Shown here: positions 1 to 64,000 of the stretch, piece after piece
How the letters are laid out: every line of letters begins with the position of its first letter
How positions within the stretch are numbered: position 1 is the stretch's first letter
Source: an uncultured Flavobacteriales bacterium
Lineage (GTDB): Bacteria > Bacteroidota > Bacteroidia > Flavobacteriales > UBA1820
NCBI GenBank assembly: GCA_902462305.1
Contig: CABQBC010000002.1
Location: forward strand, 76,825-140,824
Reading direction: 5' to 3'
DNA: 64,000 nt
Program-made: the position numbers and the translations under genes
The notes under the pieces: generated by a model
What the model saw: the letters and a program-made list of their open reading frames with translations, nothing else
What the model was told of the DNA's origin: nothing
Database searches by the model: none

Positions 1-91
1 TCCAGAACATAAAGCCAACCATAAGCGCCACCACCAATACAGCGGCTTTCAGTATTTCGAGCACATATTTGTTAGTAAAAAATTTCTTCAC
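1..91 (-). CDS. hypothetical membrane-anchored protein, 5' end only (runs off the window)
   Basis: Open minus-strand frame from GTG at 89-91. It reads VKKFFTNKYVLEILKAAVLVVALMVGFMFW, which contains one hydrophobic helix. It begins about 40 nt downstream of the pheT stop. Too short to identify. Confidence 0.25.
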   Translation of the reverse strand, partial: MKKFFTNKYVLEILKAAVLVVALMVGFMFW

Positions 92-130
92 TTCCCGATG
101 CAAAAATTTATATTTTCCCCGTAACGGTCA

Positions 131-2557
131 TTAAGCGCGGACAGACGCGCCGAGTTGTTTTTCAAACGCCGAAACGAGCTTTTTCATAGCGCCGTCTATT
201 CGTTTGTCGTCGAGTGTTTTTTCGTCATCGCAAAGAGTAAAACTCAACGCGTACGATTTTTTCCCCGCAGGTATGCCAGCACCCTGATACACATCGAACA
301 AGTTGACACACCTGAGTATGGAGCGTTCGGCCGAAAAAGCCGTATCGTACAGCTGCTGGTATGTAACGTCTTTGTCCACCACCAGCGCCAGGTCGCGGCG
401 CACGGAAGGGAATTTCGGCAGATCCGAACATACGGTTTTCACTCCGCGCGATATTTTGAGTACGTTTTCCCAAAGAACGTCGCAATAGAATACATCCTGG
501 TCTATATCGAAAGCCTTGAGTATCCGGCGAGCCACTTTTCCTATCCTGGCCACAGGAGTTTTCCTGCTGAATATTTCCACCGCTTCGGCGAATATGTCGC
601 TATCGCACGGTTTGCACGAAAGGTTCTTAACACCCAAAGCCCCCATAACCCTGTCAAAATCGGCGCGAAGGTCGTAGAACGAACAATCCTGTTGCGCCCC
701 GCGCCACGATTCAGTATTCTTTTTGCCGGTAATAAGCATCGATACATGGAACTCTTCCACGTATTTATCCGAGAACTTGTTGTACGTTTTGCCAAGTTCA
801 AAAAGACGAAGGTCCGAATTGCGGAAACTGATATTGCGCGCCACCGCCTCCAGACCGCTGAAAAGAAGGCTCTGGCGCAGTGTGTCCAGGTCGCTGCTGA
901 GCGGATTGAGCAGTTTTACCGATGCCGACCGGTCTATATCCCCAGTAAGTTCGGCATACGAACCTTTGGTGAGCGAATTAGACATCATCTCGTTGTACCC
1001 ATTGGCCGCAAGGATATCCGCCGCCACATTGAAAAGGCGTTCCGGACTTCGTTTGTCGTCCGAGACAATGGATGTGTGCAGATAAGGACTTACCTCGACA
1101 TTGTTGTAACCGTACACACGGAGTATGTCTTCCACCACATCGGCCTCGCGCTGTACATCCACGCGGTAAGGCGGGACTTTGAGCAAAAGTTCGTCGCCGT
1201 TTTCTCCGACTATTTCTATTTCCAGTGCAGCCAGTATTCTCTTGATATCGGCTGCCGGTATTTTCTTACCGAGCAATTTTTCCGCATGGGAAAGACGGAA
1301 CACCACATCGAACGGTTTTTTAACCCCCTCGTCGGAACATACGTCCGCTATCCGCGAAGCTACGTGCCCGCCCGCCACTTCGCACATAAGGCGCGCGGCC
1401 AGTTTCAGAGCCTCTACCGTGATATTCGGGTCTATACCCCTTTCAAAACGGAACGAAGCATCCGTATGAAGTCCGTGGCGTTTGGCCGTGCGGCGCACCG
1501 ATACGGGATCGAAATAAGCGCTTTCGATGAAAACATCGGTCGTATCGTCCTTTATTCCGGATTCGATGCCTCCGAAAACTCCGGCTATGCACATAGGCCC
1601 GTCAGCCGAACATATCATAAGATCCTGAGACGAAAGTTTGCGCTCCACCCCGTCCAAAGTAACGAACGGAGTTCCCTCCGGGCAGGTCTTGACTATAATT
1701 TCACTGCCTGACTGGCGCATATCGAAAGCATGCAGCGGTTGTCCGAGCGAATGCAGAACATAATTGGTTATGTCCACTACGTTGTTTATCGGGTTCAGAC
1801 CTATGGCGCGCAATCGGTTGGCAAGCCACGACGGCGACGGGGCCACCTTTACCCCTTTGACCACAACACCAGCATAACGCGGTGCGCGTTCGGGGGACTC
1901 GACCGTTATTTTTACAGTATCTTCATCCGATTCGGTTATCGTATTTTCAGGCATCGTTATTTTATAATCCTGCCCATGGTACTTGAGACGCGCCAGAAGG
2001 TCGCGTACGACGCCCAAGTGGCTCATCGCATCGGCACGGTTAGGCGTAAGACCTATTTCGAACACAGTGTCGTTCTCTATCCCGAACACTTCCGCCGCCG
2101 GAGTCCCGGCCGGTATGTCGTCCGGCAACACCATTATGCCATCGTGCGATGCTCCCAAGCCCAATTCGTCTTCGGCACATATCATACCGAAGGATTTTTC
2201 GCCGCGTATCTTGCTTTCTTTTATGGTAAACGAATCTCCTTTGTCATCGTACAGTACCGTGCCTATCGTAGCCACGGGTACGGTCTGTCCCGAAGCCACG
2301 TTCGGCGCACCGCACACTATCTGTACGGGCTGCCCGTCCCCAAGATCCACTGTAGTTATGTGCAGATGGTCCGAATTAGGATGGTCCACACACGTAAGCA
2401 CTTTCCCTATAACGACTCCTTTAAGACCTCCGCGAAGGCTTTCCCATTCTTCCAGACCTTCTATTTCAAGTCCCAGGTCGGTGAGTATTTCCGCCGCTTC
2501 TTCGCCCCCTAACGTAACGGGAGCGAACTGCCTGAGCCAGTTGTAAGATATCTTCAT
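131..2557 (-). CDS. pheT: phenylalanine--tRNA ligase beta subunit
   Basis: 808 aa ORF. The N-terminus MKISYNWLRQF and the tRNA-binding, B3/4, B5 and anticodon-binding-like layout are typical of PheT. Confidence 0.95.
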   Translation of the reverse strand: MKISYNWLRQFAPVTLGGEEAAEILTDLGLEIEGLEEWESLRGGLKGVVIGKVLTCVDHPNSDHLHITTVDLGDGQPVQIVCGAPNVASGQTVPVATIGTVLYDDKGDSFTIKESKIRGEKSFGMICAEDELGLGASHDGIMVLPDDIPAGTPAAEVFGIENDTVFEIGLTPNRADAMSHLGVVRDLLARLKYHGQDYKITMPENTITESDEDTVKITVESPERAPRYAGVVVKGVKVAPSPSWLANRLRAIGLNPINNVVDITNYVLHSLGQPLHAFDMRQSGSEIIVKTCPEGTPFVTLDGVERKLSSQDLMICSADGPMCIAGVFGGIESGIKDDTTDVFIESAYFDPVSVRRTAKRHGLHTDASFRFERGIDPNITVEALKLAARLMCEVAGGHVASRIADVCSDEGVKKPFDVVFRLSHAEKLLGKKIPAADIKRILAALEIEIVGENGDELLLKVPPYRVDVQREADVVEDILRVYGYNNVEVSPYLHTSIVSDDKRSPERLFNVAADILAANGYNEMMSNSLTKGSYAELTGDIDRSASVKLLNPLSSDLDTLRQSLLFSGLEAVARNISFRNSDLRLFELGKTYNKFSDKYVEEFHVSMLITGKKNTESWRGAQQDCSFYDLRADFDRVMGALGVKNLSCKPCDSDIFAEAVEIFSRKTPVARIGKVARRILKAFDIDQDVFYCDVLWENVLKISRGVKTVCSDLPKFPSVRRDLALVVDKDVTYQQLYDTAFSAERSILRCVNLFDVYQGAGIPAGKKSYALSFTLCDDEKTLDDKRIDGAMKKLVSAFEKQLGASVRA

Positions 2558-2607
2558 CTTTACCTTTTATAAGAATAAATTTTTATTTGCAAAGTATTCA
2601 AGATGTG

Positions 2608-2615
2608 CAAAGATA
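2608..2615 (-). promoter_or_regulatory. candidate Bacteroidetes -7 promoter box (TATCTTTG) for pheT
   Basis: The minus strand reads TATCTTTG, matching TAnnTTTG, about 50 nt upstream of the pheT ATG. Confidence 0.35.
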
Positions 2616-2639
2616 CGAATTAGGGCCGTTACTTGTCCT

Positions 2640-2686
2640 AAAAAAAACCTTTCCGGGGGATACCCGCCATGATATTCCCCGGAAAG
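2640..2686 (-). terminator. rho-independent terminator after the HU-SPOR gene
   Basis: 10 bp stem (ctttccgggg / ccccggaaag) followed on the minus strand by a T8 run. It lies about 30 nt after the stop at 2718. Confidence 0.55.
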
Positions 2687-2717
2687 ACACATCCGGAACA
2701 GCCCTGCCCCGTAAATA

Positions 2718-4268
2718 TTATTTCTTCCTGTTTTTCGGATATACTTTTATCCATACTTCAGGGTTTTCGCTTTCCTCTATCTTCTCCCGCAGTTCTTCGG
2801 CCTGCTGCATGGAAGCGAAACCTCCGTAGGCCACCATATACAAACTGCCCTGACGGCCCGCATACACGGCATCGTAACCCTTGGACTTGAGATCGGCCAG
2901 CAGCGCACGCGCTTTTTCGAGAGAACGCATGGAACCTGCGATAACGTAATAAGGTTCGCCCGGCACGTATCCGGGTTCGAAATCTCCGGTCTGCAAAACG
3001 GAATCGACAGCCGGAGCCTGTGCCTTGACTACAGTATCAGACACGTTTTTAACACTGTCGGACACCGCAGGAACGGACGTTTGCGGCACGGGAGCAACGG
3101 CATCCTGTTGTACCGCAGTATTTCTGGAATCTTCGGCAGCATAGTAGAAATAATGGTTTATTTCCGCCCAGTACATATACACCAAAAGGAGTATGAATGC
3201 CACTGCAACAGCCAGTCCGGCCCATATTATCTTACTCAGTCCGCGTTTTCTGTGCGGTTCGTCATCCATTTTTTCCCCTTCGCCCCAACTGAGTTTCCGT
3301 TTTTCACTTTCATCGGCTGAGCTTTCACCCGAAATTTCTTCTATTACGGCAGTATATTGTTCTTCCGCAGCAATGATATCATCGTTATTCTCTTCGGTAC
3401 TTTGCGGCACATCATGGTCTTCCCGTGCCGGAATACCGCTTTCAGACATTCCGGAGGAGGCAGGAGGCACACATCCCGCCTGCTGTTCCAGAAGCGCTTT
3501 TTCAACCGCCTCGGTCATAACGGCACGCAATATGCTGTCCATAGCCTCCCGCTGCGCATCGTCTTCGGTACGCCTCACCTTTCCGACGACAGAGGAAATG
3601 AGCGAACGCGCAGCATGGTCGCTATCGACATAATTATCCCGCGTAGCTTTTTCCATAGCCTCCATGAGCACGGCATTGACGATGTTCCCTATGGCGCGGT
3701 TTTCCACGGCATTGTCTTCTATACCCGCATTAGTGGCGGCATCGACCACCAGATTGACGGCTTTGACCTTTATTTCAGCGTGGTCGGCCTGCGAAGGCAT
3801 CCGGGACATCTGATCGGAAATATGTTCGTGTTTCACAGGGATTTGACCGTCGCCCGACTCCGCAGAGGGAACACTGGAAACCAGTCCGTATTCTTCACGC
3901 GAGAAATTTTTCACTTCCGACGGCTCGAATGTCCATCGTCCGCCTTCTGCTTTTATGACACCGACACCGGATATTTCCACCGCATCGCCTTTTTCCAACT
4001 GCGAAATATAAAAATCGACCGCATGACTTATCTCGGAAAGCGCTTCGGCATAAGTTATATCCCTCATTCCTGCGATATACGAGGCTAACACGCCGTCGTT
4101 CACGCGCAGGGAGCGGTTGAAGACGAACTTCTTTGAACGCGGCGAATATTTACCGTGTTCCGCACTTTCAAACGAATCTTCCTCGCGGGCCACAAACCCG
4201 CCGAAACCGGGTATGATGACACACTGGTACAGATAAAGCGCATTTTCTACATATTTGTCTATCAACAT
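2718..4268 (-). CDS. HU/CCDC81-like N-terminal domain plus C-terminal SPOR domain protein
   Basis: N-terminal IIPGFGGFVAREE motif. Acidic low-complexity middle section. One TM helix (IIWAGLAVAVAFILLLVYMYW). C-terminal SPOR-like segment (YYVIAGSMRSLEKARALLADLKSKGYDAVY...). Confidence 0.8.
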   Translation of the reverse strand: MLIDKYVENALYLYQCVIIPGFGGFVAREEDSFESAEHGKYSPRSKKFVFNRSLRVNDGVLASYIAGMRDITYAEALSEISHAVDFYISQLEKGDAVEISGVGVIKAEGGRWTFEPSEVKNFSREEYGLVSSVPSAESGDGQIPVKHEHISDQMSRMPSQADHAEIKVKAVNLVVDAATNAGIEDNAVENRAIGNIVNAVLMEAMEKATRDNYVDSDHAARSLISSVVGKVRRTEDDAQREAMDSILRAVMTEAVEKALLEQQAGCVPPASSGMSESGIPAREDHDVPQSTEENNDDIIAAEEQYTAVIEEISGESSADESEKRKLSWGEGEKMDDEPHRKRGLSKIIWAGLAVAVAFILLLVYMYWAEINHYFYYAAEDSRNTAVQQDAVAPVPQTSVPAVSDSVKNVSDTVVKAQAPAVDSVLQTGDFEPGYVPGEPYYVIAGSMRSLEKARALLADLKSKGYDAVYAGRQGSLYMVAYGGFASMQQAEELREKIEESENPEVWIKVYPKNRKK

Positions 4269-4354
4269 AATAAACAGTTTTATCGCACTTACGCGCCTGT
4301 GAATGAGGTAAAGATACTAAAATTAATATAACACAAAGAAAAAAGCGGTCATTT

Positions 4355-5545
4355 TTAATATGATGCCCTTGCCCCCGGCGTAAGCCCATAGTATTTTCCT
4401 GGCAGCGATTCCACCACCCCGTCCAGTTCCATATCGAGCAAAAGCGGGGACAGCCGGAACGGCGGAAGACCTGTCTGCGCGCACAACTCGTCTATATGCA
4501 GTTTTTCAACCTTCGACAATATATCGGCAACAGGCCGTGCCTGCGGGCTTATCTCGACGAATGCCGCGGTTTGAGCGGACGATGCTGCGCCGGACTTCGG
4601 CAAAACATCGAGCCCCAGTTCTTCTATTACCGTTTTCGGACAATCGAGCATTACCGCTTTGTTATGCCTTATCAGGGCATTGCACCCGGCCGAACACAGA
4701 TCGGTAGTGCGTCCGGGCACGGCAAACACTTCCCTTTGGTAACCCGACGCAAGTTCTGCCGTAATCAGCGCGCCGGCCTTGGCTTTGGCTTCCACCACAA
4801 TGGTAGCGCGGGCCATCCCGGCCACAATCCTGTTCCTTACCGGAAAAAACCCCGGCAACGGAGCCTGTTTATGACAGTATTCGGTCATAACGCCGCAGCC
4901 TTCGGCAGAACACATCTGGCGCGCCACATCCCTGTTATCCGACGGATACAACGGAGTACCGAGACCCTGGCCGAGTACGCCCACGGTATCCAGTCCGTTT
5001 TTGAGTGCCGCACGGTGGGCCGCCACATCCACTCCCTGTGCCAGTCCGCTGACGATTACCGGATTGTACGGCGCGAGGGCGTCTATTATTTCTGCCGTTA
5101 ACGCCGCGCCGTAAGGCGTTACGGAACGAGTTCCTACTACCGCCAGCACAATCCTGTCAGTCATAGAACCCACACTGCCCCGCACAAAAAGCATAACAGG
5201 CGCATCCGTGCAAAGTTTGAGCAGCGCAGGGTAGTCGTCTTCCCAAAAGCCTACGGCCCGTATGCCGTTTTTTTCACAGAAATCAGCCTCGGCCAACACT
5301 TCGGCGGGCACGTTGCGCGCAAGCACGGCACGGGCCGCCTCATCCTGTACGCCCCATGACCTCAAAGTGCGGTAGGGAATGCCGAAAACCGCCGCAGGGC
5401 TGCCGGCCTCCTCTATCATCCGTCCCACCCATCGCGACGACAACCTTCTGACCTTTAAAAGCGTCAAGGTATCTATCAACTCTTCCCTTGTCATAAGCAG
5501 CGTTTTGTCGTATGTTGTATAGCTATTGAATAAAACCGTCCACAA
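4355..5545 (-). CDS. dprA: DNA-processing protein DprA/Smf
   Basis: Rossmann-like DprA core (VVGTRSVTPYG, SGLAQGVDVAAHRAAL) with a C-terminal winged-helix-like tail. An alternative start, MTREEL, lies at 5494. Confidence 0.9.
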   Translation of the reverse strand: MWTVLFNSYTTYDKTLLMTREELIDTLTLLKVRRLSSRWVGRMIEEAGSPAAVFGIPYRTLRSWGVQDEAARAVLARNVPAEVLAEADFCEKNGIRAVGFWEDDYPALLKLCTDAPVMLFVRGSVGSMTDRIVLAVVGTRSVTPYGAALTAEIIDALAPYNPVIVSGLAQGVDVAAHRAALKNGLDTVGVLGQGLGTPLYPSDNRDVARQMCSAEGCGVMTEYCHKQAPLPGFFPVRNRIVAGMARATIVVEAKAKAGALITAELASGYQREVFAVPGRTTDLCSAGCNALIRHNKAVMLDCPKTVIEELGLDVLPKSGAASSAQTAAFVEISPQARPVADILSKVEKLHIDELCAQTGLPPFRLSPLLLDMELDGVVESLPGKYYGLTPGARASY

Positions 5546-5560
5546 ACACGTATTCAGGCA

Positions 5561-7804
5561 TCATTTTCCCGGCATACGGTACATCGACAGCGAACCTTCG
5601 GGCGAAGCGGTAACCACGCATACCTGTCCGTTCTTGGAAAAATCCGCAGCGGTAAAGCGGCCGCCCCCAGGAACCGGATAACCGGGAAGAGCCTGTCCGT
5701 TCATGCCGATACCGTATATTTTACCGCCCGACACGGAATATACCACGGCACTTGTACGCCCTACATAGACCGCATGCGAAACGGGCGAATGCGGGGTTTT
5801 CACTTTCTGCATCTTGCCGGAAAGCAGGACGCTTATCTCGTTGGTAGAAGATATCCTCGCATCGGGCGACGAGGGCTTCATTTTCTTGGCGCGCGCCACT
5901 TTATCGGCCGACGTGACATAATTTCCGTTGCGGTCTATCACATGGAAACGCCCGTCGGCTGTCGAGAACACCATCTGGTATTTTTTGTTGTCGTATAGAT
6001 CGGCGGCTATTACGGGCGAAGACACTGCCGATGCCAGTTTCTTTTTCCAGAATAGCTTACCCTGGTCCGAAATCAGATACATATTGCCCGAAACATCGAA
6101 CGCAAGCACATCGTAACGCCCCGTTTTATGATTCGGAAAGGCCACCGGGTCAGCGGCCGGAGCGGCATCCATTTTAAAAGACCATGCCTTTACCGCCTCG
6201 CGCGGCACACTGTCGTCCCACATGAAACGGCTGTTCAAAAAAGGCACGCCGCCGGTGGAGCTGACCTGGAAGAAATTGTATTTGAGTTTCGAGAACATCC
6301 TGAAGTTGGAACGCATATACTTCTCCACTTCGCTCAGAGAATAATCCCTGGCCTTCAGTTTTGCCGACGCGGCCGCAGCCATATCCGCACTCCACAAATC
6401 GCCGCGTACCATGGCCAGCATGTTGGTATTGGTCGCCAGGGACGATTTTGCCTGCTTGTACTGCTGGGAAGAAGCCAAAGTAGTCCCCGAATTCACATCG
6501 TCTATCACAGTCTTCAACACGGACAAATCGTGGGAAAACACAGCCACATCGCCCAACACGGCCCCGTAACCGACGCCTTTGGGACCCATAGATTTTTCCA
6601 CCAATTCGGAAAACACCGTCCTGCGGCCGACAGGCACGATGTCGTATCCTCCATATTTGTCCGGAGGCACGACCGACGAATCCCTCAACATCTCCAGCGC
6701 GTTGCGGGCGGCTTCGGCATCCGACACACCTACGAAAACGCTGTTACGCGCATCATAATACGGCTCGCCGGCAACTCTCACCACGGCAATGCCTTTGCCG
6801 GCCCAGGGTGTGAAAAACTTCACGAAATCACCGCCGAACAGTTTGTTGTATTTCTGTACGGCATTGTTGTACAAATGAAAATGCGACGAAGCCTTGAGGT
6901 ATTGCATATTGTCGGCGAAGAACTTTTTCCAATCGGACACGCCGAGATATGTATATGCCAGCGTAGACGCAGGGAAATAAGAATCCAACGTCATCGCACC
7001 GGATTTTTGCGCCGAAAGCACACGTGCGAAAGACGACGTCGAATCCGAAGCGCAGAACATCCCTTCTACCGTCACCATTGCCGTATCGACGGCCAATTCC
7101 GCCGAAAGCCACGGAGAAAGCCTTCCCGGAAGGCCCATTTCCCTGAAACCCAAAGATTTTTCCACATACGAAGACACTGCCGGCAAATTTACCAGCACGA
7201 CAGCCTCCCGTCCCGAAGGCAGCGCGGAAAAAGCCTTGGCAAACGATCCGTCGGAAGAAAGAGTGGCCCCGGACGCGCTCTGAAGCACGGATTGCTCAAG
7301 ATAAAGCCTGTCTGTAGAGCCTACCAGCACTCCCGACGACACGTAGTACGAAAAGTCCCCGTCCGGCGCGGTAACGGTCGTGACGGCCGTTTTTTCGTAT
7401 TCGGAATCCGCCAATGTCGTATCGGCCCCGAACGAAGGAGCCTGAAAACGGGTTCCTACTTCAGATATATACAGAAAAGAAAGGCCTTTCGCTCCCACCT
7501 TCGACACGGCAACGGTCATAGGGCGCGACGAAACCCTGTCCCCTCCCAACCTGAGCATCATACCGTATCCTCGCGCGGCATCCTTTTTGGCATCCGTACC
7601 GCCGAATGCCTCAAGATATTTCGACTCTGAGGCCGAAACGGAAAACGCTTCCGGATTGCGGATTTTACACACTATCATTGTACCTACCGGCACAGCTTCG
7701 ACCGATATTTCCTCCGGCGTTTTTTTCTCTCCCGAACACCCCGCGGCAAAGACAGCGGCCACAGAGCACAACACGCCGACTGTCAATATTTTAATACTGC
7801 CCAT
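5561..7804 (-). CDS. large lipoprotein of unknown function with C-terminal FG-GAP-like repeats
   Basis: SPII signal MGSIKILTVGVLCSVAAVFAAGC. The C-terminal roughly 200 aa contain repeated segments such as AADLYDNKKYQMVF and AADFSKNGQVCVV. These resemble FG-GAP/beta-propeller blades. Confidence 0.7.
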   Translation of the reverse strand: MGSIKILTVGVLCSVAAVFAAGCSGEKKTPEEISVEAVPVGTMIVCKIRNPEAFSVSASESKYLEAFGGTDAKKDAARGYGMMLRLGGDRVSSRPMTVAVSKVGAKGLSFLYISEVGTRFQAPSFGADTTLADSEYEKTAVTTVTAPDGDFSYYVSSGVLVGSTDRLYLEQSVLQSASGATLSSDGSFAKAFSALPSGREAVVLVNLPAVSSYVEKSLGFREMGLPGRLSPWLSAELAVDTAMVTVEGMFCASDSTSSFARVLSAQKSGAMTLDSYFPASTLAYTYLGVSDWKKFFADNMQYLKASSHFHLYNNAVQKYNKLFGGDFVKFFTPWAGKGIAVVRVAGEPYYDARNSVFVGVSDAEAARNALEMLRDSSVVPPDKYGGYDIVPVGRRTVFSELVEKSMGPKGVGYGAVLGDVAVFSHDLSVLKTVIDDVNSGTTLASSQQYKQAKSSLATNTNMLAMVRGDLWSADMAAAASAKLKARDYSLSEVEKYMRSNFRMFSKLKYNFFQVSSTGGVPFLNSRFMWDDSVPREAVKAWSFKMDAAPAADPVAFPNHKTGRYDVLAFDVSGNMYLISDQGKLFWKKKLASAVSSPVIAADLYDNKKYQMVFSTADGRFHVIDRNGNYVTSADKVARAKKMKPSSPDARISSTNEISVLLSGKMQKVKTPHSPVSHAVYVGRTSAVVYSVSGGKIYGIGMNGQALPGYPVPGGGRFTAADFSKNGQVCVVTASPEGSLSMYRMPGK

Positions 7805-7948
7805 ACGATTTTCCGTTTTCTATTTGCAAAGCGGCGGCTACCCGCCCTAAATCCTGCTTTAAAGGAATTCAAATGTACGGACATTTATGAACATAGACAA
7901 AACAGCCGGAACGTGCCGGAATGCCGTTTACGGACGGTGCGGACTATA

Positions 7949-8383
7949 CTACACCACTCCCGAAAAATAACGGCTGAAAATAACCCTGTCGAAAGAGTAT
8001 TTTCCTCCGCCTAAAAACAATACCAGCACGTAGAAGCCAAGGTACATTACGGCAAGTTCTTTCACGGCAAACACATCCGACCCGTGTACCACAGTTACGG
8101 CCACCGCCATGTTGAATATCAGAGGAAGCACGGCCAGGCGAGTCATCACCCCCAGTATCAGCAGCAGCGAACATCCCACCTCGGCAAGTATGGCCAAAAC
8201 GAGCGAAAGATAACTGCCCAAACCTATAGGGTCCGGAAACGTCGCAGACAACAGGTTAAAAGAAAATATTTTCGGTATTCCGTGAGTGAGCATCAAAAAT
8301 CCGATGAACACCCTTGCGCCCAACGCCAGAAAAGGATACGCCTTTTTGGACAGGGACGAATCGAGAAGGAAAAAATCTTTCAT
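7949..8383 (-). CDS. DoxX family membrane protein
   Basis: 144 aa with 4 predicted TM helices. The N-terminal ARVFIGFLMLTHGIPKI pattern is typical of DoxX. Confidence 0.8.
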   Translation of the reverse strand: MKDFFLLDSSLSKKAYPFLALGARVFIGFLMLTHGIPKIFSFNLLSATFPDPIGLGSYLSLVLAILAEVGCSLLLILGVMTRLAVLPLIFNMAVAVTVVHGSDVFAVKELAVMYLGFYVLVLFLGGGKYSFDRVIFSRYFSGVV

Positions 8384-8581
8384 ATCAGTTCAGGTTTTAA
8401 AATGTATTTTTCTTCCGGCAAATGCACAGCCGTATCCCGACGGCCGGCGCCAGGTCATAAATATACTATTAATAATTGATTATCCGTTTTTTTAAAGCCC
8501 AAAAAAACAGTAGAAAATCAACCCGCCTGGAATACAAATCTTAAATATCATCCGTTCGGTGCGAAAATACCGGCTTCACAC

Positions 8582-9184
8582 TCACAAATCGAGTGCGGTC
8601 TGCCCGTTCAAAAGGCGGAAAGACATCCTGTGAAGCGGGCAAGGCCCGAATTTCTCTATCGCACGGCGATGGTCGGCAGTAGGATAACCTTTGTTCTTGT
8701 CCCAGCAATACTGCGGATATTCCCCGGCCATTACCTCCATAAGTTCATCGCGGTGCGTTTTTGCAAGAACCGAAGCGGCGGCTATCTCGTAATACGTAGC
8801 ATCCCCTTTGACTATGCATCTGTACGGTATTCCGGCATAAGGACGGAATTTATTGCCATCCACTAACAACATTGCGGGTACTACGGACAATTTGCCAACG
8901 CTCGACTGCATCGCTTCGACCGAAGCCCATAGAATATTTATCTCGTCTATCCTGCCGGGAGGATTGTGGGTGACGGCCCAGCTCACCGCCTCACGCTCTA
9001 TTTCGGCACGAAGTATATTGCGTTGGCGGACGGTCAATTGTTTGGAATCGTTCAGCATACCGTTGACATAATCCGGCGGCAATACCACCGCAGCTGCCGT
9101 TACAGGGCCGGCAAGGCATCCGCGTCCGGCCTCGTCGGTCCCGGCCACAACCACGGAAGCATCTTCCCAATGTCTTAAAGCCAT
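8582..9184 (-). CDS. rnhB: ribonuclease HII
   Basis: The GTDEAGRGCLAGPV active-site motif and the 200 aa length fit RNase HII. Confidence 0.95.
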   Translation of the reverse strand: MALRHWEDASVVVAGTDEAGRGCLAGPVTAAAVVLPPDYVNGMLNDSKQLTVRQRNILRAEIEREAVSWAVTHNPPGRIDEINILWASVEAMQSSVGKLSVVPAMLLVDGNKFRPYAGIPYRCIVKGDATYYEIAAASVLAKTHRDELMEVMAGEYPQYCWDKNKGYPTADHRRAIEKFGPCPLHRMSFRLLNGQTALDL

Positions 9185-9393
9185 TTCGTCATCCTATTTA
9201 TTGTTACCGGCAAAATTACCGTTTTTACCGAAGACCCCCTGTTTTCAGAGTACGGAATTTCACATAAATTTACGCCGGAGCATTCGTATAGCGCAAACAA
9301 CACACCCGCCCGAAAACCATTTGCCCTGACATACCGTCCAGGACAAACGGCAAAAACATACCTGACAGACACTCAGATATCGGTTTTTATACA

Positions 9394-9401
9394 TACATTT
9401 G
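9394..9401 (+). promoter_or_regulatory. candidate -7 promoter box (TACATTTG) for the thioredoxin-like gene
   Basis: Matches TAnnTTTG, 53 nt upstream of the ATG at 9454. The leader is CA-rich with no Shine-Dalgarno sequence. Confidence 0.35.
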
Positions 9402-9453
9402 TCGATATGTGCATAAAAAACAAGACACACAACAACAAACAACACATACAGCC

Positions 9454-10608
9454 ATGAAAAAATACATCAAATGGGGTGCACTGGTATTCCTGGTGCTGTG
9501 CGCATTTTTCTCTTTCACCCAGATAAGGAAAAATACCATATCAGGACAAATAACAGGCGCCGGGGAAGGCGATAGGATATTCCTCGCATCGTATCATGCG
9601 TCAAAGGATAAATTCGTAACGGACGATTCGGCTAAGGTGGCTTCCGACGGAACCTTCACCATAAAAACACAGGACAAGAACGAACTGACCCTTCTTTTTT
9701 TGGTCCCCAAAGGCGATACGCTGGATATTTCCGCAAGACAAAAGGCTCTTCAGGTATTTCTCGAAGGACTGGGTAAATACACCGTAAACGGCACGGCTGA
9801 AAACTTCTCATCCTCATCGGTTTCGGGAGGCGTATATGAATATCCCGAACAGAAAACCTTGGATTCTCTGAATACCGCAATAGAGAATATGCGGGCACAA
9901 TCCATGGAATTGCGCAAAAACGAAACGCCCGATACAGCAGCTGTAGCCGAATTCAACCGCCGGTGGAACGAACTGTGGAAAAAAGATGCCGAAACGAGAA
10001 AAGCCCTGATAGAAAACCACAACAACGATGCTTACGCAGCATACATCCTCAATGGCATGTGCTTTACGGCCTCGGCCGAAACAGTCAGCGGCATACAGGA
10101 ACTATACGGCAAACTAGGTGAAAAGGCATTGAAAACGTCCTATGCCAAAACCGCCAAAAAACGTATGGACAACATCAACTCGACAGTGGTCGGCAACACC
10201 GCTCCGGATTTTACCCTGACGTCGATAGAGGGCGATACGGTTTCGCTTTCTTCGCTCAGGGGAAAATGGGTGATACTGGAGTTCTGGGCTTCATGGTGCA
10301 AACCGTGCCGCTCCAACAATCCGCACATGGTCGGCATTTATGAAAAATACAACCCCAAAGGAGTTGAAGTGATAGGCATAGCATCATGGGACAAGGACGA
10401 AGATTGGAAAAAAGCCGTCGATGAAGACGACCTGCCGTGGATAAATGTCAACTCAGCAGAAAAAGTCAAAGGCCAGGACAACGTATCCGAAACATACGTC
10501 ATAAATTCAGTACCCACGTCGTTCCTGATAAATACTGAAGGAATTATCGTATATCGCGGCCATCCTGCATACATAGAGCAGCAACTCGAAAACTACGTGG
10601 GGAAATGA
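9454..10608 (+). CDS. TlpA/AhpC-TSA family thiol-disulfide oxidoreductase with N-terminal DUF4369-like domain
   Basis: Signal-anchor MKKYIKWGALVFLVLCAFF. C-terminal thioredoxin fold with WASWCKPCR (CxxC). I prefer the ATG at 9454 over the ORF-track start at 9409. Confidence 0.9.
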   Translation: MKKYIKWGALVFLVLCAFFSFTQIRKNTISGQITGAGEGDRIFLASYHASKDKFVTDDSAKVASDGTFTIKTQDKNELTLLFLVPKGDTLDISARQKALQVFLEGLGKYTVNGTAENFSSSSVSGGVYEYPEQKTLDSLNTAIENMRAQSMELRKNETPDTAAVAEFNRRWNELWKKDAETRKALIENHNNDAYAAYILNGMCFTASAETVSGIQELYGKLGEKALKTSYAKTAKKRMDNINSTVVGNTAPDFTLTSIEGDTVSLSSLRGKWVILEFWASWCKPCRSNNPHMVGIYEKYNPKGVEVIGIASWDKDEDWKKAVDEDDLPWINVNSAEKVKGQDNVSETYVINSVPTSFLINTEGIIVYRGHPAYIEQQLENYVGK

Positions 10609-10682
10609 CCCTTCACGAATTGCGATATTGCCGCTTTAAACAAAAGCTGTAAAACACATACCGCTAATAAACTTTAACCATG

Positions 10683-10734
10683 CTCAAGTGAAGAAAAGGC
10701 AGTGCCGAATGGCACTGCCTTTTCTTCACTTGAG
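10683..10734 (+). terminator. perfect 24 bp hairpin (GAAT loop) downstream of the thioredoxin-like gene
   Basis: ctcaagtgaagaaaaggcagtgcc-gaat-ggcactgccttttcttcacttgag. It lies about 75 nt after the stop at 10608. No clear U-tract follows. Confidence 0.55.
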
Positions 10735-10891
10735 TATATTTGCCCATAGATATCCGTACCTGGGGAACAGCAAAACCATTAAGTTAAAAAGAGTGATTTT
10801 TTTATTTTAAAAAATAAAAATTTTTCGTCGCTTTAATTATTTTTTCCAAAATAAAAACAAAAAAATTATTGTTTCTGCTTTTTTTGTTTTC

Positions 10892-10899
10892 TATTTTTG
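10892..10899 (+). promoter_or_regulatory. candidate -7 promoter box (TATTTTTG) for the riboswitch-nrdDG transcript
   Basis: Matches TAnnTTTG inside an extremely A/T-rich tract of about 130 bp (10800-10925), immediately upstream of the riboswitch. Confidence 0.35.
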
Positions 10900-10934
10900 T
10901 CTTCGCAATCAACAGTTCTTTCTTTTTCTTCCGG

Positions 10935-11135
10935 GGAAAAACATGGGAACCGCGTGTGAATCGCGGACTGTCGCGCAACTGTGAGCGCCATAGAATCATC
11001 CCAGCGCGCATTTTAAGCCACCGGCACAACATCCGGGAAGGCCGCGCATGTGGAGGCGCAAAGTCAGGAGACCGGCTCCGGAAGCAATTCGAAAGGCAGG
11101 GGGCTTTCGCGAAAAAAGCGCACTTGTCACCACAA
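10935..11135 (+). promoter_or_regulatory. cobalamin (B12) riboswitch
   Basis: Four conserved blocks appear in the canonical order. They are GGGAACCGCGTGTGAATCGCGG (10945-10966), GCGCAACTGTGAGC (10973-10986) and AAGCCACCGG...CCGGGAAGGCC (11015-11043). The fourth is the B12 box AGTCAGGAGACCGGC (11062-11076). The element lies about 100 nt upstream of nrdD. Confidence 0.8.
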
Positions 11136-11240
11136 AGACCACCGTCAGACAATACGGCAGGCCGGCATTTTGTCCGCTTTTACCTGAGCTTCCATCATAC
11201 AGGGACAATAACATAAAACACATACCCAATATTATTTATC

Positions 11241-13628
11241 ATGGACACTTCCGGCATACACATCATCAAACGGGACGGGAAAACCGAAGGATTTTCGATC
11301 GATAAGATAAAAAACGCCATAGCCAAAGCATACCGCGCATCGGGCGTGGTCGACGAGTGCAGCGTGATAGACTCCATCGCCGCCAACGTCGCCGCGGCCA
11401 TCTCCACTCCGGAGATATCAGTCGAACAGATACAGGACCTGGTAGAAAAAGAACTGATGTTCCGCAATCCATACGTGGCAAAAAAATACATCATCTACCG
11501 CGAATGGCGCACCACCGAACGCGACAAAAAAACCGGCATGAAACGCATCATGGACGGTATCGTCTCGATAGAGAAAAACGACGTAAACCTGTCGAACGCC
11601 AATATGTCGTCCCACACTCCCGCCGGACAGATGATGACTTTCGCCTCAGAAGTTACCAAGGATTATGCCAACAAATACCTGCTCGGCGTGAAATACTCCC
11701 GTGCGCACCGAATGGGGGATATACACATACACGACCTAGACTATTACCCGACCAAAACCACCACATGCCTCCAGTACGACCTTGACGACATATTCGCACG
11801 CGGTTTCCACACAAAAAACGGCAGCATACGCACTCCGCAGTCGATACAGAGTTACGCCACGCTGGCAACCATCATTTTCCAAACCAACCAAAACGAACAA
11901 CACGGCGGACAATCCATACCCGCGTTCGATTTCTTCATGGCTCCCGGCGTTTACAAAACATTCATAAAACATCTGGAAGCCAATATAAACTTCCTGTACA
12001 GCCTTAAGAACAACGGGGAAAACCCTAAGGAAAAACTGCGCGACGGACTGAAAGGAGCTGTAAAATCCATAGACCTCGACGCCAAAGCCATCGGGGAACT
12101 TAAAAAATTCCTCGACGGCCGCGGGATAGCCATTTCCGACGTGGAACTGAAAACCATAACGGAAAAAGCCTACGAAAACACACGCCGGGACACCCTTCAG
12201 GCAATGGAAGGTTTCGTCCACAACCTGAACACGATGCATTCGCGCGGAGGCAATCAGGTGGTATTTTCATCCGTCAACTACGGCACCGACACCTCGGCCG
12301 AAGGGCGTATGGTCATACGCGAATTGCTGCGCGCCACGATGAACGGATTGGGCAACGGCGAAGTGCCGGTATTCCCCATCCAGATATTCAAAGTCAAAGA
12401 CGGCGTGTCATGGAGCGATGAAGACTATGAAAAGGCGCTGAAAGATTTCCCCAAGGCGGTAAAAGGCGGCATGAAATTCAAAGCACCCAACTTCGATCTA
12501 CTGGTCGAAGCGTGTCACACTACCGCCACGGCATTATTCCCTAATTTCCTGTTTTTGGACACCGAATACAACAAGAACGACCTCTGGCAGGCCGACGACC
12601 CCAAACGCTACCTTTACGAAGTGGCCACCATGGGCTGCCGCACACGAGTGTTTGAAAATGTCAACGGAGTAAAATCGTCCGTAGGACGCGGAAACCTGTC
12701 GTTCACCTCGATGAATATGCCGCGCCTGGCCATCGAAGCCCGGCGCCAGGCCGAAGATATGTATCCGGACGGCGACAAACACACGGTACGTGCCGAAGCC
12801 CGCGATATTTTCATTTCGTCCGTACGCTCGATGGCACGGATGATAGCGGAACAACTGCACGAGCGCTACCTGTATCAACGCACGGCTTTAGCCCGCCAAT
12901 TCCCGTTCATGATGGGCAACGATGTATGGAAAGGAGGCGGAGCCCTCAAACCGAACGAAGAGGTAGGAAGCGTTATAGATTCCGGAACGCTGGGCATAGG
13001 TTTCATCGGCGGACATAACGCAATGGTCGCTATCTACGGAGAAGGACACGCCCATAGCCAGGAAGCATGGCAAACCCTTTACGATGCCGTTTCGGCCATA
13101 GGCGATGTAGCCGAAGAATACAAACACCGCTACAAACTGAACTACTCCGTGCTGGCAACCCCGGCCGAAGGGCTGTCTGGCCGTTTCACGCGCATGGACA
13201 AGAAAAAATACGGCATTATAGAAGGCGTTAACGATCGTGATTACTACGTCAATTCGTTCCACATAGACGTAAAAGAACCCGTGAGCTTCGTAGAAAAGAT
13301 AAAGAAGGAAGCGCCGTTCCATGCCATAACCAGGGGAGGGCATATAACTTACGTCGAACTGGACGGCGAAGCAAAGAAAAATGTCGTGTCGATACTGAAA
13401 ATAGTAAAGGTAATGCACGATGAAGGAATAGGCTACGGCTCGATAAACCACCCGGTAGATACGTGCCGCGCCTGCGGGTACAAAGGTGTGATATATTCCA
13501 AGTGCCCGGTTTGCGGCAGCGACGAGATCACGCGTCTGCGCCGTATCACGGGTTATCTGACCGGATCGCTCGAATCATGGAACTCGGCAAAACAGGCCGA
13601 GGAAAAAGACCGCGTAAAACACTGCTGA
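11241..13628 (+). CDS. nrdD: anaerobic ribonucleoside-triphosphate reductase (class III)
   Basis: N-terminal ATP-cone (IKRDGKTEGFSIDKI). C-terminal Zn-ribbon CRACG...CPVCG, followed by the glycyl-radical motif RRITGYL. Confidence 0.95.
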   Translation: MDTSGIHIIKRDGKTEGFSIDKIKNAIAKAYRASGVVDECSVIDSIAANVAAAISTPEISVEQIQDLVEKELMFRNPYVAKKYIIYREWRTTERDKKTGMKRIMDGIVSIEKNDVNLSNANMSSHTPAGQMMTFASEVTKDYANKYLLGVKYSRAHRMGDIHIHDLDYYPTKTTTCLQYDLDDIFARGFHTKNGSIRTPQSIQSYATLATIIFQTNQNEQHGGQSIPAFDFFMAPGVYKTFIKHLEANINFLYSLKNNGENPKEKLRDGLKGAVKSIDLDAKAIGELKKFLDGRGIAISDVELKTITEKAYENTRRDTLQAMEGFVHNLNTMHSRGGNQVVFSSVNYGTDTSAEGRMVIRELLRATMNGLGNGEVPVFPIQIFKVKDGVSWSDEDYEKALKDFPKAVKGGMKFKAPNFDLLVEACHTTATALFPNFLFLDTEYNKNDLWQADDPKRYLYEVATMGCRTRVFENVNGVKSSVGRGNLSFTSMNMPRLAIEARRQAEDMYPDGDKHTVRAEARDIFISSVRSMARMIAEQLHERYLYQRTALARQFPFMMGNDVWKGGGALKPNEEVGSVIDSGTLGIGFIGGHNAMVAIYGEGHAHSQEAWQTLYDAVSAIGDVAEEYKHRYKLNYSVLATPAEGLSGRFTRMDKKKYGIIEGVNDRDYYVNSFHIDVKEPVSFVEKIKKEAPFHAITRGGHITYVELDGEAKKNVVSILKIVKVMHDEGIGYGSINHPVDTCRACGYKGVIYSKCPVCGSDEITRLRRITGYLTGSLESWNSAKQAEEKDRVKHC

Positions 13629-13629
13629 C

Positions 13630-13668
13630 GTTGTTTTCACACGGGGCTTTTGCCCCGGTGAAAACAAC
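13630..13668 (+). other. intercistronic 17 bp hairpin immediately after the nrdD stop
   Basis: gttgttttcac-a-cggggc-tttt-gccccg-gtgaaaacaac, with one bulge. No U-tract follows. It sits between nrdD and nrdG. Confidence 0.5.
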
Positions 13669-13790
13669 CGCAGAAAAACTATATACTTAAATTCAATCAC
13701 TTTTAATTGACAATATCGTTACGGATACGGTCATAGACCGTCCGATATTCGTTTCCGTTCCGCAGGTAACTCCCGGACGGAGTCAAAATC

Positions 13791-14324
13791 GTGGAAAAAC
13801 AGGAAGAAAACGTACAGTTGCCCCCGCTGAGGATACTCAGGACATTTCCCGAAACGATATCGGACGGGGAGGGGATACGTTTTTCCATATACCTGTCCGG
13901 CTGCGCGCATAACTGCCCCGGATGCCACAATCCCGAAAGTCACGATCCGGCATACGGCACTATCATAGACGAGAGTATCGTATGCGAAATAACATCCCGT
14001 ATAAATTCCAATCCGATACTCGACGGGGTGACATTTTCCGGTGGCGACCCTTTTTACAACCCGTACCGTTTCCGGGAACTGGCAAAACGCATAAAAGAAG
14101 ATACCGGGCATAACATTTGGTGCTATACCGGCTATACTTACGAGCGCATAGTGTCCGATCACGCACGTTATCCTGTACTGGAATACATAGACGTGCTGGT
14201 GGACGGGCCTTTCATAAAGAGTCTATACGACCCGCGTCTGGCTTTTCGCGGTTCGTCCAATCAAAGAATATTAAGGCTTTCCCCCTCCGGGGACACGGCC
14301 GAGGACATCTCCTGCGTGTTCTGA
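13791..14324 (+). CDS. nrdG: anaerobic ribonucleotide reductase activating protein (radical SAM)
   Basis: CAHNCPGCHN cluster (CxxxCxxC). 177 aa, directly downstream of nrdD. Apparent GTG start. Confidence 0.9.
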   Translation: MEKQEENVQLPPLRILRTFPETISDGEGIRFSIYLSGCAHNCPGCHNPESHDPAYGTIIDESIVCEITSRINSNPILDGVTFSGGDPFYNPYRFRELAKRIKEDTGHNIWCYTGYTYERIVSDHARYPVLEYIDVLVDGPFIKSLYDPRLAFRGSSNQRILRLSPSGDTAEDISCVF

Positions 14325-15391
14325 AAAATACGCCACCGGCAAGGCACGTCCCCTAACCGCCCGCGCACTGCCGTACCTGTACTTTTCAAAAAACATGAAT
14401 ATTAGCCTGGTAGTAAGGTTGATCCTGTGTATATGCCCGTCGAAAAGCAATACGCCCTGAAACTCCTGCGGGCAATCTATACCGTGACCGTATTCCTGTA
14501 CATCGCTCACCAATACGCTTCCTTCCCTGCGGGCGTTCATCACACAGGCCAGCGTATCGACTATGCCGCGCCTTACCACCTTGTCATCCGTGTGGCTGAA
14601 TACCAGATACGGAGCCCTTAACGGCTTGTCCGACCGGTTAAGGCAATAATCGTAAGGGTCGTAAATGCCTACTTTGTCTTTTTCATACCGCGCATTTTCA
14701 AGTTCGGAAAGCATCGCCGCATCCTTCATTCCGAAAATACGTATGATATTCGAACGGTACTGCAAACTGTCGAACTCACCGCCCGAAGAACTGCCGGAAG
14801 GCACATGCCAGGCATTTTCAGCCGTACTGGTAAGCGGATTTATCCCTGCCGCCGCCAATACAGGTATATCGCTAAGGTTAAGAATGTTCAACGCCGCCAG
14901 GCCTCCCGTCGACACGGACAGCAGATAACATCCGTCATGCCGGACGTTGTACTTTGACAATACATAATCGTAACCTGCAAGACAAGCCCGGTGAATCACA
15001 TGACTGCCTGCCGTGCGGGCGCGGTCTATCTTCAGTCTCCGGCTGTAATGCTCCGGAAGTCCGGTCATACACATCACGGCATAACCTTTCGATACGAGGT
15101 ACTTGGCCTGAATACTGTTTTCAATTTCAGTATGTCCGGGCTCAAATTTACAACCCCCTGAATTAAAGCATATTACCAAACGGGGGGGGTGGACTGTGCG
15201 TCCATGGCCTCAGGCGGAGCCATGAGCACTCCCGGAGAACTCTCCAGATGCGCTACGGTATCGCCAGGAAGCGAAGTGTTTACATCGACTGTGAAATACA
15301 CCGTTTCGCATCCTTTTCCGCAAGAAAAGACGACGAGGCCCAAAAAGACAGGAGCCAGCAATTTCACCGCCGGGTTAAAAAAATTTTTCAT
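14271..15391 (-). pseudogene. lipoprotein alpha/beta-hydrolase (esterase-like) split by a frameshift in a C8 tract
   Basis: The upstream piece (15173-15391) carries the SPII signal MKNFFNPAVKLLAPVFLGLVVFSC. The downstream piece (14271-15179) has hydrolase features: VICFNSGG (oxyanion-like) and SVSTGG (nucleophile elbow). The two frames meet at the homopolymer at 15182-15189. The span is 3n+2 nt, so one extra C would give a single 373-aa ORF. Confidence 0.6.
15182..15189. repeat. G8/C8 homopolymer tract at the frameshift junction
   Basis: cggggggggt on the plus strand, read directly from the sequence. Confidence 0.95.
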
Positions 15392-15473
15392 GTCAGCTAT
15401 AAATTAAGAAATATCTTTTCCATGCTCAGGATGGGGATATCACCCATGAAAATGCCATATGTGCGCGAGGATT

Positions 15474-16550
15474 TTAAATCCCTCCGTACATTTTATCGTA
15501 ATACTCGGCATACGCGCCGCTGGTGACATTATCCATCCATTGTCCGTTGTCCAGATACCAGCGTACCGTCTTTTCCAGTCCTTCTTCGAATTGCAGGGAA
15601 GGCTCCCAGCCGAGCTCATCCTTGAGCCGCGAAGAATCTATCGCATAACGCATGTCATGCCCTTTCCTGTCCTCAACATAGGCTATAAGATCCAGCGAAG
15701 CGCCTTCCGGGCGCCCCAAGGCACGGTCCGTAACTTTTATCAGAAGTTTTACAAGGTCTATATTTTTCCACTCGTTGAAACCGCCCACGTTGTACGTGCG
15801 TCCGTCAATCCCGCGATGGAAAATAACGTCTATCGCACGTGCGTGATCCTCGACATACAACCAATCGCGTACATTCTCGCCCGTACCGTAAACCGGAAGA
15901 GGGCGGCGGCGGCGTATGTTATTTATGAACAACGGTATCAGTTTTTCAGGGAACTGGTTAGGTCCGTAGTTGTTCGAACAGTTGGATATGACTGCCGGCA
16001 AACCGTATGTATCGCGGAACGCGCGCACGAAATGATCCGACGATGCCTTCGATGCCGAATACGGACTGTGCGGGTCGTATTTGGTCTCTTCGGTGAAAAA
16101 ACCTGCTCCCGGTTCCAGAGAGCCATACACCTCGTCCGTGGAAATATGATAAAAGCGACGGCCCTCGAAATGCCCGTCCCATGCCTTCTTCGCTGCAAGC
16201 AACAGGTTTAACGTACCGATGACGTTTGTCACTGCAAACGCCGAAGGGTCTTCGATGCTCCTGTCCACGTGGCTTTCGGCGGCAAGGTGTATCACCCCGT
16301 CTATACCGTATACGGAAAAAACCTCATCCAGTGCTCCTGTATCGCATATATCGGCTTTTACGAACACATAGTTCGGAGCATTCTCCACATCGCGCAGGTT
16401 TTCCAGGTTGCCGGCATATGTAAGCTTGTCGAGGTTTACCACGCGGTACTGCGGGTATTTGTTCACCAGCAGGCGTACCACATGCGAGCCTATGAAGCCC
16501 GCCCCACCCGTAACCAGAATATTGCGTTCGTATTTTTTATCACCATCCAT
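15474..16550 (-). CDS. rfbB: dTDP-glucose 4,6-dehydratase
   Basis: ILVTGGAGFIGSHVV Rossmann motif and extended-SDR layout. 358 aa. Confidence 0.95.
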   Translation of the reverse strand: MDGDKKYERNILVTGGAGFIGSHVVRLLVNKYPQYRVVNLDKLTYAGNLENLRDVENAPNYVFVKADICDTGALDEVFSVYGIDGVIHLAAESHVDRSIEDPSAFAVTNVIGTLNLLLAAKKAWDGHFEGRRFYHISTDEVYGSLEPGAGFFTEETKYDPHSPYSASKASSDHFVRAFRDTYGLPAVISNCSNNYGPNQFPEKLIPLFINNIRRRRPLPVYGTGENVRDWLYVEDHARAIDVIFHRGIDGRTYNVGGFNEWKNIDLVKLLIKVTDRALGRPEGASLDLIAYVEDRKGHDMRYAIDSSRLKDELGWEPSLQFEEGLEKTVRWYLDNGQWMDNVTSGAYAEYYDKMYGGI

Positions 16551-16560
16551 AGCAAATATG

Positions 16561-17421
16561 TTATACGCTTTCGTTTTTCAAAATTTTCATACACTCCCGG
16601 AGAGAGTCTTTCCATTCGGGCACTTTTACGCCCGCCTTAAATATCTTATCAGTCGCCAGTACGCTGTATGCAGGGCGACGGACAGCCGAAGGGAAAACGT
16701 CCGAGCCGATAGCCTCCACACCCACGTCCATACCAGCCACACGGAATATCTCCACTGCAAAATCGTACCACGAAGCATGCCCACGGCCTGTATAGTGGTA
16801 CACGGAAAAACCATCCACCCCGTTTCCGAGTATTTTCATAGCGGCGCGTGCAAGGTCTGTGGCGTAGGTGGGCGTACCCACCTGGTCGCATACAACCTTC
16901 ACCTCACCTTTTTCACGGCCCAGGCGCAACATCGTCTTCACGAAGTTGTTCCCGAATTCCGAATACAGCCACGCCGTACGTATGACCGCCGCCCGGCATC
17001 CTGACGCTTCCACGAGCCTCTCCCCTTCGAGCTTCGTACGCCCGTAAACGCTCACAGGATCTGTGGCGTCGGTTTCCTTGAGAGGCAAGTGTCCCGTTCC
17101 GGGAAATACGTAATCGGTCGATATATGCACCATAGGTATGCCGTTTTCAAATGAGGCAAGCGCTACATTGCCCGCTCCTTCGGCATTTACAAGGCGGGCC
17201 GTTACTTCGTCCGTCTCGGCTTTTTCCACCGCCGTGTACGCCGCGCAGTTTATCACGGCATCAGCTTTTTCCGAAGCTATCAACCGCGCTATACCCCGCC
17301 GGTCGGTTATGTCGCCTTCGGGCATATCCGTAAACACGAAAATATGGTCCGGATATTCGGCGGATATTTTCCTGAGCGATAACCCCAACTGCCCGCATCC
17401 GCCGGTGACGAGTATCTTCAT
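16561..17421 (-). CDS. rfbD: dTDP-4-dehydrorhamnose reductase
   Basis: MKILVTGGCGQLG N-terminus. 286 aa. 4-nt overlap with rfbC. Confidence 0.93.
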   Translation of the reverse strand: MKILVTGGCGQLGLSLRKISAEYPDHIFVFTDMPEGDITDRRGIARLIASEKADAVINCAAYTAVEKAETDEVTARLVNAEGAGNVALASFENGIPMVHISTDYVFPGTGHLPLKETDATDPVSVYGRTKLEGERLVEASGCRAAVIRTAWLYSEFGNNFVKTMLRLGREKGEVKVVCDQVGTPTYATDLARAAMKILGNGVDGFSVYHYTGRGHASWYDFAVEIFRVAGMDVGVEAIGSDVFPSAVRRPAYSVLATDKIFKAGVKVPEWKDSLRECMKILKNESV

Positions 17422-17996
17422 TGCAATTTCTGTGTCTTTTCGTATTCGCAGCCGGAATCGGCGGCATCACGCAAACGCGGATGCCTACGGTCTTTTTCCG
17501 ACAGTATAATGTCCTGTAATGGCATTTTCCAGTCTATGCCTATGTCCGGATCGTCGTAAGCTATACCGGCCTCGGCCTGCGGAGCGTAATAATTGTCGCA
17601 CTTGTACTGGAAAACCGCCTCTCGGCTGAGAACGGCAAAACCATGTGCGAAGCCGCGAGGTATAAAAAACTGCCGCATATTTTCACCTGAAAGTTCTGCC
17701 GTCACGTACCTGCCGTAAGTAGGCGAGCCCTCTCGGATGTCCACCGCCACGTCCAGCACACGCCCAGACACTACGCGCACGAGTTTTGCCTGGGCATGAC
17801 TTCCCCTCTGGTAATGCAACCCCCTCAACACACCGTAAGAAGATTTCGACTGATTATCCTGCACAAAATCGACCGGGCATACTTTTTTGTCGAATTCCGC
17901 CTTGTTGTAGCTCTCGTAAAAATAGCCACGACCGTCGGCATGGATGGCAGGCTCTATCACGAAAACCCCTTCTATGTCCGTTTCGGTTATTTCCAT
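17418..17996 (-). CDS. rfbC: dTDP-4-dehydrorhamnose 3,5-epimerase
   Basis: Cupin-type RmlC sequence (GVFVIEP..., RGLHYQ, FIPRGFAHGF). Confidence 0.95.
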   Translation of the reverse strand: MEITETDIEGVFVIEPAIHADGRGYFYESYNKAEFDKKVCPVDFVQDNQSKSSYGVLRGLHYQRGSHAQAKLVRVVSGRVLDVAVDIREGSPTYGRYVTAELSGENMRQFFIPRGFAHGFAVLSREAVFQYKCDNYYAPQAEAGIAYDDPDIGIDWKMPLQDIILSEKDRRHPRLRDAADSGCEYEKTQKLQ

Positions 17997-17997
17997 G

Positions 17998-18873
17998 TCA
18001 TTTCCCCGCTAATTTGAGCAGATATTGCCCGTATTGGTTTTTTGCCATCGGCGCGGCGACTTCTTCGAGTTTTTCGCGCGTTATCCACCCGTGGCGGTAA
18101 GCTATCTCTTCCAGACAGGCTATCTTCAATCCTTGGCGTTTTTCCAACACCTCGACAAACGTCGAAGCTTGGGAAAGGCTGTCGAACGTACCGGTGTCCA
18201 ACCATGCGAACCCGCGTCCGAGCAATTGTACCGTGAGTTTTTTCTCGTCCAAAAATACCTGGTTGACGGACGTTATCTCCAGTTCTCCGCGCGGTGACGG
18301 TTTTATGCGTTTCGCTTTGTCCACTACGCTGTTCGGATAAAAGTAAAGCCCCGTGACAGCATAATTGGATTTCGGCGCGGAAGGTTTTTCCTCTATCGAC
18401 AGGACGTTGCCATGCGTGTCGAACTCGGCCACCCCGTAACGCTCCGGGTCGGACACATAATATCCGAACACAGTGGCTTTACCGTCTTTTTCCACCGATC
18501 GTGCGGCATCTTCGAGCATATGTGAAAAACTCTGCCCGTAAAATATATTGTCGCCCAGAACGAGGCACACGGAATCGCCTCCGATGAACTCCTCGCCTAT
18601 TATGAACGCCTGGGCCAGTCCGTCGGGAGAAGGCTGTACGGCATAACTGAGCCTCAGACCGAAATCTGAACCGTCGCCAAGCAACCTTTTGAACGAAGGC
18701 ACATCGTCAGGGGTAGATATGACCAATATGTCGCGTATCCCTGCCAGCATCAGCACCGACAGGGGGTAATACACCATAGGTTTGTCGAAAACGGGGAGCA
18801 GTTGTTTGCTCACGCCCTTGGTTATGGGATAAAGGCGCGTGCCGCTGCCTCCGGCCAGAATTATTCCTTTCAT
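17998..18873 (-). CDS. rfbA: glucose-1-phosphate thymidylyltransferase
   Basis: [19 protein letters not shown]-terminus, typical of RmlA. 291 aa. Confidence 0.95.
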
Positions 18874-18989
18874 GTTAAAGAAGGTTCGGTTTAAATATTC
18901 CTCCGCAAGGTACGATTTTGTAAATAAAATCGCGACAACTATACGGCGTAATAATTATTGCATTGCACATACAGACGGTGCGGGACGAT

Positions 18990-19847
18990 CTATTTTTCAC
19001 GTCCCAGATCTACCACAGGCGCATTTTTCCAGTCCGTAGCCGCAACTGCCGAGGCAACGTCCGAAAACCGCACTTCGTTAAGATAACGTGTCAGTTTACC
19101 TGCGGCGGACTTCAACCCGACATACGATTTAAACCTGCGCGCCAACGGGAGGCCCTCGACTACCGGTTGCCCGGCATCCAGATCACGCGGATGTATATAA
19201 CTCATAAGATAAGGCTGCCCGGAACTCCATTTTTTTATCAGAAAATACGGGAAAAGACGAAAATACCCTCCGCCGGAGAATATTATGTTCTTGCCGGCCA
19301 TTTTCTTTACGCTCACCGGGAATTCCTTTATCTCGCATCCGTTGTACCGCACGACACTGGGCACAACCTGTCTGTACGATGGCATGCCTCCGTGAGCATG
19401 ATGAGCCGGAAAAACCGAACAGTCGACGTCTATGCCGCATTCTCTCATAACTTCAAACGCCCACGGCTCGCTTTCACGTATAGAAAATCCCGGAGCGCGG
19501 AAGCAACGGACAGGCTTGCCCGTTATATCCTCAAGCAGCTTCACGGACGATTCGAGGTCACGGCGGAAGGCTTCGCGTCCTTGCTGCCATATCAACTGAT
19601 GATTCATCGTGTGCGAGCCTACTTCGTATTTTTCAGCTATGCGGCGTACAATATCCGGATATTTCCTGGCCACCCATCCTATAATGAAGAACGTAGCTTT
19701 CGTGTCCGTTTCTTCCAGTATGCGGAATATACGCTCCATATTTTCATAGATACGGACTTCGTAGTCGTTCCACTGCTGTTCGGTGCGCGTGGAGTCGTTG
19801 TCCAATAGGTGGAACCATTCCTCCACGTCAAATGTCAGGACGTTCAT
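18990..19847 (-). CDS. polysaccharide deacetylase family protein with DUF3473-type C-terminus
   Basis: N-terminal LTFDVEEWFH motif, ATFFIIGWVA, the HTMNH metal-site pattern and the C-terminal SGGGYFRLFPY segment. Confidence 0.85.
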   Translation of the reverse strand: MNVLTFDVEEWFHLLDNDSTRTEQQWNDYEVRIYENMERIFRILEETDTKATFFIIGWVARKYPDIVRRIAEKYEVGSHTMNHQLIWQQGREAFRRDLESSVKLLEDITGKPVRCFRAPGFSIRESEPWAFEVMRECGIDVDCSVFPAHHAHGGMPSYRQVVPSVVRYNGCEIKEFPVSVKKMAGKNIIFSGGGYFRLFPYFLIKKWSSGQPYLMSYIHPRDLDAGQPVVEGLPLARRFKSYVGLKSAAGKLTRYLNEVRFSDVASAVAATDWKNAPVVDLGREK

Positions 19848-21067
19848 CTTTCCAAATTTTTAAATGGATTATACTCCCAAGCATCAAACATAGGATGCGT
19901 AGGGAAAAGCAATATATCTGAGGCTACCAAAGAAGCTATAGGGAAACGTGCATCTTCAGTACACGCCTCTGTACCAGCTACCGTACTTAGCACAGGATAA
20001 TCTCCTGTGGATAATTTCATTCCGGAAGATTTCATAACATCTGTCACTTTCTTCTTAAAACGTTTATCCTTAAACACTGCGGCAAAACGCAAATAATAAT
20101 TGTCCAAGATAGCATCCTGCAGAAATACATCTTTATCAGCCATATGCGACAAATAATATGACCCGTTTTTCTTCCTGATGCCATTCATTGATTTAAGCCG
20201 GTCAAGCATTATCGCTCCAAGGATGTACTGAGCATTGCATAATCCAGAATTTGAACTTATTTTACGATAAGCTTTAAGATTGAATTTATCCGAACTTCTC
20301 TTGCGGGCCAACACTTTATCGGCCAAACAATAAAAAACAGGACGCACTGCAAGTCCGAAAACCGACATTTTAAAAATATATTTCATGTCGCAGAAAAAAC
20401 CACCGTCATATATGCCATTTTGCACATCCAATTCTCTTACCGCACTTACATATTCATCCTTGTATGTGACCACAGCTCCTCCATTGATAGTGCTTAACAT
20501 CTTTGCGCGGCCAAAACTCAATATTGCAAAATCTCCTCTTTGAGATATTATCCCCGGATTATAAATGTCTGTCATCGCAGTTTGGCAGAAATCCTCTATC
20601 ACCGAAAAATTCATCCCGGCCTTTGACTTCAATATGGCACTTATATCGGTAACAGCTCCGAACATATGAGCCACAATTACGGCTAAAGTATTATTAGAAA
20701 TCTTTTCGACTGTTTTCAACGGATCAATACAAAATGTATTAATATTTATATCCGCAAAAACAGGCACAAGTCCAGCATTTTCTACCGCTATCAGTACCGT
20801 AGGACATGTATAAGCGGGGATTATTACCTCTTTCTTTTCCGGTTGCGACGCGGCGAGACTTTTCAACAACGCACAAAGCGCATCCATACCGCTATGGAAA
20901 ATCGCAGATTCTTTCACCGCCAATGTTTTTTCCAATCCCTGTTTGAATTTTGCCCGAGATACACGAATATCCTGAGTAAAAATCCGTTCCATCACTTTCA
21001 CAATATCAGTAAAAGCGATAGGAACAGCCACAGACGGCACCATCATATGATACTTTGGAAATCTCAT
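19844..21067 (-). CDS. DegT/DnrJ/EryC1/StrS-family PLP-dependent sugar aminotransferase
   Basis: Fold-type I aminotransferase layout with SFGRAKML (PLP-lysine context). 4-nt overlap with the downstream deacetylase gene. Confidence 0.8.
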   Translation of the reverse strand: MRFPKYHMMVPSVAVPIAFTDIVKVMERIFTQDIRVSRAKFKQGLEKTLAVKESAIFHSGMDALCALLKSLAASQPEKKEVIIPAYTCPTVLIAVENAGLVPVFADININTFCIDPLKTVEKISNNTLAVIVAHMFGAVTDISAILKSKAGMNFSVIEDFCQTAMTDIYNPGIISQRGDFAILSFGRAKMLSTINGGAVVTYKDEYVSAVRELDVQNGIYDGGFFCDMKYIFKMSVFGLAVRPVFYCLADKVLARKRSSDKFNLKAYRKISSNSGLCNAQYILGAIMLDRLKSMNGIRKKNGSYYLSHMADKDVFLQDAILDNYYLRFAAVFKDKRFKKKVTDVMKSSGMKLSTGDYPVLSTVAGTEACTEDARFPIASLVASDILLFPTHPMFDAWEYNPFKNLER

Positions 21068-21071
21068 TATT

Positions 21072-22058
21072 TCAATAGATGTATTTCGTTACGGCCGACC
21101 CGACCAGCACATTAGCCCACTGAGGCATTATCTTCTTATAAACGGACAGAAGCGTTTTTTTATCCCTCAAGCCACCCGTAACGGGACCAGACTGGTTGAA
21201 ATACAACTGTTTTATCTCCGGTTTCCAATGTTTTTTAAAACCGAGCGTACCCTCGCCCTTGGAACTCCGCCCGAAAGAGAAAACTTTATAGCCGCTATCT
21301 ATGGCGTATTTTATCATCTCGCTGTACGCCAGGTACGGCACGAACAACTTATTGTACTCGTAAAGCGTACCGGCCCAGCAATTCTCTATTATACCGCCGA
21401 ACGACAACAGGAAACATCCGCCGACAGGCTTGCCTTCGTAATACGAACAGAATATTGTAGCCTCACCGTGTTCCCAGCCATCCAACAGGGCGGCAAAAAA
21501 CCGCTTTGGCTGTGGCGGAGAACCGAGACGCGTCATGTTCTTTCGATACACTTTCAGGAAATCGTCCAGAAGTTCGGATTTTCCGCGTTTTACCTCTATT
21601 CCGTTTTCGGAAGCTATGCGTATCTGCCTCCTTACATTGTATTTAAGCCCCGGAAATATACTATCGTGCCCGCCGCTGAGATCCAGATAAGCCGTCACCT
21701 TTTTATCGGAATAATATTCCGACGACTGATGGAAAGACCTTATTTCATACTCTCCGGAAACGGATCTTTCTATCTGCATAGCCACCGCAGGATCGGCACA
21801 TGCGGCTCCTCCGTAAGAGAAATGCGGCATGGAAACGAACCGGCCTTTTATTACCACACCGTTCATAAATCCCGCCATACGGCCAGTGCCATCGTCAACG
21901 TATTTGCGGTATTGCGGCTCATATCCGAACAACCCTGACAATATACGTGGGATCGACGGATTATGGGCAAGGGTGTACTCCCCGGCAACGGGATCCAGAG
22001 AAGATATAAAGTCATCAAGGATATCCCATGAATATGTATCGGATATTATTTCTTTCAC
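21072..22058 (-). CDS. FemAB-like (Acetyltransf_6/GNAT-fold) protein
   Basis: 328 aa. The pattern LKYNVRRQIRIASENGIEV ... FLKVYRKNMTRLGSPPQPKRFF ... GKPVGGCFLL ... FSFGRSSKGEGTLGFKKHW is typical of FemAB-related acyl/aminoacyl transferases. Confidence 0.7.
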   Translation of the reverse strand: MKEIISDTYSWDILDDFISSLDPVAGEYTLAHNPSIPRILSGLFGYEPQYRKYVDDGTGRMAGFMNGVVIKGRFVSMPHFSYGGAACADPAVAMQIERSVSGEYEIRSFHQSSEYYSDKKVTAYLDLSGGHDSIFPGLKYNVRRQIRIASENGIEVKRGKSELLDDFLKVYRKNMTRLGSPPQPKRFFAALLDGWEHGEATIFCSYYEGKPVGGCFLLSFGGIIENCWAGTLYEYNKLFVPYLAYSEMIKYAIDSGYKVFSFGRSSKGEGTLGFKKHWKPEIKQLYFNQSGPVTGGLRDKKTLLSVYKKIMPQWANVLVGSAVTKYIY

Positions 22059-22059
22059 T

Positions 22060-22779
22060 CTATAATCTGTTAAATACTAACATAAGAAAAAACTTGAAGT
22101 CACAGTATATACGTTTAATGCTAACTTTATTAAAAATATATCTGTAGATCATTTCCATTTTTATATCCTGTATCCACTTCGGCGCGCGTTTTACCTTTCC
22201 GGCATATACGTTGAAACTGCCTCCCAAGCCCATCATAGGCACAGGATAGACGCTGTGTATATCGTCGAGCATATATTCCTGTTTGGGAGATCCCATAGCC
22301 ACGAACACAAAATCGGGCCGCTTTTCGCAAATATCCTTTACGAGTACGTCTTTCTCCTGATCGGATTTGAAAAAACCGTTGCGAAAACCGACTATATCCA
22401 TTTCAGGATATTCAACATGCAGCTTTTTCACCACTTCATCTATCACCTGCTGTTCGGCGCCTACCAGATAATACTTCGCTACCGGATAACGCTTTATTAT
22501 CTCCAGCCACAAGTCGCACCCTGCTATCTTTACCGCTCCTTTTACTCCTTTCCTTTCCAAAGCCCATACCGCACCCACGCCGTCGCAATAACCGATATTT
22601 GAGTTTATTATATCCTTGAGCCTTTGCTGGCTGTAATACAGTTTATCGGAATTACATGCCACCATTATGCTTCGCGTGCTTACAGCAGCATCTATTATAT
22701 CGTCAAAACCCGAGAACGAATAAACCTTTATGCCGTTCAACACAGCACCGGGCCTTCCGTAAAAAACATCTGCCGTCAT
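22060..22779 (-). CDS. WecB/TagA/CpsF-family glycosyltransferase (WecG/TagA-like ManNAc(A) transferase)
   Basis: 239 aa. Motifs CDGVGAVWA, YYLVGAEQQV and FVAMGSPKQEY are characteristic of the GT26 family. Confidence 0.85.
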   Translation of the reverse strand: MTADVFYGRPGAVLNGIKVYSFSGFDDIIDAAVSTRSIMVACNSDKLYYSQQRLKDIINSNIGYCDGVGAVWALERKGVKGAVKIAGCDLWLEIIKRYPVAKYYLVGAEQQVIDEVVKKLHVEYPEMDIVGFRNGFFKSDQEKDVLVKDICEKRPDFVFVAMGSPKQEYMLDDIHSVYPVPMMGLGGSFNVYAGKVKRAPKWIQDIKMEMIYRYIFNKVSIKRIYCDFKFFLMLVFNRL

Positions 22780-22788
22780 ATATTTCCG

Positions 22789-23793
22789 CTATATGGTTTT
22801 AACAACAACTCCTCCCCACGAATATCCCACTCCGAAACCTGCCAACAGAATATTCATTCCCGGAGATAACTTACCTTCCTCCATCGCATTGTACAGCGCT
22901 ATCGGCACTGTGGACGAAACTGTATTACCCGTTTTTTCCATATACAAATAGAATTTTTCCTCCGGAATGCCTATTTTTTTACGCAGGAAATTCAACATGT
23001 ATTTGTTAGCTTGGTGAAAAACGAAAAAATCGATTTCATCCATTTTCATGTCGTTTTTCCCGAGAGTTTCATCAACCAGTGCAGGTACAGCTTCGAGCGT
23101 AAAATTGAATATCTCGCTCCCGTTCATGTACAGATAATCCGACGATACCGGGTTTCCGTTTTCATCGAAAGTCAAGTCATTAGCTGCGCCTGGATGACGG
23201 GCCCCTCCGTTTTTAACAATAAGGTTGCCGGCACCTTTACCGTCGGTCCCCAGCCCGAAATCCATTATCTGTGCAATTCCGTTGTCGGAAACGATCGTAG
23301 CCGATGCCCCGTCGCCGAAAATAGTGCGGTTACCTTTGTCTCTGGGATGTATATATTTGTTATATGTTTCAGCCGTTAGCAACAATACATTGCGGGCTAT
23401 ACCCGCACAAACCAGTCCTTTTGCAAGAGAAAGACCGTATATATATCCTGAACAACCCAGATTGAAATCCAGTGCGCCGCACGAAGTACTCAATCCGAGC
23501 CGGTCCTGAAGCACACAAGCCGTAGTCGGCAAAAAATAATCAGGGCTTTGCGTACATAACAGAACAAAATCGACCTCATCCCTTTTCACATTTCCCCTGG
23601 AGAACAGCCTTTCGGCGGCTTCTGCGGCCAAATCGGATGCTGTCTGACCTTCGGAAGCAACATGTCTTTCAGATACGCCTATTTTGGAGGCCACTTTTTC
23701 CACACTCCATTCGGGAAAATCCTTTACCAACTGTTCGTTCGTAACTATTGTTTGCGGGACATAGTACCCGATATCTTTTATATACGCTTTCAT
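22789..23793 (-). CDS. 3-oxoacyl-ACP synthase III (FabH-like KAS III)
   Basis: 334 aa. NLGCSGYIYGL (active-site Cys), HQAN and GNTVSSTVP motifs. Confidence 0.9.
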   Translation of the reverse strand: MKAYIKDIGYYVPQTIVTNEQLVKDFPEWSVEKVASKIGVSERHVASEGQTASDLAAEAAERLFSRGNVKRDEVDFVLLCTQSPDYFLPTTACVLQDRLGLSTSCGALDFNLGCSGYIYGLSLAKGLVCAGIARNVLLLTAETYNKYIHPRDKGNRTIFGDGASATIVSDNGIAQIMDFGLGTDGKGAGNLIVKNGGARHPGAANDLTFDENGNPVSSDYLYMNGSEIFNFTLEAVPALVDETLGKNDMKMDEIDFFVFHQANKYMLNFLRKKIGIPEEKFYLYMEKTGNTVSSTVPIALYNAMEEGKLSPGMNILLAGFGVGYSWGGVVVKTI

Positions 23794-23837
23794 AACTAAA
23801 TAGTTTTTTTAACTTCAGAATATTGTATATGAAAAAA

Positions 23838-24584
23838 TCATTGCAAAGTAAAGCCCCCGTCAAGCACCATGCCGATTCCCGTCATAAAGGACGATGCACC
23901 GGACAAAAGGAAAACCACGGCATAGGCCACTTCTTCCGGCCGGCCGTACCGTTTCATAGGATATTTTTCCATATCTGCACGAAGTTGCTCGCCTGTGATC
24001 GTCCCGGCTTCGAGCAACCCGGTATCTATCATTCCGGGACACACCGCATTCACTCTGATATTTTTCGGAGCGAGTTCCAGAGCGGCTACTCTGACAAACG
24101 AGCTGACCGCTCCTTTCGATGCCGAGTACATGGCATTCCCAACAATGGCGCTGCTCACACCAGCCACCGACGAAATGAACACGATGCTGCCGCCTTTGAC
24201 TATTTTTTTCTTTTTTAACAATTTTTGGGTAAGCAACACTGGAGCAACAGTATTTATATTCAATACCGTTTCCAAGTCGGCACGGTTTACGAATTGTACG
24301 GGAAGAGTCTTCACTATTCCCGCATTATTTACCACACCGTCCAATTTAGGGAGGCTTTCCGCCAAATGCTCTATATCGCTGTCATCGGCCATATCCGCCA
24401 CGAAAACACAATGCCCCTGTCCGTCCATCATTGACAGAGTTTCCCTGAGCCTGTCTTCACTACGGGCAGTTATCATAACGTTAGCTCCCATTCTTGAGCA
24501 TTCCACGGCCGTAGCTCTGCCTATTCCGGATGATGCTCCGGTTACAAGCACTGTTTTTCCTTCTAATGAATACGGGTTGTACAT
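23838..24584 (-). CDS. SDR-family oxidoreductase (FabG-like ketoreductase)
   Basis: TGASSGIGRA cofactor motif and the YSASK catalytic motif. 248 aa. Confidence 0.9.
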   Translation of the reverse strand: MYNPYSLEGKTVLVTGASSGIGRATAVECSRMGANVMITARSEDRLRETLSMMDGQGHCVFVADMADDSDIEHLAESLPKLDGVVNNAGIVKTLPVQFVNRADLETVLNINTVAPVLLTQKLLKKKKIVKGGSIVFISSVAGVSSAIVGNAMYSASKGAVSSFVRVAALELAPKNIRVNAVCPGMIDTGLLEAGTITGEQLRADMEKYPMKRYGRPEEVAYAVVFLLSGASSFMTGIGMVLDGGFTLQ

Positions 24585-24725
24585 AATTTATAATTCTATT
24601 AACGACGGACACATCCCATCCACATTCCAACTCATCCATAAATCCAGAAACAGCCGCGCTATACATATTCCAGAACCGCACGCCCCGTCCATAGTACCTG
24701 GCTATTCCCTCAGAAAGAACCGTTA

Positions 24726-24959
24726 TCAGCCTTTTTTGGATTTGACTATATCGAACAGATCCGCTATCGTACGGGAATTACGGATATCATCGCCTTTTAT
24801 AGTGACCTTATATTCCTGGTCCACCATAGCTATTATCGTCAAAGCCGCAAGCGATGTCCATTCTTCCAAATCACGGAAATTGGTTTCCGGCTTGAATTCC
24901 GACGGATCCGTTTCATCAAACTGAGCTGCAAAATTTTCTACAAATTCTTTTATTTCCAT
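24726..24959 (-). CDS. acyl carrier protein-like
   Basis: 77 aa acidic helical protein. DLEEWTSLAALTIIAMV is the phosphopantetheine-attachment-type helix. Sits next to the KASIII and SDR genes. Confidence 0.75.
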   Translation of the reverse strand: MEIKEFVENFAAQFDETDPSEFKPETNFRDLEEWTSLAALTIIAMVDQEYKVTIKGDDIRNSRTIADLFDIVKSKKG

Positions 24960-24972
24960 AATTGTATCGATT

Positions 24973-25920
24973 TTATTTTGTGTTCTTCAAAGATACGATT
25001 AATTCATTTAGCTTTTCCCTCAACTCCGCACTTACCTTATGCCGGCCGTATAGAGACTCTCCGCTCAGAAGCATATTAAGGCAAAAAACCACCATTCTGC
25101 GCATATCTATCACTAAGACCTCTCCTTCTCCGAGTTTACGTGCGCTCATGGCTCCGCATTCCAACAACCCTTCTCGCAGTTTCCAGGGGTTCCTCCTTAT
25201 ACTGGCAGATTGCAGATGTAATGGTGTTTTTACCGTCAACTCATGGCCGTCGTAGTCCACAACCTTCACATCATATGTTTCAGTATATATTTTTACGGGA
25301 TATAGCGGTCCTACCATATCTTCTACCGCATGCAATTCTGTAATATTATCCATTGTAGCCCCGAACATTACAATCTTCCCGTTGTTTTCTATCAATTTAC
25401 GGTACGGGCTGTTTTGCCCGAAAGGAGTCTCGTCCAAATGGTGGGCCGACACATACTCATCAGCACGCGGGCCTATGGCCACGACCGAATGCGTAGGATG
25501 AAGACTCCGTTTGGCCCCGTCCATCAAAGCAAAATATTCGTTCACCGCACCTACTGCAACAGGTGCAGTACGGACATCGAAAACAGTATCCACATGCGGG
25601 AACGAATACGGGAGCGCCGATAATAAAAGCGTATGTTTTGACGTATCGACAGTCTTTTCAATCCGTTCGGCCAAAAACTTGGTGCCGCCGGCCACCTTTC
25701 CTATATTCATAGTCGAGGTATGAAACATTACATCGCATCCCAACTGCATTTCATCGAATACAGAATCGACTTCCTCTTTAGAAATACGCGTGCGTTTCAT
25801 CCTCTCAGATATCTGCTTCAGATAACGCTTTTCACCCCTGCGCTTTACCGCCCGTTTCAAAAAACCGGGAGCCAACGCAAAAAACACAATGTCGAAATAT
25901 CTTTTTAAATGTCTTTTCAT
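24973..25920 (-). CDS. AAC(3)-fold (Antibiotic_NAT-like) N-acyltransferase
   Basis: Matches the aminoglycoside 3-N-acetyltransferase fold: VMFHTSTMNIGKVAGG, RSLHPTHSVVAIGPRADEY and FGATMDNITELHAVE. Confidence 0.7.
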   Translation of the reverse strand: MKRHLKRYFDIVFFALAPGFLKRAVKRRGEKRYLKQISERMKRTRISKEEVDSVFDEMQLGCDVMFHTSTMNIGKVAGGTKFLAERIEKTVDTSKHTLLLSALPYSFPHVDTVFDVRTAPVAVGAVNEYFALMDGAKRSLHPTHSVVAIGPRADEYVSAHHLDETPFGQNSPYRKLIENNGKIVMFGATMDNITELHAVEDMVGPLYPVKIYTETYDVKVVDYDGHELTVKTPLHLQSASIRRNPWKLREGLLECGAMSARKLGEGEVLVIDMRRMVVFCLNMLLSGESLYGRHKVSAELREKLNELIVSLKNTK

Positions 25921-25938
25921 TGTAAAAACATCTGTTAA

Positions 25939-27207
25939 TCATTTTACAAAGTCATAAGCGCCATTTTTGGATGCCTCAAGCATATAATGTGACATAGCAT
26001 TGAACATGAACGCATTGCTCCAACGCATGTAAGGTATTTTAGAACTCACGCCCTTTTTAAGCTGATAATAAAAATACCCTTTTTCATCCTGCATATTGGC
26101 GATAGTCCAATTCATTACCTTATCGGCAAGATCGCGGCATTTCCCATCGAACCTGTGCAAACGCGAGAGTGTCACAAACAATTGTCCGGGACAGTGTATG
26201 TCTATCGGATAGGTCATGTCATGGTAATACTTCGGAGTGCCGTCGGGCTCGAAAAAATTATTCACGTAAAATTCAAATCCGCGTTCCATGTTGCCGTCAA
26301 AAGACTTATCGCCGGTCGTTTCACCGTAACAAGCAAGAGCGTCGAGATTATATCCCGTATGAAAACTGTCTATCCAACCCTGCACCGGCGAAGTGCCGTA
26401 AACCCACGAACCATCATCTGCCTGAGCGCGACAACATGCCATGACAGAAGCCTGCGCCGCATCCAGGCACTCCCTGTCACCGGTATGCGCATAACACATA
26501 CCCAACAGTTTGCTTCCCAAAAGAGAAGCATTGAAAACGGTATTGTTTCCTTCAAGCGGGCTGTATGAAAACAAGAATCCTCCTTCGAACTCGGTACGAT
26601 GCAGATCGTTAAGCACAAACCGCGATGAGGACAATGCCACGTCGAGATATTTTCCGTTGCCCGTAATCCTTGCGGCATCCTCGAGCGCGGTAGCGCAAAA
26701 TGCAGTCGCCACCACCGTAGGAGTATTCTTGGGGAAAAGAAATTCCAGCCGCGCCTGCCAGTCGAAATTATACCCCCAGCAAGCTCCGCTGTAACCCTCG
26801 GACTTCAACCCTATGAGTATCCCGGCCAGTTCGTCTATCCGCGATATCAATTCTTCTTCATCCCCAAGATACCCGGCCATGAAAGGATGCGCATGTACGG
26901 TTTCGTACAAGTTGCAATAACCTTGCAAAAACAGGCCGACACCTTTGGCATTGTATTCTTTCGGGACCATGAACATACGGCGCAGATTGAACGGCGAACG
27001 CTTGAATCCCTGTATCATCACCAAACGGAGAAACCCGGATTTTTTCAAAAGCGGAATGCTCGAAAACACCTTTGAATTGAGCCCGTCATAAGGGTCCCAA
27101 CCTTTGAACTTCTCCGCCTGACAATACCGGCACAGTTTTTCAAATGCCTTTAAAGTTTTTCCGGCCATTGTATTTTCCGTCGTTCCTATTTCCATTTCTT
27201 CACTCAT
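25939..27207 (-). CDS. conserved hypothetical enzyme, possibly an alpha/alpha-toroid fold
   Basis: 422 aa with no signal peptide. Motifs GWDPYDGLNS, CWGYNFDWQ and DDGSWVYG. I do not recognise the family. Confidence 0.6.
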   Translation of the reverse strand: MSEEMEIGTTENTMAGKTLKAFEKLCRYCQAEKFKGWDPYDGLNSKVFSSIPLLKKSGFLRLVMIQGFKRSPFNLRRMFMVPKEYNAKGVGLFLQGYCNLYETVHAHPFMAGYLGDEEELISRIDELAGILIGLKSEGYSGACWGYNFDWQARLEFLFPKNTPTVVATAFCATALEDAARITGNGKYLDVALSSSRFVLNDLHRTEFEGGFLFSYSPLEGNNTVFNASLLGSKLLGMCYAHTGDRECLDAAQASVMACCRAQADDGSWVYGTSPVQGWIDSFHTGYNLDALACYGETTGDKSFDGNMERGFEFYVNNFFEPDGTPKYYHDMTYPIDIHCPGQLFVTLSRLHRFDGKCRDLADKVMNWTIANMQDEKGYFYYQLKKGVSSKIPYMRWSNAFMFNAMSHYMLEASKNGAYDFVK

Positions 27208-27298
27208 TATCTAAATTCAGAATCTGACAGGGCATCCGTCCTTATGTATCTGTATTTTACCGGAATCCTGTTTTTGCACAAATAGTTTCATATATTCA

Positions 27299-28333
27299 CT
27301 ATACTCTATATATTTCATGATAAAATTTGCGGTAGTCTTTACACTCATTATTAACGTTTTTTAAACACCCGCCACTCACCACGCTTACAATTTTATCTGC
27401 AAAATCCACACAATCCCTATTTCTGAACAGTACGGTTCCGCCAGGTCTTGGCACGACATCGGAAGCTACAACAGATTTTCCTAAATATAAAGCCTCGCGT
27501 ATAGAAATTGCATCTCCATCGGTATTGGTCGGCCTCAGTACCACATCCGCCCGAAGGATCAATCGTATAAAAGAAACTGGGGATTCCCAAATCAACACAT
27601 TTTCAGATATACCATATTCGATTATATTGTTTTTATATTGTTCCATCAACAAAACCTGGTCAGTATTGTTAGCGACAACAAACAACAAATAAAAGTTTTT
27701 TAAATTATCATTTGTTTTCAACATGCGGATCATTTCAATACACATGTCCAATCCATATAAGTCGACATTCTCATGCAACACCAAATTCCCGGCATTAGAC
27801 ACCAGCAATACGTTGTTGTCAGATTGCCTGACATTGTCAATCCACGATAACAAATCCGCCGGCAAATCAGATTCAGACTCTACGTCGGGAGGCAAAAATG
27901 CAGGCATAACATAATAACGGCAGGTCGAAGATTGCTTGTATAACATATTGTAAACGACTTGACTCACGCAAACGACTACATTACAACAACCGACAGCCCA
28001 TCTTGTAAATTTAAAAAACGGTTCGATGGACAGATCTCTATGAATGGTCACTATTGTGCGTTTTCTCAAAATAATAGCGCACATGAATACGTTGAACAGC
28101 CGCAAGATATAATGCCCGCTATGTATATGAACGATATCTGCCTGGAAAACTTTCTTCAAATACAAGAAAATATTCAATGAACGAATATTAAAAACACCAG
28201 GGTACCTTACTTTTCCCTCATCGACGAAATCGAACGAATAATCTCCTTTCAACAACGAAACCAGACGTTTGATATGGATACTGACCCCGCCTATATTTTG
28301 CGGTGCAGGACCGATTTGCAATATTCTTTTCAT
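27299..28333 (-). CDS. glycosyltransferase, GT-B fold (GT4-like)
   Basis: I prefer the start MKRILQIGPAPQNIGGVSIH at 28333. C-terminal DGDAISIREALYLGKSVVASDV resembles the EX7E region. Confidence 0.8.
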   Translation of the reverse strand: MKRILQIGPAPQNIGGVSIHIKRLVSLLKGDYSFDFVDEGKVRYPGVFNIRSLNIFLYLKKVFQADIVHIHSGHYILRLFNVFMCAIILRKRTIVTIHRDLSIEPFFKFTRWAVGCCNVVVCVSQVVYNMLYKQSSTCRYYVMPAFLPPDVESESDLPADLLSWIDNVRQSDNNVLLVSNAGNLVLHENVDLYGLDMCIEMIRMLKTNDNLKNFYLLFVVANNTDQVLLMEQYKNNIIEYGISENVLIWESPVSFIRLILRADVVLRPTNTDGDAISIREALYLGKSVVASDVVPRPGGTVLFRNRDCVDFADKIVSVVSGGCLKNVNNECKDYRKFYHEIYRV

Positions 28334-28456
28334 AAATTCACATTTATTACAGACAAGGCCAAAATTCCGATTTCTCCGAACAACCGGTGGTTCCGGTCTT
28401 AAATACAAAAAAAACGAATGATGTGAATGTCATTTTATTACTTTTCAGGGTGGACA

Positions 28457-29776
28457 CTATCTTCCGTTGTATAGTATTATTACCATTGTAGCCATTACTA
28501 CATAGGCATAGTATTTCCAGTCGAGTTTTATCCTTTTTTCGGAATCCATAATGGCACATAACGCGAATATGATCGGGATGAACGTAATCTGGTAACGCAT
28601 ATCCAACGAAACTGCCGAGAGTATCCACATAACAAACCCCATGAAAATAAACACCATCATAGGATATAATTTATAGACATAACCGCGCATTACATACCAC
28701 ATGCCTAAAATAAAATGGTACGACAGCAGGACTTTAACAATAAGCGCTCCACTGAATATTATAGCATAACCATTTGTCCTGTTGAAATTAGGAAAAGGCC
28801 CCATTAACGCACCCACCACCTGTGTCATCCAGTTGAACGAAGAATTATCCGAAACAACGCCGAAACGGGAATTGGACATTTCCAACACCTGTGAAAGAGA
28901 CATGTGTGTAAATCTAGCCAATATTATATCTATAAATACAAGCCCTACAACCATCCCGGCAAGACCTATCCACAGCAGTTTTTTCCTGTTTTTTTCATTT
29001 GCCACAAATATAGCGAACAACGAAATTACGAGCATCAGAGCCAAAGCCACCCTGAAAAAATAGCAGGCAACTATGCTCACTAAAGCCAAAATCAAATTAC
29101 TTACACCGCCTGAATTCTTATAACGGTACATGTAATAAAACGCCATTATTACCAGCAGACAGAATATATTTTCTTTCAGCCCTACGGCAGCTATAGTGGA
29201 TAAAAACGGGGAAAATCCCCACACCGAAGTATAAATGCACGTTGTTTTTTTATCTATTGCCAGCAGCCGCAGAAACCGGAAAAAATAAAAGGCCGAAACC
29301 ATTATTACAGCCGCATTCAGGAAAATCATGAAATTCAACGAAGCGGTTTCGTCGTTACACAAATTGTAAACCAGATACAATATGGTAGGATAACCTAAAT
29401 CGTCTATATTATCATTTGTAAACGTCCATATATATTTCAGCACCTCGCCATAACTCTTACCTACATACAGCAGGCCCTGGTCGTGATATCCATATCCATC
29501 GCCGAGCGCAGGTCCGAAAGGCATACTTGGATCATCTGCAAGGAAAGCCGCCCTTGTCGAAAAAGCCATTACGGCTGACACCGCAAATATCAACGGCAGA
29601 ATATATCTCATCTTGTTAATACGGGACGAGATATATATGAAAAAGACATATACTACGGCAAAAACCGTTTCCAGCCACAGCATATAAGCAGGTATCGCCT
29701 CCTTATACCCAGTAACGACGTAATAGGAGAACAGGAAAAAATATAGAAATAAAGCAATGGACAATACCCTGTTCAC
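28457..29776 (-). CDS. O-antigen/oligosaccharide repeat-unit polymerase (Wzy-like) membrane protein
   Basis: 439 aa with 10 or more hydrophobic helices and low sequence complexity. Located between two glycosyltransferase genes. 4-nt overlap with the upstream gene. Confidence 0.65.
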   Translation of the reverse strand: MNRVLSIALFLYFFLFSYYVVTGYKEAIPAYMLWLETVFAVVYVFFIYISSRINKMRYILPLIFAVSAVMAFSTRAAFLADDPSMPFGPALGDGYGYHDQGLLYVGKSYGEVLKYIWTFTNDNIDDLGYPTILYLVYNLCNDETASLNFMIFLNAAVIMVSAFYFFRFLRLLAIDKKTTCIYTSVWGFSPFLSTIAAVGLKENIFCLLVIMAFYYMYRYKNSGGVSNLILALVSIVACYFFRVALALMLVISLFAIFVANEKNRKKLLWIGLAGMVVGLVFIDIILARFTHMSLSQVLEMSNSRFGVVSDNSSFNWMTQVVGALMGPFPNFNRTNGYAIIFSGALIVKVLLSYHFILGMWYVMRGYVYKLYPMMVFIFMGFVMWILSAVSLDMRYQITFIPIIFALCAIMDSEKRIKLDWKYYAYVVMATMVIILYNGR

Positions 29777-30960
29777 TGTTTCAATATTTTTAATCGTTCA
29801 AATTCAGAATAAAACGTCCTGCCCGATGCGCTTTCACGACAAATTCCGACATAAAACTCCCTGTCGGCCTTTACTTTGTGCAGAAAAGCCATAAGATTTT
29901 CGGCCTCGCTTTGCGATGGTTCCAGTCCGTTCAGCACGAAACCTTCCCTGCCATGCCCGACACTGCGGGCATAGTCGCCGGAATACCGGGTACAAACCAA
30001 AGGCACACCTGCGGCAAGGTATTCGCATATCTTTGTCGGAGAAGATACCTTGTTCAAAACCAGATCCTCCCTGAGCAAAAAACCGGCATCGAGTAGTTTC
30101 AAATGCGAAGGCACTTGTGAAAACTTCAGCGGGAGCACGGCGAAATTTTCCTTTCCCAAACCATCCAGCAAATCCCGTATGCCATCCGTAGGACTGTTGG
30201 TATATATCATAAGGAATACCCTCCGGTCCATCTCCTGCAACATCCTGAACAAGAAGATTATACTCTCTATGTTCTGCCATTTTTGAAGTCCCCCGCAATA
30301 ACCCAGCACAATCCTGTCCTTAAGGTCAATCCCCATATCCGCTACAGGAGCTTCCGAAAAACGGACGAAATCCACCCCGCACGATATTACCGTATAATCG
30401 CCCATTTTCATGCCTGTATTGGCCTCCAACTGGTCCTTAAGATTTTCGGAAACACATATGCAATGGTCGGAATCCTTAATGGACAAAGCCTGGGCGTCGA
30501 GCATCCATTTGACAAACCAGTTTCGTCGGTCCATATTCTTCATGGCTACAACTTCACTGTATAAATCGCCATGGAAATCGGTAACCATGACAGTTCCTTT
30601 TCTGCGGCACAGCCCGAAAAATATTCCCAGTATTTCGCTTTGTATTATATCGTAACGCCTCAGACGCGATACCGCACCGAGGATTACCTTTACGTACGAA
30701 ACCAACAGCCATGTCAGAAACCTGTTCCTGGATATCGGCAGAATATACGGAAATAATATCCAATCGGCACGCTTGTCCAGTTTTCTCTTTTCCACCACGC
30801 CGAAAGGCCATGCAGCGCCTTTTACAAAAGCAAGCACACTGACTCTGTATCCTGCTTTAGCATATGAATCTATGAAACTGTTGAGGCGGTGCCTGGCACC
30901 TTCGTCTATCCTTACATCAAGACCGGGGAAAACCAGAAGAACACGTTTTGTATTTTTCAT
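29773..30960 (-). CDS. glycosyltransferase family 4-like
   Basis: I prefer the start MKNTKRVLLVFPG at 30960. C-terminal SSPTKICEYLAAGVPLVCT resembles the GT4 EX7E region. Confidence 0.8.
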   Translation of the reverse strand: MKNTKRVLLVFPGLDVRIDEGARHRLNSFIDSYAKAGYRVSVLAFVKGAAWPFGVVEKRKLDKRADWILFPYILPISRNRFLTWLLVSYVKVILGAVSRLRRYDIIQSEILGIFFGLCRRKGTVMVTDFHGDLYSEVVAMKNMDRRNWFVKWMLDAQALSIKDSDHCICVSENLKDQLEANTGMKMGDYTVISCGVDFVRFSEAPVADMGIDLKDRIVLGYCGGLQKWQNIESIIFLFRMLQEMDRRVFLMIYTNSPTDGIRDLLDGLGKENFAVLPLKFSQVPSHLKLLDAGFLLREDLVLNKVSSPTKICEYLAAGVPLVCTRYSGDYARSVGHGREGFVLNGLEPSQSEAENLMAFLHKVKADREFYVGICRESASGRTFYSEFERLKILKQ

Positions 30961-31947
30961 ACCAATTCCAGACAATCTTTATACGTTATACTTTCGGCAT
31001 GTTTCATTATATATTTCATAGCATCCAAAGCAGAATACGTAAAATCCTTGGGATGGTCTATAAACACGGACACTTCACCTTTCCTGTTGTTGAGAAAAAA
31101 TGCCGCTGCTACGGACAAAGGTGAAATCCTGGACAATGTGAACATGGCTTTGGATGTACGTGGCGTGGCCGCCGGGGATAAATCCGGACGACAATGAGTC
31201 CCATCGGTTATGACCGAAAGTTTCTTTCTTGAAATACGGCGTGAAATGAAATCCACCCCTCTCCAGACAGCGGGAATAAGTGGTTATCGGCACTTCTATG
31301 AAACGGCCTGAACGGTCTTCTCTGCATACGTCTCCTTCAAATCGGAACAAACTTTTATCCGGAGCTCCGGTAAAGTCATATGCCGAATAGTTATCCCTAT
31401 ATTCAAGCCCTCTCGCAACAGAAGAGTCTATCGTTATTCCCGTTTTAAAAAATGCTTCGGCCAGATTAGCAAAGGGCTGAACGGCCCATCCTCCTGCACG
31501 GAAAGCGCAAACCCGGTAACCGGGACTAACCTGGGAAGCCAGTCCGTTTAGCAGTTTCGTCCCTTTTTCGAACATATCCAACACTTCTTCGGAAGAAAAA
31601 GCGGAAAGACTGTAACGGGAAAAATTGTCGAAATCCCATGTGCCGTCGCCATTATACACCGCATCCTCCCAATGCGGATGAAGATGCAGTTCTATGCGGT
31701 GTCCGCGACGGACTATATCTTTCAATTGGTTCAATATAAGGCCATAATCTTCAATCAGGGCTTCTCCCTGGCGCGACATGGCAGTCAGCATGGAGCAGTC
31801 TACAAAGAAATTCCCCTTGGCTCCGCACCGCTCCATACCGTCCAGTAAAAGCGATGTCGGCTCTATAAGAGTTTTACGCACGGTTCCCGAACGAACGCCG
31901 AAGAACAACTCATAGTCGTATGAAAATATTACCTTTCTTTTGCCCAT
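30957..31947 (-). pseudogene. polysaccharide deacetylase-like gene with an apparent internal frameshift
   Basis: The N-terminal ORF (31075-31947) reads VIFSYDYELFFG ... HRIELHLHPHWED. A second frame (30957-31256) reads ...MFTLSRISPLSVAAAFFLNNRKGEVSVFIDHPKDFT... and ends in TGA. That TGA overlaps the ATG of the next gene (ATGA). The total span is 3n+1 nt. Confidence 0.5.
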
Positions 31948-31962
31948 GCCATCGGTATTTTG

Positions 31963-32826
31963 TTATTTTTTCAGATGTTTATCGAAATACATGAAAATCC
32001 CTTCGGATACATCTTTCTTAAAAAAAGCATCAGTAAATAATGTAGTGTGATCGTAACCGTCCAAAAACACGGTCTTGACACCTATCGAATTTTTACGGAG
32101 TTTTTTCGCGAACGCCTTGTTAGGTATTATCCTCTCATCCGCATCATTTTCCGCCACCAGCACAAAATCAGGTATACCTTTGCCTTTGGCAATATGATAA
32201 TACGGTATCACATCTTCCCATTTACTCATATCGCGTCCGAAATTATCAATAAACGCAACTCCCCACTCGTATATCGTTATCTCATGCGGCGAATACAAAT
32301 AACTTCCTCCGTCATAAGCACATACACCATTTATGTATGAAAAGTCCAGCCCCACCTCCTTCAAATACCTCTCATCGGTAGATACGAGAGAGACCAGATG
32401 CGAACCGGATGAAACCCCGAACAAGAATATATTGTGTTTGTCCCCTCCGTATAAAGCTATATTTTCATAAACCCATTTTATCGCTTTGGAAATATCCCTG
32501 ACCTGTTTAGGGTGTCCGGCCATGTTGAAATTTACGGATACGCTCATATACCCGTTTTCCAACGCATGCGCGGCATGCCAGCCTGTCCATTGCGATTTGT
32601 CGCCATACATCCAGGCGCTGCCATGCACACACACCATTACCGGCAGTTTTTTCCCCGGTTCAAGATTACCGGCATAATATATATCCATACATTGGCCATC
32701 AGCCGTATAACTCACGTCCTGTACGCAGGCGAGCGTATATTCCGAAGGAGGATTCTCCGCCTTGGAACACGCAGCGAAAAATACTGCCAAGACCACCGAA
32801 ACAAACGCCTTAAATCTCGTGTCCAT
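31963..32826 (-). CDS. lipoprotein alpha/beta-hydrolase (esterase/lipase-like)
   Basis: SPII signal MDTRFKAFVSVVLAVFFAAC. VCVHGSAWMYGD (HGG-like oxyanion region) and GVSSGSH (GxSxG). Confidence 0.8.
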   Translation of the reverse strand: MDTRFKAFVSVVLAVFFAACSKAENPPSEYTLACVQDVSYTADGQCMDIYYAGNLEPGKKLPVMVCVHGSAWMYGDKSQWTGWHAAHALENGYMSVSVNFNMAGHPKQVRDISKAIKWVYENIALYGGDKHNIFLFGVSSGSHLVSLVSTDERYLKEVGLDFSYINGVCAYDGGSYLYSPHEITIYEWGVAFIDNFGRDMSKWEDVIPYYHIAKGKGIPDFVLVAENDADERIIPNKAFAKKLRKNSIGVKTVFLDGYDHTTLFTDAFFKKDVSEGIFMYFDKHLKK

Positions 32827-33631
32827 AGCAAAAGCCTTTTATATCGTCTCCTTCGTAACGGAATACCGTATCGTGTCCGGTATCTCCGAAAAATTTCCTG
32901 AGCATACTTTCGTTCTTTTCGTTATATACTCTGGCAAAACCTGTCTTTATCAACTTTGCAGGCGTACCGGCTATTATCGAATATTCAGGGACATCTTTCG
33001 TATAATCCCTGTTTACAAGGCTCTTATTGGCAACTATCGTATGGCCCGGCAGCACAGTCCCACGAGCAACGGAAACATTGTTTCCTATCCAGCTGTATCC
33101 GCCTATGTCTATCCTGCGCACTATACTGTCTATAGTGCGTTTTTCAATATCCATTATATGATGGCCGTTAGTATCTATCATATAAAGACCGGTGGAAAAT
33201 CTTGAAAAATCCCCCATACTAATGCTATGGTAACACATCATAATGGCATTATGTCCTACGGTGATCCCATTTCCTACGGCAAATACCGCACCCCTGTTTA
33301 CAAACAAAGAAAAACCGTTATATATTATCAAATCACCACGCACGACCATGGTCCCTGCAATCAAGAGTCTGTTCTTAACACCAGAAAAACCCGGGCCGAA
33401 AGATTTATATCCGAAACACACCATACCCTTGCGTATAGTATCGGCTTCTATTTTCATTTTCCCTTTGAGGGAAATTATCTTCAAAGGACCGTACACGTAA
33501 ACAGGCAACTTCACGGCCTGGGAAAACGGCAGAAGACGGAAATTCACATACAATGTCTTTATTATCCGCAACCTCGGCTTGGAAAATAACGTTTCAAGCC
33601 TGCCGAATATTCTGTTGAATAAATCACTCAT
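32810..33631 (-). CDS. hexapeptide-repeat (left-handed beta-helix) acyltransferase
   Basis: Repeated [LIV]G-x4 hexapeptide pattern (IGGYSWIGNNVSVARGTVLPGHTIVANKSLV). Overlaps both neighbouring genes. Confidence 0.8.
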   Translation of the reverse strand: MSDLFNRIFGRLETLFSKPRLRIIKTLYVNFRLLPFSQAVKLPVYVYGPLKIISLKGKMKIEADTIRKGMVCFGYKSFGPGFSGVKNRLLIAGTMVVRGDLIIYNGFSLFVNRGAVFAVGNGITVGHNAIMMCYHSISMGDFSRFSTGLYMIDTNGHHIMDIEKRTIDSIVRRIDIGGYSWIGNNVSVARGTVLPGHTIVANKSLVNRDYTKDVPEYSIIAGTPAKLIKTGFARVYNEKNESMLRKFFGDTGHDTVFRYEGDDIKGFCYGHEI

Positions 33632-35105
33632 GACTGAACAAATTATATTTTACTTTGGATTTAAGCATATTTTTAAACGTGAAAACAACGACTGCCATTA
33701 TACCCACATAGGCGGCAATCCTATATCCCCAATGTACGCGGGAAAGCGACAAGTACGCCGCCAAAGCCATTGTCCCCCAAATTGTAAGCACATTGCGGGA
33801 GATTATAAACTCAAGTGGCATCAGCTTCCTTTTAACATATAAAGGGTATATCAATATCGTGACAAGAGTATAGGATATGCAATAACTTATAGCCAGACCG
33901 ACGGAGGCATATTCCTTGAGCATGTAAAACGAGCCTATCAGTATCAGCCCCCATACCGTCACCGTCATAAGGTTTATCCATTGCATGTTATGTACTATGA
34001 ATATCCTGTTCATACCCTGTTTGTACATCACTATTATCATGTACAGTATGATAAAAACGAGTGTGTTGTTAAATTCCTCCCCTTGATATTCTTTTCCGAA
34101 GAGATATCCGCCCGCTTCCGGAAAACACAAGAACGGCAATCCTATCATTATCCCCAGAAACCAGGGAACCAATATATTCAGTTTTTCTATAACATCGTTA
34201 TCCGCCTTACTTCCGGACATAAACGACACGAACGGGGCATTCATGGTATTGGCAAGTACGGCAACTATGGTATATATCAAAAAAGCCGCCGAATAAATCC
34301 CCATAGCCGAAAAACCGGAAGTGTTCACCAGCATCACGTCTGTGTACCATTTTAAAGGTATGGAAATTATACCCGCCAATGCTGCAGGAAGGCTGAAAAT
34401 GTACAAAAGCCGCCATTCCCTCCATCCTTCCCTGAAATTAAGAGAAATGAGGCCTTTTTTAGCAAAAGAATATATCGCAGCCTGGTTTTGTATGCACAAT
34501 ACCATAGTGGTAATACCAAGCGCCACCACACTGCCCGTTGTACCGAAATAATAAGCTCCGGCCACAAATACGGGAAACGAAACGAATGCGTTTACCAGGT
34601 TTATCACGGCTATCCTGCGGAACTGCCTCATGCCTTGCAGCACGCCTGTCTGCGCACCTTCCAATGCACTGAAAAACAATATAAATGACGCTATCCTGAA
34701 ATCAGTGGCAAGCCTTGCGTCCTTTATCACCGACTGGGCTATGACATCCGAAAATGCAAATACGATAAGCGATATGGACAGGCCCATTATCACTGAAAAA
34801 GATAAGGTAAGCGAAGCTATCCTCCCCGACTTGGCGACATCTTCGTTTATATAACGGGCCACGAACCTGGTAGCCGTGACACTGAGTCCGAAACCGGCGA
34901 ACGCAGAAAACATCAGTACGGTATTACGGATCAACCCATACTCGCCGTAGCTTTCCCGGCCCAGAATCCGGGCCACGAGTATCCACGACAAAAACACCAA
35001 CGCTTTCGAGAGTACCGAACCGAACAAAGACCAAAAAACACCTTTCACCAGCCCTTTCAAATCATCGGATTGTCTGGAATACAATGTTTTTACCGAATTG
35101 AGCAT
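33624..35105 (-). CDS. wzx: oligosaccharide flippase (Wzx, PST/MOP family)
   Basis: 493 aa with about 12-14 TM helices. The N-terminal region LVKGVFWSLFGSVLSKALVFLSWILVARILGRESYGEYG is typical of polysaccharide flippases. Confidence 0.85.
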   Translation of the reverse strand: MLNSVKTLYSRQSDDLKGLVKGVFWSLFGSVLSKALVFLSWILVARILGRESYGEYGLIRNTVLMFSAFAGFGLSVTATRFVARYINEDVAKSGRIASLTLSFSVIMGLSISLIVFAFSDVIAQSVIKDARLATDFRIASFILFFSALEGAQTGVLQGMRQFRRIAVINLVNAFVSFPVFVAGAYYFGTTGSVVALGITTMVLCIQNQAAIYSFAKKGLISLNFREGWREWRLLYIFSLPAALAGIISIPLKWYTDVMLVNTSGFSAMGIYSAAFLIYTIVAVLANTMNAPFVSFMSGSKADNDVIEKLNILVPWFLGIMIGLPFLCFPEAGGYLFGKEYQGEEFNNTLVFIILYMIIVMYKQGMNRIFIVHNMQWINLMTVTVWGLILIGSFYMLKEYASVGLAISYCISYTLVTILIYPLYVKRKLMPLEFIISRNVLTIWGTMALAAYLSLSRVHWGYRIAAYVGIMAVVVFTFKNMLKSKVKYNLFSHE

Positions 35106-35266
35106 ATTCTGCGGTTTTATTCCGATTTTAAATCAATCATTATTAAAAAATCATGCGGCCATAGGGAATTTACGGACAACAGCCGACAAACCGTACATTC
35201 CTCCAATACTCTCAGGCATATGCACAGCCTCACGTTCAGTCTTTGCCGTCAAGGGTAAGACTATGA

Positions 35267-35869
35267 TCACCCCCCCCCCGTTTGTAAGGACATCCTTACA
35301 TTAATTCCATCCTTTTTCACTATATACGCAGGGACGCCAACAACAGTACAATTATCCGGAACATCCTTCACTACCACAGCATTCGCTCCGACTATACAGT
35401 TATTGCCCACCGTAACTTTGCCGATTATCTTAGCTCCGGCCTTTACCTGAACATTGTCCAACAGCACCGGAGCATCGGTAGCATTGGAATAACCGATGGT
35501 CACGCACTGGTTTATGTAACAATTATCGCCTATGCTCCTGGCGGCAATGAAAGTAGCGTCTCCGTGTTCTACAAACAGCCCCCTGCCTATGTTCTTAGTC
35601 TCGATATGAAGACTGGAGAGCGCAGGCACATAACAAAGTAAATACTTCCACTTACCTACACGGTAGTAAAACAAGCTCCTGTACTCCTTGTAATGAGCCA
35701 TTACGAAAATGAACTTCGATACCCGGTTGCCTATCCCATACCTGGAATACCTGTTCAGATCGGATAATATCACTTCCTTTTTACCGGAAAACAGAAATAT
35801 AAATATATGAGGCAGCAACAAAGGCGCCCAAAAGCAACATCTTAATATCTGTCCTTTACTCAAGTTCAT
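35267..35869 (-). CDS. serine acetyltransferase-like hexapeptide O-acetyltransferase
   Basis: C-terminal LbH repeats ([40 protein letters not shown]). The last three Gly codons and the stop lie in or against a G10 tract. Confidence 0.85.
35270..35279. repeat. C10/G10 homopolymer tract abutting the acetyltransferase stop codon
   Basis: atcac-ccccccccc-g on the plus strand. The minus strand reads ACG GGG GGG GGG TGA. Confidence 0.95.
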
Positions 35870-37017
35870 ATTTCCCCCAATACGTTTACAATTCTACCGC
35901 ACGCCAAACCATCGCCGTAAGGATTTACCGCACGGCTCATTGCATCGTAATAGGCTTTGTCGTCCAAAAGGCGCGACACCTCATTCGTTATCCTCTCATA
36001 GTCGGTTCCCACCAGTTTCACGGTACCGGCATCGAGAGCTTCCGGCCGCTCGGTCGTATCCCTCATGACCAGCACCGGCTTGCCAAGTCCCGGAGCCTCC
36101 TCCTGTATTCCGCCGCTATCGGTCAGCACCACAGTACTCTTTTCCATAAGGAACACGAAATCGAGATATTCCAACGGTTCTATAAAGAACATATTATCGC
36201 CATAGCTATCCCCGAAAACTTCGGATATCGGCTTGCGCACATTGGGATTCAGGTGCATGGGATACACGAAATCCACATCGGGATATTTTTCCGTCAGCGC
36301 TTTTATAGCCTTGCACATACTGATAAAGCCGTCTCCGAAATTCTCCCTCCGGTGTCCGGTGATAAGCACAAGTTTCCTGCCGCCGTCCAGTCGCGACACA
36401 TCGTATCCGGCTTTAAGCAGGTTGTCTGCCAACCCTCCGGATAATTTCCCGTCGGCCTTTATCCTGTCGACAACCATGTACAGTGCATCAATAACCGTAT
36501 TGCCCGTTACGGTCACACTGCCGGGGGCTATATTTTCCTTCAACAGGTTTTCGCGGGACAAGGGCGTAGGCGCGAAATGGTAAGTTGCTATGCGTCCCGT
36601 TATCTGCCGGTTCATTTCTTCCGGCCACGGGCTGTATATGTCATGCGTACGCAAACCCGCTTCCACATGTCCCACCGGTATCTGCTGGTAAAAAGCGGCA
36701 AGCGCAGCCGCCGTGCTGGTAGTGGTATCCCCGTGTACGAGCACAACATCCGGACGGGCTTCCTTCAGAACATCCCGCATACCCGTCAGCACACGTGCCG
36801 TCACATCGTACAAATCCTGCCCCTGCTTCATTATGTTCAGGTCATAATCAGGTTTTATTCCGAAAATGTGAAGAACCTGATCAAGCATTTCACGGTGTTG
36901 GCCGGTAACGCATACCAATGTTTTGAACCGGTCGGCATGTTTTTCGAACTCCCTGACAAGCGGAGCCATTTTTATCGCTTCGGGGCGTGTGCCGAAAACG
37001 AGCATAACTGTTTTCAT
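35866..37017 (-). CDS. wecB: UDP-N-acetylglucosamine 2-epimerase (non-hydrolysing)
   Basis: [18 protein letters not shown]-terminus. 383 aa. The HGDTTT and SGGIQEEAP motifs are present. Confidence 0.95.
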
Positions 37018-37051
37018 ACTTATTAATTATTTCCTGTCCTGGTCCGTAGTG

Positions 37052-38254
37052 TTATTTCTTAAAGATTCCGCAGAAATCGAGTATCACCTTACCCTCGTCG
37101 TAAGGCAAGCTCTTGAACTGGTCATGAGCGACAAGGAACGCTACGATATCCGCCTTCTGATACGCCTGTTCGTAATCGGTAAGCTTGAACACTTTGTGCT
37201 CGGACACGTTCGGTTCCACTATCATATAATCCGCGTCTTCCCCCTCCATAACCTTGGAAGCAATGTATTTGGCCGGACTTTCGCGCAAATCGTCTATATT
37301 GGGTTTGAATGCCAGTCCCATAATGGCCACACGTGCCTTGCGGTTGTTTTTGAGCTCGAAATCCTTTATGGCCCGCTTCGTTTTTTCCGCACACCAGAAA
37401 GCCTTGTAATTGTTTATCTCACGCGATTTGGCTATAAGTTGCGACTCGACGGGAAAATCGGCCGTAATGAAGTAAGGGTCCACCGCAATGCAATGCCCGC
37501 CCACTCCGCTGCCGGGCCACAGTATGTTTACACGCGGATGTTTGTTGGCCAGCGCGATGAGTTCCCACACGTTTATTCCCGCTTTTTCACATATCAGGGA
37601 CAGTTCGTTTGCAAAAGCTATCTGCACGTCACGCGAAGAATTTTCCGTCAGCTTGCACATCTCGGCCGTCTTGGCGTTGGTGGGATGCAGTTTACCCTTT
37701 ACAAACTGCGAATAAAATTCGACGGCTTTTTCCGTTGACCGAGGGTCTATACCGCCTATCACACGGTCGTTGTGCACCAGTTCGTAAATGACATTGCCGG
37801 GAAGCACACGCTCCGGACAGTACGCTATGTATATTTTTCCTTCGAGTTCGGGACGGCATGAGAAAATGAGCGAAGACATTTTCTCGGTAGTTCCTACCGG
37901 CGAGGTGGATTCTATCACGAACAAATCGCCGGCTTTAAGCAAAGGTATCACCGCCTTGGTGGCTGCCTCCACGTACGATATATCCGGTTCATGGTTGCCT
38001 TTAAAAGGAGTGGGAACGACGATAAAATACGCGTCGCTCTCTTCCGGCACGAGTGAAGCCCTGAGGTTTCCGGACTTCACAACCCGTTCGAGCAACTCCT
38101 GCAACCCCGGTTCCACTATATGAAGTTTGCCGGCGTTCGTCATTTCCACCACCGACGGATTGATGTCCACTCCGGTCACTTCGACGCCGTTTTCAGCAGC
38201 AATTATCGAGGTGGGCAAACCTATGTACCCCAACCCCATAAAACAAGCTTTCAT
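37052..38254 (-). CDS. wecC: UDP-N-acetyl-D-mannosamine dehydrogenase (nucleotide-sugar dehydrogenase family)
   Basis: FMGLGYIGLP Rossmann motif and the catalytic-Cys context GSGVGGHCIAVDP. 400 aa, adjacent to wecB. Confidence 0.9.
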   Translation of the reverse strand: MKACFMGLGYIGLPTSIIAAENGVEVTGVDINPSVVEMTNAGKLHIVEPGLQELLERVVKSGNLRASLVPEESDAYFIVVPTPFKGNHEPDISYVEAATKAVIPLLKAGDLFVIESTSPVGTTEKMSSLIFSCRPELEGKIYIAYCPERVLPGNVIYELVHNDRVIGGIDPRSTEKAVEFYSQFVKGKLHPTNAKTAEMCKLTENSSRDVQIAFANELSLICEKAGINVWELIALANKHPRVNILWPGSGVGGHCIAVDPYFITADFPVESQLIAKSREINNYKAFWCAEKTKRAIKDFELKNNRKARVAIMGLAFKPNIDDLRESPAKYIASKVMEGEDADYMIVEPNVSEHKVFKLTDYEQAYQKADIVAFLVAHDQFKSLPYDEGKVILDFCGIFKK

Positions 38255-38307
38255 TTATTTGCGTATATTATTAGGATTAACAAATGTATCAAACGAGCAT
38301 TGTGCGG

Positions 38308-38315
38308 CAAATATA
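38308..38315 (-). promoter_or_regulatory. candidate -7 promoter box (TATATTTG) for the glycan operon
   Basis: The minus strand matches TAnnTTTG, 54 nt upstream of the wecC ATG. I found no convincing -33 TTTG. Confidence 0.3.
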
Positions 38316-38483
38316 CTACAAAAACCCGACAAAGACCCCGTAAAATCAATTTAATACAACTCTTTAAGCGAACAAGTCATTTTTTTCAATTATCATATAC
38401 GATAATATTAAAAAATGAGAATATTCGTAAAAAACAAGTTCCTGAAGAAAAAAAGCACAACCGTTGGGACGTGCGAAAAAGGA

Positions 38484-38696
38484 CTACTTTCCGCGGCGGA
38501 AAAATTTTACAACATTAAACGCCGCGTAGATTATCAGTACAACGACTATAAATCCGGTCGAATACGGCGTCTGCTGAAAACTGGCCTGAAGCCTGCCGCT
38601 GAAAAAACCGTATATGAGTACCGCCAGCCCGGCAAGCGCCAGTATCAGCCTGAAAGAAGTCCTGTTCATGTCCGTTATTTTAAAATTAACATCCAA
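38484..38696 (-). CDS. small two-helix membrane protein (hypothetical)
   Basis: Two hydrophobic helices (FRLILALAGLAVLIYGFF and GFIVVVLIIYAAFNVV). An alternative start, MNRTSF, lies at 38669. No recognisable family. Confidence 0.4.
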   Translation of the reverse strand: MDVNFKITDMNRTSFRLILALAGLAVLIYGFFSGRLQASFQQTPYSTGFIVVVLIIYAAFNVVKFFRRGK

Positions 38697-38806
38697 AAAT
38701 AGCCAAAAACGCCCGGTTTTTCACATAGTTTAACCGAAAAAAAGCCCTTCCGCCCCGAAAAAGGCAATAATCGCACCTATAATTTCGCAGTGAACAATAG
38801 TTTTTA

Positions 38807-38814
38807 TAATTTTG
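38807..38814 (+). promoter_or_regulatory. candidate -7 promoter box (TAATTTTG) for hppA
   Basis: Matches TAnnTTTG, 44 nt upstream of the ATG at 38858. Confidence 0.35.
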
Positions 38815-38857
38815 TAGGCTGAAATAAAAAAGAAAGTTAATAAATAAAATTCAGTTT

Positions 38858-41188
38858 ATGGAAAATCTTTTCTATGCCGTGCCTCTGCTTGGTCTTGTGG
38901 GACTTGCGGTCATGGCTGTAAAAGCATCGTGGGTGTCCAAACAGCCCGCGGGCGACGAAAAAATGCAGAACCTGGCGTCGAAGATCGCCGCCGGTGCAAT
39001 GGCGTTCCTGAAAGCGGAATGGAAAGTGCTGAGCTATTTTGCGATAATAGCCGCGCTTCTTCTGGTCCTTCTGGGCTCTTCGAGCCAGGAAAGCAGCTGG
39101 GTAATAGCCGTATGCTTTATCGTGGGCGCGTTTTTCTCGGCGCTTGCCGGATATTTCGGTATGAACATCGCCACGAAAGCCAACGTACGCACTACGGAAG
39201 CCGCACGCACAAGCCTGATGAAAGCTCTGAAAGTATCGTTTACCGGAGGTTCGGTAATGGGCTTCGGAGTAGCCGGACTGGCAGTTTTCGGCATGGGCGG
39301 AGTATTCATCGTGCTTGCTCACCTGTTCGGGGCCTTTGAATCGAAAGAAGCGATGCGCCTGGCCATCGAAGTATTGTCCGGGTTCTCGTTGGGTGCCGAA
39401 TCGATAGCCCTGTTCGCACGCGTGGGCGGTGGCATATACACTAAAGCTGCCGACGTAGGAGCCGACCTCGTGGGCAAGGTCGAAGCGGGTATCCCCGAAG
39501 ACGACCCACGTAACCCGGCCACGATAGCCGACAACGTTGGTGACAACGTAGGCGACGTAGCCGGTATGGGAGCCGACCTTTTCGGTTCGTACGTGGCAAC
39601 TATACTGGCAACTATGGTACTGGGGCAGGAAGTCGTTTCCGACGATGCTTTCGGTGGCACGGCCCCGATACTCCTCCCGATGCTCATAGCCGGCATAGGA
39701 ATAATATTCTCGCTCGTAGGTACCCTTTTCGTACGCATCAAGAACGACAGCGGAAACGTACAGGGTGCGCTCAACATGGGTAACTGGATTTCCATAATAC
39801 TCACCGGTGTGGCTGCGGTATTCCTAACCAAATACCTGCTTCCCGATTCGATGGTGATACGCGGTTTTGAAATGACGGATACCGACGTGGTATTCTCAAT
39901 AATAACCGGTCTTGTAGTAGGTGCGCTGATGAGCATCGTGACCGAATACTACACTGCTATGGGACGCCGTCCAGTAAAATCGATAGTACAGCAGTCCTCG
40001 ACAGGACATGCCACCAACATCATCGGCGGTCTGTCCGTCGGCATGGAATCCACGGTGGTTCCTATCGTAATACTGGCTGCCGGAATATTCTTCTCGTATG
40101 AATTCGCCGGCCTTTACGGTGTGGGCATAGCCGCTGTGGGCATGATGGCCACTACAGCCATGCAGCTCGCCATAGATGCTTTCGGCCCTGTAGCCGACAA
40201 CGCCGGCGGTATTGCCGAAATGAGCGGTCTGCCGGAAGAAGTGCGCGAACGCACAGATATCCTCGACGCAGTAGGCAACACCACGGCTGCCACGGGCAAG
40301 GGATTCGCCATAGCTTCCGCCGCGCTTACTTCACTGGCTCTGTTCGCCGCATTCGTGGGCGTTTCTGGCATAACAGGCATCGACATATATCACGCCAACG
40401 TTCTTGCAGGTCTGTTCGTAGGAGCCATGATACCGTTCATTTTCTCCTCGCTGGCTATCGCCGCCGTAGGCCGCGCAGCGATGGACATGGTAAATGAAGT
40501 ACGCCGCCAGTTCCGCGAGATTCCTGGCATCATGGAATACAAAGCCGAACCGGAATATGAAAAATGTGTAGCCATATCCACACACGCCTCCATCCGCGAG
40601 ATGATGCTTCCCGGAGCTATAGCGCTGATAGCGCCCGTGTTGGTAGGTTTCGTATTCGGCCCTGAAGTCCTCGGAGGAATGCTTGCGGGTATCACCGTTT
40701 CCGGTGTACTGATGGGAATATTCCAATCCAACGCCGGAGGCGCCTGGGACAATGCGAAAAAATCGTTCGAGAAAGGCGTAGAGATAAACGGCAAGATAGA
40801 GAAAAAAGGTTCCGATGCCCACAAGGCCGCCGTTACCGGCGATACCGTAGGCGACCCATTCAAGGATACATCAGGACCTTCGATGAACATACTTATCAAA
40901 CTCACATCCATCGTTTCTCTCATCATAGCCCCGTACATTGCCAACTGGTACGTGCTCAAACCGGATATAAACGAGGAGCACCGCGGCATGGTGGAACAGA
41001 TCAAAACGTACGAAGACCGCCTTATCAAATTCCTGCAGGATCACAAGGGCGAACTTATAGAAATGTACGAACAGGATGCCGCTCCGGTAGTCGAACAGGC
41101 TGCTGCGGAAGAAGAGGTAATAATAGTTGACCAGCCTGCCGAAGCCGCTGCCGAAGTTGACGGCACGGCACAACAACCGGCACAATAA
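38858..41188 (+). CDS. hppA: membrane-bound proton/sodium-translocating pyrophosphatase
   Basis: About 16 TM helices. Signature motifs GDNVGDVAGMGADLF and GDTVGDPFKDTSGPSMNILIKL. Carries a soluble C-terminal tail of about 90 aa. Confidence 0.95.
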   Translation: MENLFYAVPLLGLVGLAVMAVKASWVSKQPAGDEKMQNLASKIAAGAMAFLKAEWKVLSYFAIIAALLLVLLGSSSQESSWVIAVCFIVGAFFSALAGYFGMNIATKANVRTTEAARTSLMKALKVSFTGGSVMGFGVAGLAVFGMGGVFIVLAHLFGAFESKEAMRLAIEVLSGFSLGAESIALFARVGGGIYTKAADVGADLVGKVEAGIPEDDPRNPATIADNVGDNVGDVAGMGADLFGSYVATILATMVLGQEVVSDDAFGGTAPILLPMLIAGIGIIFSLVGTLFVRIKNDSGNVQGALNMGNWISIILTGVAAVFLTKYLLPDSMVIRGFEMTDTDVVFSIITGLVVGALMSIVTEYYTAMGRRPVKSIVQQSSTGHATNIIGGLSVGMESTVVPIVILAAGIFFSYEFAGLYGVGIAAVGMMATTAMQLAIDAFGPVADNAGGIAEMSGLPEEVRERTDILDAVGNTTAATGKGFAIASAALTSLALFAAFVGVSGITGIDIYHANVLAGLFVGAMIPFIFSSLAIAAVGRAAMDMVNEVRRQFREIPGIMEYKAEPEYEKCVAISTHASIREMMLPGAIALIAPVLVGFVFGPEVLGGMLAGITVSGVLMGIFQSNAGGAWDNAKKSFEKGVEINGKIEKKGSDAHKAAVTGDTVGDPFKDTSGPSMNILIKLTSIVSLIIAPYIANWYVLKPDINEEHRGMVEQIKTYEDRLIKFLQDHKGELIEMYEQDAAPVVEQAAAEEEVIIVDQPAEAAAEVDGTAQQPAQ

Positions 41189-41211
41189 GCCTATTACCGC
41201 GACAATACAAT

Positions 41212-41250
41212 AAAACCGCCGGAACTCTCATATTGAGTTCCGGCGGTTTT
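41212..41250. terminator. bidirectional rho-independent terminator between convergent hppA and dps
   Basis: aaaaccgccggaactc / gagttccggcggtttt stem, flanked by A-runs and T-runs on both sides. Confidence 0.7.
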
Positions 41251-41283
41251 TCGTTTTCAGGTAAGGGGAGTCTCAGGTCAGGT

Positions 41284-41754
41284 TTATCCCATATATGCGG
41301 AAAGCATCCACACTTTTTTCTCGTCGTCGGCTGTGAATCCTATCATCATGTCCACGGTCACCTCATCGTCGGCAGCGCCGGCCACTTCTATCAATTCCCT
41401 TTGAGACTTTATAAGCCTGTTGATATCGCTCAGAATATCGGCAACGGCTTTATCGGCATTGCTTACGTTCTGATAGACCAAAAGCGAAGAATTATCCAGG
41501 TAGTCCTGATATGTATGCATCGGAGTACCTCCGAGCATAAGTATGCGTTCTGCTATTTCGTCCACCCTCTCGGCTGCCTGGTCGTAATACTTTTCAAACA
41601 CGGAATGAAGTGTGAAAAAAGATTTGCCTTTGATGTTCCAGTGAAATCCGCGCAAGTTCTGATAGTGTATCTGGTAATCGGAGAGGAGTTTGTTCAGTTT
41701 TTCAATCGTGCGGCCGGTTTTTGCAGTGTCCAGGCCAATGTTGTTTGTTGCCAT
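41284..41754 (-). CDS. dps: Dps (DNA starvation/stationary-phase protection, ferritin-like)
   Basis: LNKLLSDYQIHYQNLRGFHWNIKG and the ferroxidase-site context. 156 aa. Confidence 0.93.
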   Translation of the reverse strand: MATNNIGLDTAKTGRTIEKLNKLLSDYQIHYQNLRGFHWNIKGKSFFTLHSVFEKYYDQAAERVDEIAERILMLGGTPMHTYQDYLDNSSLLVYQNVSNADKAVADILSDINRLIKSQRELIEVAGAADDEVTVDMMIGFTADDEKKVWMLSAYMG

Positions 41755-41949
41755 GATTATTGATTTTTTGGGTTATTTTTTAAATATAGTGAAAAAACAC
41801 GGTTTTTTCGGTTCCTGCGGATGTTTTAACAGTAAATACCGGTGAGTTTCCACTCGCATCCACATTGTAAAAGTAACCGTTTATCAGGCCCGTGTAGTTA
41901 AAAATTCATAAAAAAAACTTATGCCCATAGAGTTTAAATCTATCTTCAC

Positions 41950-41957
41950 TACATTTG
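41950..41957 (+). promoter_or_regulatory. candidate -7 promoter box (TACATTTG) for the serine hydrolase gene
   Basis: Matches TAnnTTTG, 44 nt upstream of the ATG at 42001. This argues against the GTG start at 41977. Confidence 0.35.
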
Positions 41958-42000
41958 CCTGTTATAAGATTTCGCTGTGACACAGCATTTAACCCCATCG

Positions 42001-43221
42001 ATGAAACGCCTGTCCACAAGATATTTTTCATTTCTGCTGCTGGTGTTTTTCTCCTTACCCGGAGGGAAGCAATATGCTTTTCCCGACGACAGGAACGTAA
42101 AGGAACTTAACGTCCCCGCAGAAGACTCCTACCGCCGTGCAGTCCTTCCCGACAAGCCGTTCGACCAGGACAGGATAAAAGCTGTCGACAAGTATTTCAT
42201 ATCCAAGTCCGTCCGCGGACAATTCAACGGAGTGGTGCTTTTCGCCGACCGGGACAAAATATTCTCCAAAGCTTACGGTTACAGCAATTTCAGGACAAAG
42301 GAAAAACTATCCACATCATCGGTATTCCAACTGGCATCCATCTCCAAGACAATAACGGCCACCGCCGTGCTGATGCTCGCCCAGCAGGGACTGGTGGATA
42401 TAAAAGCTCCGGTGAGCGATTATCTGGAAGGCTTCGGACGCCCCACACTCACGGTCGAAATGCTTCTGAGCCACAAAAGCGGGCTTGCCGATTACACGAG
42501 GTTTACCGCCGGAGTGTGGATAGGCTTCATGAAGCCAATGAGCAACGAGGATATGCTTTCGATAATGCTCAAACGCAAACCCCGTCCTTATTTTTCCCCA
42601 GGACTGAAATACCAGTACAGCAATACGAATTACGCCCTTCTGGCTTCGATAGTGGAACATGTGACAGGCGAGAGCTTTTCTTCATGGGTACGCAGGAATA
42701 TTTTCGAACCAGTAGGTATGGACAATACGTTTTTCTGTACCGAACCCGAATTTTCCCGATGCGGGACAATGACGCAGGGCTATACTTCGCGCCGCGCGCC
42801 ATACGGGTTAAACTTTCTGGACGGAGTATTGGGCGACAAAGGAGTATATTCGACAGCCGAAGACCTGCTTAAATTCGACATGGCATTACGGGGAGGTTTC
42901 ATACTCGACGACCATTGGCAGCAGAAAGCCTACACCAATTACACCGACCAAGTACACCCGTACGGTTACGGATGGAGGCTGTACAATTACAACGACCGCG
43001 AAATAGTATATCACAACGGATGGTGGCACGGATACAGAGGCCGGTTCCTCCGTCTTCCCGAAGAACAAAAAACCATAATCGTACTCGAAAACCAGGCGCG
43101 CAGTTCATTTTCGGTGCCTACTCTTATGAACATATCCGAAAAACTGTTCGATCCGTATGTGAGCGACACCACCGTAGTGGAAAGCGGAGCTGAAGATACT
43201 GAAGACGAAACAATGCCGTGA
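42001..43221 (+). CDS. serine hydrolase, beta-lactamase/PBP4* (class C-like) family
   Basis: Signal peptide MKRLSTRYFSFLLLVFFSL. SxxK motif (ASISKT) and YSN motif (YQYSNTNY). Confidence 0.85.
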   Translation: MKRLSTRYFSFLLLVFFSLPGGKQYAFPDDRNVKELNVPAEDSYRRAVLPDKPFDQDRIKAVDKYFISKSVRGQFNGVVLFADRDKIFSKAYGYSNFRTKEKLSTSSVFQLASISKTITATAVLMLAQQGLVDIKAPVSDYLEGFGRPTLTVEMLLSHKSGLADYTRFTAGVWIGFMKPMSNEDMLSIMLKRKPRPYFSPGLKYQYSNTNYALLASIVEHVTGESFSSWVRRNIFEPVGMDNTFFCTEPEFSRCGTMTQGYTSRRAPYGLNFLDGVLGDKGVYSTAEDLLKFDMALRGGFILDDHWQQKAYTNYTDQVHPYGYGWRLYNYNDREIVYHNGWWHGYRGRFLRLPEEQKTIIVLENQARSSFSVPTLMNISEKLFDPYVSDTTVVESGAEDTEDETMP

Positions 43222-43335
43222 CCCCGCAGAAAAGGAAAACGACTTTTGCCCGGAAAACTTCACGGGATTCGTTGCCGCAAATATTTAGCCGCATATAAAT
43301 GCGCTTACTTATGAAAGTATGATTATTTTTGCACA

Positions 43336-45486
43336 ATGAACACAGCACGCCGCACAAAAAGCAATGCCTTATATATATTACTCTTCCTACAGATATTCTG
43401 TTCTGCGGGCGCGACTGCGCAAACGGTAAACAACAACAATAATTACAACAACAGAAACCGGACTGAAATATACGATCCTTACAAAGGCAAGAACGGCGAA
43501 CGCCTCAACGCTTTCGGCGAGCCTATACTGGACGGCAAAGAACAGGAAAAACAGGACTCGGTAGATGCCGCACGCGGCAGAACCCGCGACCGCACCGTAT
43601 ATCGCAACCGTTATAAGGACTCCATACAAGTTTACAAGATAATATCCCCCACGTGGGACACTACGCTCGTAGACACATCGCTCAACATATCCAAGTTATA
43701 CAAACTCAACCCTCTGCGAAAGGACGAATACGGATACATGCCGTTTCCTACCATTGCCCAGGGATACACGCCTATGGTGCTCGACCTGAAACCCTCGCTC
43801 ACACCGAGCTACGGCATAAGTTCCAGAAGCATGTACTACCGCAATGCCGACGAGATAAACTACTACGACGTGCGCACTCCATGGTCGGAAGCCATGTACT
43901 ATACGAACGTATTTTCCAACATGGAGAGCCATGTGCTCGATTTCAACTTCACGGCCAACGCCGGCAGGCTGTTCAACTTCTCGATAGGATACCGGGGCAA
44001 ACGCACTAAAGAGGGACTTTACAATTACACAAGCAACCAACACGGACAACTGGTCGGTACATTCAGTTTTCACGACAAACCGTACCGGTACATACTGCGC
44101 GGGCACGTGACATACCAGTTCCTCTCGGCAAACGAAAACGGCGGACTGACGGCCGAAGGGATGGAAATGTTCCGCTCGAACGACAAAGAATATTCTTACC
44201 GGACGACATTGCCTGTCAATCTGTCCGGTTCGGATGCAGCAGTAGCCAACCGTCTTGGCGGAACGAGGTTTTACGTGAGCCAATCCTACGACCTGTTCAA
44301 CTCGTCGGTTAAAAATCCGAAAGGCTTCCGCATAAGCCTTCTGAACGAAATACAATACCAACACCTGACATACAGGTACTACGATCCGGCATTCAAAGAC
44401 CCTGACAGCAATACAGGCGAAAAATCGATAAATTATTACAGGTCGGCGGTACTTCCCGAAGCTCCCAGGGTGGACAGTTCGTATTTCAACACCCTGGACA
44501 TAGCCGCAGGCGCCGGCGTCAATTTCCCTCTGGTCAACATTTACGCCCAGGGCATGATACGCTACCAGTCCTCCACATACGCGTTCCAGGATTCTCTGGC
44601 CTACGGCACGGGCATGGACAACAGAGAGAAAATATCCGGCAACACAGTATCCGTCAATCTTTTGGGACGTTGGAGGCCGATGCGTTATTTCGGAGCTGAC
44701 GCTTCGTTCGATTACAGCCTTTCCGGAGTGTTTTCCGATGCCCGCATACTGAAACTCTCGGCATATGCTCAGCTCAACCCGCAAAACAGGCTGGAAGGCT
44801 CATACATGAACGCTTCTTACTACGCGCCGCTCGTAGCGCGGTACTACCGCAGTTCGTTCGCCATGTTCAACTGGAAGAACGATTTCAAAAGGATAGAGGC
44901 AAACGAAATAGCCGTTACGCTCAAAAGCGACAAGATAATCAATGCGCAGATGAAATTTACGGACATAAGCAATTACGTGTACTTCGATTCGCTGCGCACC
45001 CCGCGTCAATTTGACGACAAGGTAAACGTACTGTCGGTTACCGTTTCCCGCGACACCCGCATCAGGTGGTTCGGATGGGACAACACGGTAACTTACCAGA
45101 ACGTAAGTTCCGGGGCGTCCGTGATGCCACTGCCGGAAATAATGGTCCGTTCGTCCCTGTACGCCTATTTCTCAATGTTCCGCAAAGCCGTGACGTTCAT
45201 GCCTGCGCTCACGCTCAAATATTACTCGTCGTTCGACGCTCCGATGTACAACCCACTGCTTTCCGATTACAACCTGCAAAGCCCATCGTCCGTACAGCAG
45301 ATAGGCGACTATCCCTATCTTGACATATCGCTTTCCGCCAAAATCCGCAGAACACGCCTGTTCATAAAATTCGAGAACTTCACTCCCTGGGTAACTCCGT
45401 CGAACAGGAACTATTTTTCCGCACCGATGTATCCCTACCTGGACCCAACACTGCGTTTCGGAGTTGTCTGGGACTGGTTTAACTGA
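43336..45486 (+). CDS. putative outer-membrane beta-barrel (Porin_10-like)
   Basis: Signal peptide ending AGATAQT, an Asn-rich linker, an alternating beta-strand pattern and the aromatic C-terminus RFGVVWDWFN. Confidence 0.65.
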   Translation: MNTARRTKSNALYILLFLQIFCSAGATAQTVNNNNNYNNRNRTEIYDPYKGKNGERLNAFGEPILDGKEQEKQDSVDAARGRTRDRTVYRNRYKDSIQVYKIISPTWDTTLVDTSLNISKLYKLNPLRKDEYGYMPFPTIAQGYTPMVLDLKPSLTPSYGISSRSMYYRNADEINYYDVRTPWSEAMYYTNVFSNMESHVLDFNFTANAGRLFNFSIGYRGKRTKEGLYNYTSNQHGQLVGTFSFHDKPYRYILRGHVTYQFLSANENGGLTAEGMEMFRSNDKEYSYRTTLPVNLSGSDAAVANRLGGTRFYVSQSYDLFNSSVKNPKGFRISLLNEIQYQHLTYRYYDPAFKDPDSNTGEKSINYYRSAVLPEAPRVDSSYFNTLDIAAGAGVNFPLVNIYAQGMIRYQSSTYAFQDSLAYGTGMDNREKISGNTVSVNLLGRWRPMRYFGADASFDYSLSGVFSDARILKLSAYAQLNPQNRLEGSYMNASYYAPLVARYYRSSFAMFNWKNDFKRIEANEIAVTLKSDKIINAQMKFTDISNYVYFDSLRTPRQFDDKVNVLSVTVSRDTRIRWFGWDNTVTYQNVSSGASVMPLPEIMVRSSLYAYFSMFRKAVTFMPALTLKYYSSFDAPMYNPLLSDYNLQSPSSVQQIGDYPYLDISLSAKIRRTRLFIKFENFTPWVTPSNRNYFSAPMYPYLDPTLRFGVVWDWFN

Positions 45487-45499
45487 CGCATTTGCGTGT

Positions 45500-46183
45500 A
45501 TGGAAAAAAAACTGGAAATAACGGCCGACGGTTCGCACACGATAACGCTGCCCTCGCTCGACGAACAGTATCATTCATTAAATGGAGCTGTAACGGAAGC
45601 ATACCACGTATTTATTAGGAACGGGCTGGATTTTTTTGCCGGATCGCACCCTGGCAACATCCCGATAAAAATACTCGAAGCCGGCTTCGGCACCGGCCTT
45701 AACGCATTCATAACGCTCATCGAAGCCCGGAAAAGAGGACTGGAAATATCGTATGTTTCACTGGAGGCATACCCGCTCACCAAGCAGGAATACTCCGCAC
45801 TCAATTATCCCGGTACCGTGCCGCAGGGTGAAACGCTGGCAGATGAATTCCTGCACCTGCACGAATGTCCGTGGAACACTACGGTAGAGATATGCAAAGG
45901 TTTCTCGTTGGAAAAAAGGCATGCCGGATTTGAGAACATGTCCGATCGCGAATGTCATTCCATAGTATTTTATGATGCTTTTTCACCCAGAGTGCAGCCG
46001 GAACTATGGACCGGAGAAGTGCTTTCCCGGTTTTACCACGCACTGGCCCCGCAAGGAGTGTTCGTAACGTACTGCGCCAAAGGCAGCGTACGCCGCACAT
46101 TGTCGGCCGCAGGCTTCAGCATGGAAAGGCTGCCCGGACCGCCTGGAAAACGGGAGATGTTAAGGGGAATCAAAACCACATGA
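45500..46183 (+). CDS. mnmD: tRNA (mnm5s2U34)-methyltransferase MnmD (MnmC methyltransferase-domain homologue)
   Basis: ITADGSHTITLPSLDEQYHSLNGAVTEAYHVFI N-terminus. ILEAGFGTGLN SAM motif and YDAFSP motif. I prefer the start at 45500. Confidence 0.8.
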   Translation: MEKKLEITADGSHTITLPSLDEQYHSLNGAVTEAYHVFIRNGLDFFAGSHPGNIPIKILEAGFGTGLNAFITLIEARKRGLEISYVSLEAYPLTKQEYSALNYPGTVPQGETLADEFLHLHECPWNTTVEICKGFSLEKRHAGFENMSDRECHSIVFYDAFSPRVQPELWTGEVLSRFYHALAPQGVFVTYCAKGSVRRTLSAAGFSMERLPGPPGKREMLRGIKTT

Positions 46184-46214
46184 AACCTCTTTGAAACGCA
46201 TCTTAAAGAATATG

Positions 46215-46427
46215 TCAAACGGCGTATTCTATACAACGCACAAGACGGATATCGTAGGCGAAACGCGAACGCGCCCAACTTATAAATATATCCGCCTCCC
46301 GCCCGGTAAGTTCTTTCAATGCCTTTCTTAATTCGGCGACGAACAAATCGACGGAAAAACTCACTTTTTCCAATATCATCTGATAATAAAGCAACATCTG
46401 GCTGCACGGGCCCGAAGTCGAAGTCAT
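46215..46427 (-). CDS. hypothetical small ORF (doubtful)
   Basis: 70 aa ORF in a gap of about 460 nt that is otherwise unassigned. No recognisable motif. An overlapping alternative ORF lies at 46033-46407. Confidence 0.2.
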   Translation of the reverse strand: MTSTSGPCSQMLLYYQMILEKVSFSVDLFVAELRKALKELTGREADIFISWARSRFAYDIRLVRCIEYAV

Positions 46428-46641
46428 AGTATTTCAGGTTTTATAAAACGGTTTGAGAACATGAAAAGGAAACGTTTCCAGGAACGGATTTCCTTTTGCA
46501 AATCCAATTTACGCAAAAAACGCAATTAAAAAACATCTGTACGGATTTTTGTGCGTTATATTTTATTTATTAAAATTGCAAAAACGGCATGATAATACCG
46601 TATTTTTCCGGTTTGTCCCACATAAATACCGCCATTGCCAT

Positions 46642-47310
46642 ATGACAAATGAAATAGGAAATATGAAACCGAGGGAAAAACTATCCTCATACGGAGCCGA
46701 CGTATTGTCGGCAGAAGAACTGCTTACCATAATGATAGGCTCAGGCACATCCGGTCTGCCGGCACAGGCCATAGCGCATCTGTTACTGGAATACGCAGGC
46801 GGCAGCCTGAGGCGCGTTTCAGAAATGACTCCGGCAGAACTTCGCTCCGTCAAAGGAATAGGACAGGCAACCGCGGTAAGCATATCGGCTGCGTTCGAAT
46901 TGGCCCGCCGGGCGGAAAGGGAAAGTATTTCATCGCCGTTTATAAACTCACCGGAAGATATCTACAACGCTCTTAAAACCGACGTGGCACACCTGGATCA
47001 CGAAGAATTCTGGGCCTTGCATATATCCTCTTCCGGCAGACTTCTATCGCGCCAGAAAGTAAGCCAGGGCGGTCTAAGTTCGGCATCGGTAGACCAGAGA
47101 ATGATATTCAGGCAATGCTACGCCCTCGGCTCATCGTCTATCGCACTGTGTCACAACCATCCTTCCGGCTCGTTGGCTGTTTCCGACAAAGACGTGGAGA
47201 TAACACGCGTTTTCGAAAAGTCATGCCGGATACTAGGTTTCAGCCTTATGGATCACGTGATAATAGCAAGAGGCGCCTACGTAAGCCTGCTCCAGCGCGG
47301 CCTTCTATAA
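46642..47310 (+). CDS. radC: RadC-like JAB/MPN domain protein
   Basis: PREKLSSYGADVLSAEELLTIMIGSGT (HhH region) and the JAMM motif HNHPSGSLAVSDKD. I prefer the start at 46642, or possibly 46663. Confidence 0.88.
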   Translation: MTNEIGNMKPREKLSSYGADVLSAEELLTIMIGSGTSGLPAQAIAHLLLEYAGGSLRRVSEMTPAELRSVKGIGQATAVSISAAFELARRAERESISSPFINSPEDIYNALKTDVAHLDHEEFWALHISSSGRLLSRQKVSQGGLSSASVDQRMIFRQCYALGSSSIALCHNHPSGSLAVSDKDVEITRVFEKSCRILGFSLMDHVIIARGAYVSLLQRGLL

Positions 47311-47363
47311 AGGGCGCGTAAAATATACTCAGATCCAAAAACGGAGAGTAAACAGGAAAAATA

Positions 47364-47552
47364 TCAGCGAGTGTTCCGTCCGCGCGTACGCCAGCGGTAG
47401 AATATGAAAAACGGCATAATGATGAACGAAAGGAACAGTATCCCCAATCCAGTCACTATTTCGTACTGCTGATTGTCCATCGCATGCATTATTATCCCCG
47501 CTACAAAAAAGCACAGGTCCAGGGTTATAAGTATCTTGAGCGCTGTTTTCAT
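47364..47552 (-). CDS. small two-helix membrane protein
   Basis: 62 aa with two hydrophobic helices. Its ATG overlaps the trmB stop codon (ATGA at 47549-47552), which suggests translational coupling. Confidence 0.5.
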   Translation of the reverse strand: MKTALKILITLDLCFFVAGIIMHAMDNQQYEIVTGLGILFLSFIIMPFFIFYRWRTRGRNTR

Positions 47553-48241
47553 TTTCCGTCACGAGGGTATTTGAGCCTGAAACGCACGTATGTGATCGGC
47601 GTAGCGGTTTCAAGGTATTTTTTTTCGTAAAACGTCTGTATGTCTTTAAGATGCGCCGGAGCATTGTCGTCGCGGTAAAGGTCATGCTGTGCGTACAATA
47701 CTTCGTGCCCCTGACCGTGTAGAATACCAAGAGTATATCCGTGCAGGAACGCAGAATCCGTTTTAAGATGTACCACACCTCCTTCGGAGAGTATCGAATG
47801 ATATTTCCTTAAAAAATCCGAACCTGTAAGCCGGTGTTTGGTACGGCGGTATTTTATCTGCGGATCGGGGAACGTTATCCATATTTCGGACACCTCGCCC
47901 GGCGCGAAACATTTATCTATCAACTCTATCTGCGTACGAAGAAAACCTGCGTTGGACATACCGCCTTCACTGGCCGTTTTAGCTCCGCGCCACAACCTCG
48001 CTCCTTTTATATCGACGCCTATGAAATTCTTATCGGGATAACACCGGGCCAGACCTATCGTATATTCGCCTTTACCGCATCCCAATTCCAGAACTATCGG
48101 GTTGTCATTTTTAAAAAACTCCCGGCCCCACTGCCCGCGAAGGCCGAACGAACCGGATAATACATCATCCCTGTCAGGCTGCACCAGACACGAGAACGTT
48201 TCGTTCTCCCTGAACCGGCGTAATTTATTCTTACTTCCCAT
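47549..48241 (-). CDS. trmB: tRNA (guanine-N7)-methyltransferase
   Basis: LELGCGKGEYTIGLA SAM motif and the FPDPQIKYRRTKHR motif (FPDPW/HxKxRH-like). 230 aa. Confidence 0.9.
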   Translation of the reverse strand: MGSKNKLRRFRENETFSCLVQPDRDDVLSGSFGLRGQWGREFFKNDNPIVLELGCGKGEYTIGLARCYPDKNFIGVDIKGARLWRGAKTASEGGMSNAGFLRTQIELIDKCFAPGEVSEIWITFPDPQIKYRRTKHRLTGSDFLRKYHSILSEGGVVHLKTDSAFLHGYTLGILHGQGHEVLYAQHDLYRDDNAPAHLKDIQTFYEKKYLETATPITYVRFRLKYPRDGK

Positions 48242-48390
48242 TTAAAAAGTATTTTTGGCGTCACATGTTCCTCAAACCAGAAAAACGCCCGGAAAAAAAT
48301 TAAAGAACTTAAAAAATCCAAATCGTTTCGTATAACACACTCCCGGTCCCGGCATATCCGCAATTGCAGCCGGACGGCGATACGCCGTCG

Positions 48391-49650
48391 TCACTGCCCG
48401 GAACGTATAGCCTCCACAGGATCGAGCCTGGCACCCATATATGCCGGCATTATACCGGCCAAAAGTCCTATCACGGCCGAAATGATCAGTCCGATGTTTA
48501 TATTTGCCAAAGACAGGTAGAACGACATGCCGGACATGGATTCCACCGCCGCCATCGCTCCCCAGACCATGATTATACCCATTACCCCGCCGGTCAACGA
48601 AAGGAATATCGCCTCGAATACGAACTGGAGAAGTATAAAACTGTTTTTGGCTCCGAGAGCTTTTTGTATGCCTATCTGATTGGTGCGTTCACGCACGCTC
48701 ACGAACATTATGTTGGCTATACCGAACCCGCCCACGAGCATGGAAAAACCTCCTATGATAAATCCCGCGGTATTGAGCAGCGAATAAAGCGGCGCAAAAG
48801 TCGTAGCGATGACCGAAGGCACGTTCAACTCGAAATTGTCGTTGGCATCCGGAGCCAGGCGACGTATCGAGCGCATATTGCCGCGTATTTCGCTCAGGAA
48901 CTCGTCCATGTTGTTTTTCTGCGCTTCGGAGGGGTTTATCATCAGCTCGCCTCCGGAACGTTCGTTTATCACGTTATACTTACGGTAGAAATTTATAGGC
49001 ACGAACAAGCGGTTGTCCTTTTCCACGCCGAACGTCTGTTCGCCCTCCATCTCAAGGGTGCCTATTATCTTGAGTTTCTGCCCGCGGTACACTATTTCCT
49101 TGCCTATGGCGTTTTCGGCCGAACCGAACGAGTTGCTATATATGTCATACCCTACTATGGCCACATTGGCTCCGCCGGTACTTTCCACCGGCGAAAAATA
49201 TCTTCCCTGGTTTATCTTGAGAGCCTCTATGTTTTCGTACTGGTGCGATACTCCCTTGAGGTTGACATTGTTTATGTTTTCCCCGTTTATCTTTATGGCC
49301 GGGTACTGGTCTATGGTAAAAGCTATACGGTCGGCTATTTCAGGCATGCGGCGGCGCAGGGCGGCAGCTTCTTCGAGCGTAGGCCACGGGCGTTTCTGTA
49401 TGTCCCACCACGGTATGTTTATATTCATGCCCCAAGGCCATTTGCCCACGTACACGACTTCGGCTCCCATTTCCGCCAAGTCGTCGTCGATATTCTTTTT
49501 GAGCGAATCGACAGCCGCCAGTACGGTTATTATGCAAAAAATGCCTATGCTTATCCCCAAAAGCGACAGAAGGGTGCGCAGTTTGTTTTTTATAAGCGCG
49601 TCCCATGCGAACTTTACGCTTTCGGTGAAAAGTATTATAGATTTTAACAT
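48391..49650 (-). CDS. ABC transporter permease, MacB/FtsX family
   Basis: I prefer the start MLKSIILFTESVKFAWDALIKNKLRTLLSLLGISIGIF at 49650. It has a periplasmic MacB-like domain and a C-terminal FtsX 3-helix bundle. No ATPase gene is adjacent. Confidence 0.85.
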   Translation of the reverse strand: MLKSIILFTESVKFAWDALIKNKLRTLLSLLGISIGIFCIITVLAAVDSLKKNIDDDLAEMGAEVVYVGKWPWGMNINIPWWDIQKRPWPTLEEAAALRRRMPEIADRIAFTIDQYPAIKINGENINNVNLKGVSHQYENIEALKINQGRYFSPVESTGGANVAIVGYDIYSNSFGSAENAIGKEIVYRGQKLKIIGTLEMEGEQTFGVEKDNRLFVPINFYRKYNVINERSGGELMINPSEAQKNNMDEFLSEIRGNMRSIRRLAPDANDNFELNVPSVIATTFAPLYSLLNTAGFIIGGFSMLVGGFGIANIMFVSVRERTNQIGIQKALGAKNSFILLQFVFEAIFLSLTGGVMGIIMVWGAMAAVESMSGMSFYLSLANINIGLIISAVIGLLAGIMPAYMGARLDPVEAIRSGQ

Positions 49651-49743
49651 GCCCGGTTTTCCGTTATACAGGTTTAAGGTTATCAAATATATTGTTATCC
49701 TTGCAAATATCCTCATTTTTTGCCGGTTTATTGTATATTCCTT

Positions 49744-49792
49744 AAAAAAAAGCTTTGCGGCAGACGGATTTTCCATCCGCCCGCCGCAAAGC
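49744..49792 (-). terminator. rho-independent terminator (minus strand)
   Basis: gctttgcggc...gccgcaaagc outer stem with inner pairing, followed on the minus strand by T8. Confidence 0.5.
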
Positions 49793-50284
49793 AATGTTTT
49801 TTACAAACGGCACAATGCCGCATAAAATTACAGCTTCCGGCCTTTATTTTTCAACAGAAGCCTGTCCGGAACCGAACCGGTCACGGTTATATCCTCTTCC
49901 TGATATACGATGTCCGCATCGAGAACACCAAAGGCAAAAGCTATTTCCTGCCCTTGCCGTCGAATACGCCCCGGCAAACTACGCGGCCATAACCCGATAG
50001 GAAGGCTCCCATGAAACCTGCCGGAAACAGATGGACAAACATAAGATTTCGGATGATTTCATTTCTTCATCGGTTTTTAGGTTTTTGGTTAAGATTAAAT
50101 TTAATTAAAACTTTCCGTCCTCGGCAATCGTAGCACGCTGATTTTAAAAGTTATTATTTATTGTTTACAAGCGGATGCGGATTTATGCCTCCCCCGATTC
50201 GTCATTGCAAACGCCCGGCGAAAAGTAAAAATCACTACATTTGAGGCTGCATAGGAAAACCAACATACACATTCACAAAAAATA

Positions 50285-52330
50285 ATGAAACGGATAACGA
50301 CAATACTGTTGACTATTATCATGGCACAAACTTTACAAGCCGGCAAACCAGCCGGTGTCATGACGCCCGAGACAATGTGGAAACTGGGCCGCGTCAGCCT
50401 GCAAGCCGTAAGCGACGACGGGCAAACGATAATCTACGGCGTGACACGCTACGATGTAACCGCCAACAAGGGCACATCGCAACTTTTCTGCGTAACCATG
50501 TCCGGAGCCACGTCACAACTTACCGACGGCGATAAAAGCGCTTCTGCCGTAGGCTTTACCAGGCAGGGACGCATAGCTTACATGCAGGACGGACAATTGT
50601 GGACAATGGCACGCGACGGCTCAGGGAAAAAACAGGCATCGAACATAGAAGGCGGCATATCTAACGTTAAAATATCGCCCAAAGGCGATGCCGTACTTTT
50701 CACCCGCGATGTAAAATACCGCGAAACTACTGCAGAAATGTATCCCTCACTGCCGAAAGCAAACGCCATAATAGTCGAAGACCTTATGTACCGCCACTGG
50801 AACCAGTGGGAGGACGACATGGTTTCGCACGTGTTCTACGCTCCGTTCGACGGTGAAAAAATATCCGGTTCCGGCACGGACATCATGTCCGGCGAACCGT
50901 ACGACAGCCCGCTTTCACCTATGGGCGGGGCCGAACAACTCGCATGGAGCCCCGACGGGATGAAAATAGCGTACACATGCAAGAAAAAGACCGGCGCACA
51001 GGCCGCCGTATCGACCGATGCGGACATATACATCTACGACATAGTATCCAAACAGACCCAAAACCTGACCGAAGGCAACAAAGGCTACGACATGAATCCC
51101 GCGTGGAGTCCGGACGGGCGTTTCATTGCATGGACCTCTATGGAAGAAGACGGCTACGAAGCCGACAAAAACGACATAAAACTCTACGAGTGGTCCACAG
51201 GAAAGACCTACAACCTGACGTCCAGATGGGACGAAACGATAGAGGAATTCGCATGGGAGCGTACCTCCGACAAAATAATATTCCGTACGACGCTGAACGC
51301 CGTGGAACAGCTTTTCGAATACCGCCTGCCTAAGACCCTCGCGGCAATAGACCCCCACACATCGATAGTCCAGCTGACAAAAGGCGACGACTGCAAAGGC
51401 GCATTCATACTCACCCCGAAATTCATAATCGCCGAACGTTACGATTTTAACCGCCCCAACGAGATAGTGGCCTACGACATGAAAAAACGCACGTTCCGCT
51501 ATCTTACCGATGTCAACGGCGATATTTTCAAAAACATAAAACCGGCCGTGGTAAAAAAACGCCTCGTGCCCACTACCGACGGCAAACAGATGCTCGTATG
51601 GGAGCTTCTGCCGCCCGATTTCGACGCATCGAAGAAATACCCGGCATTGCTCTTTTGCGGCGGAGGCCCGCAAAACGCCATAACGCCATCTTATTCTTTC
51701 CGCTGGAATTTTCAGTTGATGGCATCTAACGGTTATGTGGTAATAGTTCCCAACCGACGCGGCCTGCCGTCTTTCGGAGTGAGGTGGAACGAAGAAATAT
51801 CCGGTCAGTGGGGAGGACAGGCGATAACCGACCTGATGACGGCATCGGATGCCATAGCTGCGGAACCATATGTGGATGAGACCAGAATGGGGGCCGTAGG
51901 CGCTTCCTACGGAGGCTATTCGGTATACATGCTCGCCGGCAAGCACCAAGGCCGCTACAAAGCGTTCATATCGCACTGCGGGACGTTCGACAACCGCAGC
52001 TGGTACGGCACGACCGAAGAAATTTTCTTTGCCAACAAAGATCTCGACGGACCGTACTGGAAAGATTACCGCGCACCGTCGTACAACGAATTTTCCCCTT
52101 CCAGCTATGTGGAAAAATGGGACACACCGATACTGATAATACAAGGACAACAGGATTTCCGCGTCCCCGAAAACCAGTCCATGCAGGCGTTTCAGGCAGC
52201 CCGCCTACGCGGGATAGAATCGCGTATGGTGCTGTTTCCCGATGAATGCCATTGGGTGCTCAAACCACAGAACAGCCTTTTGTGGCATGCCGAGTTCTAC
52301 GGCTGGTTGGACAAATACCTCAAAAAATAA
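50285..52330 (+). CDS. S9-family serine peptidase (prolyl oligopeptidase / dipeptidyl-peptidase-like)
   Basis: Signal peptide. N-terminal beta-propeller region with WSPDG repeats. C-terminal hydrolase domain with GASYGGY and the Asp/His context (QGQQDFRVP, ECHW). Confidence 0.9.
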   Translation: MKRITTILLTIIMAQTLQAGKPAGVMTPETMWKLGRVSLQAVSDDGQTIIYGVTRYDVTANKGTSQLFCVTMSGATSQLTDGDKSASAVGFTRQGRIAYMQDGQLWTMARDGSGKKQASNIEGGISNVKISPKGDAVLFTRDVKYRETTAEMYPSLPKANAIIVEDLMYRHWNQWEDDMVSHVFYAPFDGEKISGSGTDIMSGEPYDSPLSPMGGAEQLAWSPDGMKIAYTCKKKTGAQAAVSTDADIYIYDIVSKQTQNLTEGNKGYDMNPAWSPDGRFIAWTSMEEDGYEADKNDIKLYEWSTGKTYNLTSRWDETIEEFAWERTSDKIIFRTTLNAVEQLFEYRLPKTLAAIDPHTSIVQLTKGDDCKGAFILTPKFIIAERYDFNRPNEIVAYDMKKRTFRYLTDVNGDIFKNIKPAVVKKRLVPTTDGKQMLVWELLPPDFDASKKYPALLFCGGGPQNAITPSYSFRWNFQLMASNGYVVIVPNRRGLPSFGVRWNEEISGQWGGQAITDLMTASDAIAAEPYVDETRMGAVGASYGGYSVYMLAGKHQGRYKAFISHCGTFDNRSWYGTTEEIFFANKDLDGPYWKDYRAPSYNEFSPSSYVEKWDTPILIIQGQQDFRVPENQSMQAFQAARLRGIESRMVLFPDECHWVLKPQNSLLWHAEFYGWLDKYLKK

Positions 52331-52339
52331 TCATCCTGA

Positions 52340-52921
52340 ATGGCTTCAAAGGATTGCCTGAGGGAAATATACCGCCGAAAGCGCGGCACGCTCTCCGACG
52401 AAGAGCGCGCCGCGCTTTCGTTATCGATATGCAGAGCCGTCACAACTTCGGAAGTTTTCATACGTTCATCGGCAATACATGTTTTCCTGCCAATAAAACG
52501 CCTTCGTGAAATAGATACGATGCCGATAGCGAACGCCGTATGGAATGCGGGCAAGACACTGGTAGTGTCGGTGTCGGATCTCGCATCCGGGAACATGACA
52601 AACTACGCAGCGCTGAAAGATACCGTCTTTACGGAAAACTCATGGGGCATACCGGAACCTGAGGATGTTCTTTCCATGAAAAAGATACGGTCTGAGACGA
52701 TCGACATGGTCATAGTTCCTCTTCTGGCATATGATACCCGCGGAGCACGCGTTGGTTACGGACGGGGATTTTACGACCGTTTCCTGAGCGCCTGCCGCGC
52801 GGATACCGTCAAGGCCGGAGTATCGTTTTTTCCGCCTGAAGAAAACGCGATAGAAGACACCACGGACGACGATATTCCTTTGGATTGCTGCTTCACTCCG
52901 CATGGATGCCTACGGTTTTAA
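52340..52921 (+). CDS. 5-formyltetrahydrofolate cyclo-ligase
   Basis: 193 aa with PLLAYDTRGARVGYGRGFYDRFL, the signature region of the family. Confidence 0.85.
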   Translation: MASKDCLREIYRRKRGTLSDEERAALSLSICRAVTTSEVFIRSSAIHVFLPIKRLREIDTMPIANAVWNAGKTLVVSVSDLASGNMTNYAALKDTVFTENSWGIPEPEDVLSMKKIRSETIDMVIVPLLAYDTRGARVGYGRGFYDRFLSACRADTVKAGVSFFPPEENAIEDTTDDDIPLDCCFTPHGCLRF

Positions 52922-53012
52922 GCAATTGTTAATTTCCCGGCCGGCATCACACAAATCGCGCTATTAATAATTAACTTTACCTCCGTCAACATAAACACTA
53001 TTTTACCATACG

Positions 53013-53792
53013 ATGAAACTCAAAAAAATACTTCTATGCGCCGCCGTTGCGATGACGGCCGCATCCGTTTCACATGCTCAGCCTAAAGTCGTGGCGCACC
53101 GAGGCTACTGGAAAGCCGAAGGGTCGGCCCAGAACTCGATAACGGCCATCCGCAAAGCCGATGCGATAAACGCTTTCGGCTCCGAAATAGACGTGCTGCA
53201 GACCAAAGACGGCGTGCTGGTGGTTAACCATGACGCCCATGTCGGGCCCGATAAAATCCTTATAGAAGGAGCGGACTACAAACAGATAAAAGACATAAAA
53301 CTGTCCAACGGCGAAACCTTGCCAACGCTGAAAAACTACCTTAAAGCGTTTAAAAAATGTAGGAACGTTACTCTGGTGCTGGAGATAAAAGAACATTCCA
53401 CCGATGAAAAAATGGTACGCGCCACGCGCGACATAATCGCTATGGTCGAAAAAATGGGACTTGCCGACCGCGTAATGTACATATCGTTCATGCCGACAAT
53501 ATGCGATGAAGTGGTACGCTGCGCCCCAGGTGCGGAAATAGCGTACCTTAGCAACAGAATGACGCCTAAACAGGTGAAAGAGCGCGGTTACACAGGCGTG
53601 GACTTCCATTATTCCCAGTTCCAGAAAAATCCCCGATGGGTCAAGGAATGCCATGACCTGGGACTTAACGTAAATGTATGGACCGTCAACAAAGACGAGG
53701 TGATAAAAGAGATGATAGGACTCGGCGTGGACTACATTACTACCGACGAGCCGGAGAGAGTACAACAACTCATAAAAGATTCCTGCAAATAA
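53013..53792 (+). CDS. glycerophosphodiester phosphodiesterase family protein
   Basis: Signal peptide. VVAHRGYW ... ENS-type catalytic region (AQNSITA), EIDV and the C-terminal DYITTDEPE. Confidence 0.88.
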   Translation: MKLKKILLCAAVAMTAASVSHAQPKVVAHRGYWKAEGSAQNSITAIRKADAINAFGSEIDVLQTKDGVLVVNHDAHVGPDKILIEGADYKQIKDIKLSNGETLPTLKNYLKAFKKCRNVTLVLEIKEHSTDEKMVRATRDIIAMVEKMGLADRVMYISFMPTICDEVVRCAPGAEIAYLSNRMTPKQVKERGYTGVDFHYSQFQKNPRWVKECHDLGLNVNVWTVNKDEVIKEMIGLGVDYITTDEPERVQQLIKDSCK

Positions 53793-53805
53793 ACACACAT
53801 CCAAG

Positions 53806-53871
53806 CCCGTCAATAACTAACTGCAAAGGCCGCCCCTTCCGGGACGGCCTTTGCAGTTAGTTATTGACGGG
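53806..53871. terminator. very long hairpin (27 bp, then one mismatch, then 3 bp; UUCC loop) between convergent genes
   Basis: cccgtcaataactaactgcaaaggccg c ccc ttcc ggg a cggcctttgcagttagttattgacggg. It lies 14 nt after the GDPD stop and 44 nt before the ybaK stop. Confidence 0.65.
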
Positions 53872-53914
53872 CAGAGTAAACAAAGCGTATAAACACGAAA
53901 ACAGACTGCTATTC

Positions 53915-54394
53915 TCATTCCGCGACCAAATCACAGACGGAGGATTTAGTAAAATCCACCAAATCGGCAGGAGCAGCCTTTATCTGCAATCCACGCACAC
54001 CGGCACTGACATATACGTACGGAAAATCCATGCACGTAATGTGAAAGAACATCGGAAACGCCTTTTTCATACCTACCGGCGAACATCCGCCTCGTATGTA
54101 TCCGGTCACCGGTAAAAGATCCTTCACGGGTATAAGATCGGCCTTTTTATCTGCGGCGGCCCGGGCCGCCTTCTTAAGGTCCACCTCATCCCCGCCGGGA
54201 ATCACACACACGAAATATCCAGTCCGTTCGCCCTTTAGCACCAACGTTTTGAATACCTGACGTATATCCTCCCCCAATTCGCCGGCTACGTGCACGGCCG
54301 AAAGGTCGGTCTCGTCCGCATGGTAAGGTATAAGTTCGTATTCTATTCCCGCCTTGTCCAGAAGGCGTGCAGCATTGGTCTTTGCCGTTTTCAT
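53915..54394 (-). CDS. ybaK: Cys-tRNA(Pro)/Cys-tRNA(Cys) deacylase YbaK
   Basis: I prefer the start MKTAKTNAARLLDKAGIEYEL. Motifs FKTLVLKG and the YbaK-type GYIRGGCSPVGMKK. Confidence 0.85.
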   Translation of the reverse strand: MKTAKTNAARLLDKAGIEYELIPYHADETDLSAVHVAGELGEDIRQVFKTLVLKGERTGYFVCVIPGGDEVDLKKAARAAADKKADLIPVKDLLPVTGYIRGGCSPVGMKKAFPMFFHITCMDFPYVYVSAGVRGLQIKAAPADLVDFTKSSVCDLVAE

Positions 54395-54558
54395 TTCCCG
54401 ATTCGTTTGACAACGCAAAAATAACGCGTACGCCCGTAATCCCGACAATGCTGCCATATGGATTTTTTGAAAACATGAGGATTATCATACGGGCAATACA
54501 TCGAAAAGGCGTCCTTGCACAGACGCCTTTAGACAACACAATTAAATCCTCAGTATTT

Positions 54559-55821
54559 TCATATCACGAGCTCAAACAAGCTCACATTGTCGTTTATGTA
54601 CTGGTACTTTATACCGTCCTTGTCCATGCGTTTTACCAGTTCCTTGTAATCTTCCGGTTTCTGCACCTCTATGCCTATCAGGGCAGGTCCTTTTTCGCGC
54701 TGTATTTTCTTTTTGTACTCGAAATACGTAATGTCGTCCGTCGGTCCCAGTATATTATTCACAAAATTTTTCAACGCCCCGGCCCGCTGCGGGAACTCCA
54801 CGATAAAATAATGCTTCAGTCCTTCGTACAGCAGGGAGCGTTCTTTAATCTCCTCCATACGCGTTATATCGTTGTTGCTGCCGCTGACGATACATACCAC
54901 GTTTTTGCCTTTTATCTTGTCCCTGTAAAAATCCAGCGCACCGATACTCAACGCCCCGGCAGGTTCGGCAACGATAGCGTCCGCATTATACAGGCGCAAT
55001 ATCGTCGTACACACCTTTCCTTCGGGAACAACCACTATATCATCGCACACTCGGCGGCAAATCTCGAACGTAGTATCCCCGACGCGCTGTACGGCAGCGC
55101 CGTCTACGAACTTGTCTATCTCGTCGAGTGAAGTCACGCGTCCGTTCTCTATCGATTTTTTCATACCGGCCGCACCGAGAGGTTCCACTCCTATGACTTT
55201 CGTAGCGGGACTCAGCTGCTTGAAAACGCTCCCCACACCGGACAAAAGCCCGCCGCCGCCTACCGGCACAAATACGTAATCTATCGGTTCCGTCGTCTTC
55301 TGGAGTATCTCCAGTCCCACGGTGGCCTGTCCTTCGATTATACGCTCATCGTCGAACGGATGTATGAACACCATGTTGTTCTTCTCGCACTCAAGGGCCG
55401 CGCCCTTGGACGAGGCATCGAACGTATCTCCAGTGAGTATTATCTCCACATACTCGCCCCCGAACATCTTAACCTGCCCTATCTTCTGCTTTGGAGTGGT
55501 CACAGGCATGAAAATCTTGCCTTTTATACCCAGCTTACTGCACGAATAAGCCACCCCTTGAGCATGGTTGCCGGCACTGGCGCATACGATGCCGCGGGCG
55601 CGTTCCTCGGCCGTGAGCGACTTCATCTTGTTGTAAGCCCCGCGTATCTTGTACGAGCGCACCATCTGGAGGTCTTCCCTTTTCAGGTAGACAGTCCCGC
55701 CGTATTCCTGCGACAGATTGCGGTTTTTCTGCAATGGCGTAGGTTCGAGTATCTCGCCCAAAGTCCTTTCGGCAGTCATTATATCCTTAAGAACTGGCAT
55801 ATATTTATTTGTCTTTTCCAT
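54559..55821 (-). CDS. ilvA: threonine ammonia-lyase (biosynthetic type, single regulatory domain)
   Basis: PLP-lysine context SYKIRGAYN and a GGGGL loop. C-terminal ACT-like domain. 420 aa. Confidence 0.9.
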   Translation of the reverse strand: MEKTNKYMPVLKDIMTAERTLGEILEPTPLQKNRNLSQEYGGTVYLKREDLQMVRSYKIRGAYNKMKSLTAEERARGIVCASAGNHAQGVAYSCSKLGIKGKIFMPVTTPKQKIGQVKMFGGEYVEIILTGDTFDASSKGAALECEKNNMVFIHPFDDERIIEGQATVGLEILQKTTEPIDYVFVPVGGGGLLSGVGSVFKQLSPATKVIGVEPLGAAGMKKSIENGRVTSLDEIDKFVDGAAVQRVGDTTFEICRRVCDDIVVVPEGKVCTTILRLYNADAIVAEPAGALSIGALDFYRDKIKGKNVVCIVSGSNNDITRMEEIKERSLLYEGLKHYFIVEFPQRAGALKNFVNNILGPTDDITYFEYKKKIQREKGPALIGIEVQKPEDYKELVKRMDKDGIKYQYINDNVSLFELVI

Positions 55822-55861
55822 GTTTTATCGTTATTGGCTTGTATTCCCGGTAAAATGTTAT

Positions 55862-56923
55862 CTATATCGCCGCAGCTATGTAATCGCCGACAGCCTTGGT
55901 GCCGTAAGCCCGCCCTCCTTCAGAGATATCCTCGGTAACTACGCCGTCTTCAATCGACTTTTGCACCGCAGCGCGTATGGCCGCGCCCTCTTCGGGGAGG
56001 GAAAAAGCGTACTCGAACATCATGGCGGCAGACAATACGGTAGCCACAGGATTGGCTATGTCTTTTCCTGCTGCCTGGGGATACGAGCCGTGTATGGGCT
56101 CGAAAAGGGACGTATGTACTCCCACGGATGCCGAAGGCAAAAGCCCCAACGAACCGGTTATAACGCTCGCTTCGTCGGTCAGGATATCGCCGAACATGTT
56201 TTCCGTCACTATCACATCGAAATGCGAAGGCTGCTGTATTATCTTCATCGCAGCATTATCCACGAACATGTATTCGGTTTCCACCTGCGGATACTCCACC
56301 GACATTTCGCGCGCCGTCTGCCGCCATAGGCGCGAAGTAGCCAAAACGTTGGCTTTGTCCACCACGGTAAGTTTCCGGCGGCGTTTGTCCGCATATTCGA
56401 AACCTAAGCGGCATATGCGTTCTATTTCCTCCCTCGAATACACGCACGTATCGTAAGCGGTAAGCCCGTCTTCCGAACGCCCTTGCGGACGTCCGAAATA
56501 CATGCCTCCCGTGAGTTCCCTTAAGAAAACAAAATCCACCCCATCCACCAGGTCGGCCCTCAGTGGCGACCGGTGAGCAAGCGACGGGAAAGTATTGACC
56601 GGACGTATATTGGCATAAAGACCAAGTTTTTTCCTCATGGCCAGAAGCCCCTGCTCGGGACGTACTTTGGCGCCGGGATCGTTGTCGAAACGCGGATCGC
56701 CTATCGCTCCGAAGAGTATCGCGTCGGACTCCATACACACCCTATGCGTAGAGTCCGGGTAAGGCTCGCCGCAGCTGTCTATCGCAGCCGCACCGACCGG
56801 TGCATACGTATAATGCGCCTTGTGGCCGAATCTGCGGCACACAGCATCTATAGCTTTTACGGCCTGCTCCGTTATCTCCGGGCCTATACCGTCGCCGGGC
56901 AGGACGCCTATCTTGAATTCCAT
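55862..56923 (-). CDS. leuB: 3-isopropylmalate dehydrogenase
   Basis: [12 protein letters not shown]-terminus and the [12 protein letters not shown] motif. Confidence 0.95.
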
Positions 56924-56984
56924 AATGCGTTAAATATATCGTTATGTTTTTTTCGTAAGCACAAATATAAGTCCGGCCGGAGGT

Positions 56985-57587
56985 TTAATCCATACGGACA
57001 GCATGTTTTTTCTCGAAAGCCTCGACTTCGGATTTCATGCTCATAAGGTAATCTATATCGTCGTACCCGTTTATAAGACATTCTTTTTTATAAGGGTTTA
57101 TATCGAAATGTTCACTCGCCCCGGAAGTCATTACAGTCACAGTCTGGGCAGCCAGGTCTATGCGTATTTCGGTGCATGGATCGGCATTGACTGCCGAAAA
57201 AAGCCCGGCGAGGAACTCCTCGCTCACCTGTACCGGCAAAAGGCCGTTGTTAAGTGCATTGTTTCTGAAAATGTCGGCGAAAAAACTCGATATCGCCGCA
57301 CGGAAACCGGCACCGGCGATGGCCCAGGCGGCATGTTCGCGGCTGGAGCCGCATCCGAAATTACGTCCGCCCACGAGTATCCTCCCTTTGAAACGGGCAT
57401 CGTTCATCGGAAATCCGGGTCTGAGACTGCCATTCTCGTCATAACGCCAGTCACGGAACAGGTTTTCACCGAAGCCCTCGCGCGAAGTGGCTTTAAGAAA
57501 ACGCGCCGGTATTATCTGATCGGTATCTATGTTTTCCACCTGTACCGGTACTGCTGTAGAAGTAAGTACTGTAAATTTCTCTGCCAT
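56985..57587 (-). CDS. leuD: 3-isopropylmalate dehydratase small subunit
   Basis: [14 protein letters not shown] and [13 protein letters not shown] motifs. 200 aa. Confidence 0.95.
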
Positions 57588-57718
57588 ATCTTTTTCATCA
57601 AGCGGGTTACGCCCACCGTATTTTTTATATCCGTTTTTATTTGCCGTTCTGCCGGTGACATATCACCTGCGGAGCATTTTTCAAAATACCCCGGAAAACC
57701 GGCATTCTTCACACACAT

Positions 57719-59110
57719 TCATTGCTTCCCTGGATCCGTCACAACGCCGTTGACCGCAGCTGCGGCAGCCACCAGGGGCCCTGCCAGCATAGTCCGAGCA
57801 CCAGGACCCTGACGGCCCTCGAAATTGCGGTTCGACGTGGACACACAGTATTTACCGGCAGGTATCTTATCGTCGTTCATGGCAAGGCAGGCCGAACATC
57901 CCGGCTGGCGGAGTTCGAATCCAGCCTCCTCGAGAATGTCTTTTATACCTTCTTCCACAGCCTGTCTTTCCACCTGCTTGCTGCCTGGCACAATCCATGC
58001 CGTGACATCAGGGTGTTTTCGTTTTCCTTTCACATAACCGGCGAAAAGGCGCAAATCCTCCATACGGCCGTTGGTACAACTGCCCAGGAACACATAATCG
58101 ACTTTTTTGCCTTCCATCGCCTCTCCCGGTTTAAAATCCATATAATCCAATGCCTTGACAAACGACGGACGTGAATTTTCCTCTATCCGACAAAGGGAAG
58201 GTATCCGTCCGTTTACGGCCGTACCCATACCAGGATTAGTGCCGTATGTTATCATAGGGGTTATGTCCTCGGCACGGAAAGTCACTTCACGGTCGAAAAC
58301 GGCATCGGGTTCGCTTTTTAATTTTTTCCAACGTTCCACGGCAGACGTCCAGTTATTTCCTTCGGGAGCGAATTCCCGTCCCTTCAGATATTCGAAAGTC
58401 ACTTCGTCCGGAGCTATCATACCTCCGCGCGCACCCATTTCTATACTCATGTTGCACACCGTCATACGCGCCTCCATCGACAACGAGCGTATGGCGCTCC
58501 CGGCAAATTCGATAAAGTAACCCGTACCGCCGTCCGTACCCATTTTGGATATGACGTAAAGTATTATGTCCTTTGAACATACACCTTTGCTTATCCTGCC
58601 TTCGATGTTTATTCGCATAGTCTTGGGCTTCGACTGGAGTATGCATTGCGACGCCAGCGCCATTTCCACTTCGGACGTGCCTATGCCGAAAGCCACGCAA
58701 CCCATAGCTCCGTGGGTAGAAGTATGGCTGTCGCCGCATACGATCGTCATACCCGGTTGCGTAAGTCCTGTTTCAGGCCCCATGACGTGTATTATGCCGT
58801 TGCGGTGGGTTCCGACGCCGAAAATTTCTATGCCCGATTCGCCGCAGTTCTTAACGAGCGTTTCCACCTGCGTGCGCGAAAGCGGATCGGACGGCGGCAA
58901 TTCCTGGTGTTCGGTAGGTATGTTGTGGTCGGGGCTGGCAGTAACCTGCTGCGGGCGGAATACTTTGGCTCCGCGCCGGCGAAGGCCCTCAAAAGCCTGG
59001 GGGCTTGTTACTTCGTGGATGTACTGACGGTCGATGTAAAGGATGCAAGAGCCACCTTCGAGTGTTTTCACAGTATGCGCATCCCAGATTTTATCGAATA
59101 ATGTGTTCAT
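57719..59110 (-). CDS. leuC: 3-isopropylmalate dehydratase large subunit
   Basis: [12 protein letters not shown] start (preferred over 59140). Aconitase-family motifs VCGDSHT and GSCTNGR. Confidence 0.95.
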
Positions 59111-59183
59111 TTGTATTTTTGGTTGCGGAAGCATCAGCACCGCTATTTTATCTATTTACTTTTTTAATTCTACGTTTGTTTAC

Positions 59184-59423
59184 TCCAATTTCTTTTGCTG
59201 CTCCAAAAGGCCGGGTGTCCCGGCGGAACAGAAGTAAACATATCGACGGCTATGACTGCGGAGCGTCTGTTTCCTCGTCGCAGCAGCCATGCGAGGCCGG
59301 AACATGCAACCAGATGCTTCAAGGCCGAATCAGGGCGTAGCGAGCGAGAGAAACCGTTAGCTCCGCGCACACGGCAGCTCTTTTTCTTTGCCACTTTCTT
59401 TTGGAGAAGCAAAAGAAAGTGGA
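59184..59423. repeat. GC-rich intercistronic element bracketed by 26-nt inverted hairpin modules (24/26 match)
   Basis: 59184-59209 reads tccaatttcttttgctgctccaaaag. The reverse complement of 59398-59423 reads tccactttcttttgcttctccaaaag. The right copy is part of a 12 bp self-hairpin (59391-59422). The 188-nt core contains further local stems, for example gccggg-tgt-cccggc. Confidence 0.45.
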
Positions 59424-59446
59424 AATATATCCGGATTAAAAGCACA

Positions 59447-60943
59447 TCAATTCGCAATCTTGGCTATGGCATCCAGCAACGCCTCCACGGAAGCCGTCAC
59501 GATATCCGTATTGGCCCCGAAACCATAATACATACGCCCCTTGTGCGATATCTGCACATGTACCTTGCCCAAATCGTCACTTCCTCGCGTGATGGCCTGC
59601 ACAAGGAATTCCTCGACATGTACACGGCGTTTGGTAATGCTCTTCACGGCATTGAAAGCCGCATCGACAGGGCCGTTGCCGGAAGCCGTCTCGATGAACG
59701 TATCGCCCCCGAAGCTCACCCTGACGGTAGCCGTAGGTATGGTGGACGAGCCGCACACCACCTGAAGCGTTTCGAGTTTGAGCGTGCGGTCCACTTTCGC
59801 ATTCGAACCGGCGAGGATTTCGAGGTCGCGTATCGTTATATCTTTTTTCTTATCCGCCAATTCGAGGAATTTTTGATAAATGACATCGAGCTGCTCCCCT
59901 TCCGGACTGTAACCGAGTTCCTTGAGGTGATGTTTCAGGGCTGCCCTCCCGCTTCGTGCCGTGAGGATGATACTCGACTGGTCCACCCCGACGTCCGCAG
60001 GGTCTATTATCTCGTAAGTCTCGCGGCTTTTGAGCACCCCGTCCTGATGTATGCCGGAAGAATGGGCGAAAGCATTGCGCCCGACTATGGCCTTGTTCGG
60101 CTGTACAGGCACACGCATAAGGCTCGACACGAGCTGGCTCGAAGCCATTATCTGTTTCGTGTCTATGCCGAGGTCGAAATCGAGGTTTTTATGACATGCG
60201 ATAGCCATGACCACTTCTTCGAGGGCGGTATTGCCCGCGCGTTCGCCAAGTCCGTTTATCGTCACCTCAGCCTGCCGCGCCCCGTTCATAATCGCCGCTA
60301 TGGTATTCGCGGTAGCCATACCCAGGTCATTGTGGCAATGGGTAGAAATTATTGCCTTATCGATATTCGGCACGTTATTCATAAGATAGGCTATCTTCGC
60401 GCCGTATTCGCTCGGCAGGCAGTAACCCGTAGTGTCGGGAATATTTACCACCGTAGCTCCCGCATCGATAACGGCCTCTACCACACGCGCGAGGTATTCC
60501 TCTTCGGTACGGCCGGCGTCTTCGGCGTAAAATTCCACATCGTCCACAAAAGTACGCGCATACTTAACCGCCTTTACGGCACGTTCGATTATATCCTGCG
60601 GGTTGGAGTTCAGTTTTTCGTAAATATGATACTGCGAAGTGCCTATGCCGGTGTGTATTCTCCCGCGGCGGGCGTGCTTTAAAGCTTCGGCAGCCACCTC
60701 TATGTCCTTTTCAACGGCACGCGTAAGGGCGCATATAGTGGGTCCAGTTACGGCTTTTGAAATTTCTACGACAGAATTGAAATCACCGGGGCTGGATATC
60801 GGAAAGCCCGCTTCAATGACGTCCACGCCCAGCTTTTCCAGCTGCCGTGCCACTTCTATCTTCTCGATGGTGTTAAGCTGGCAGCCGGGAACCTGTTCGG
60901 CATCCCGGAGCGTTGTGTCGAATATGTAAACTTTATCGCTCAT
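59447..60943 (-). CDS. leuA: 2-isopropylmalate synthase
   Basis: [12 protein letters not shown]-terminus, the HxH metal site (HCHNDLG) and a C-terminal LeuA dimerisation/regulatory domain. Confidence 0.95.
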
Positions 60944-61137
60944 GGTATTATGCGGGGCATCCCCACTGTTTTTAAATTATTATCTATTGTTTTTCCGGTT
61001 TAGCCGAGGAAAAGTCCCTCCGGCTTTTTTCCGAACTTGCGGCCGCAAATCCTGTCAGAGACATGCGGCCATGGCGGGGCAAAACCACGCCTGTCTTTTA
61101 TGTTTGTCAGTGGAAACATCCCTGACAAACGGGTTTA

Positions 61138-62184
61138 TCAGTTGTTTTCAGGACGTAGTTTGCGCACTACCGACCCTGCGCGCCACATCTCCGATTCGCG
61201 CATTTCCTCCAGCTCTTTGTTCAGTTTTTCGCGGTAATCGGGCTGGCTGTTGGAATCAATGGAGCGTTGTGCTTCGTTGCCTGCGGCCACCTCCTTGTAA
61301 AGTTCTTCAAATACGGGTTTCGTCGCATCGCGGAATTTTTTCCACCAGTCCAGAGCGCCGCGCTGTGCCGTAGTGGAGCAGTTGGCGTACATCCAGTCCA
61401 TACCGTTCTCGGCGATAAGCGGCATAAGGCTTTGTGAAAGTTCCTCGACCGTTTCGTTGAATGCCTCGGACGGAGTATGTCCGTTGGCTCGCAGCGTATC
61501 GTACTGTGCGGCGAAAATACCCTGTATAGCGCCCATCAGCGTACCGCGCTCGCCCGTCAGGTCCGAATAAACCTCTTTCTTGAACGTAGTCTCGAACAGG
61601 TAACCGGAACCCACGCCTATGCCAAGTGCGATGACGCGGTCCCTGGCGCGGCCGGTAGCATCCTGAAATATGGCGTAGCTGGAATTAAGCCCGCGTCCCT
61701 GCAGGAACATGCGGCGCAGCGACGTGCCGGAACCCTTAGGCGCGATAAGTATCACATCGACATCGGCAGGCGGAACGATACCCGTGCGCTCCTTGTACGT
61801 GATACCGAAACCGTGCGAGAAATAAAGCGCCTTGCCAGGCGTGAGGTGTTTCTTGATAGTCGGCCACATGGATATCTGGCCGGCATCGGACAAAAGGTAC
61901 TGTATGATAGTGGCTTTTGCGGCGGCCTCTTCGATATCGAAAAGCGTTTCGCCAGGAACCCAGCCGTCGGCCACTGCCTTGTCCCAGCTCTTGCTGTTCT
62001 TGCGCTGTCCTACTATCACGTTGAAGCCGTTGTCTTTAAGGTTGAGCGACTGGCCAGGGCCCTGTACGCCGTAACCTATCACGGCTATGGTTTCGTCCTT
62101 AAGTGTTTCGAGTGCTTTTGAAAGGGGGAATTCGTCGCGCGTCATAACGTTTTCGACCACTCCTCCGAAATTCATTTGTGCCAT
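61138..62184 (-). CDS. ilvC: ketol-acid reductoisomerase
   Basis: IGYGVQGPGQSLNLKDNG Rossmann region. 348 aa, class I KARI length. Confidence 0.95.
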   Translation of the reverse strand: MAQMNFGGVVENVMTRDEFPLSKALETLKDETIAVIGYGVQGPGQSLNLKDNGFNVIVGQRKNSKSWDKAVADGWVPGETLFDIEEAAAKATIIQYLLSDAGQISMWPTIKKHLTPGKALYFSHGFGITYKERTGIVPPADVDVILIAPKGSGTSLRRMFLQGRGLNSSYAIFQDATGRARDRVIALGIGVGSGYLFETTFKKEVYSDLTGERGTLMGAIQGIFAAQYDTLRANGHTPSEAFNETVEELSQSLMPLIAENGMDWMYANCSTTAQRGALDWWKKFRDATKPVFEELYKEVAAGNEAQRSIDSNSQPDYREKLNKELEEMRESEMWRAGSVVRKLRPENN

Positions 62185-62247
62185 TTTTTTGAAATTTAAT
62201 TGTGTTTATTTATACTTTTTTTCTTTTGTGTCTTTGCCTCGTATATT

Positions 62248-62760
62248 TTAAACTCCGGTTTCTTTTTTCAGAAGCTCGGTCACCGGCTCGAACCCTGATT
62301 TGGTTATCGCCACCAGGCCCGAACGAACGAACTGATACACTCCGTACGGTTTGAGCAACTCGAACAACTCCTGCGTCTCGTTCTTGTGTCCGGTCTTTTC
62401 CAGTACTATGTATCTGTCGCCAACTTCGAGTATACGCACATGGTGACGGCGCACCAGAGCTTCGACATTATTGTCACGCGGGACCTTGTACAAGGCTATT
62501 TCCTGCTGTACCACCTCATCCGGAGTATTGACCAGCGCTTTGAGTACTTCGACTTTCTTTTCGATCTGCTTGACCACCTTTTCTATCTTTTCCGGCTCGG
62601 TGCAAACGGTTATCGTAAAGCGGTGTACGCCCGCAACGGACGACTCGGACGTGGTAAGGCTCTCTATATTGATATTGCGGCAAATGAGTACTGTGGTTAT
62701 CTGGTTGAGAAGTCCCACCTTATTTTCCGAAAAAATCGTTATAACGTATTCTTTTTCCAT
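62248..62760 (-). CDS. ilvN: acetolactate synthase small (regulatory) subunit
   Basis: I prefer the start MEKEYVITIFSENKVGLLNQITTV (ACT domain) at 62760. The longer ORF-track version would overlap ilvB. Confidence 0.9.
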   Translation of the reverse strand: MEKEYVITIFSENKVGLLNQITTVLICRNINIESLTTSESSVAGVHRFTITVCTEPEKIEKVVKQIEKKVEVLKALVNTPDEVVQQEIALYKVPRDNNVEALVRRHHVRILEVGDRYIVLEKTGHKNETQELFELLKPYGVYQFVRSGLVAITKSGFEPVTELLKKETGV

Positions 62761-62792
62761 CGTTTTTCTGTTTTGGCAATTAATAAAGTCCG

Positions 62793-64000
62793 TCATTCGA
62801 GCATTATCTGTGACAACTCCGCCCCGGCGGGAACCATCGGGAACACGTTTTCCTCGTTTTCGACACGCACCTCCATAACATACGGCCCCTTGTGCATGAG
62901 CATACGGCTTACGGCATCGTCCAGTTCGCCACGCTGTTCCACCAACGAATACTCTATTCCGTTGGCTTTGGCTATAAGGCCGAAATCGGGGCTCAACATC
63001 TGCGTGAACGAGTACCGGTGATTGAAGAAAAGCTCCTGCCACTGGCGTACCATACCGAGATAACCGTTGTTAAGCAATATGACCTTTACCGCAGCCCCGG
63101 TCTGGAACACGGTGGCCAGCTCCTGTATGTTCATCTGGAAACCGCCGTCGCCCACGAAAAGGCACACTTCCCTCTCCGGAACAGCCAGTTTCGCTCCAAT
63201 GGCCGCCGGGAGGCCGAAACCCATAGTGCCCAACCCTCCGGAAGTGATTATGCTCCTGGGACGGTTGAATTTGAAATACCTTGCCGCCATCATCTGATGC
63301 TGGCCTACGTCCGTAACAAGCACCGCATCCCCGCGCGTGGCGCACGATACCCGGTCCACTACCTCGCCCATGCGTAAAGGCCCTGACGACGGCCTGGTAA
63401 CGCGGTTTATTATTTTTTCGCACTCCACATCGTAACATGCGCGGAATTCATCTATCCACGCACTGTGGTCGTTTTCATGTACCAGGGCCGTAAGCAACGG
63501 AAGGGTGCGCTTTACGTCGCCCACTACCGGCACATCGGCATATATTATCTTATTTATTTCCGAGGGGTCTATTTCGAAATGTATCACTTTGGCGTTAATA
63601 CCGAAGCGCTCCGGATTGCCCGTCACACGGTCGTCGAAACGCATGCCTATGGCTATGATAAGGTCGCAGTCCTTGTTCTTGATATTAGGGCCGTAGTTTC
63701 CGTGCATGCCGAGCATCCCCACATTTTGCGGATGGGCAGAAGGGATAGCCGAAAGCCCCAACAACGTGGACGCGGCAGGTACTCCGCTCTTGTCCAAGAA
63801 CGCCAGCAGTTCGTGTTCAGCCCCGCCAAGGATAACACCCTGCCCCACCATAACGAGAGGTTTCTTGGCGAGATTTATCAGTTTTGCCGCCTCTTCTATT
63901 TTAGAACAGTCCGGTTCGGGCGAAGGATCGTAACTGCGTATGGAACATATTTTCTCGTACGAAAACGGCGCCTTCTGCACCTGAGCGTCCTTTGTTATAT
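62793..64000 (-). CDS. ilvB: acetolactate synthase large (catalytic) subunit, 3' portion (5' end beyond the window)
   Basis: Middle and TPP-binding domains: GGLGTMGFGLPAAIGAK and GDGGFQMNIQELAT. The frame stays open to the window edge. Confidence 0.9.
   Translation of the reverse strand, partial: ITKDAQVQKAPFSYEKICSIRSYDPSPEPDCSKIEEAAKLINLAKKPLVMVGQGVILGGAEHELLAFLDKSGVPAASTLLGLSAIPSAHPQNVGMLGMHGNYGPNIKNKDCDLIIAIGMRFDDRVTGNPERFGINAKVIHFEIDPSEINKIIYADVPVVGDVKRTLPLLTALVHENDHSAWIDEFRACYDVECEKIINRVTRPSSGPLRMGEVVDRVSCATRGDAVLVTDVGQHQMMAARYFKFNRPRSIITSGGLGTMGFGLPAAIGAKLAVPEREVCLFVGDGGFQMNIQELATVFQTGAAVKVILLNNGYLGMVRQWQELFFNHRYSFTQMLSPDFGLIAKANGIEYSLVEQRGELDDAVSRMLMHKGPYVMEVRVENEENVFPMVPAGAELSQIMLE

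What the first reader, a model, noticed from the sequence alone, without database searches (positions are those of the whole stretch)
14271..15391. C8 homopolymer splits a lipoprotein esterase gene directly downstream of the glycan operon; one extra base restores it
A 72-aa ORF carries a clean SPII lipoprotein signal and ends 3 codons after a C8 run on the coding strand. A 302-aa alpha/beta-hydrolase ORF, with VICFNSGG and SVSTGG motifs, opens in the +1 frame across the same run. By hand translation, C9 gives one continuous protein (...DAQSTPPRLVICFNSGG...), and the combined span is 3n+2 nt. This could be a sequencing or assembly homopolymer error, a fixed pseudogene, or slipped-strand ON/OFF switching. 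The gene product is probably a surface or periplasmic esterase. It sits next to a locus rich in O/N-acyl transferases, so switching would alter glycan acylation. Homopolymer phase variation is well known in Campylobacter, Neisseria and Haemophilus. In Bacteroidales, surface variation is classically driven by invertible promoters, so this would be atypical.
Basis: partly seen in the sequence, partly recalled or inferred. Interest (0 to 1): 0.6.

Follow-up and report, generated by a model that had tools for sequence, protein, structure and literature searches.

The report
Poly-C tract switches a glycan-locus lipoprotein hydrolase
A run of eight C's splits an otherwise intact, selectively conserved lipoprotein hydrolase gene at the end of a surface-sugar locus in an uncultured human-gut Bacteroidota bacterium. 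Public assemblies of the same species carry 7, 8 or 9 C's, so this is a real, fast-mutating on/off tract of a well-known kind, seen here in an unusual host group.

Summary
A C8 run on the minus strand (window 15182-15189) separates a 72-aa lipoprotein-signal ORF from a 302-aa hydrolase ORF. C9 fuses them into 373 aa.

It is not an assembly error. The C8 product occurs on more than 300 public contigs. The C7 product is on about 21 contigs and the fused C9 protein on about 10. All three lengths were read directly in DNA, sometimes on identical 4-kb flanks. A tree of 29 copies needs at least 14 independent length changes.

It is not a decaying pseudogene. All 28 copies examined are intact once the tract is set to C9. 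dN/dS is about 0.12 on both sides of the tract, and within-lineage pN/pS (0.22) matches the neighbouring rml genes.

Two sister lineages, 14-19% divergent in DNA, keep the tract (C8 and C9). Distant homologues are single lipoproteins inside polysaccharide loci and have no tract.

Best reading: a slipped-strand contingency gene, OFF in this window, encoding a probable glycan-modifying serine hydrolase.

Not shown: switching within one population, or any enzyme activity.

A second tract (G10-G15) varies at the 3' end of an O-acetyltransferase in the same locus.

This is a new member of a known kind, of moderate interest.

The parts
15182..15189 (-). Poly-C tract (C8 on the coding minus strand), inside codons Thr68-Pro69-Pro70. 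C9 or C6 is in frame; C8 and C7 are out of frame.
   Evidence: Lengths 7, 8 and 9 read in DNA of other assemblies.
15173..15391 (-). 5' part of the gene as it stands in the window: a 72-aa ORF with signal peptide, lipobox Cys24 and the first two beta-strands of the hydrolase fold. It ends ...TPPVW*.
   Evidence: The exact product P0010 is on more than 300 contigs.
15320..15391 (-). SPII-type lipoprotein signal (MKNFFNPAVKLLAPVFLGLVVFS|C). The SC lipobox is conserved in full-length homologues.
   Evidence: Read directly from the sequence and the alignment consensus '...SCxK'. No signal-peptide predictor was available.
14271..15179 (-). 3' part: a 302-aa ORF in the -1 frame (open from 15209) carrying the alpha/beta-hydrolase core: NSGG oxyanion motif, Ser161, Asp245/270 and His303.
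14910..14912 (-). Codon TCG for the predicted nucleophile Ser161 (S-V-S-T-G-G elbow), invariant in 26 homologues.
14484..14486 (-). Codon CAC for the predicted catalytic His303 (EYGH), invariant in 26 homologues.
14271..14363 (-). Clade-specific C-terminal tail (residues 343-373). It is disordered in the model, absent from distant homologues, and its last 54 nt overlap the 3' end of convergent nrdG.
   Evidence: (dN/dS 0.45-0.49).
15474..38254 (-). Polysaccharide biosynthesis locus immediately upstream, same strand. In order: UDP-sugar dehydrogenase, 2-epimerase, O-acetyltransferase, Wzx, BD-FAE-like esterase, GT4s, AAC(3)-like N-acetyltransferase, SDR, KASIII, WecG, FemAB/GNAT, DegT, CE4 deacetylase, rmlA/C/D/B.
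35270..35279 (-). Second hypervariable tract. It is G10 on the coding strand and forms the last Gly codons and stop of the EpsC/WcaB-like O-acetyltransferase (35869..35267). G11 and G15 were read in other assemblies, and all three reading frames occur.

Best explanation
The region encodes one gene, not two. It is a roughly 373-aa lipoprotein of the alpha/beta-hydrolase fold with a Ser161-Asp-His303 triad, placed at the 3' end of a surface-polysaccharide locus. Within codons Thr-Pro-Pro it carries a poly-C tract that gains and loses single C's far faster than ordinary sites mutate, most simply by slipped-strand mispairing during replication. C9 gives the full lipoprotein (ON). C8, as in this window, and C7 terminate it after 72 or 75 residues (OFF). 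The gene therefore behaves as a homopolymer contingency (phase-variable) locus that is OFF in most sampled populations.

Shown here: the tract, its frame logic, natural C7/C8/C9 alleles on near-identical backgrounds, an intact and selectively constrained ORF, the fold and conserved triad, and linkage to glycan loci.

Inferred: the slippage mechanism, reversibility within a clone, adaptive bet-hedging, and that the enzyme removes acyl groups from the locus's glycan so that switching changes the surface glycan's acylation and hence phage or antibody recognition.
For: 1. Reality of the tract and alleles. C8 is in the window, in L001, in L018-27 and in three JGI contigs. C7 is in L006-15, and C9 in L003-5 and L016. 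In the protein index, the C8 product is on 310+30+24+18 contigs, the C7 product on 21, and the fused proteins on 7+3 (block counts 568 / 42 / about 12).

2. Recurrent change. L007 (C7) and L020 (C8), and L010 (C7) and L021 (C8), have identical 4.1-kb flanks. L005 (C9) and L013 (C7) differ at 2 sites per 1000. An NJ tree of 29 copies needs at least 14 length changes, whereas only 3.6% of ordinary sites (134 of 3733) vary at all.

3. Functional gene. All 28 copies give an intact 371-373-aa ORF with the tract set to C9. dN/dS is 0.12-0.13 for both the part before and the part after the tract, at dS of about 0.8. Within-lineage pN/pS is 0.22, against 0.24 for rmlB, 0.27 for rmlD and 0.51 for rmlC. 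The binomial test against neutrality gives p=1.6e-6.

4. One protein. Distant homologues (40-46% identity, 342-352 aa) are single lipoproteins that align continuously across the tract position. The AlphaFold model (pLDDT 86, pTM 0.84) places strands encoded on both sides of the tract in one domain with pLDDT above 90.

5. Tract retained. Sister lineages 14-19% divergent in DNA keep it (L002 C8, L017 C9). CCC makes up only 21% of Pro codons, and none of 10 Pro-Pro pairs in window genes is CCCCCC. G/C runs of 6-7 nt are absent from the window.

6. Glycan link. The gene follows rmlACDB here. Three distant homologues sit inside polysaccharide operons between a CapD/FnlA-like dehydratase and wzx. 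The domain also ends proteins with phage tail-fibre repeats.

7. A second G tract in the same locus also varies: G10, G11 and G15.
Against: No reads were available, so heterogeneity within one population, which is the defining behaviour of phase variation, is not shown. All evidence is between assemblies.

OFF alleles dominate. By contig count, C8 is about 92%, C7 about 5% and C9 about 2%. C9 is undercounted, because full-length proteins split into many distinct sequences and only 40 of 208 cluster members were read. Comparing like with like on the C-terminal half gives 62 contigs against 7, which suggests ON is at most about 10%.

C7, which is two steps from ON, is at least as common as C9. 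That pattern also fits plain mutational noise around a mostly-OFF allele.

C6, C10 and longer alleles were not seen.

The family's oxyanion-motif His is Asn in this clade (NSGGC against HSGGG). No curated family or solved close relative fixes the substrate, so hydrolase activity, and esterase rather than peptidase activity, remain unproven.
Confidence: 0.6

Rival explanations
1. Mutational hot spot without a programmed role. The tract is simply error-prone, most strains carry loss-of-function alleles of a dispensable accessory gene (a polymorphic pseudogene or gene in early decay), and C9 alleles are the remaining functional minority.
For: OFF alleles make up at least 90% of assemblies, and C7 is at least as frequent as C9. 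No within-sample switching has been shown. The second tract affects only a C-terminal tail, which looks like tolerated noise.
Against: There are no other disabling mutations in 28 copies. Purifying selection within the lineage equals that on the rml genes and is strong between lineages on both halves. The tract is kept through dS of about 0.8 in three lineages despite rare CCC usage. Both OFF and ON alleles occur in two separate lineages.
Confidence: 0.2
2. Recoding. The dominant C8 allele is itself expressed, because ribosomes shift -1 on the perfect slippery heptamer C_CCC_CCC (zero frame AC[C CCC CCC] GUU), or because RNA polymerase adds a C on the run. Either route gives the same ...TPPRLVICF... 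protein plus a short 72-aa product.
For: The heptamer is in the correct zero frame, and a -1 shift reproduces the C9 protein exactly. C8 is the modal allele in the main lineage and is also present in a sister lineage, while the gene is under purifying selection. A zero-frame stop follows two codons later.
Against: There is no conserved or unusually stable RNA structure downstream of the tract in three lineages (z = -0.58, -1.37, +0.65) and no Rfam element. In-frame C9 alleles exist in both lineages, so the out-of-frame arrangement is not fixed. From general knowledge rather than a test here: efficient bacterial -1 sites are A/U-rich (dnaX A_AAA_AAG), CCC_C is known for +1 rather than -1 slippage, and transcriptional slippage is best documented on A/T runs.
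Confidence: 0.12
3. Sequencing or assembly homopolymer error. The true sequence is C9 and the gene is simply intact.
For: Homopolymers are error-prone on some platforms, and the origin of the window is unknown.
Against: The same C8 is called in hundreds of independent assemblies made with different assemblers (NODE_, k141_, Logan, NCBI MAGs). C7 and C9 are called in others with identical flanks.
Confidence: 0.03
4. Gene fission. The two ORFs are separate functional genes, a small lipoprotein and a cytoplasmic hydrolase started at the TTG or an internal GTG/ATG.
For: Both halves are under purifying selection. Gene callers annotate two genes.
Against: The strands encoded upstream belong to the same folded domain. 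Downstream starts chosen by gene callers (274, 267 or 265 aa) remove the oxyanion motif. The hydrolase would lose its signal peptide. Fused alleles exist, and all distant homologues are single proteins.
Confidence: 0.03

Closest known systems
Homopolymeric G/C-tract contingency genes of Campylobacter jejuni, Neisseria, Haemophilus and Helicobacter (SSR-mediated phase variation of capsule/LOS-modifying enzymes; reviews PMC11868660, PMC8355987)
   Same: An intragenic poly-G/C tract of 8-10 nt whose +/-1 changes turn a surface-glycan-modifying gene ON or OFF. The ORF is otherwise intact. Tract length is polymorphic among very close strains. More than one tract lies in a glycan locus.
   Different: The host is an uncultured gut Bacteroidota commensal. 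In that phylum, described surface variation is by invertible promoters and shufflons (PMC3090145, PMC11868660), and my literature searches found no homopolymer example. ON is rare among assemblies. Switching rate and within-clone reversibility are untested. The switched enzyme is a putative hydrolase rather than a transferase.
Phase-variable capsule O-acetylation: E. coli K1 neuO (heptanucleotide repeats; cited in PMC3090145) and meningococcal oatC homopolymer slippage (from my own knowledge)
   Same: Repeat-length switching alters the acyl decoration of a surface polysaccharide rather than its backbone. The O-acetyltransferase in this locus also carries a variable G tract.
   Different: Here the clear ON/OFF target is a putative de-acylating lipoprotein. 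The acetyltransferase tract lies at the extreme 3' end and changes only the C-terminal tail (200, 211 or 239 aa). No chemistry has been shown.
Mycobacterium tuberculosis complex homopolymer phase variants (e.g. glpK 7C; PMC10334774)
   Same: Recurrent, homoplastic +/-1 changes in a short C/G run were detected by comparing many sequenced samples, with reversible frameshifts in an otherwise conserved gene.
   Different: A different phylum and niche, and a different gene function (metabolic/tolerance rather than surface glycan). Reversibility was confirmed experimentally there but not here.
BD-FAE / hormone-sensitive-lipase-type and S9-type alpha/beta-hydrolases (Pfam PF20434, PF00326)
   Same: Alpha/beta-hydrolase fold, an HGGG-like oxyanion motif position, a Sm-x-Ser-x-Sm elbow and a conserved His.
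   Different: The window protein itself matches no Pfam, NCBIfam or PHROG model. Structural matches reach only TM of about 0.5. The clade has Asn in place of the motif His. This is an uncurated family of about 966 representatives, often fused to phage tail-fibre or Ig domains.
Programmed -1 frameshift sites (dnaX, IS elements)
   Same: A perfect X_XXY_YYZ heptamer in frame, a short zero-frame product and a long trans-frame product.
   Different: There is no stimulatory structure and no fixed out-of-frame arrangement, and the heptamer is all-C.

Membership tests
SSR (homopolymer) contingency / phase-variable gene | Simple-sequence tract within the reading frame, long enough to be hypermutable | tested here: met
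   C8 at 15182-15189. It is an outlier against the window's run-length spectrum.
SSR (homopolymer) contingency / phase-variable gene | Tract-length changes toggle between a full-length and a truncated product | tested here: met
   C9 gives 373 aa, C8 gives 72 aa and C7 gives 75 aa. All three products occur in public data.
SSR (homopolymer) contingency / phase-variable gene | Recurrent, independent length changes among closely related strains | tested here: met
   Identical flanks carry different lengths. At least 14 changes are needed on a 29-tip tree.
SSR (homopolymer) contingency / phase-variable gene | Gene otherwise intact and under purifying selection | tested here: met
SSR (homopolymer) contingency / phase-variable gene | High-frequency reversible switching within a clonal population | not testable with these tools
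   This needs read pile-ups or single-colony assays. Only consensus assemblies were available.
SSR (homopolymer) contingency / phase-variable gene | Phenotype differs between ON and OFF | not testable with these tools
   No isolate or glycan data.
Alpha/beta-hydrolase serine hydrolase | Alpha/beta-hydrolase fold | tested here: met
   AF2 pLDDT 86 and pTM 0.84. Foldseek probability 1.0 to S9-type hydrolase domains, TM about 0.5.
Alpha/beta-hydrolase serine hydrolase | Nucleophile elbow Sm-x-Ser-x-Sm plus catalytic His and acid | tested here: met
   Ser161, Gly163 and His303 are invariant, and Asp245 and Asp270 are at least 90% conserved in 26 sequences. Which Asp is catalytic was not resolved.
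Alpha/beta-hydrolase serine hydrolase | Oxyanion-hole HGGG-type motif | tested here: inconclusive
   The family has HSGGG. This clade has NSGGC or NSGGC-like.
Alpha/beta-hydrolase serine hydrolase | Esterase activity on an acylated glycan | not testable with these tools
   Inferred only from locus context and phage tail-fibre fusions.
Pfam BD-FAE (PF20434) | Score at or above the gathering threshold | tested here: not met
   The window protein has no hit. Six of 10 homologues match only weakly, with best E-value 8e-5.
Bacterial SPII lipoprotein | Basic n-region, hydrophobic h-region and lipobox ending in Cys | tested here: met
   The signal MKNFFNPAVKLLAPVFLGLVVFS-C was read directly, and the SC is conserved in homologues. 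No dedicated predictor was run.
Programmed -1 ribosomal frameshift site | X_XXY_YYZ heptamer in the zero frame | tested here: met
   AC[C CCC CCC]GUU.
Programmed -1 ribosomal frameshift site | Stimulatory downstream structure (or upstream SD-like element), conserved | tested here: not met
   Fold z-scores are -0.58, -1.37 and +0.65, the predicted structures differ between lineages, and there is no Rfam hit.
Programmed -1 ribosomal frameshift site | Out-of-frame arrangement conserved in relatives | tested here: inconclusive
   C8 is modal and shared with L002, but C9 in-frame alleles occur in both lineages, and distant homologues are in frame with no tract.
Bacteroides-type invertible promoter | Promoter flanked by inverted repeats upstream of the gene or locus | tested here: not met
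   Only a weak intragenic inverted repeat (74%) lies near the gene, and a simple palindrome lies upstream of the locus.

The most novel reading that the evidence does not exclude
The out-of-frame C8 allele, modal in the main lineage and also found in a sister lineage while the gene stays under strong purifying selection, may be the working allele. It would be decoded by -1 ribosomal slippage on C_CCC_CCC or by transcriptional slippage, giving a fixed ratio of a 72-aa lipopeptide to the full hydrolase. More broadly, this uncultured gut Bacteroidota lineage may run a multi-locus homopolymer 'phasome' for glycan decoration in place of the invertible promoters typical of its relatives.
Probability: 0.12. 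Interest if true: 0.7.

Novelty: new member of a known kind. Interest (0 to 1): 0.5.

Why it matters
Surface variation in gut Bacteroidota is described in terms of DNA inversions. This looks like a conserved homopolymer switch on a glycan-modifying enzyme in an abundant but uncultured human-gut lineage, backed by hundreds of public assemblies. If confirmed, it would mean slipped-strand contingency loci also operate in these commensals. It gives a concrete site whose ON/OFF ratio can be read directly from existing metagenomic reads and correlated with phage load, IgA or host state. It is also a warning for annotation: public records annotate this gene as two hypothetical proteins. The protein family is uncurated and recurs in polysaccharide loci and on phage tail fibres, so it is a candidate new glycan esterase family.

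Tried and rejected
- **GTDB genome scans.** A protein-pattern scan and a DNA-pattern scan both returned only chance matches, so no named species genome was obtained. The organism label comes only from NCBI MAG titles.
- **JGI metagenome scan.** The DNA-pattern scan gave three more C8 copies and two chance hits.
- **Curated families.** Pfam, NCBIfam and PHROGs gave no family for the window protein. The PDB sequence search gave only a weak HGGG-region hit.
- **RNA and repeats.** RNA folding and Rfam found no frameshift stimulator. Repeat searches found no invertible-promoter repeats.
- **Promoter scan.** The sigma-70 promoter scan was at background level, and it is not appropriate for Bacteroidota anyway.
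- **Literature.** Searches for homopolymer phase variation in Bacteroidota or Bacteroides found only a speculation about a C4-to-C5 frameshift in a B. fragilis acetyltransferase (PMC3090145), plus general reviews. The recoding review and the E. coli frameshift proteomics paper held nothing specific on all-C heptamers.
- **Readings rejected.** I rejected assembly error, fixed pseudogene and two-gene fission, for the reasons given under the rival explanations.
Full report
**1. Observation**

On the minus strand the window reads ...GAC GCA CAG TCC ACC CCC CCC GTT TGG TAA. The run is exactly C8, at window 15182-15189.

- A 72-aa ORF (15391..15173, minus) begins MKNFFNPAVKLLAPVFLGLVVFSC..., a signal peptide with a lipobox cysteine. 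It stops two sense codons after the run.
- A 302-aa ORF (15179..14271, minus) is listed from a TTG just after the run. Its frame is open from 15209, so it crosses the run.
- The combined span is 1121 nt, which is 3n+2.
- C9 (or C6) yields one ORF of 373 (372) aa reading ...DAQSTPPRLVICFNSGG.... C7 yields ...TPPFGNML*.
- The downstream frame is -1 relative to the upstream one, which is equivalent to one extra base in the DNA.

The run is not a chance feature of this sequence. G/C runs fall off as 940, 198 and 35 for lengths 3, 4 and 5. There are none of length 6 or 7, against 8.6 expected under an order-3 Markov model. There is then one run of 8 and one of 10, against about 0.26 expected for 8 or longer.

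**2. Not an assembly artefact, and one gene rather than two**

The nine homologues found split into two groups.

- Close relatives are annotated as fragments.
- Seven distant relatives (40-46% identity), six of them 342-352 aa and one a 284-aa N-terminally short sequence. The six full-length ones are single lipoproteins that align continuously across the tract position (consensus xPxRLVIYCHSGGG).

An exact-sequence cluster look-up showed the following contig counts.

| Product | Tract | Contigs |
|---|---|---|
| 72-aa peptide | C8 | 310, plus 72 for three near-identical variants |
| 75-aa peptide ending FGNML | C7 | 21 |
| Full 373-aa fused proteins | C9 | 7 + 3 |

I fetched the DNA and read the tract directly.

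- C8: window, L001, L018-27, L028, L030, L032.
- C7: L006-15.
- C9: L003-5, L016.

The contigs come from many independent human-gut metagenome assemblies built with different assemblers. NCBI labels MAGs that carry the identical fragment 'Flavobacteriales bacterium'.

The contig census is about 92% C8, 5% C7 and 2% C9. This undercounts C9, because full-length proteins split into many distinct sequences and only 40 of 208 cluster members were read. Comparing the commonest C-terminal haplotypes (62 contigs against 7) suggests ON is at most about 10%.

**3. Hypermutability**

With the tract masked, main-lineage copies differ at 0-10 sites per 1000 over 4.1 kb. Tract length is scattered across that diversity.

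- L007 (C7) and L020 (C8) have identical flanks, as do L010 (C7) and L021 (C8).
- L005 (C9) and L013 (C7) differ at 2 sites per 1000.
- A neighbour-joining tree of 29 copies needs at least 14 tract-length changes by Fitch parsimony.
- Only 134 of 3733 ordinary sites vary at all.

Sampling was stratified by allele, so the count of 14 is not a rate estimate. It does show many independent events.

**4. Functional constraint**

- Setting the tract to C9 gives an intact 371-373-aa ORF in all 28 copies, with no other frameshift or nonsense mutation.
- Two sister lineages exist: L017 (14% DNA divergence, C9) and L002 (19%, C8).
- Between the window and these lineages, dN/dS is 0.12-0.13 at dS of about 0.8. 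The value is the same for codons 1-67 upstream of the tract and for the part downstream.
- Within the main lineage there are 24 synonymous and 17 non-synonymous segregating sites (pN/pS 0.22). The neighbours give 0.24 (rmlB), 0.27 (rmlD) and 0.51 (rmlC).
- The departure from the neutral N:S ratio has binomial p=1.6e-6.
- The tract persists in all three lineages even though CCC is only 21% of Pro codons, and none of the 10 Pro-Pro pairs in window genes is CCCCCC.
- Distant homologues have no homopolymer at the equivalent site, so the tract is a derived feature of this clade.

**5. The protein**

- A 26-sequence alignment gives a confident AlphaFold model (pLDDT 86.2, pTM 0.84).
- Strands 29-38 and 49-58 are encoded upstream of the tract, and strand 72-76 downstream. 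All belong to one alpha/beta-hydrolase domain with pLDDT above 90.
- Residues 343-373 are disordered, absent from distant homologues, overlap the convergent nrdG gene, and evolve faster (dN/dS about 0.47).
- Ser161 (in S-V-S-T-G-G), Gly163 and His303 are invariant. Asp245 and Asp270 are at least 90% conserved.
- The family's HSGGG motif is NSGGC in this clade.
- Foldseek finds S9-type hydrolase domains in the PDB (TM about 0.5) and phage 'esterases' in BFVD.
- The window protein matches no Pfam, NCBIfam or PHROG model. Some homologues weakly match BD-FAE, Peptidase_S9 and Hydrolase_4.
- A profile search of 1.84 billion representatives finds 966 relatives. About 20 are stand-alone proteins of 330-360 aa. 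Many are C-terminal domains of large proteins, including two with phage tail-fibre repeats and one with GDSL and Ig domains.

**6. Context**

The gene follows rmlA-C-D-B at the 3' end of a 23-kb minus-strand polysaccharide locus, 15474-38254. The locus encodes:

- a UDP-sugar dehydrogenase and 2-epimerase
- an EpsC/WcaB-like O-acetyltransferase
- Wzx
- a BD-FAE/HSL-like esterase
- GT4 glycosyltransferases
- an AAC(3)-like N-acetyltransferase
- SDR and KASIII enzymes
- WecG
- a FemAB/GNAT protein
- DegT
- a CE4 deacetylase

Three distant homologues also lie inside polysaccharide operons, between a CapD/FnlA-like dehydratase and wzx. A role in modifying the locus's glycan, probably de-acylation, is a reasonable inference. 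It is not demonstrated.

**7. Mechanism and rivals**

*Slipped-strand contingency gene (confidence 0.6).* The directly observed fact is DNA-level length polymorphism that toggles the frame of a constrained gene. The simplest mechanism is slipped-strand mispairing, which makes this a contingency locus.

*Recoding on the C8 allele (0.12).* The site AC[C CCC CCC]G is a perfect in-frame X_XXY_YYZ heptamer, and a -1 shift gives exactly the C9 protein. That would explain why the modal allele is 'OFF' yet the gene is constrained. Against it:

- no conserved or stable downstream structure (z = -0.58, -1.37, +0.65)
- no Rfam element
- in-frame C9 alleles in both lineages
- from general knowledge, all-C heptamers and C runs are not known as efficient -1 or transcriptional slippage sites

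*Non-adaptive hot spot with segregating null alleles (0.2).* This fits the OFF predominance and the frequency of C7. It fits poorly with the selection data and with retention of the tract.

*Assembly error (0.03) and gene fission (0.03).* Both are effectively excluded.

No inverted repeats of the invertible-promoter type flank the gene or the locus start.

**8. Comparison with what is known**

It works like the poly-G/C contingency genes that modify capsule or LOS in Campylobacter, Neisseria and Haemophilus (PMC11868660, PMC8355987). It also resembles the repeat-controlled capsule O-acetylation of E. coli K1 (cited in PMC3090145). The way it was detected here resembles the homoplastic homopolymer variants found across M. 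tuberculosis genomes (PMC10334774).

On the membership tests, the tract, frame logic, recurrent polymorphism and constraint are all met. Reversible switching within a clone and phenotype are untestable here.

For Bacteroidota, the open literature I could search describes invertases and shufflons. It contains only a passing speculation about a C4/C5 frameshift in a B. fragilis acetyltransferase. Absence from that library is not proof of novelty.

**9. Second tract**

The only other long G/C run in the window (35270-35279) is G10 on the coding strand. It forms the last glycine codons and the stop of the locus's O-acetyltransferase.

- Other assemblies carry G11 (L039-42) and G15 (L043-45).
- Protein tails imply G13 and interrupted alleles.
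- Products are 200/201, 211/212 and 238/239 aa in all three frames.
- One contig (ERZ28563806 scaffold_969) carries esterase C9 together with acetyltransferase G11.

So this organism has at least two hypervariable G/C tracts, both in the glycan locus.

**10. Verdict**

The feature is real and biologically meaningful. It is best classed as a new member of the homopolymer phase-variation class, in an unusual host phylum. The switched protein family is uncurated, and a small chance of recoding remains. Interest is moderate (0.5).

Noticed in passing
window 35270-35279 (gene 35869..35267, minus): A second hypervariable tract, G10 on the coding strand, sits at the very 3' end of an EpsC/WcaB-like O-acetyltransferase. 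Other assemblies have G11 and G15, protein tails imply G13 and interrupted alleles, and the products are 200/201, 211/212 or 238/239 aa. Only the C-terminal tail changes, and the functional effect is unknown.
   Followed up: partly
window 35280-35300 and 15177-15181: On the C-rich strand both long tracts are followed by GTTTG (C8-GTTTGGTAA and C10-GTTTGTAAGG). Next to the second tract lies a perfect 8-bp hairpin, TGTAAGGA-CA-TCCTTACA. This may be chance. No explanation was found.
   Followed up: no
whole window: G/C homopolymers of 6-7 nt are completely absent, against about 8.6 expected under an order-3 Markov model, while A/T runs of 6-8 nt are common (120, 29 and 6). This suggests genome-wide avoidance of mid-length G/C runs, which makes the two long tracts stand out.
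   Followed up: partly
window 14271-14363 (minus), overlapping nrdG 13791-14324 (+): The hydrolase has a clade-specific, predicted-disordered 31-aa C-terminal tail. Its last 54 nt overlap the 3' end of the convergent nrdG gene, and its dN/dS (about 0.47) is much higher than that of the core (about 0.08).
   Followed up: partly
window 15161-15172 (codons 77-80 of the fused protein): The family's near-invariant oxyanion-motif histidine (HSGGG) is asparagine in this clade (NSGGC). The sister lineages share it, so it is a fixed change of unknown catalytic consequence.
   Followed up: no
window 31963-32826 (minus): A second alpha/beta-hydrolase (BD-FAE / hormone-sensitive-lipase-like, Pfam E-value 9e-24) lies inside the same polysaccharide locus, together with a CE4 deacetylase at 18990-19847. 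The locus therefore carries several de-acylating enzymes as well as at least three acyl/acetyl-transferases.
   Followed up: no
P0075, P0089, P0064 (profile-search hits, not in the window): The hydrolase domain recurs at the C-terminus of large proteins with phage tail-fibre repeats, or with GDSL plus Ig domains. This hints that the family acts on surface polysaccharides as a receptor-modifying enzyme.
   Followed up: partly
window 22789-25920 (minus): KASIII (FabH-like), an SDR (FabG-like) and an AAC(3)-like N-acetyltransferase sit within the glycan locus. This suggests the polysaccharide carries an unusual N-acyl (possibly 3-hydroxyacyl) amino-sugar substituent.
   Followed up: no

Follow-up and report, generated by a model that had tools for sequence, protein, structure and literature searches.

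The window analysed here, a stretch of DNA 64,000 nucleotides in length, carries a four-gene module within a capsule/O-antigen operon of a gut Bacteroidota bacterium. The four open reading frames lie head to tail on the minus strand and encode a KASIII (FabH-like) condensing enzyme, a ketoreductase of the SDR family, a stand-alone acyl carrier protein (ACP) and a protein with an aminoglycoside 3-N-acetyltransferase (AAC(3)) fold; all four were located at the coordinates given in Table 1. Their grouping in a glycan operon, as set out in a preliminary description of the locus, is confirmed by the ORFs, their domain matches and their motifs. Its statement that a dehydratase and an enoyl reductase are lacking is likewise borne out, as neither was present among the sizeable ORFs scanned between 14271 and 38254. 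The surroundings are of polysaccharide type and include Wzx, GT4 glycosyltransferases, WecG, WecB, a UDP-sugar dehydrogenase and RmlABCD. The UDP-sugar dehydrogenase and WecB probably provide a route to UDP-ManNAc(A), and the top-scoring specific NCBIfam model for the WecG/TagA protein is that of a ManNAcA transferase (NF002980).

Table 1. Coordinates of the four-gene module and of neighbouring features within the window
Feature	Coordinates	Strand	Matches and remarks
Deacetylase with DUF3473	18990-19847	-	
DegT-family protein, divergent	19844-21067	-	
FemAB/GNAT-like protein	21072-22058	-	
WecG/TagA-family glycosyltransferase, 239 aa	22060-22779	-	PF03808, E 1.6e-43
KASIII (FabH-like) condensing enzyme, 334 aa	22789-23793	-	NF006829, PF08541, PF08545
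Classical SDR, FabG-like ketoreductase, 248 aa	23838-24584	-	adh_short_C2, KR
Stand-alone acyl carrier protein, 77 aa, pI 4.4	24726-24959	-	PF00550
AAC(3)-fold putative N-acyltransferase, 315 aa	24973-25920	-	PF02522, profile, model
422-aa protein, recurrent upstream neighbour	25939-27207	-	Weak Pfam matches to GH88, GH76, GH127
CE4-like de-N-acetylase-fold gene (clade B), disrupted	30957-31947	-	5-bp deletion between 31263 and 31262
LbH protein, 273 aa (LbH273), O-acetyltransferase-like	32810-33631	-	Best NCBIfam: WbbJ, WcaF, maltose O-acetyltransferase
LbH protein, 200 aa (Hexapep200), serine O-acetyltransferase/EpsC-like	35267-35869	-	NF041874, E 4e-27; NeuD/PglB/VioB, E 6e-14
UDP-GlcNAc 2-epimerase WecB	35866-37017	-	
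UDP-sugar dehydrogenase	37052-38254	-	

The KASIII passes the subfamily model NF006829 (281.6 bits against a cut-off of 249) and falls below the stricter TIGR00747 (256.5 against 292.1). Its best PDB match is 3gwa (E 6e-112), in alignment with which the catalytic triad of Cys (NLGCSGY), His (FHQAN) and Asn (GNTVSS) is retained. The SDR matches adh_short_C2 (E 2e-56) and the KR domain (E 1e-10), and the motifs TGASSGIG (TGxxxGIG) and YSASK (YxxxK) were read by eye in its translation. FabG models recognise it at E 1e-47, below their cut-offs (TIGR01830, 158.6 against 297.75 bits; NF009466, 162.6 against 222), which marks it on sequence as a classical SDR with a KR-domain match rather than a FabG equivalog. 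The carrier protein matches PF00550 (E 2.6e-7, 31.2 bits against a cut-off of 20.8) and scores well below the housekeeping AcpP models (25 against 84 bits). It possesses the modifiable serine expected of the carrier role first proposed for it, within an E-W-x-S-L motif and invariant in 21 aligned homologues.

The 315-residue protein matches PF02522 over profile positions 1-230 of 232 (E 6.7e-39, 134.3 bits against a cut-off of 25), and its family profile recovers AAC(3) crystal structures at E 2.5e-20. An AlphaFold model (pLDDT 92.6) upholds the earlier assignment of the AAC(3) fold with a TM of about 0.75, Foldseek matching it to AAC(3), FrbF and YokD structures (E about 1.5e-17, target-normalised TM 0.74-0.78). 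Across 21 relatives H196 is nearly invariant and E199 invariant, and in the alignment both fall in the segment that reads HHAE in AAC(3) enzymes (LLHHAE in 7lap and 7mqk). Identity to solved AAC(3) structures is only 20-24%, and the protein remains beneath the cut-offs of the NCBIfam AAC(3) equivalog NF033082 (90.4 against 270 bits) and of the subtype models AAC(3)-II (72 against 480) and AAC(3)-IV (43 against 420). It is also extended at the N-terminus by a basic and helical stretch of about 60 residues, the first 46 of which have a net charge of +13. Only 13 nt separate its stop codon from the start of the ACP gene.

Recurrence of the cassette and of the AAC(3)-like gene

KASIII, ketoreductase and ACP genes form a recurrent portable cassette, found in 71 metagenome loci. 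KASIII orthologues 55-71% identical to that of the window occur in 70 further metagenome loci, and most of the related loci have the SDR gene collinear with those for the ACP and KASIII. The juxtaposition of the four genes is not chance; the same gene set recurs, in shuffled order, in many other loci. Of 33 long loci seeded with KASIII, 29 have an acyltransferase no more than two genes from the cassette; by class, LbH proteins account for 23, MBOAT for 4 and AAC(3)-like proteins for 3. These comparative data describe a portable donor unit for at least three unrelated acyltransferase classes, which aids the prediction of glycan decorations from sequence. Within two genes of its own cassette, the window has the AAC(3)-like gene as its sole acyltransferase. 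The part of the preliminary description that paired a donor cassette with an AAC(3)-fold transferase is supported; its DegT-made acceptor, with a DegT gene in one of 23 AAC(3)-like loci, is not supported.

The closest relative of the window, locus L138, encodes an ACP 100% identical to that of the window and has a second KASIII-like gene that the window lacks; the two-KAS architecture also occurs in L131 and L134. In L138 (49% identity), L131, L134 and L004, a homologue of the 422-residue protein directly precedes the CE4-like and AAC(3)-like genes, and the weak glycoside hydrolase-family matches of the window protein suggest an (alpha/alpha)6 barrel.

Gene neighbourhoods were compared between 23 independent loci from the AAC(3)-like subfamily and 38 loci of distant PF02522 members. 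In 16 of the 23 a dedicated ACP gene is no further than 3.5 kb away, as against 0 of the 38 (Fisher p 1.2e-9). Around the constant AAC(3)-like gene the donor genes vary, being either a ketoreductase with one or two KASIII genes, to which a FabD-like enzyme may be added, or FkbH and an ACP. Gene order is shuffled and proximity retained; in L133, for example, a cassette of FabD-like, ACP, KR, KASIII and MBL genes sits between the AAC(3)-like and CE4-like genes. A CE4-like deacetylase-fold protein adjoins the AAC(3)-like gene in 21 of the 23 loci, often with overlapping genes, and WecG and the WecB epimerase are present in 14 and 11 of the 23 respectively. An ACP gene is absent nearby in seven (L001, L011-L014, L055 and L132), so that either ACP dependence is not universal in the subfamily or the donor genes of those genomes lie elsewhere. 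Subfamily members from ACP-less loci also possess the basic N-terminal extension, which is consequently not evidence for ACP docking.

A predicted N-acylation and the source of its amine

Pfam does not recognise the CE4-like partner with confidence. The intact homologue P0121 was modelled by AlphaFold with a pLDDT of 91.5, and its top Foldseek matches are CE4 deacetylases (3rxz, 3qbu and 4l1g; E 6e-8, TM 0.5-0.66). PF01522 matches neither the window protein nor P0121, and is matched weakly by 26 of 30 relatives (best E 2.7e-6). The deacetylase barrel is accompanied by a first-strand acidic pair and a His-x3-His metal motif, and D11, E13, H88, H92, R150 and H300 are invariant, residues for which we infer catalytic roles. 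Together, the modelled fold and the weak PF01522 matches support a putative deacetylase function. Since the constant partner of the subfamily is this de-N-acetylase-fold protein, the related loci suggest that the acceptor amine is exposed by de-N-acetylation rather than made by an aminotransferase.

The window is a reduced version of this arrangement, with neither an adjacent deacetylase nor the second KASIII-like gene of L138. It has no adjacent CE4-like partner of clade A, and its only paralogue, of clade B, lies about 5 kb upstream and is frameshifted, the called ORF (31075-31947) yielding 290 residues where the intact form has 331. Paralogues of clade B also occur in loci without an AAC(3)-like gene (L135-L137). 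With its sole CE4-like member disrupted, the acylation step in this genome may be impaired, or the amine may come from another source such as the deacetylase PDA285 or DegT407.

Our preferred reading, to which we assign a probability of roughly 0.5, is that the four genes constitute a donor-plus-transferase module for the non-acetyl N-acyl decoration of a polysaccharide, following a deacetylate-then-reacylate logic with an acyl-ACP as donor. The module would probably build a short 3-hydroxyacyl group on the dedicated ACP and deliver it to a sugar amine through the AAC(3)-fold enzyme. The KASIII is predicted to join malonate on the 77-residue ACP to a short acyl-CoA primer, of which acetyl-CoA is the simplest choice, and the SDR would then reduce the 3-keto group. 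Because the operon has no dehydratase or enoyl reductase, the product would go no further than 3-hydroxyacyl-ACP; with acetyl-CoA as primer this would be 3-hydroxybutanoyl-ACP. The AAC(3)-fold enzyme, in which the His/Glu pair of the family is kept, may then act on the cytoplasmic side, transferring the acyl group from the phosphopantetheine arm of the ACP to a sugar whose amine is free. The amine would, with less certainty, normally be supplied by the adjacent CE4-like de-N-acetylase in members of the subfamily, and the acceptor residue is probably derived from GlcNAc or ManNAc(A). Judged from gene context, the most likely mechanism is an N-acyl swap, in which deacetylation is followed by reacylation. 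More tentatively, and with rather more doubt than belief, this may be generalised to a conserved N-acyl swap unit of CE4-like de-N-acetylase and AAC(3)-fold N-acyltransferase in capsule/O-antigen loci of Bacteroidota and Betaproteobacteria. Its donors would be ACPs loaded by interchangeable cassettes, with KASIII and ketoreductase giving a 3-hydroxyacyl, two KASIII a dihydroxyacyl and FkbH a glyceryl group.

The AAC(3)-like protein could alternatively be an ordinary N-acyltransferase using acyl-CoA (acetyl-CoA, for example) and unrelated to the ACP, the 3-hydroxyacyl-ACP being consumed by LbH273, Hexapep200 or FemAB328. This would agree with characterised PF02522 enzymes (AAC(3)s and FrbF), whose donor is, to our knowledge, acetyl-CoA, and with the seven subfamily loci that have no ACP gene. 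In 23 of 33 loci, moreover, the partner of the cassette is an LbH transferase, a weak LbH273-like match adjoins a cassette in L110, and the window itself encodes two LbH proteins and one FemAB/GNAT protein. However, both LbH proteins are O-acetyltransferase-like and 7-10 kb distant, whereas the AAC(3)-like and ACP genes are only 13 nt apart and ACP genes are strongly enriched around the subfamily. Re-acetylation following CE4 deacetylation would also be futile, and we regard this alternative as unlikely.

A second alternative leaves both the cassette and the transferase in these roles and differs from our preferred reading in the acceptor, which would be an NDP-4-amino-4,6-dideoxyhexose made by DegT407 from an Rml intermediate. 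RmlA, dTDP-glucose 4,6-dehydratase and a DegT-family gene do share one operon, and with the adjacent CE4-like partner missing and its paralogue frameshifted, another source of amine is plausible here. The preliminary description had assigned the amine to this enzyme; across the subfamily, however, the window alone (1 of 23 loci) has a DegT gene no more than 10 kb from its AAC(3)-like gene, the usual partner being the CE4-like protein. DegT407 is also divergent (126 bits on Pfam), matching sugar aminotransferase models over residues 38-216 of its N-terminal half only, with RfbH the best. Counted downstream from the cassette, its gene is the third, past that for WecG, and it adjoins the FemAB-like and deacetylase/DUF3473 genes; these three are a candidate for a separate amine-modifying set. 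From that set only a deacetylase homologue recurs near AAC(3)-like genes (L003 and L132), and neither DegT nor FemAB does so. A DegT-made acceptor is accordingly an improbable choice. That the 315-residue protein is an aminoglycoside resistance gene lying in the operon by happenstance is scarcely credible, for although it belongs to PF02522 and its relatives are named aminoglycoside 3-N-acetyltransferase in the sources, it scores 90 bits where the AAC(3) equivalog demands 270 and lies far under every subtype model, resembles solved AAC(3) structures at 20-24% identity, bears the additional N-terminal extension and has a glycan-locus context conserved in two phyla.

Comparison with known systems

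The 315-residue protein shares the fold and the His/Glu segment of AAC(3) enzymes and FrbF; among its Foldseek matches is PDB 3sma, which we take to be FrbF. It differs from them in the low identity, sub-threshold scores and basic extension described above, and its subfamily in having a constant glycan-locus context, a CE4-like partner and often a dedicated ACP. Work on FrbF reportedly found a biosynthetic role for the fold as well, with a nucleotide-linked amine as the substrate. A donor bound to an ACP would be a novelty in the AAC(3) fold, which, if our preferred reading is true, gains acyl-ACP as a donor type. Part of the 'aminoglycoside resistance' fold would then be reassigned to glycan tailoring, of relevance to resistome surveys that count PF02522 matches in gut metagenomes, and a CE4-like family without a confident Pfam match would gain a function.

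The same logic of CE4 deacetylation, dedicated ACP and ketosynthase, and N-acylation is found in the Nod pathway. There the CE4 de-N-acetylase NodB exposes a sugar amine, the ACP NodF and the KAS NodE build a special acyl chain, and the N-acyltransferase NodA moves it from the ACP to the amine. The window transferase is not homologous to NodA, however, and its ketosynthase is KASIII-type rather than KASII-like. The acyl group predicted here is short and hydroxylated where the Nod chain is long and polyunsaturated, and the acceptor would be a capsule/O-antigen precursor instead of a chitooligosaccharide. Should the conserved swap unit prove real, the aminoglycoside-acetyltransferase fold would have its first member that depends on an ACP, and NodB/NodA/NodFE a non-homologous counterpart. 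Deacetylation followed by reacylation is also the logic of LpxC and LpxD in lipid A synthesis, where a UDP-sugar is de-N-acetylated and then N-acylated from (R)-3-hydroxyacyl-ACP. The folds are unrelated (the LpxC fold and LbH), and the lipid A system uses the housekeeping ACP and long chains.

A predicted precedent is the O-polysaccharide locus of Flavobacterium psychrophilum, in which wfpC-F (KAS, ACP, KAS and ketoreductase) have been proposed to synthesise a 3,5-dihydroxyhexanoyl group that passes from an ACP-bound donor into an amide on an amino sugar (PMC6519341). Both loci combine KAS, ACP and ketoreductase genes with a predicted hydroxyacyl amide. By analogy with the two KAS enzymes of F. 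psychrophilum, the product of a cassette with a single KAS would be a 3-hydroxy C4 group. In F. psychrophilum wfpC-G the transferase is a PglD-type LbH protein and the amine comes from a PglE-type aminotransferase (PMC6519341), whereas here the transferase has an AAC(3) fold, the family partner is a deacetylase and the window holds a single KAS.

On bacterial surface glycans, among them the immune-interacting glycans of gut Bacteroidota, charge and antigenicity are shaped by non-acetyl N-acyl groups. The kind of product predicted here is known from the capsule of Acinetobacter baumannii, where the QhbC, LgaH/I and PsaG/H modules lead to N-(3-hydroxybutanoyl) amino sugars (PMC9676051). Those modules differ in listing no ACP or ketosynthase genes and in drawing their amine from an aminotransferase (PMC9676051).

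The donor cassette and its operon

The ACP, ketoreductase (KR) and KASIII genes of the window form a cassette predicted to make a short 3-hydroxyacyl donor, and comparative genomics gives good support to the cassette as a donor unit and to its putative link with the adjoining AAC(3)-fold transferase. Together the four genes (22789-25920, minus strand) lie in one long polysaccharide operon that runs on the minus strand from ~38254 down to 14271. The ORFs are present at exactly the coordinates of the preliminary description, and its statement that no dehydratase or enoyl reductase stands beside the cassette agrees with the result for all sizeable ORFs of the operon, which Pfam or NCBIfam matched to neither a FabZ/FabA-type dehydratase nor an enoyl reductase. 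The modifiable serine of the carrier protein is also present, within an E-W-x-S-L motif, and is invariant in 21 aligned homologues. KASIII aligns with PDB 3gwa (E 6e-112) with conservation of the Cys, His and Asn motifs, and the AAC(3)-like gene stops 13 nt ahead of the ACP start. G+C content is 0.40-0.46 at 20-36 kb (window 20000-36000) versus ~0.50 in the flanks, which fits a horizontally exchanged variable part of the polysaccharide locus. No match to any of 5,426 complete E. coli genomes was obtained when 19800-26000 was searched by megablast. Proteins that share a 90% cluster with those of the window are attributed to Odoribacter splanchnicus or 'Flavobacteriales bacterium' MAGs, and the metagenome contig L060 is near-identical to the window.

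Features of the polysaccharide operon in the window, in transcription order
Feature	Position	Strand	Remarks
UDP-sugar dehydrogenase	37052-38254	-	
UDP-GlcNAc 2-epimerase WecB	35866-37017	-	TIGR00236, 500 bits
LbH (hexapeptide-repeat) protein, serine O-acetyltransferase/EpsC-like	35267-35869	-	
Wzx flippase	33624-35105	-	
LbH protein, WbbJ/WcaF-like	32810-33631	-	
Alpha/beta hydrolase	31963-32826	-	
290-aa ORF	31075-31947	-	no Pfam match
Two GT4 glycosyltransferases	29773-30975 and 27299-28408	-	either side of the 439-aa ORF
439-aa ORF	28457-29776	-	no family match
422-aa protein	25939-27207	-	weak GH88/GH76/GH127 matches
AAC(3)-like, 315 aa	24973-25920	-	PF02522 Antibiotic_NAT, E 6.7e-39
ACP, 77 aa	24726-24959	-	PP-binding match above threshold
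Classical SDR (KR), 248 aa	23838-24584	-	KR-domain match
KASIII, 334 aa	22789-23793	-	NCBIfam KASIII subfamily, 281.6 bits vs cut-off 249
WecG-family transferase	22060-22779	-	top-scoring specific model is ManNAcA transferase
FemAB/GNAT-like protein	21072-22058	-	TIGR03019-like
Divergent DegT (DegT407)	19844-21067	-	
Polysaccharide deacetylase + DUF3473	18990-19847	-	TIGR03006-like, 244 bits vs cut-off 276
RmlA, RmlC, RmlD, RmlB	15474-18873	-	

A metagenome scan seeded with KASIII returned 71 loci, in nearly all of which the ACP, KR and KASIII genes stay together. Thirty-three of the loci are 12 kb or longer. In 23 of these an LbH acyltransferase (PglD-like, another LbH type or a ferredoxin-FrhB-LbH fusion) lies within two genes of the cassette, four have an MBOAT there and three an AAC(3)-like gene; four show no recognised transferase within that distance. 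With its genes kept together and a transferase almost always adjoining, the cassette is therefore a portable acyl-donor unit, and the transferases it pairs with come from three or more unrelated classes (LbH, MBOAT and AAC(3)-like). The transferase position beside the window cassette is taken by the AAC(3)-like gene, and the two LbH proteins of the window are O-acetyltransferase-like and lie 7-10 kb away. The ferredoxin-FrhB-LbH fusion is ~607 aa long (loci L060-L130), and in these loci KASIII is often followed by an MBL-fold gene whose product may be a thioesterase.

The likely product of the cassette is suggested by Flavobacterium psychrophilum, where wfpC-F comprises two KAS, an ACP and a ketoreductase and accompanies a 3,5-dihydroxyhexanoyl amide on Qui2NAc4N whose structure has been proven; the predicted transferase is a PglD homologue (PMC6519341). 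By this analogy one KASIII and one ketoreductase, with no dehydratase, would stop at a 3-hydroxyacyl group, and an acetyl primer, if used, would yield 3-hydroxybutanoyl. The 3-hydroxybutanoic acid of Bacteroides fragilis PS A2 was considered and is no precedent, since it is ether-linked to a heptose and not an amide. No hydroxybutanoyl-bearing ManNAcA was found described in the literature.

The AAC(3)-fold protein and its genomic neighbours

A profile built from 21 relatives finds AAC(3) crystal structures at E 2.5e-20, with H196 and E199 lining up with their LLHHAE segment, and the AlphaFold model (pLDDT 92.6) superposes on AAC(3)-III, -VI, -X, FrbF and YokD (Foldseek E ~1e-17). The protein does not belong to the resistance-type AAC(3) enzymes, scoring 90 bits against an equivalog cut-off of 270 and sharing 20-24% identity with the solved enzymes. 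The branch is sizeable, given that HMMER, run in full against 1.84 billion representatives, found 362 proteins at E <= 1e-30. To our knowledge acetyl-CoA is the donor of all characterised PF02522 enzymes, and nothing relevant emerged when the literature was searched for AAC(3)/Antibiotic_NAT together with polysaccharide, ACP or O-antigen. The protein has an extra helical N-terminal extension of ~60 residues, with a net charge of +13 over the first 46; this was rejected as evidence of ACP docking because members from loci lacking an ACP are equally basic.

The neighbours of the long-form subfamily were counted by iterative search with the window's proteins and from Pfam-annotated gene calls at 23 independent loci from GTDB genomes and metagenome assemblies, which span Muribaculaceae, Prevotella, Parabacteroides, Flavobacteriales and the betaproteobacteria Roseateles, Paucibacter and Rhodoferax. 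In 21 loci a CE4-like (de-N-acetylase-fold) gene, the constant partner, directly adjoins the AAC(3)-like gene, often overlapping it, and in 22 it lies within 4 kb. A carrier-protein gene occurs within 3.5 kb at 16 of the 23 loci, whereas all 38 loci of more remote PF02522 members lack one (Fisher p 1.2e-9), and KASIII is nearby at 15, a WecG-family transferase at 14 and a UDP-GlcNAc 2-epimerase at 11. The donor genes themselves vary: ACP-KR-KASIII in the window and locus L002, ACP-KAS'-KR-KASIII with an additional KAS' in L138, L131 and L134, and in L133 (10001-15655) a FabD-like gene, ACP, KR, KASIII and an MBL-fold gene, with the AAC(3)-like gene on one side and the CE4-like gene on the other. 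In L057 (12348-14394) FkbH and ACP stand beside the CE4-like/AAC(3)-like pair as donor genes; FkbH-type enzymes load glyceryl units. Gene order and orientation are shuffled while proximity is retained, the usual signature of functional coupling. The proposal that the AAC(3)-fold protein uses the ACP-bound acyl group is supported, as a prediction, by the neighbourhoods of the cassette; against it stand the acetyl-CoA donors of characterised PF02522 enzymes and the seven of the 23 loci that have no nearby ACP.

A Rosetta-stone test for PF02522 fusions recovered P0384, P0385 and P0392, none of which carries a fused ACP or CE4-like domain. Fusion partners of distant PF02522 members are a GH130/GH32/BNR-like beta-propeller or a ~380-residue helical domain, and the beta-propeller fusions fit carbohydrate-related roles for some of these proteins. 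BLASTP of the P0384 C-terminal domain against the window's 422-aa protein found no similarity.

A putative acyl swap and its acceptor

The CE4-like partner is ~330 aa long and lacks a confident Pfam match. For the intact homologue P0121, the AlphaFold model (pLDDT 91.5) gave as its first fold-search matches the CE4 polysaccharide/peptidoglycan deacetylases 3rxz, 3qbu and 4l1g (E 6e-8 to 1e-5), and 26 of 30 relatives weakly match PF01522. Searches of the PDB by single sequence and by profile found nothing, so the placement comes only from the fold search and the weak Pfam matches. Invariant residues include an acidic pair in the first strand (D11, E13), a His-x3-His (H88, H92), R150 and H300. 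A deacetylase beside an N-acyltransferase would remove an acetyl group and add another acyl, the same logic as NodB/NodA and LpxC/LpxD. With its donor cassette the system would operate as NodB/NodA/NodFE do, and it is similar to the pathway predicted in F. psychrophilum; from both it differs in transferase fold. No description of the system itself was found in the searchable literature. We give this composite mechanism a probability of about one half.

The acceptor would be a GlcNAc- or ManNAc(A)-derived residue, as WecB and WecG are frequent neighbours and the window also encodes a UDP-sugar dehydrogenase. The preliminary description had instead taken the amine from the DegT enzyme. As family logic this is unsupported: DegT lies outside the conserved set, being found near the AAC(3)-like gene at one of the 23 loci, the window itself.

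Departure of the window from the family arrangement

The closest relative of the window module (22701-25743) is in L138 (4997-9025), with ACP 100%, ketoreductase 87.5% and KASIII 90% identical, but the AAC(3)-like protein only 57%. In L138 the ACP and KR genes are separated by the additional KASIII-like gene KAS' (352 aa), in the window only by an unrelated spacer of ~112 nt, which makes the window cassette look like a one-condensation derivative or a mosaic; the locus as a whole likewise looks like a mosaic or deletion derivative.

By clustering, the CE4-like family forms two clades. Clade A adjoins the AAC(3)-like gene, as in L138; clade B is ~30% identical to it and occurs in capsule loci with WecB that lack an AAC(3)-like gene (L135-L137). 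The window lacks a clade-A gene. The end of the 422-aa ORF and the start of the AAC(3)-like gene are 18 nt apart, and a clade-A gene lies between the equivalent genes in L138, L131 and L134. The only CE4-like member of the window (30957-31947, minus strand) lies 5 kb upstream and belongs to clade B. It was accordingly rejected as orthologue of the AAC(3)-adjacent partner, and the link is weaker in the window than in other loci. Relative to L060, this gene has lost 5 bp (CATAT) between 31263 and 31262, and from about codon 229 it is read out of frame, with loss of invariant residues including H253 and H300; its C-terminus is still readable in another frame to a stop codon at 30957-30959. The truncated 290-aa product occurs on 3 contigs and intact 331-aa forms on >170, and L060 has its own, different 1-bp deletion in a T-run. 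Given the frameshift, the acyl swap may be impaired in the window genome, or the amine may come from the deacetylase at 18990-19847 or from DegT407. DegT407 as the source of the acceptor amine is for this reason retained as a live but minority reading. The acetyl-for-acyl exchange on a GlcNAc- or ManNAc(A)-derived residue remains the preferred model for the family.

For the GT4 gene downstream of the clade-B gene, the called start (TTG at 30975) is unlikely to be the true one; at 30960 there is an ATG that shares bases with the restored CE4-like stop (ATGA), which suggests translational coupling of the restored frame and the GT4 gene. The weak GH matches of the 422-aa protein suggest an (alpha/alpha)6 barrel, and in L138, L131, L134 and L004 a homologue immediately precedes the CE4-like and AAC(3)-like genes; speculatively, it could be an epimerase or lyase with a uronic acid as substrate. 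The deacetylase/DUF3473, divergent DegT and FemAB/GNAT-like genes cluster at 18990-22058 (minus strand). The models that the deacetylase and the FemAB-like protein resemble are characteristic of XrtA/PEP-CTERM exopolysaccharide loci, but in the window these genes occur in a Bacteroidota capsule locus, where the set may constitute a second unit of the 'deacetylate then acylate or aminoacylate' type.
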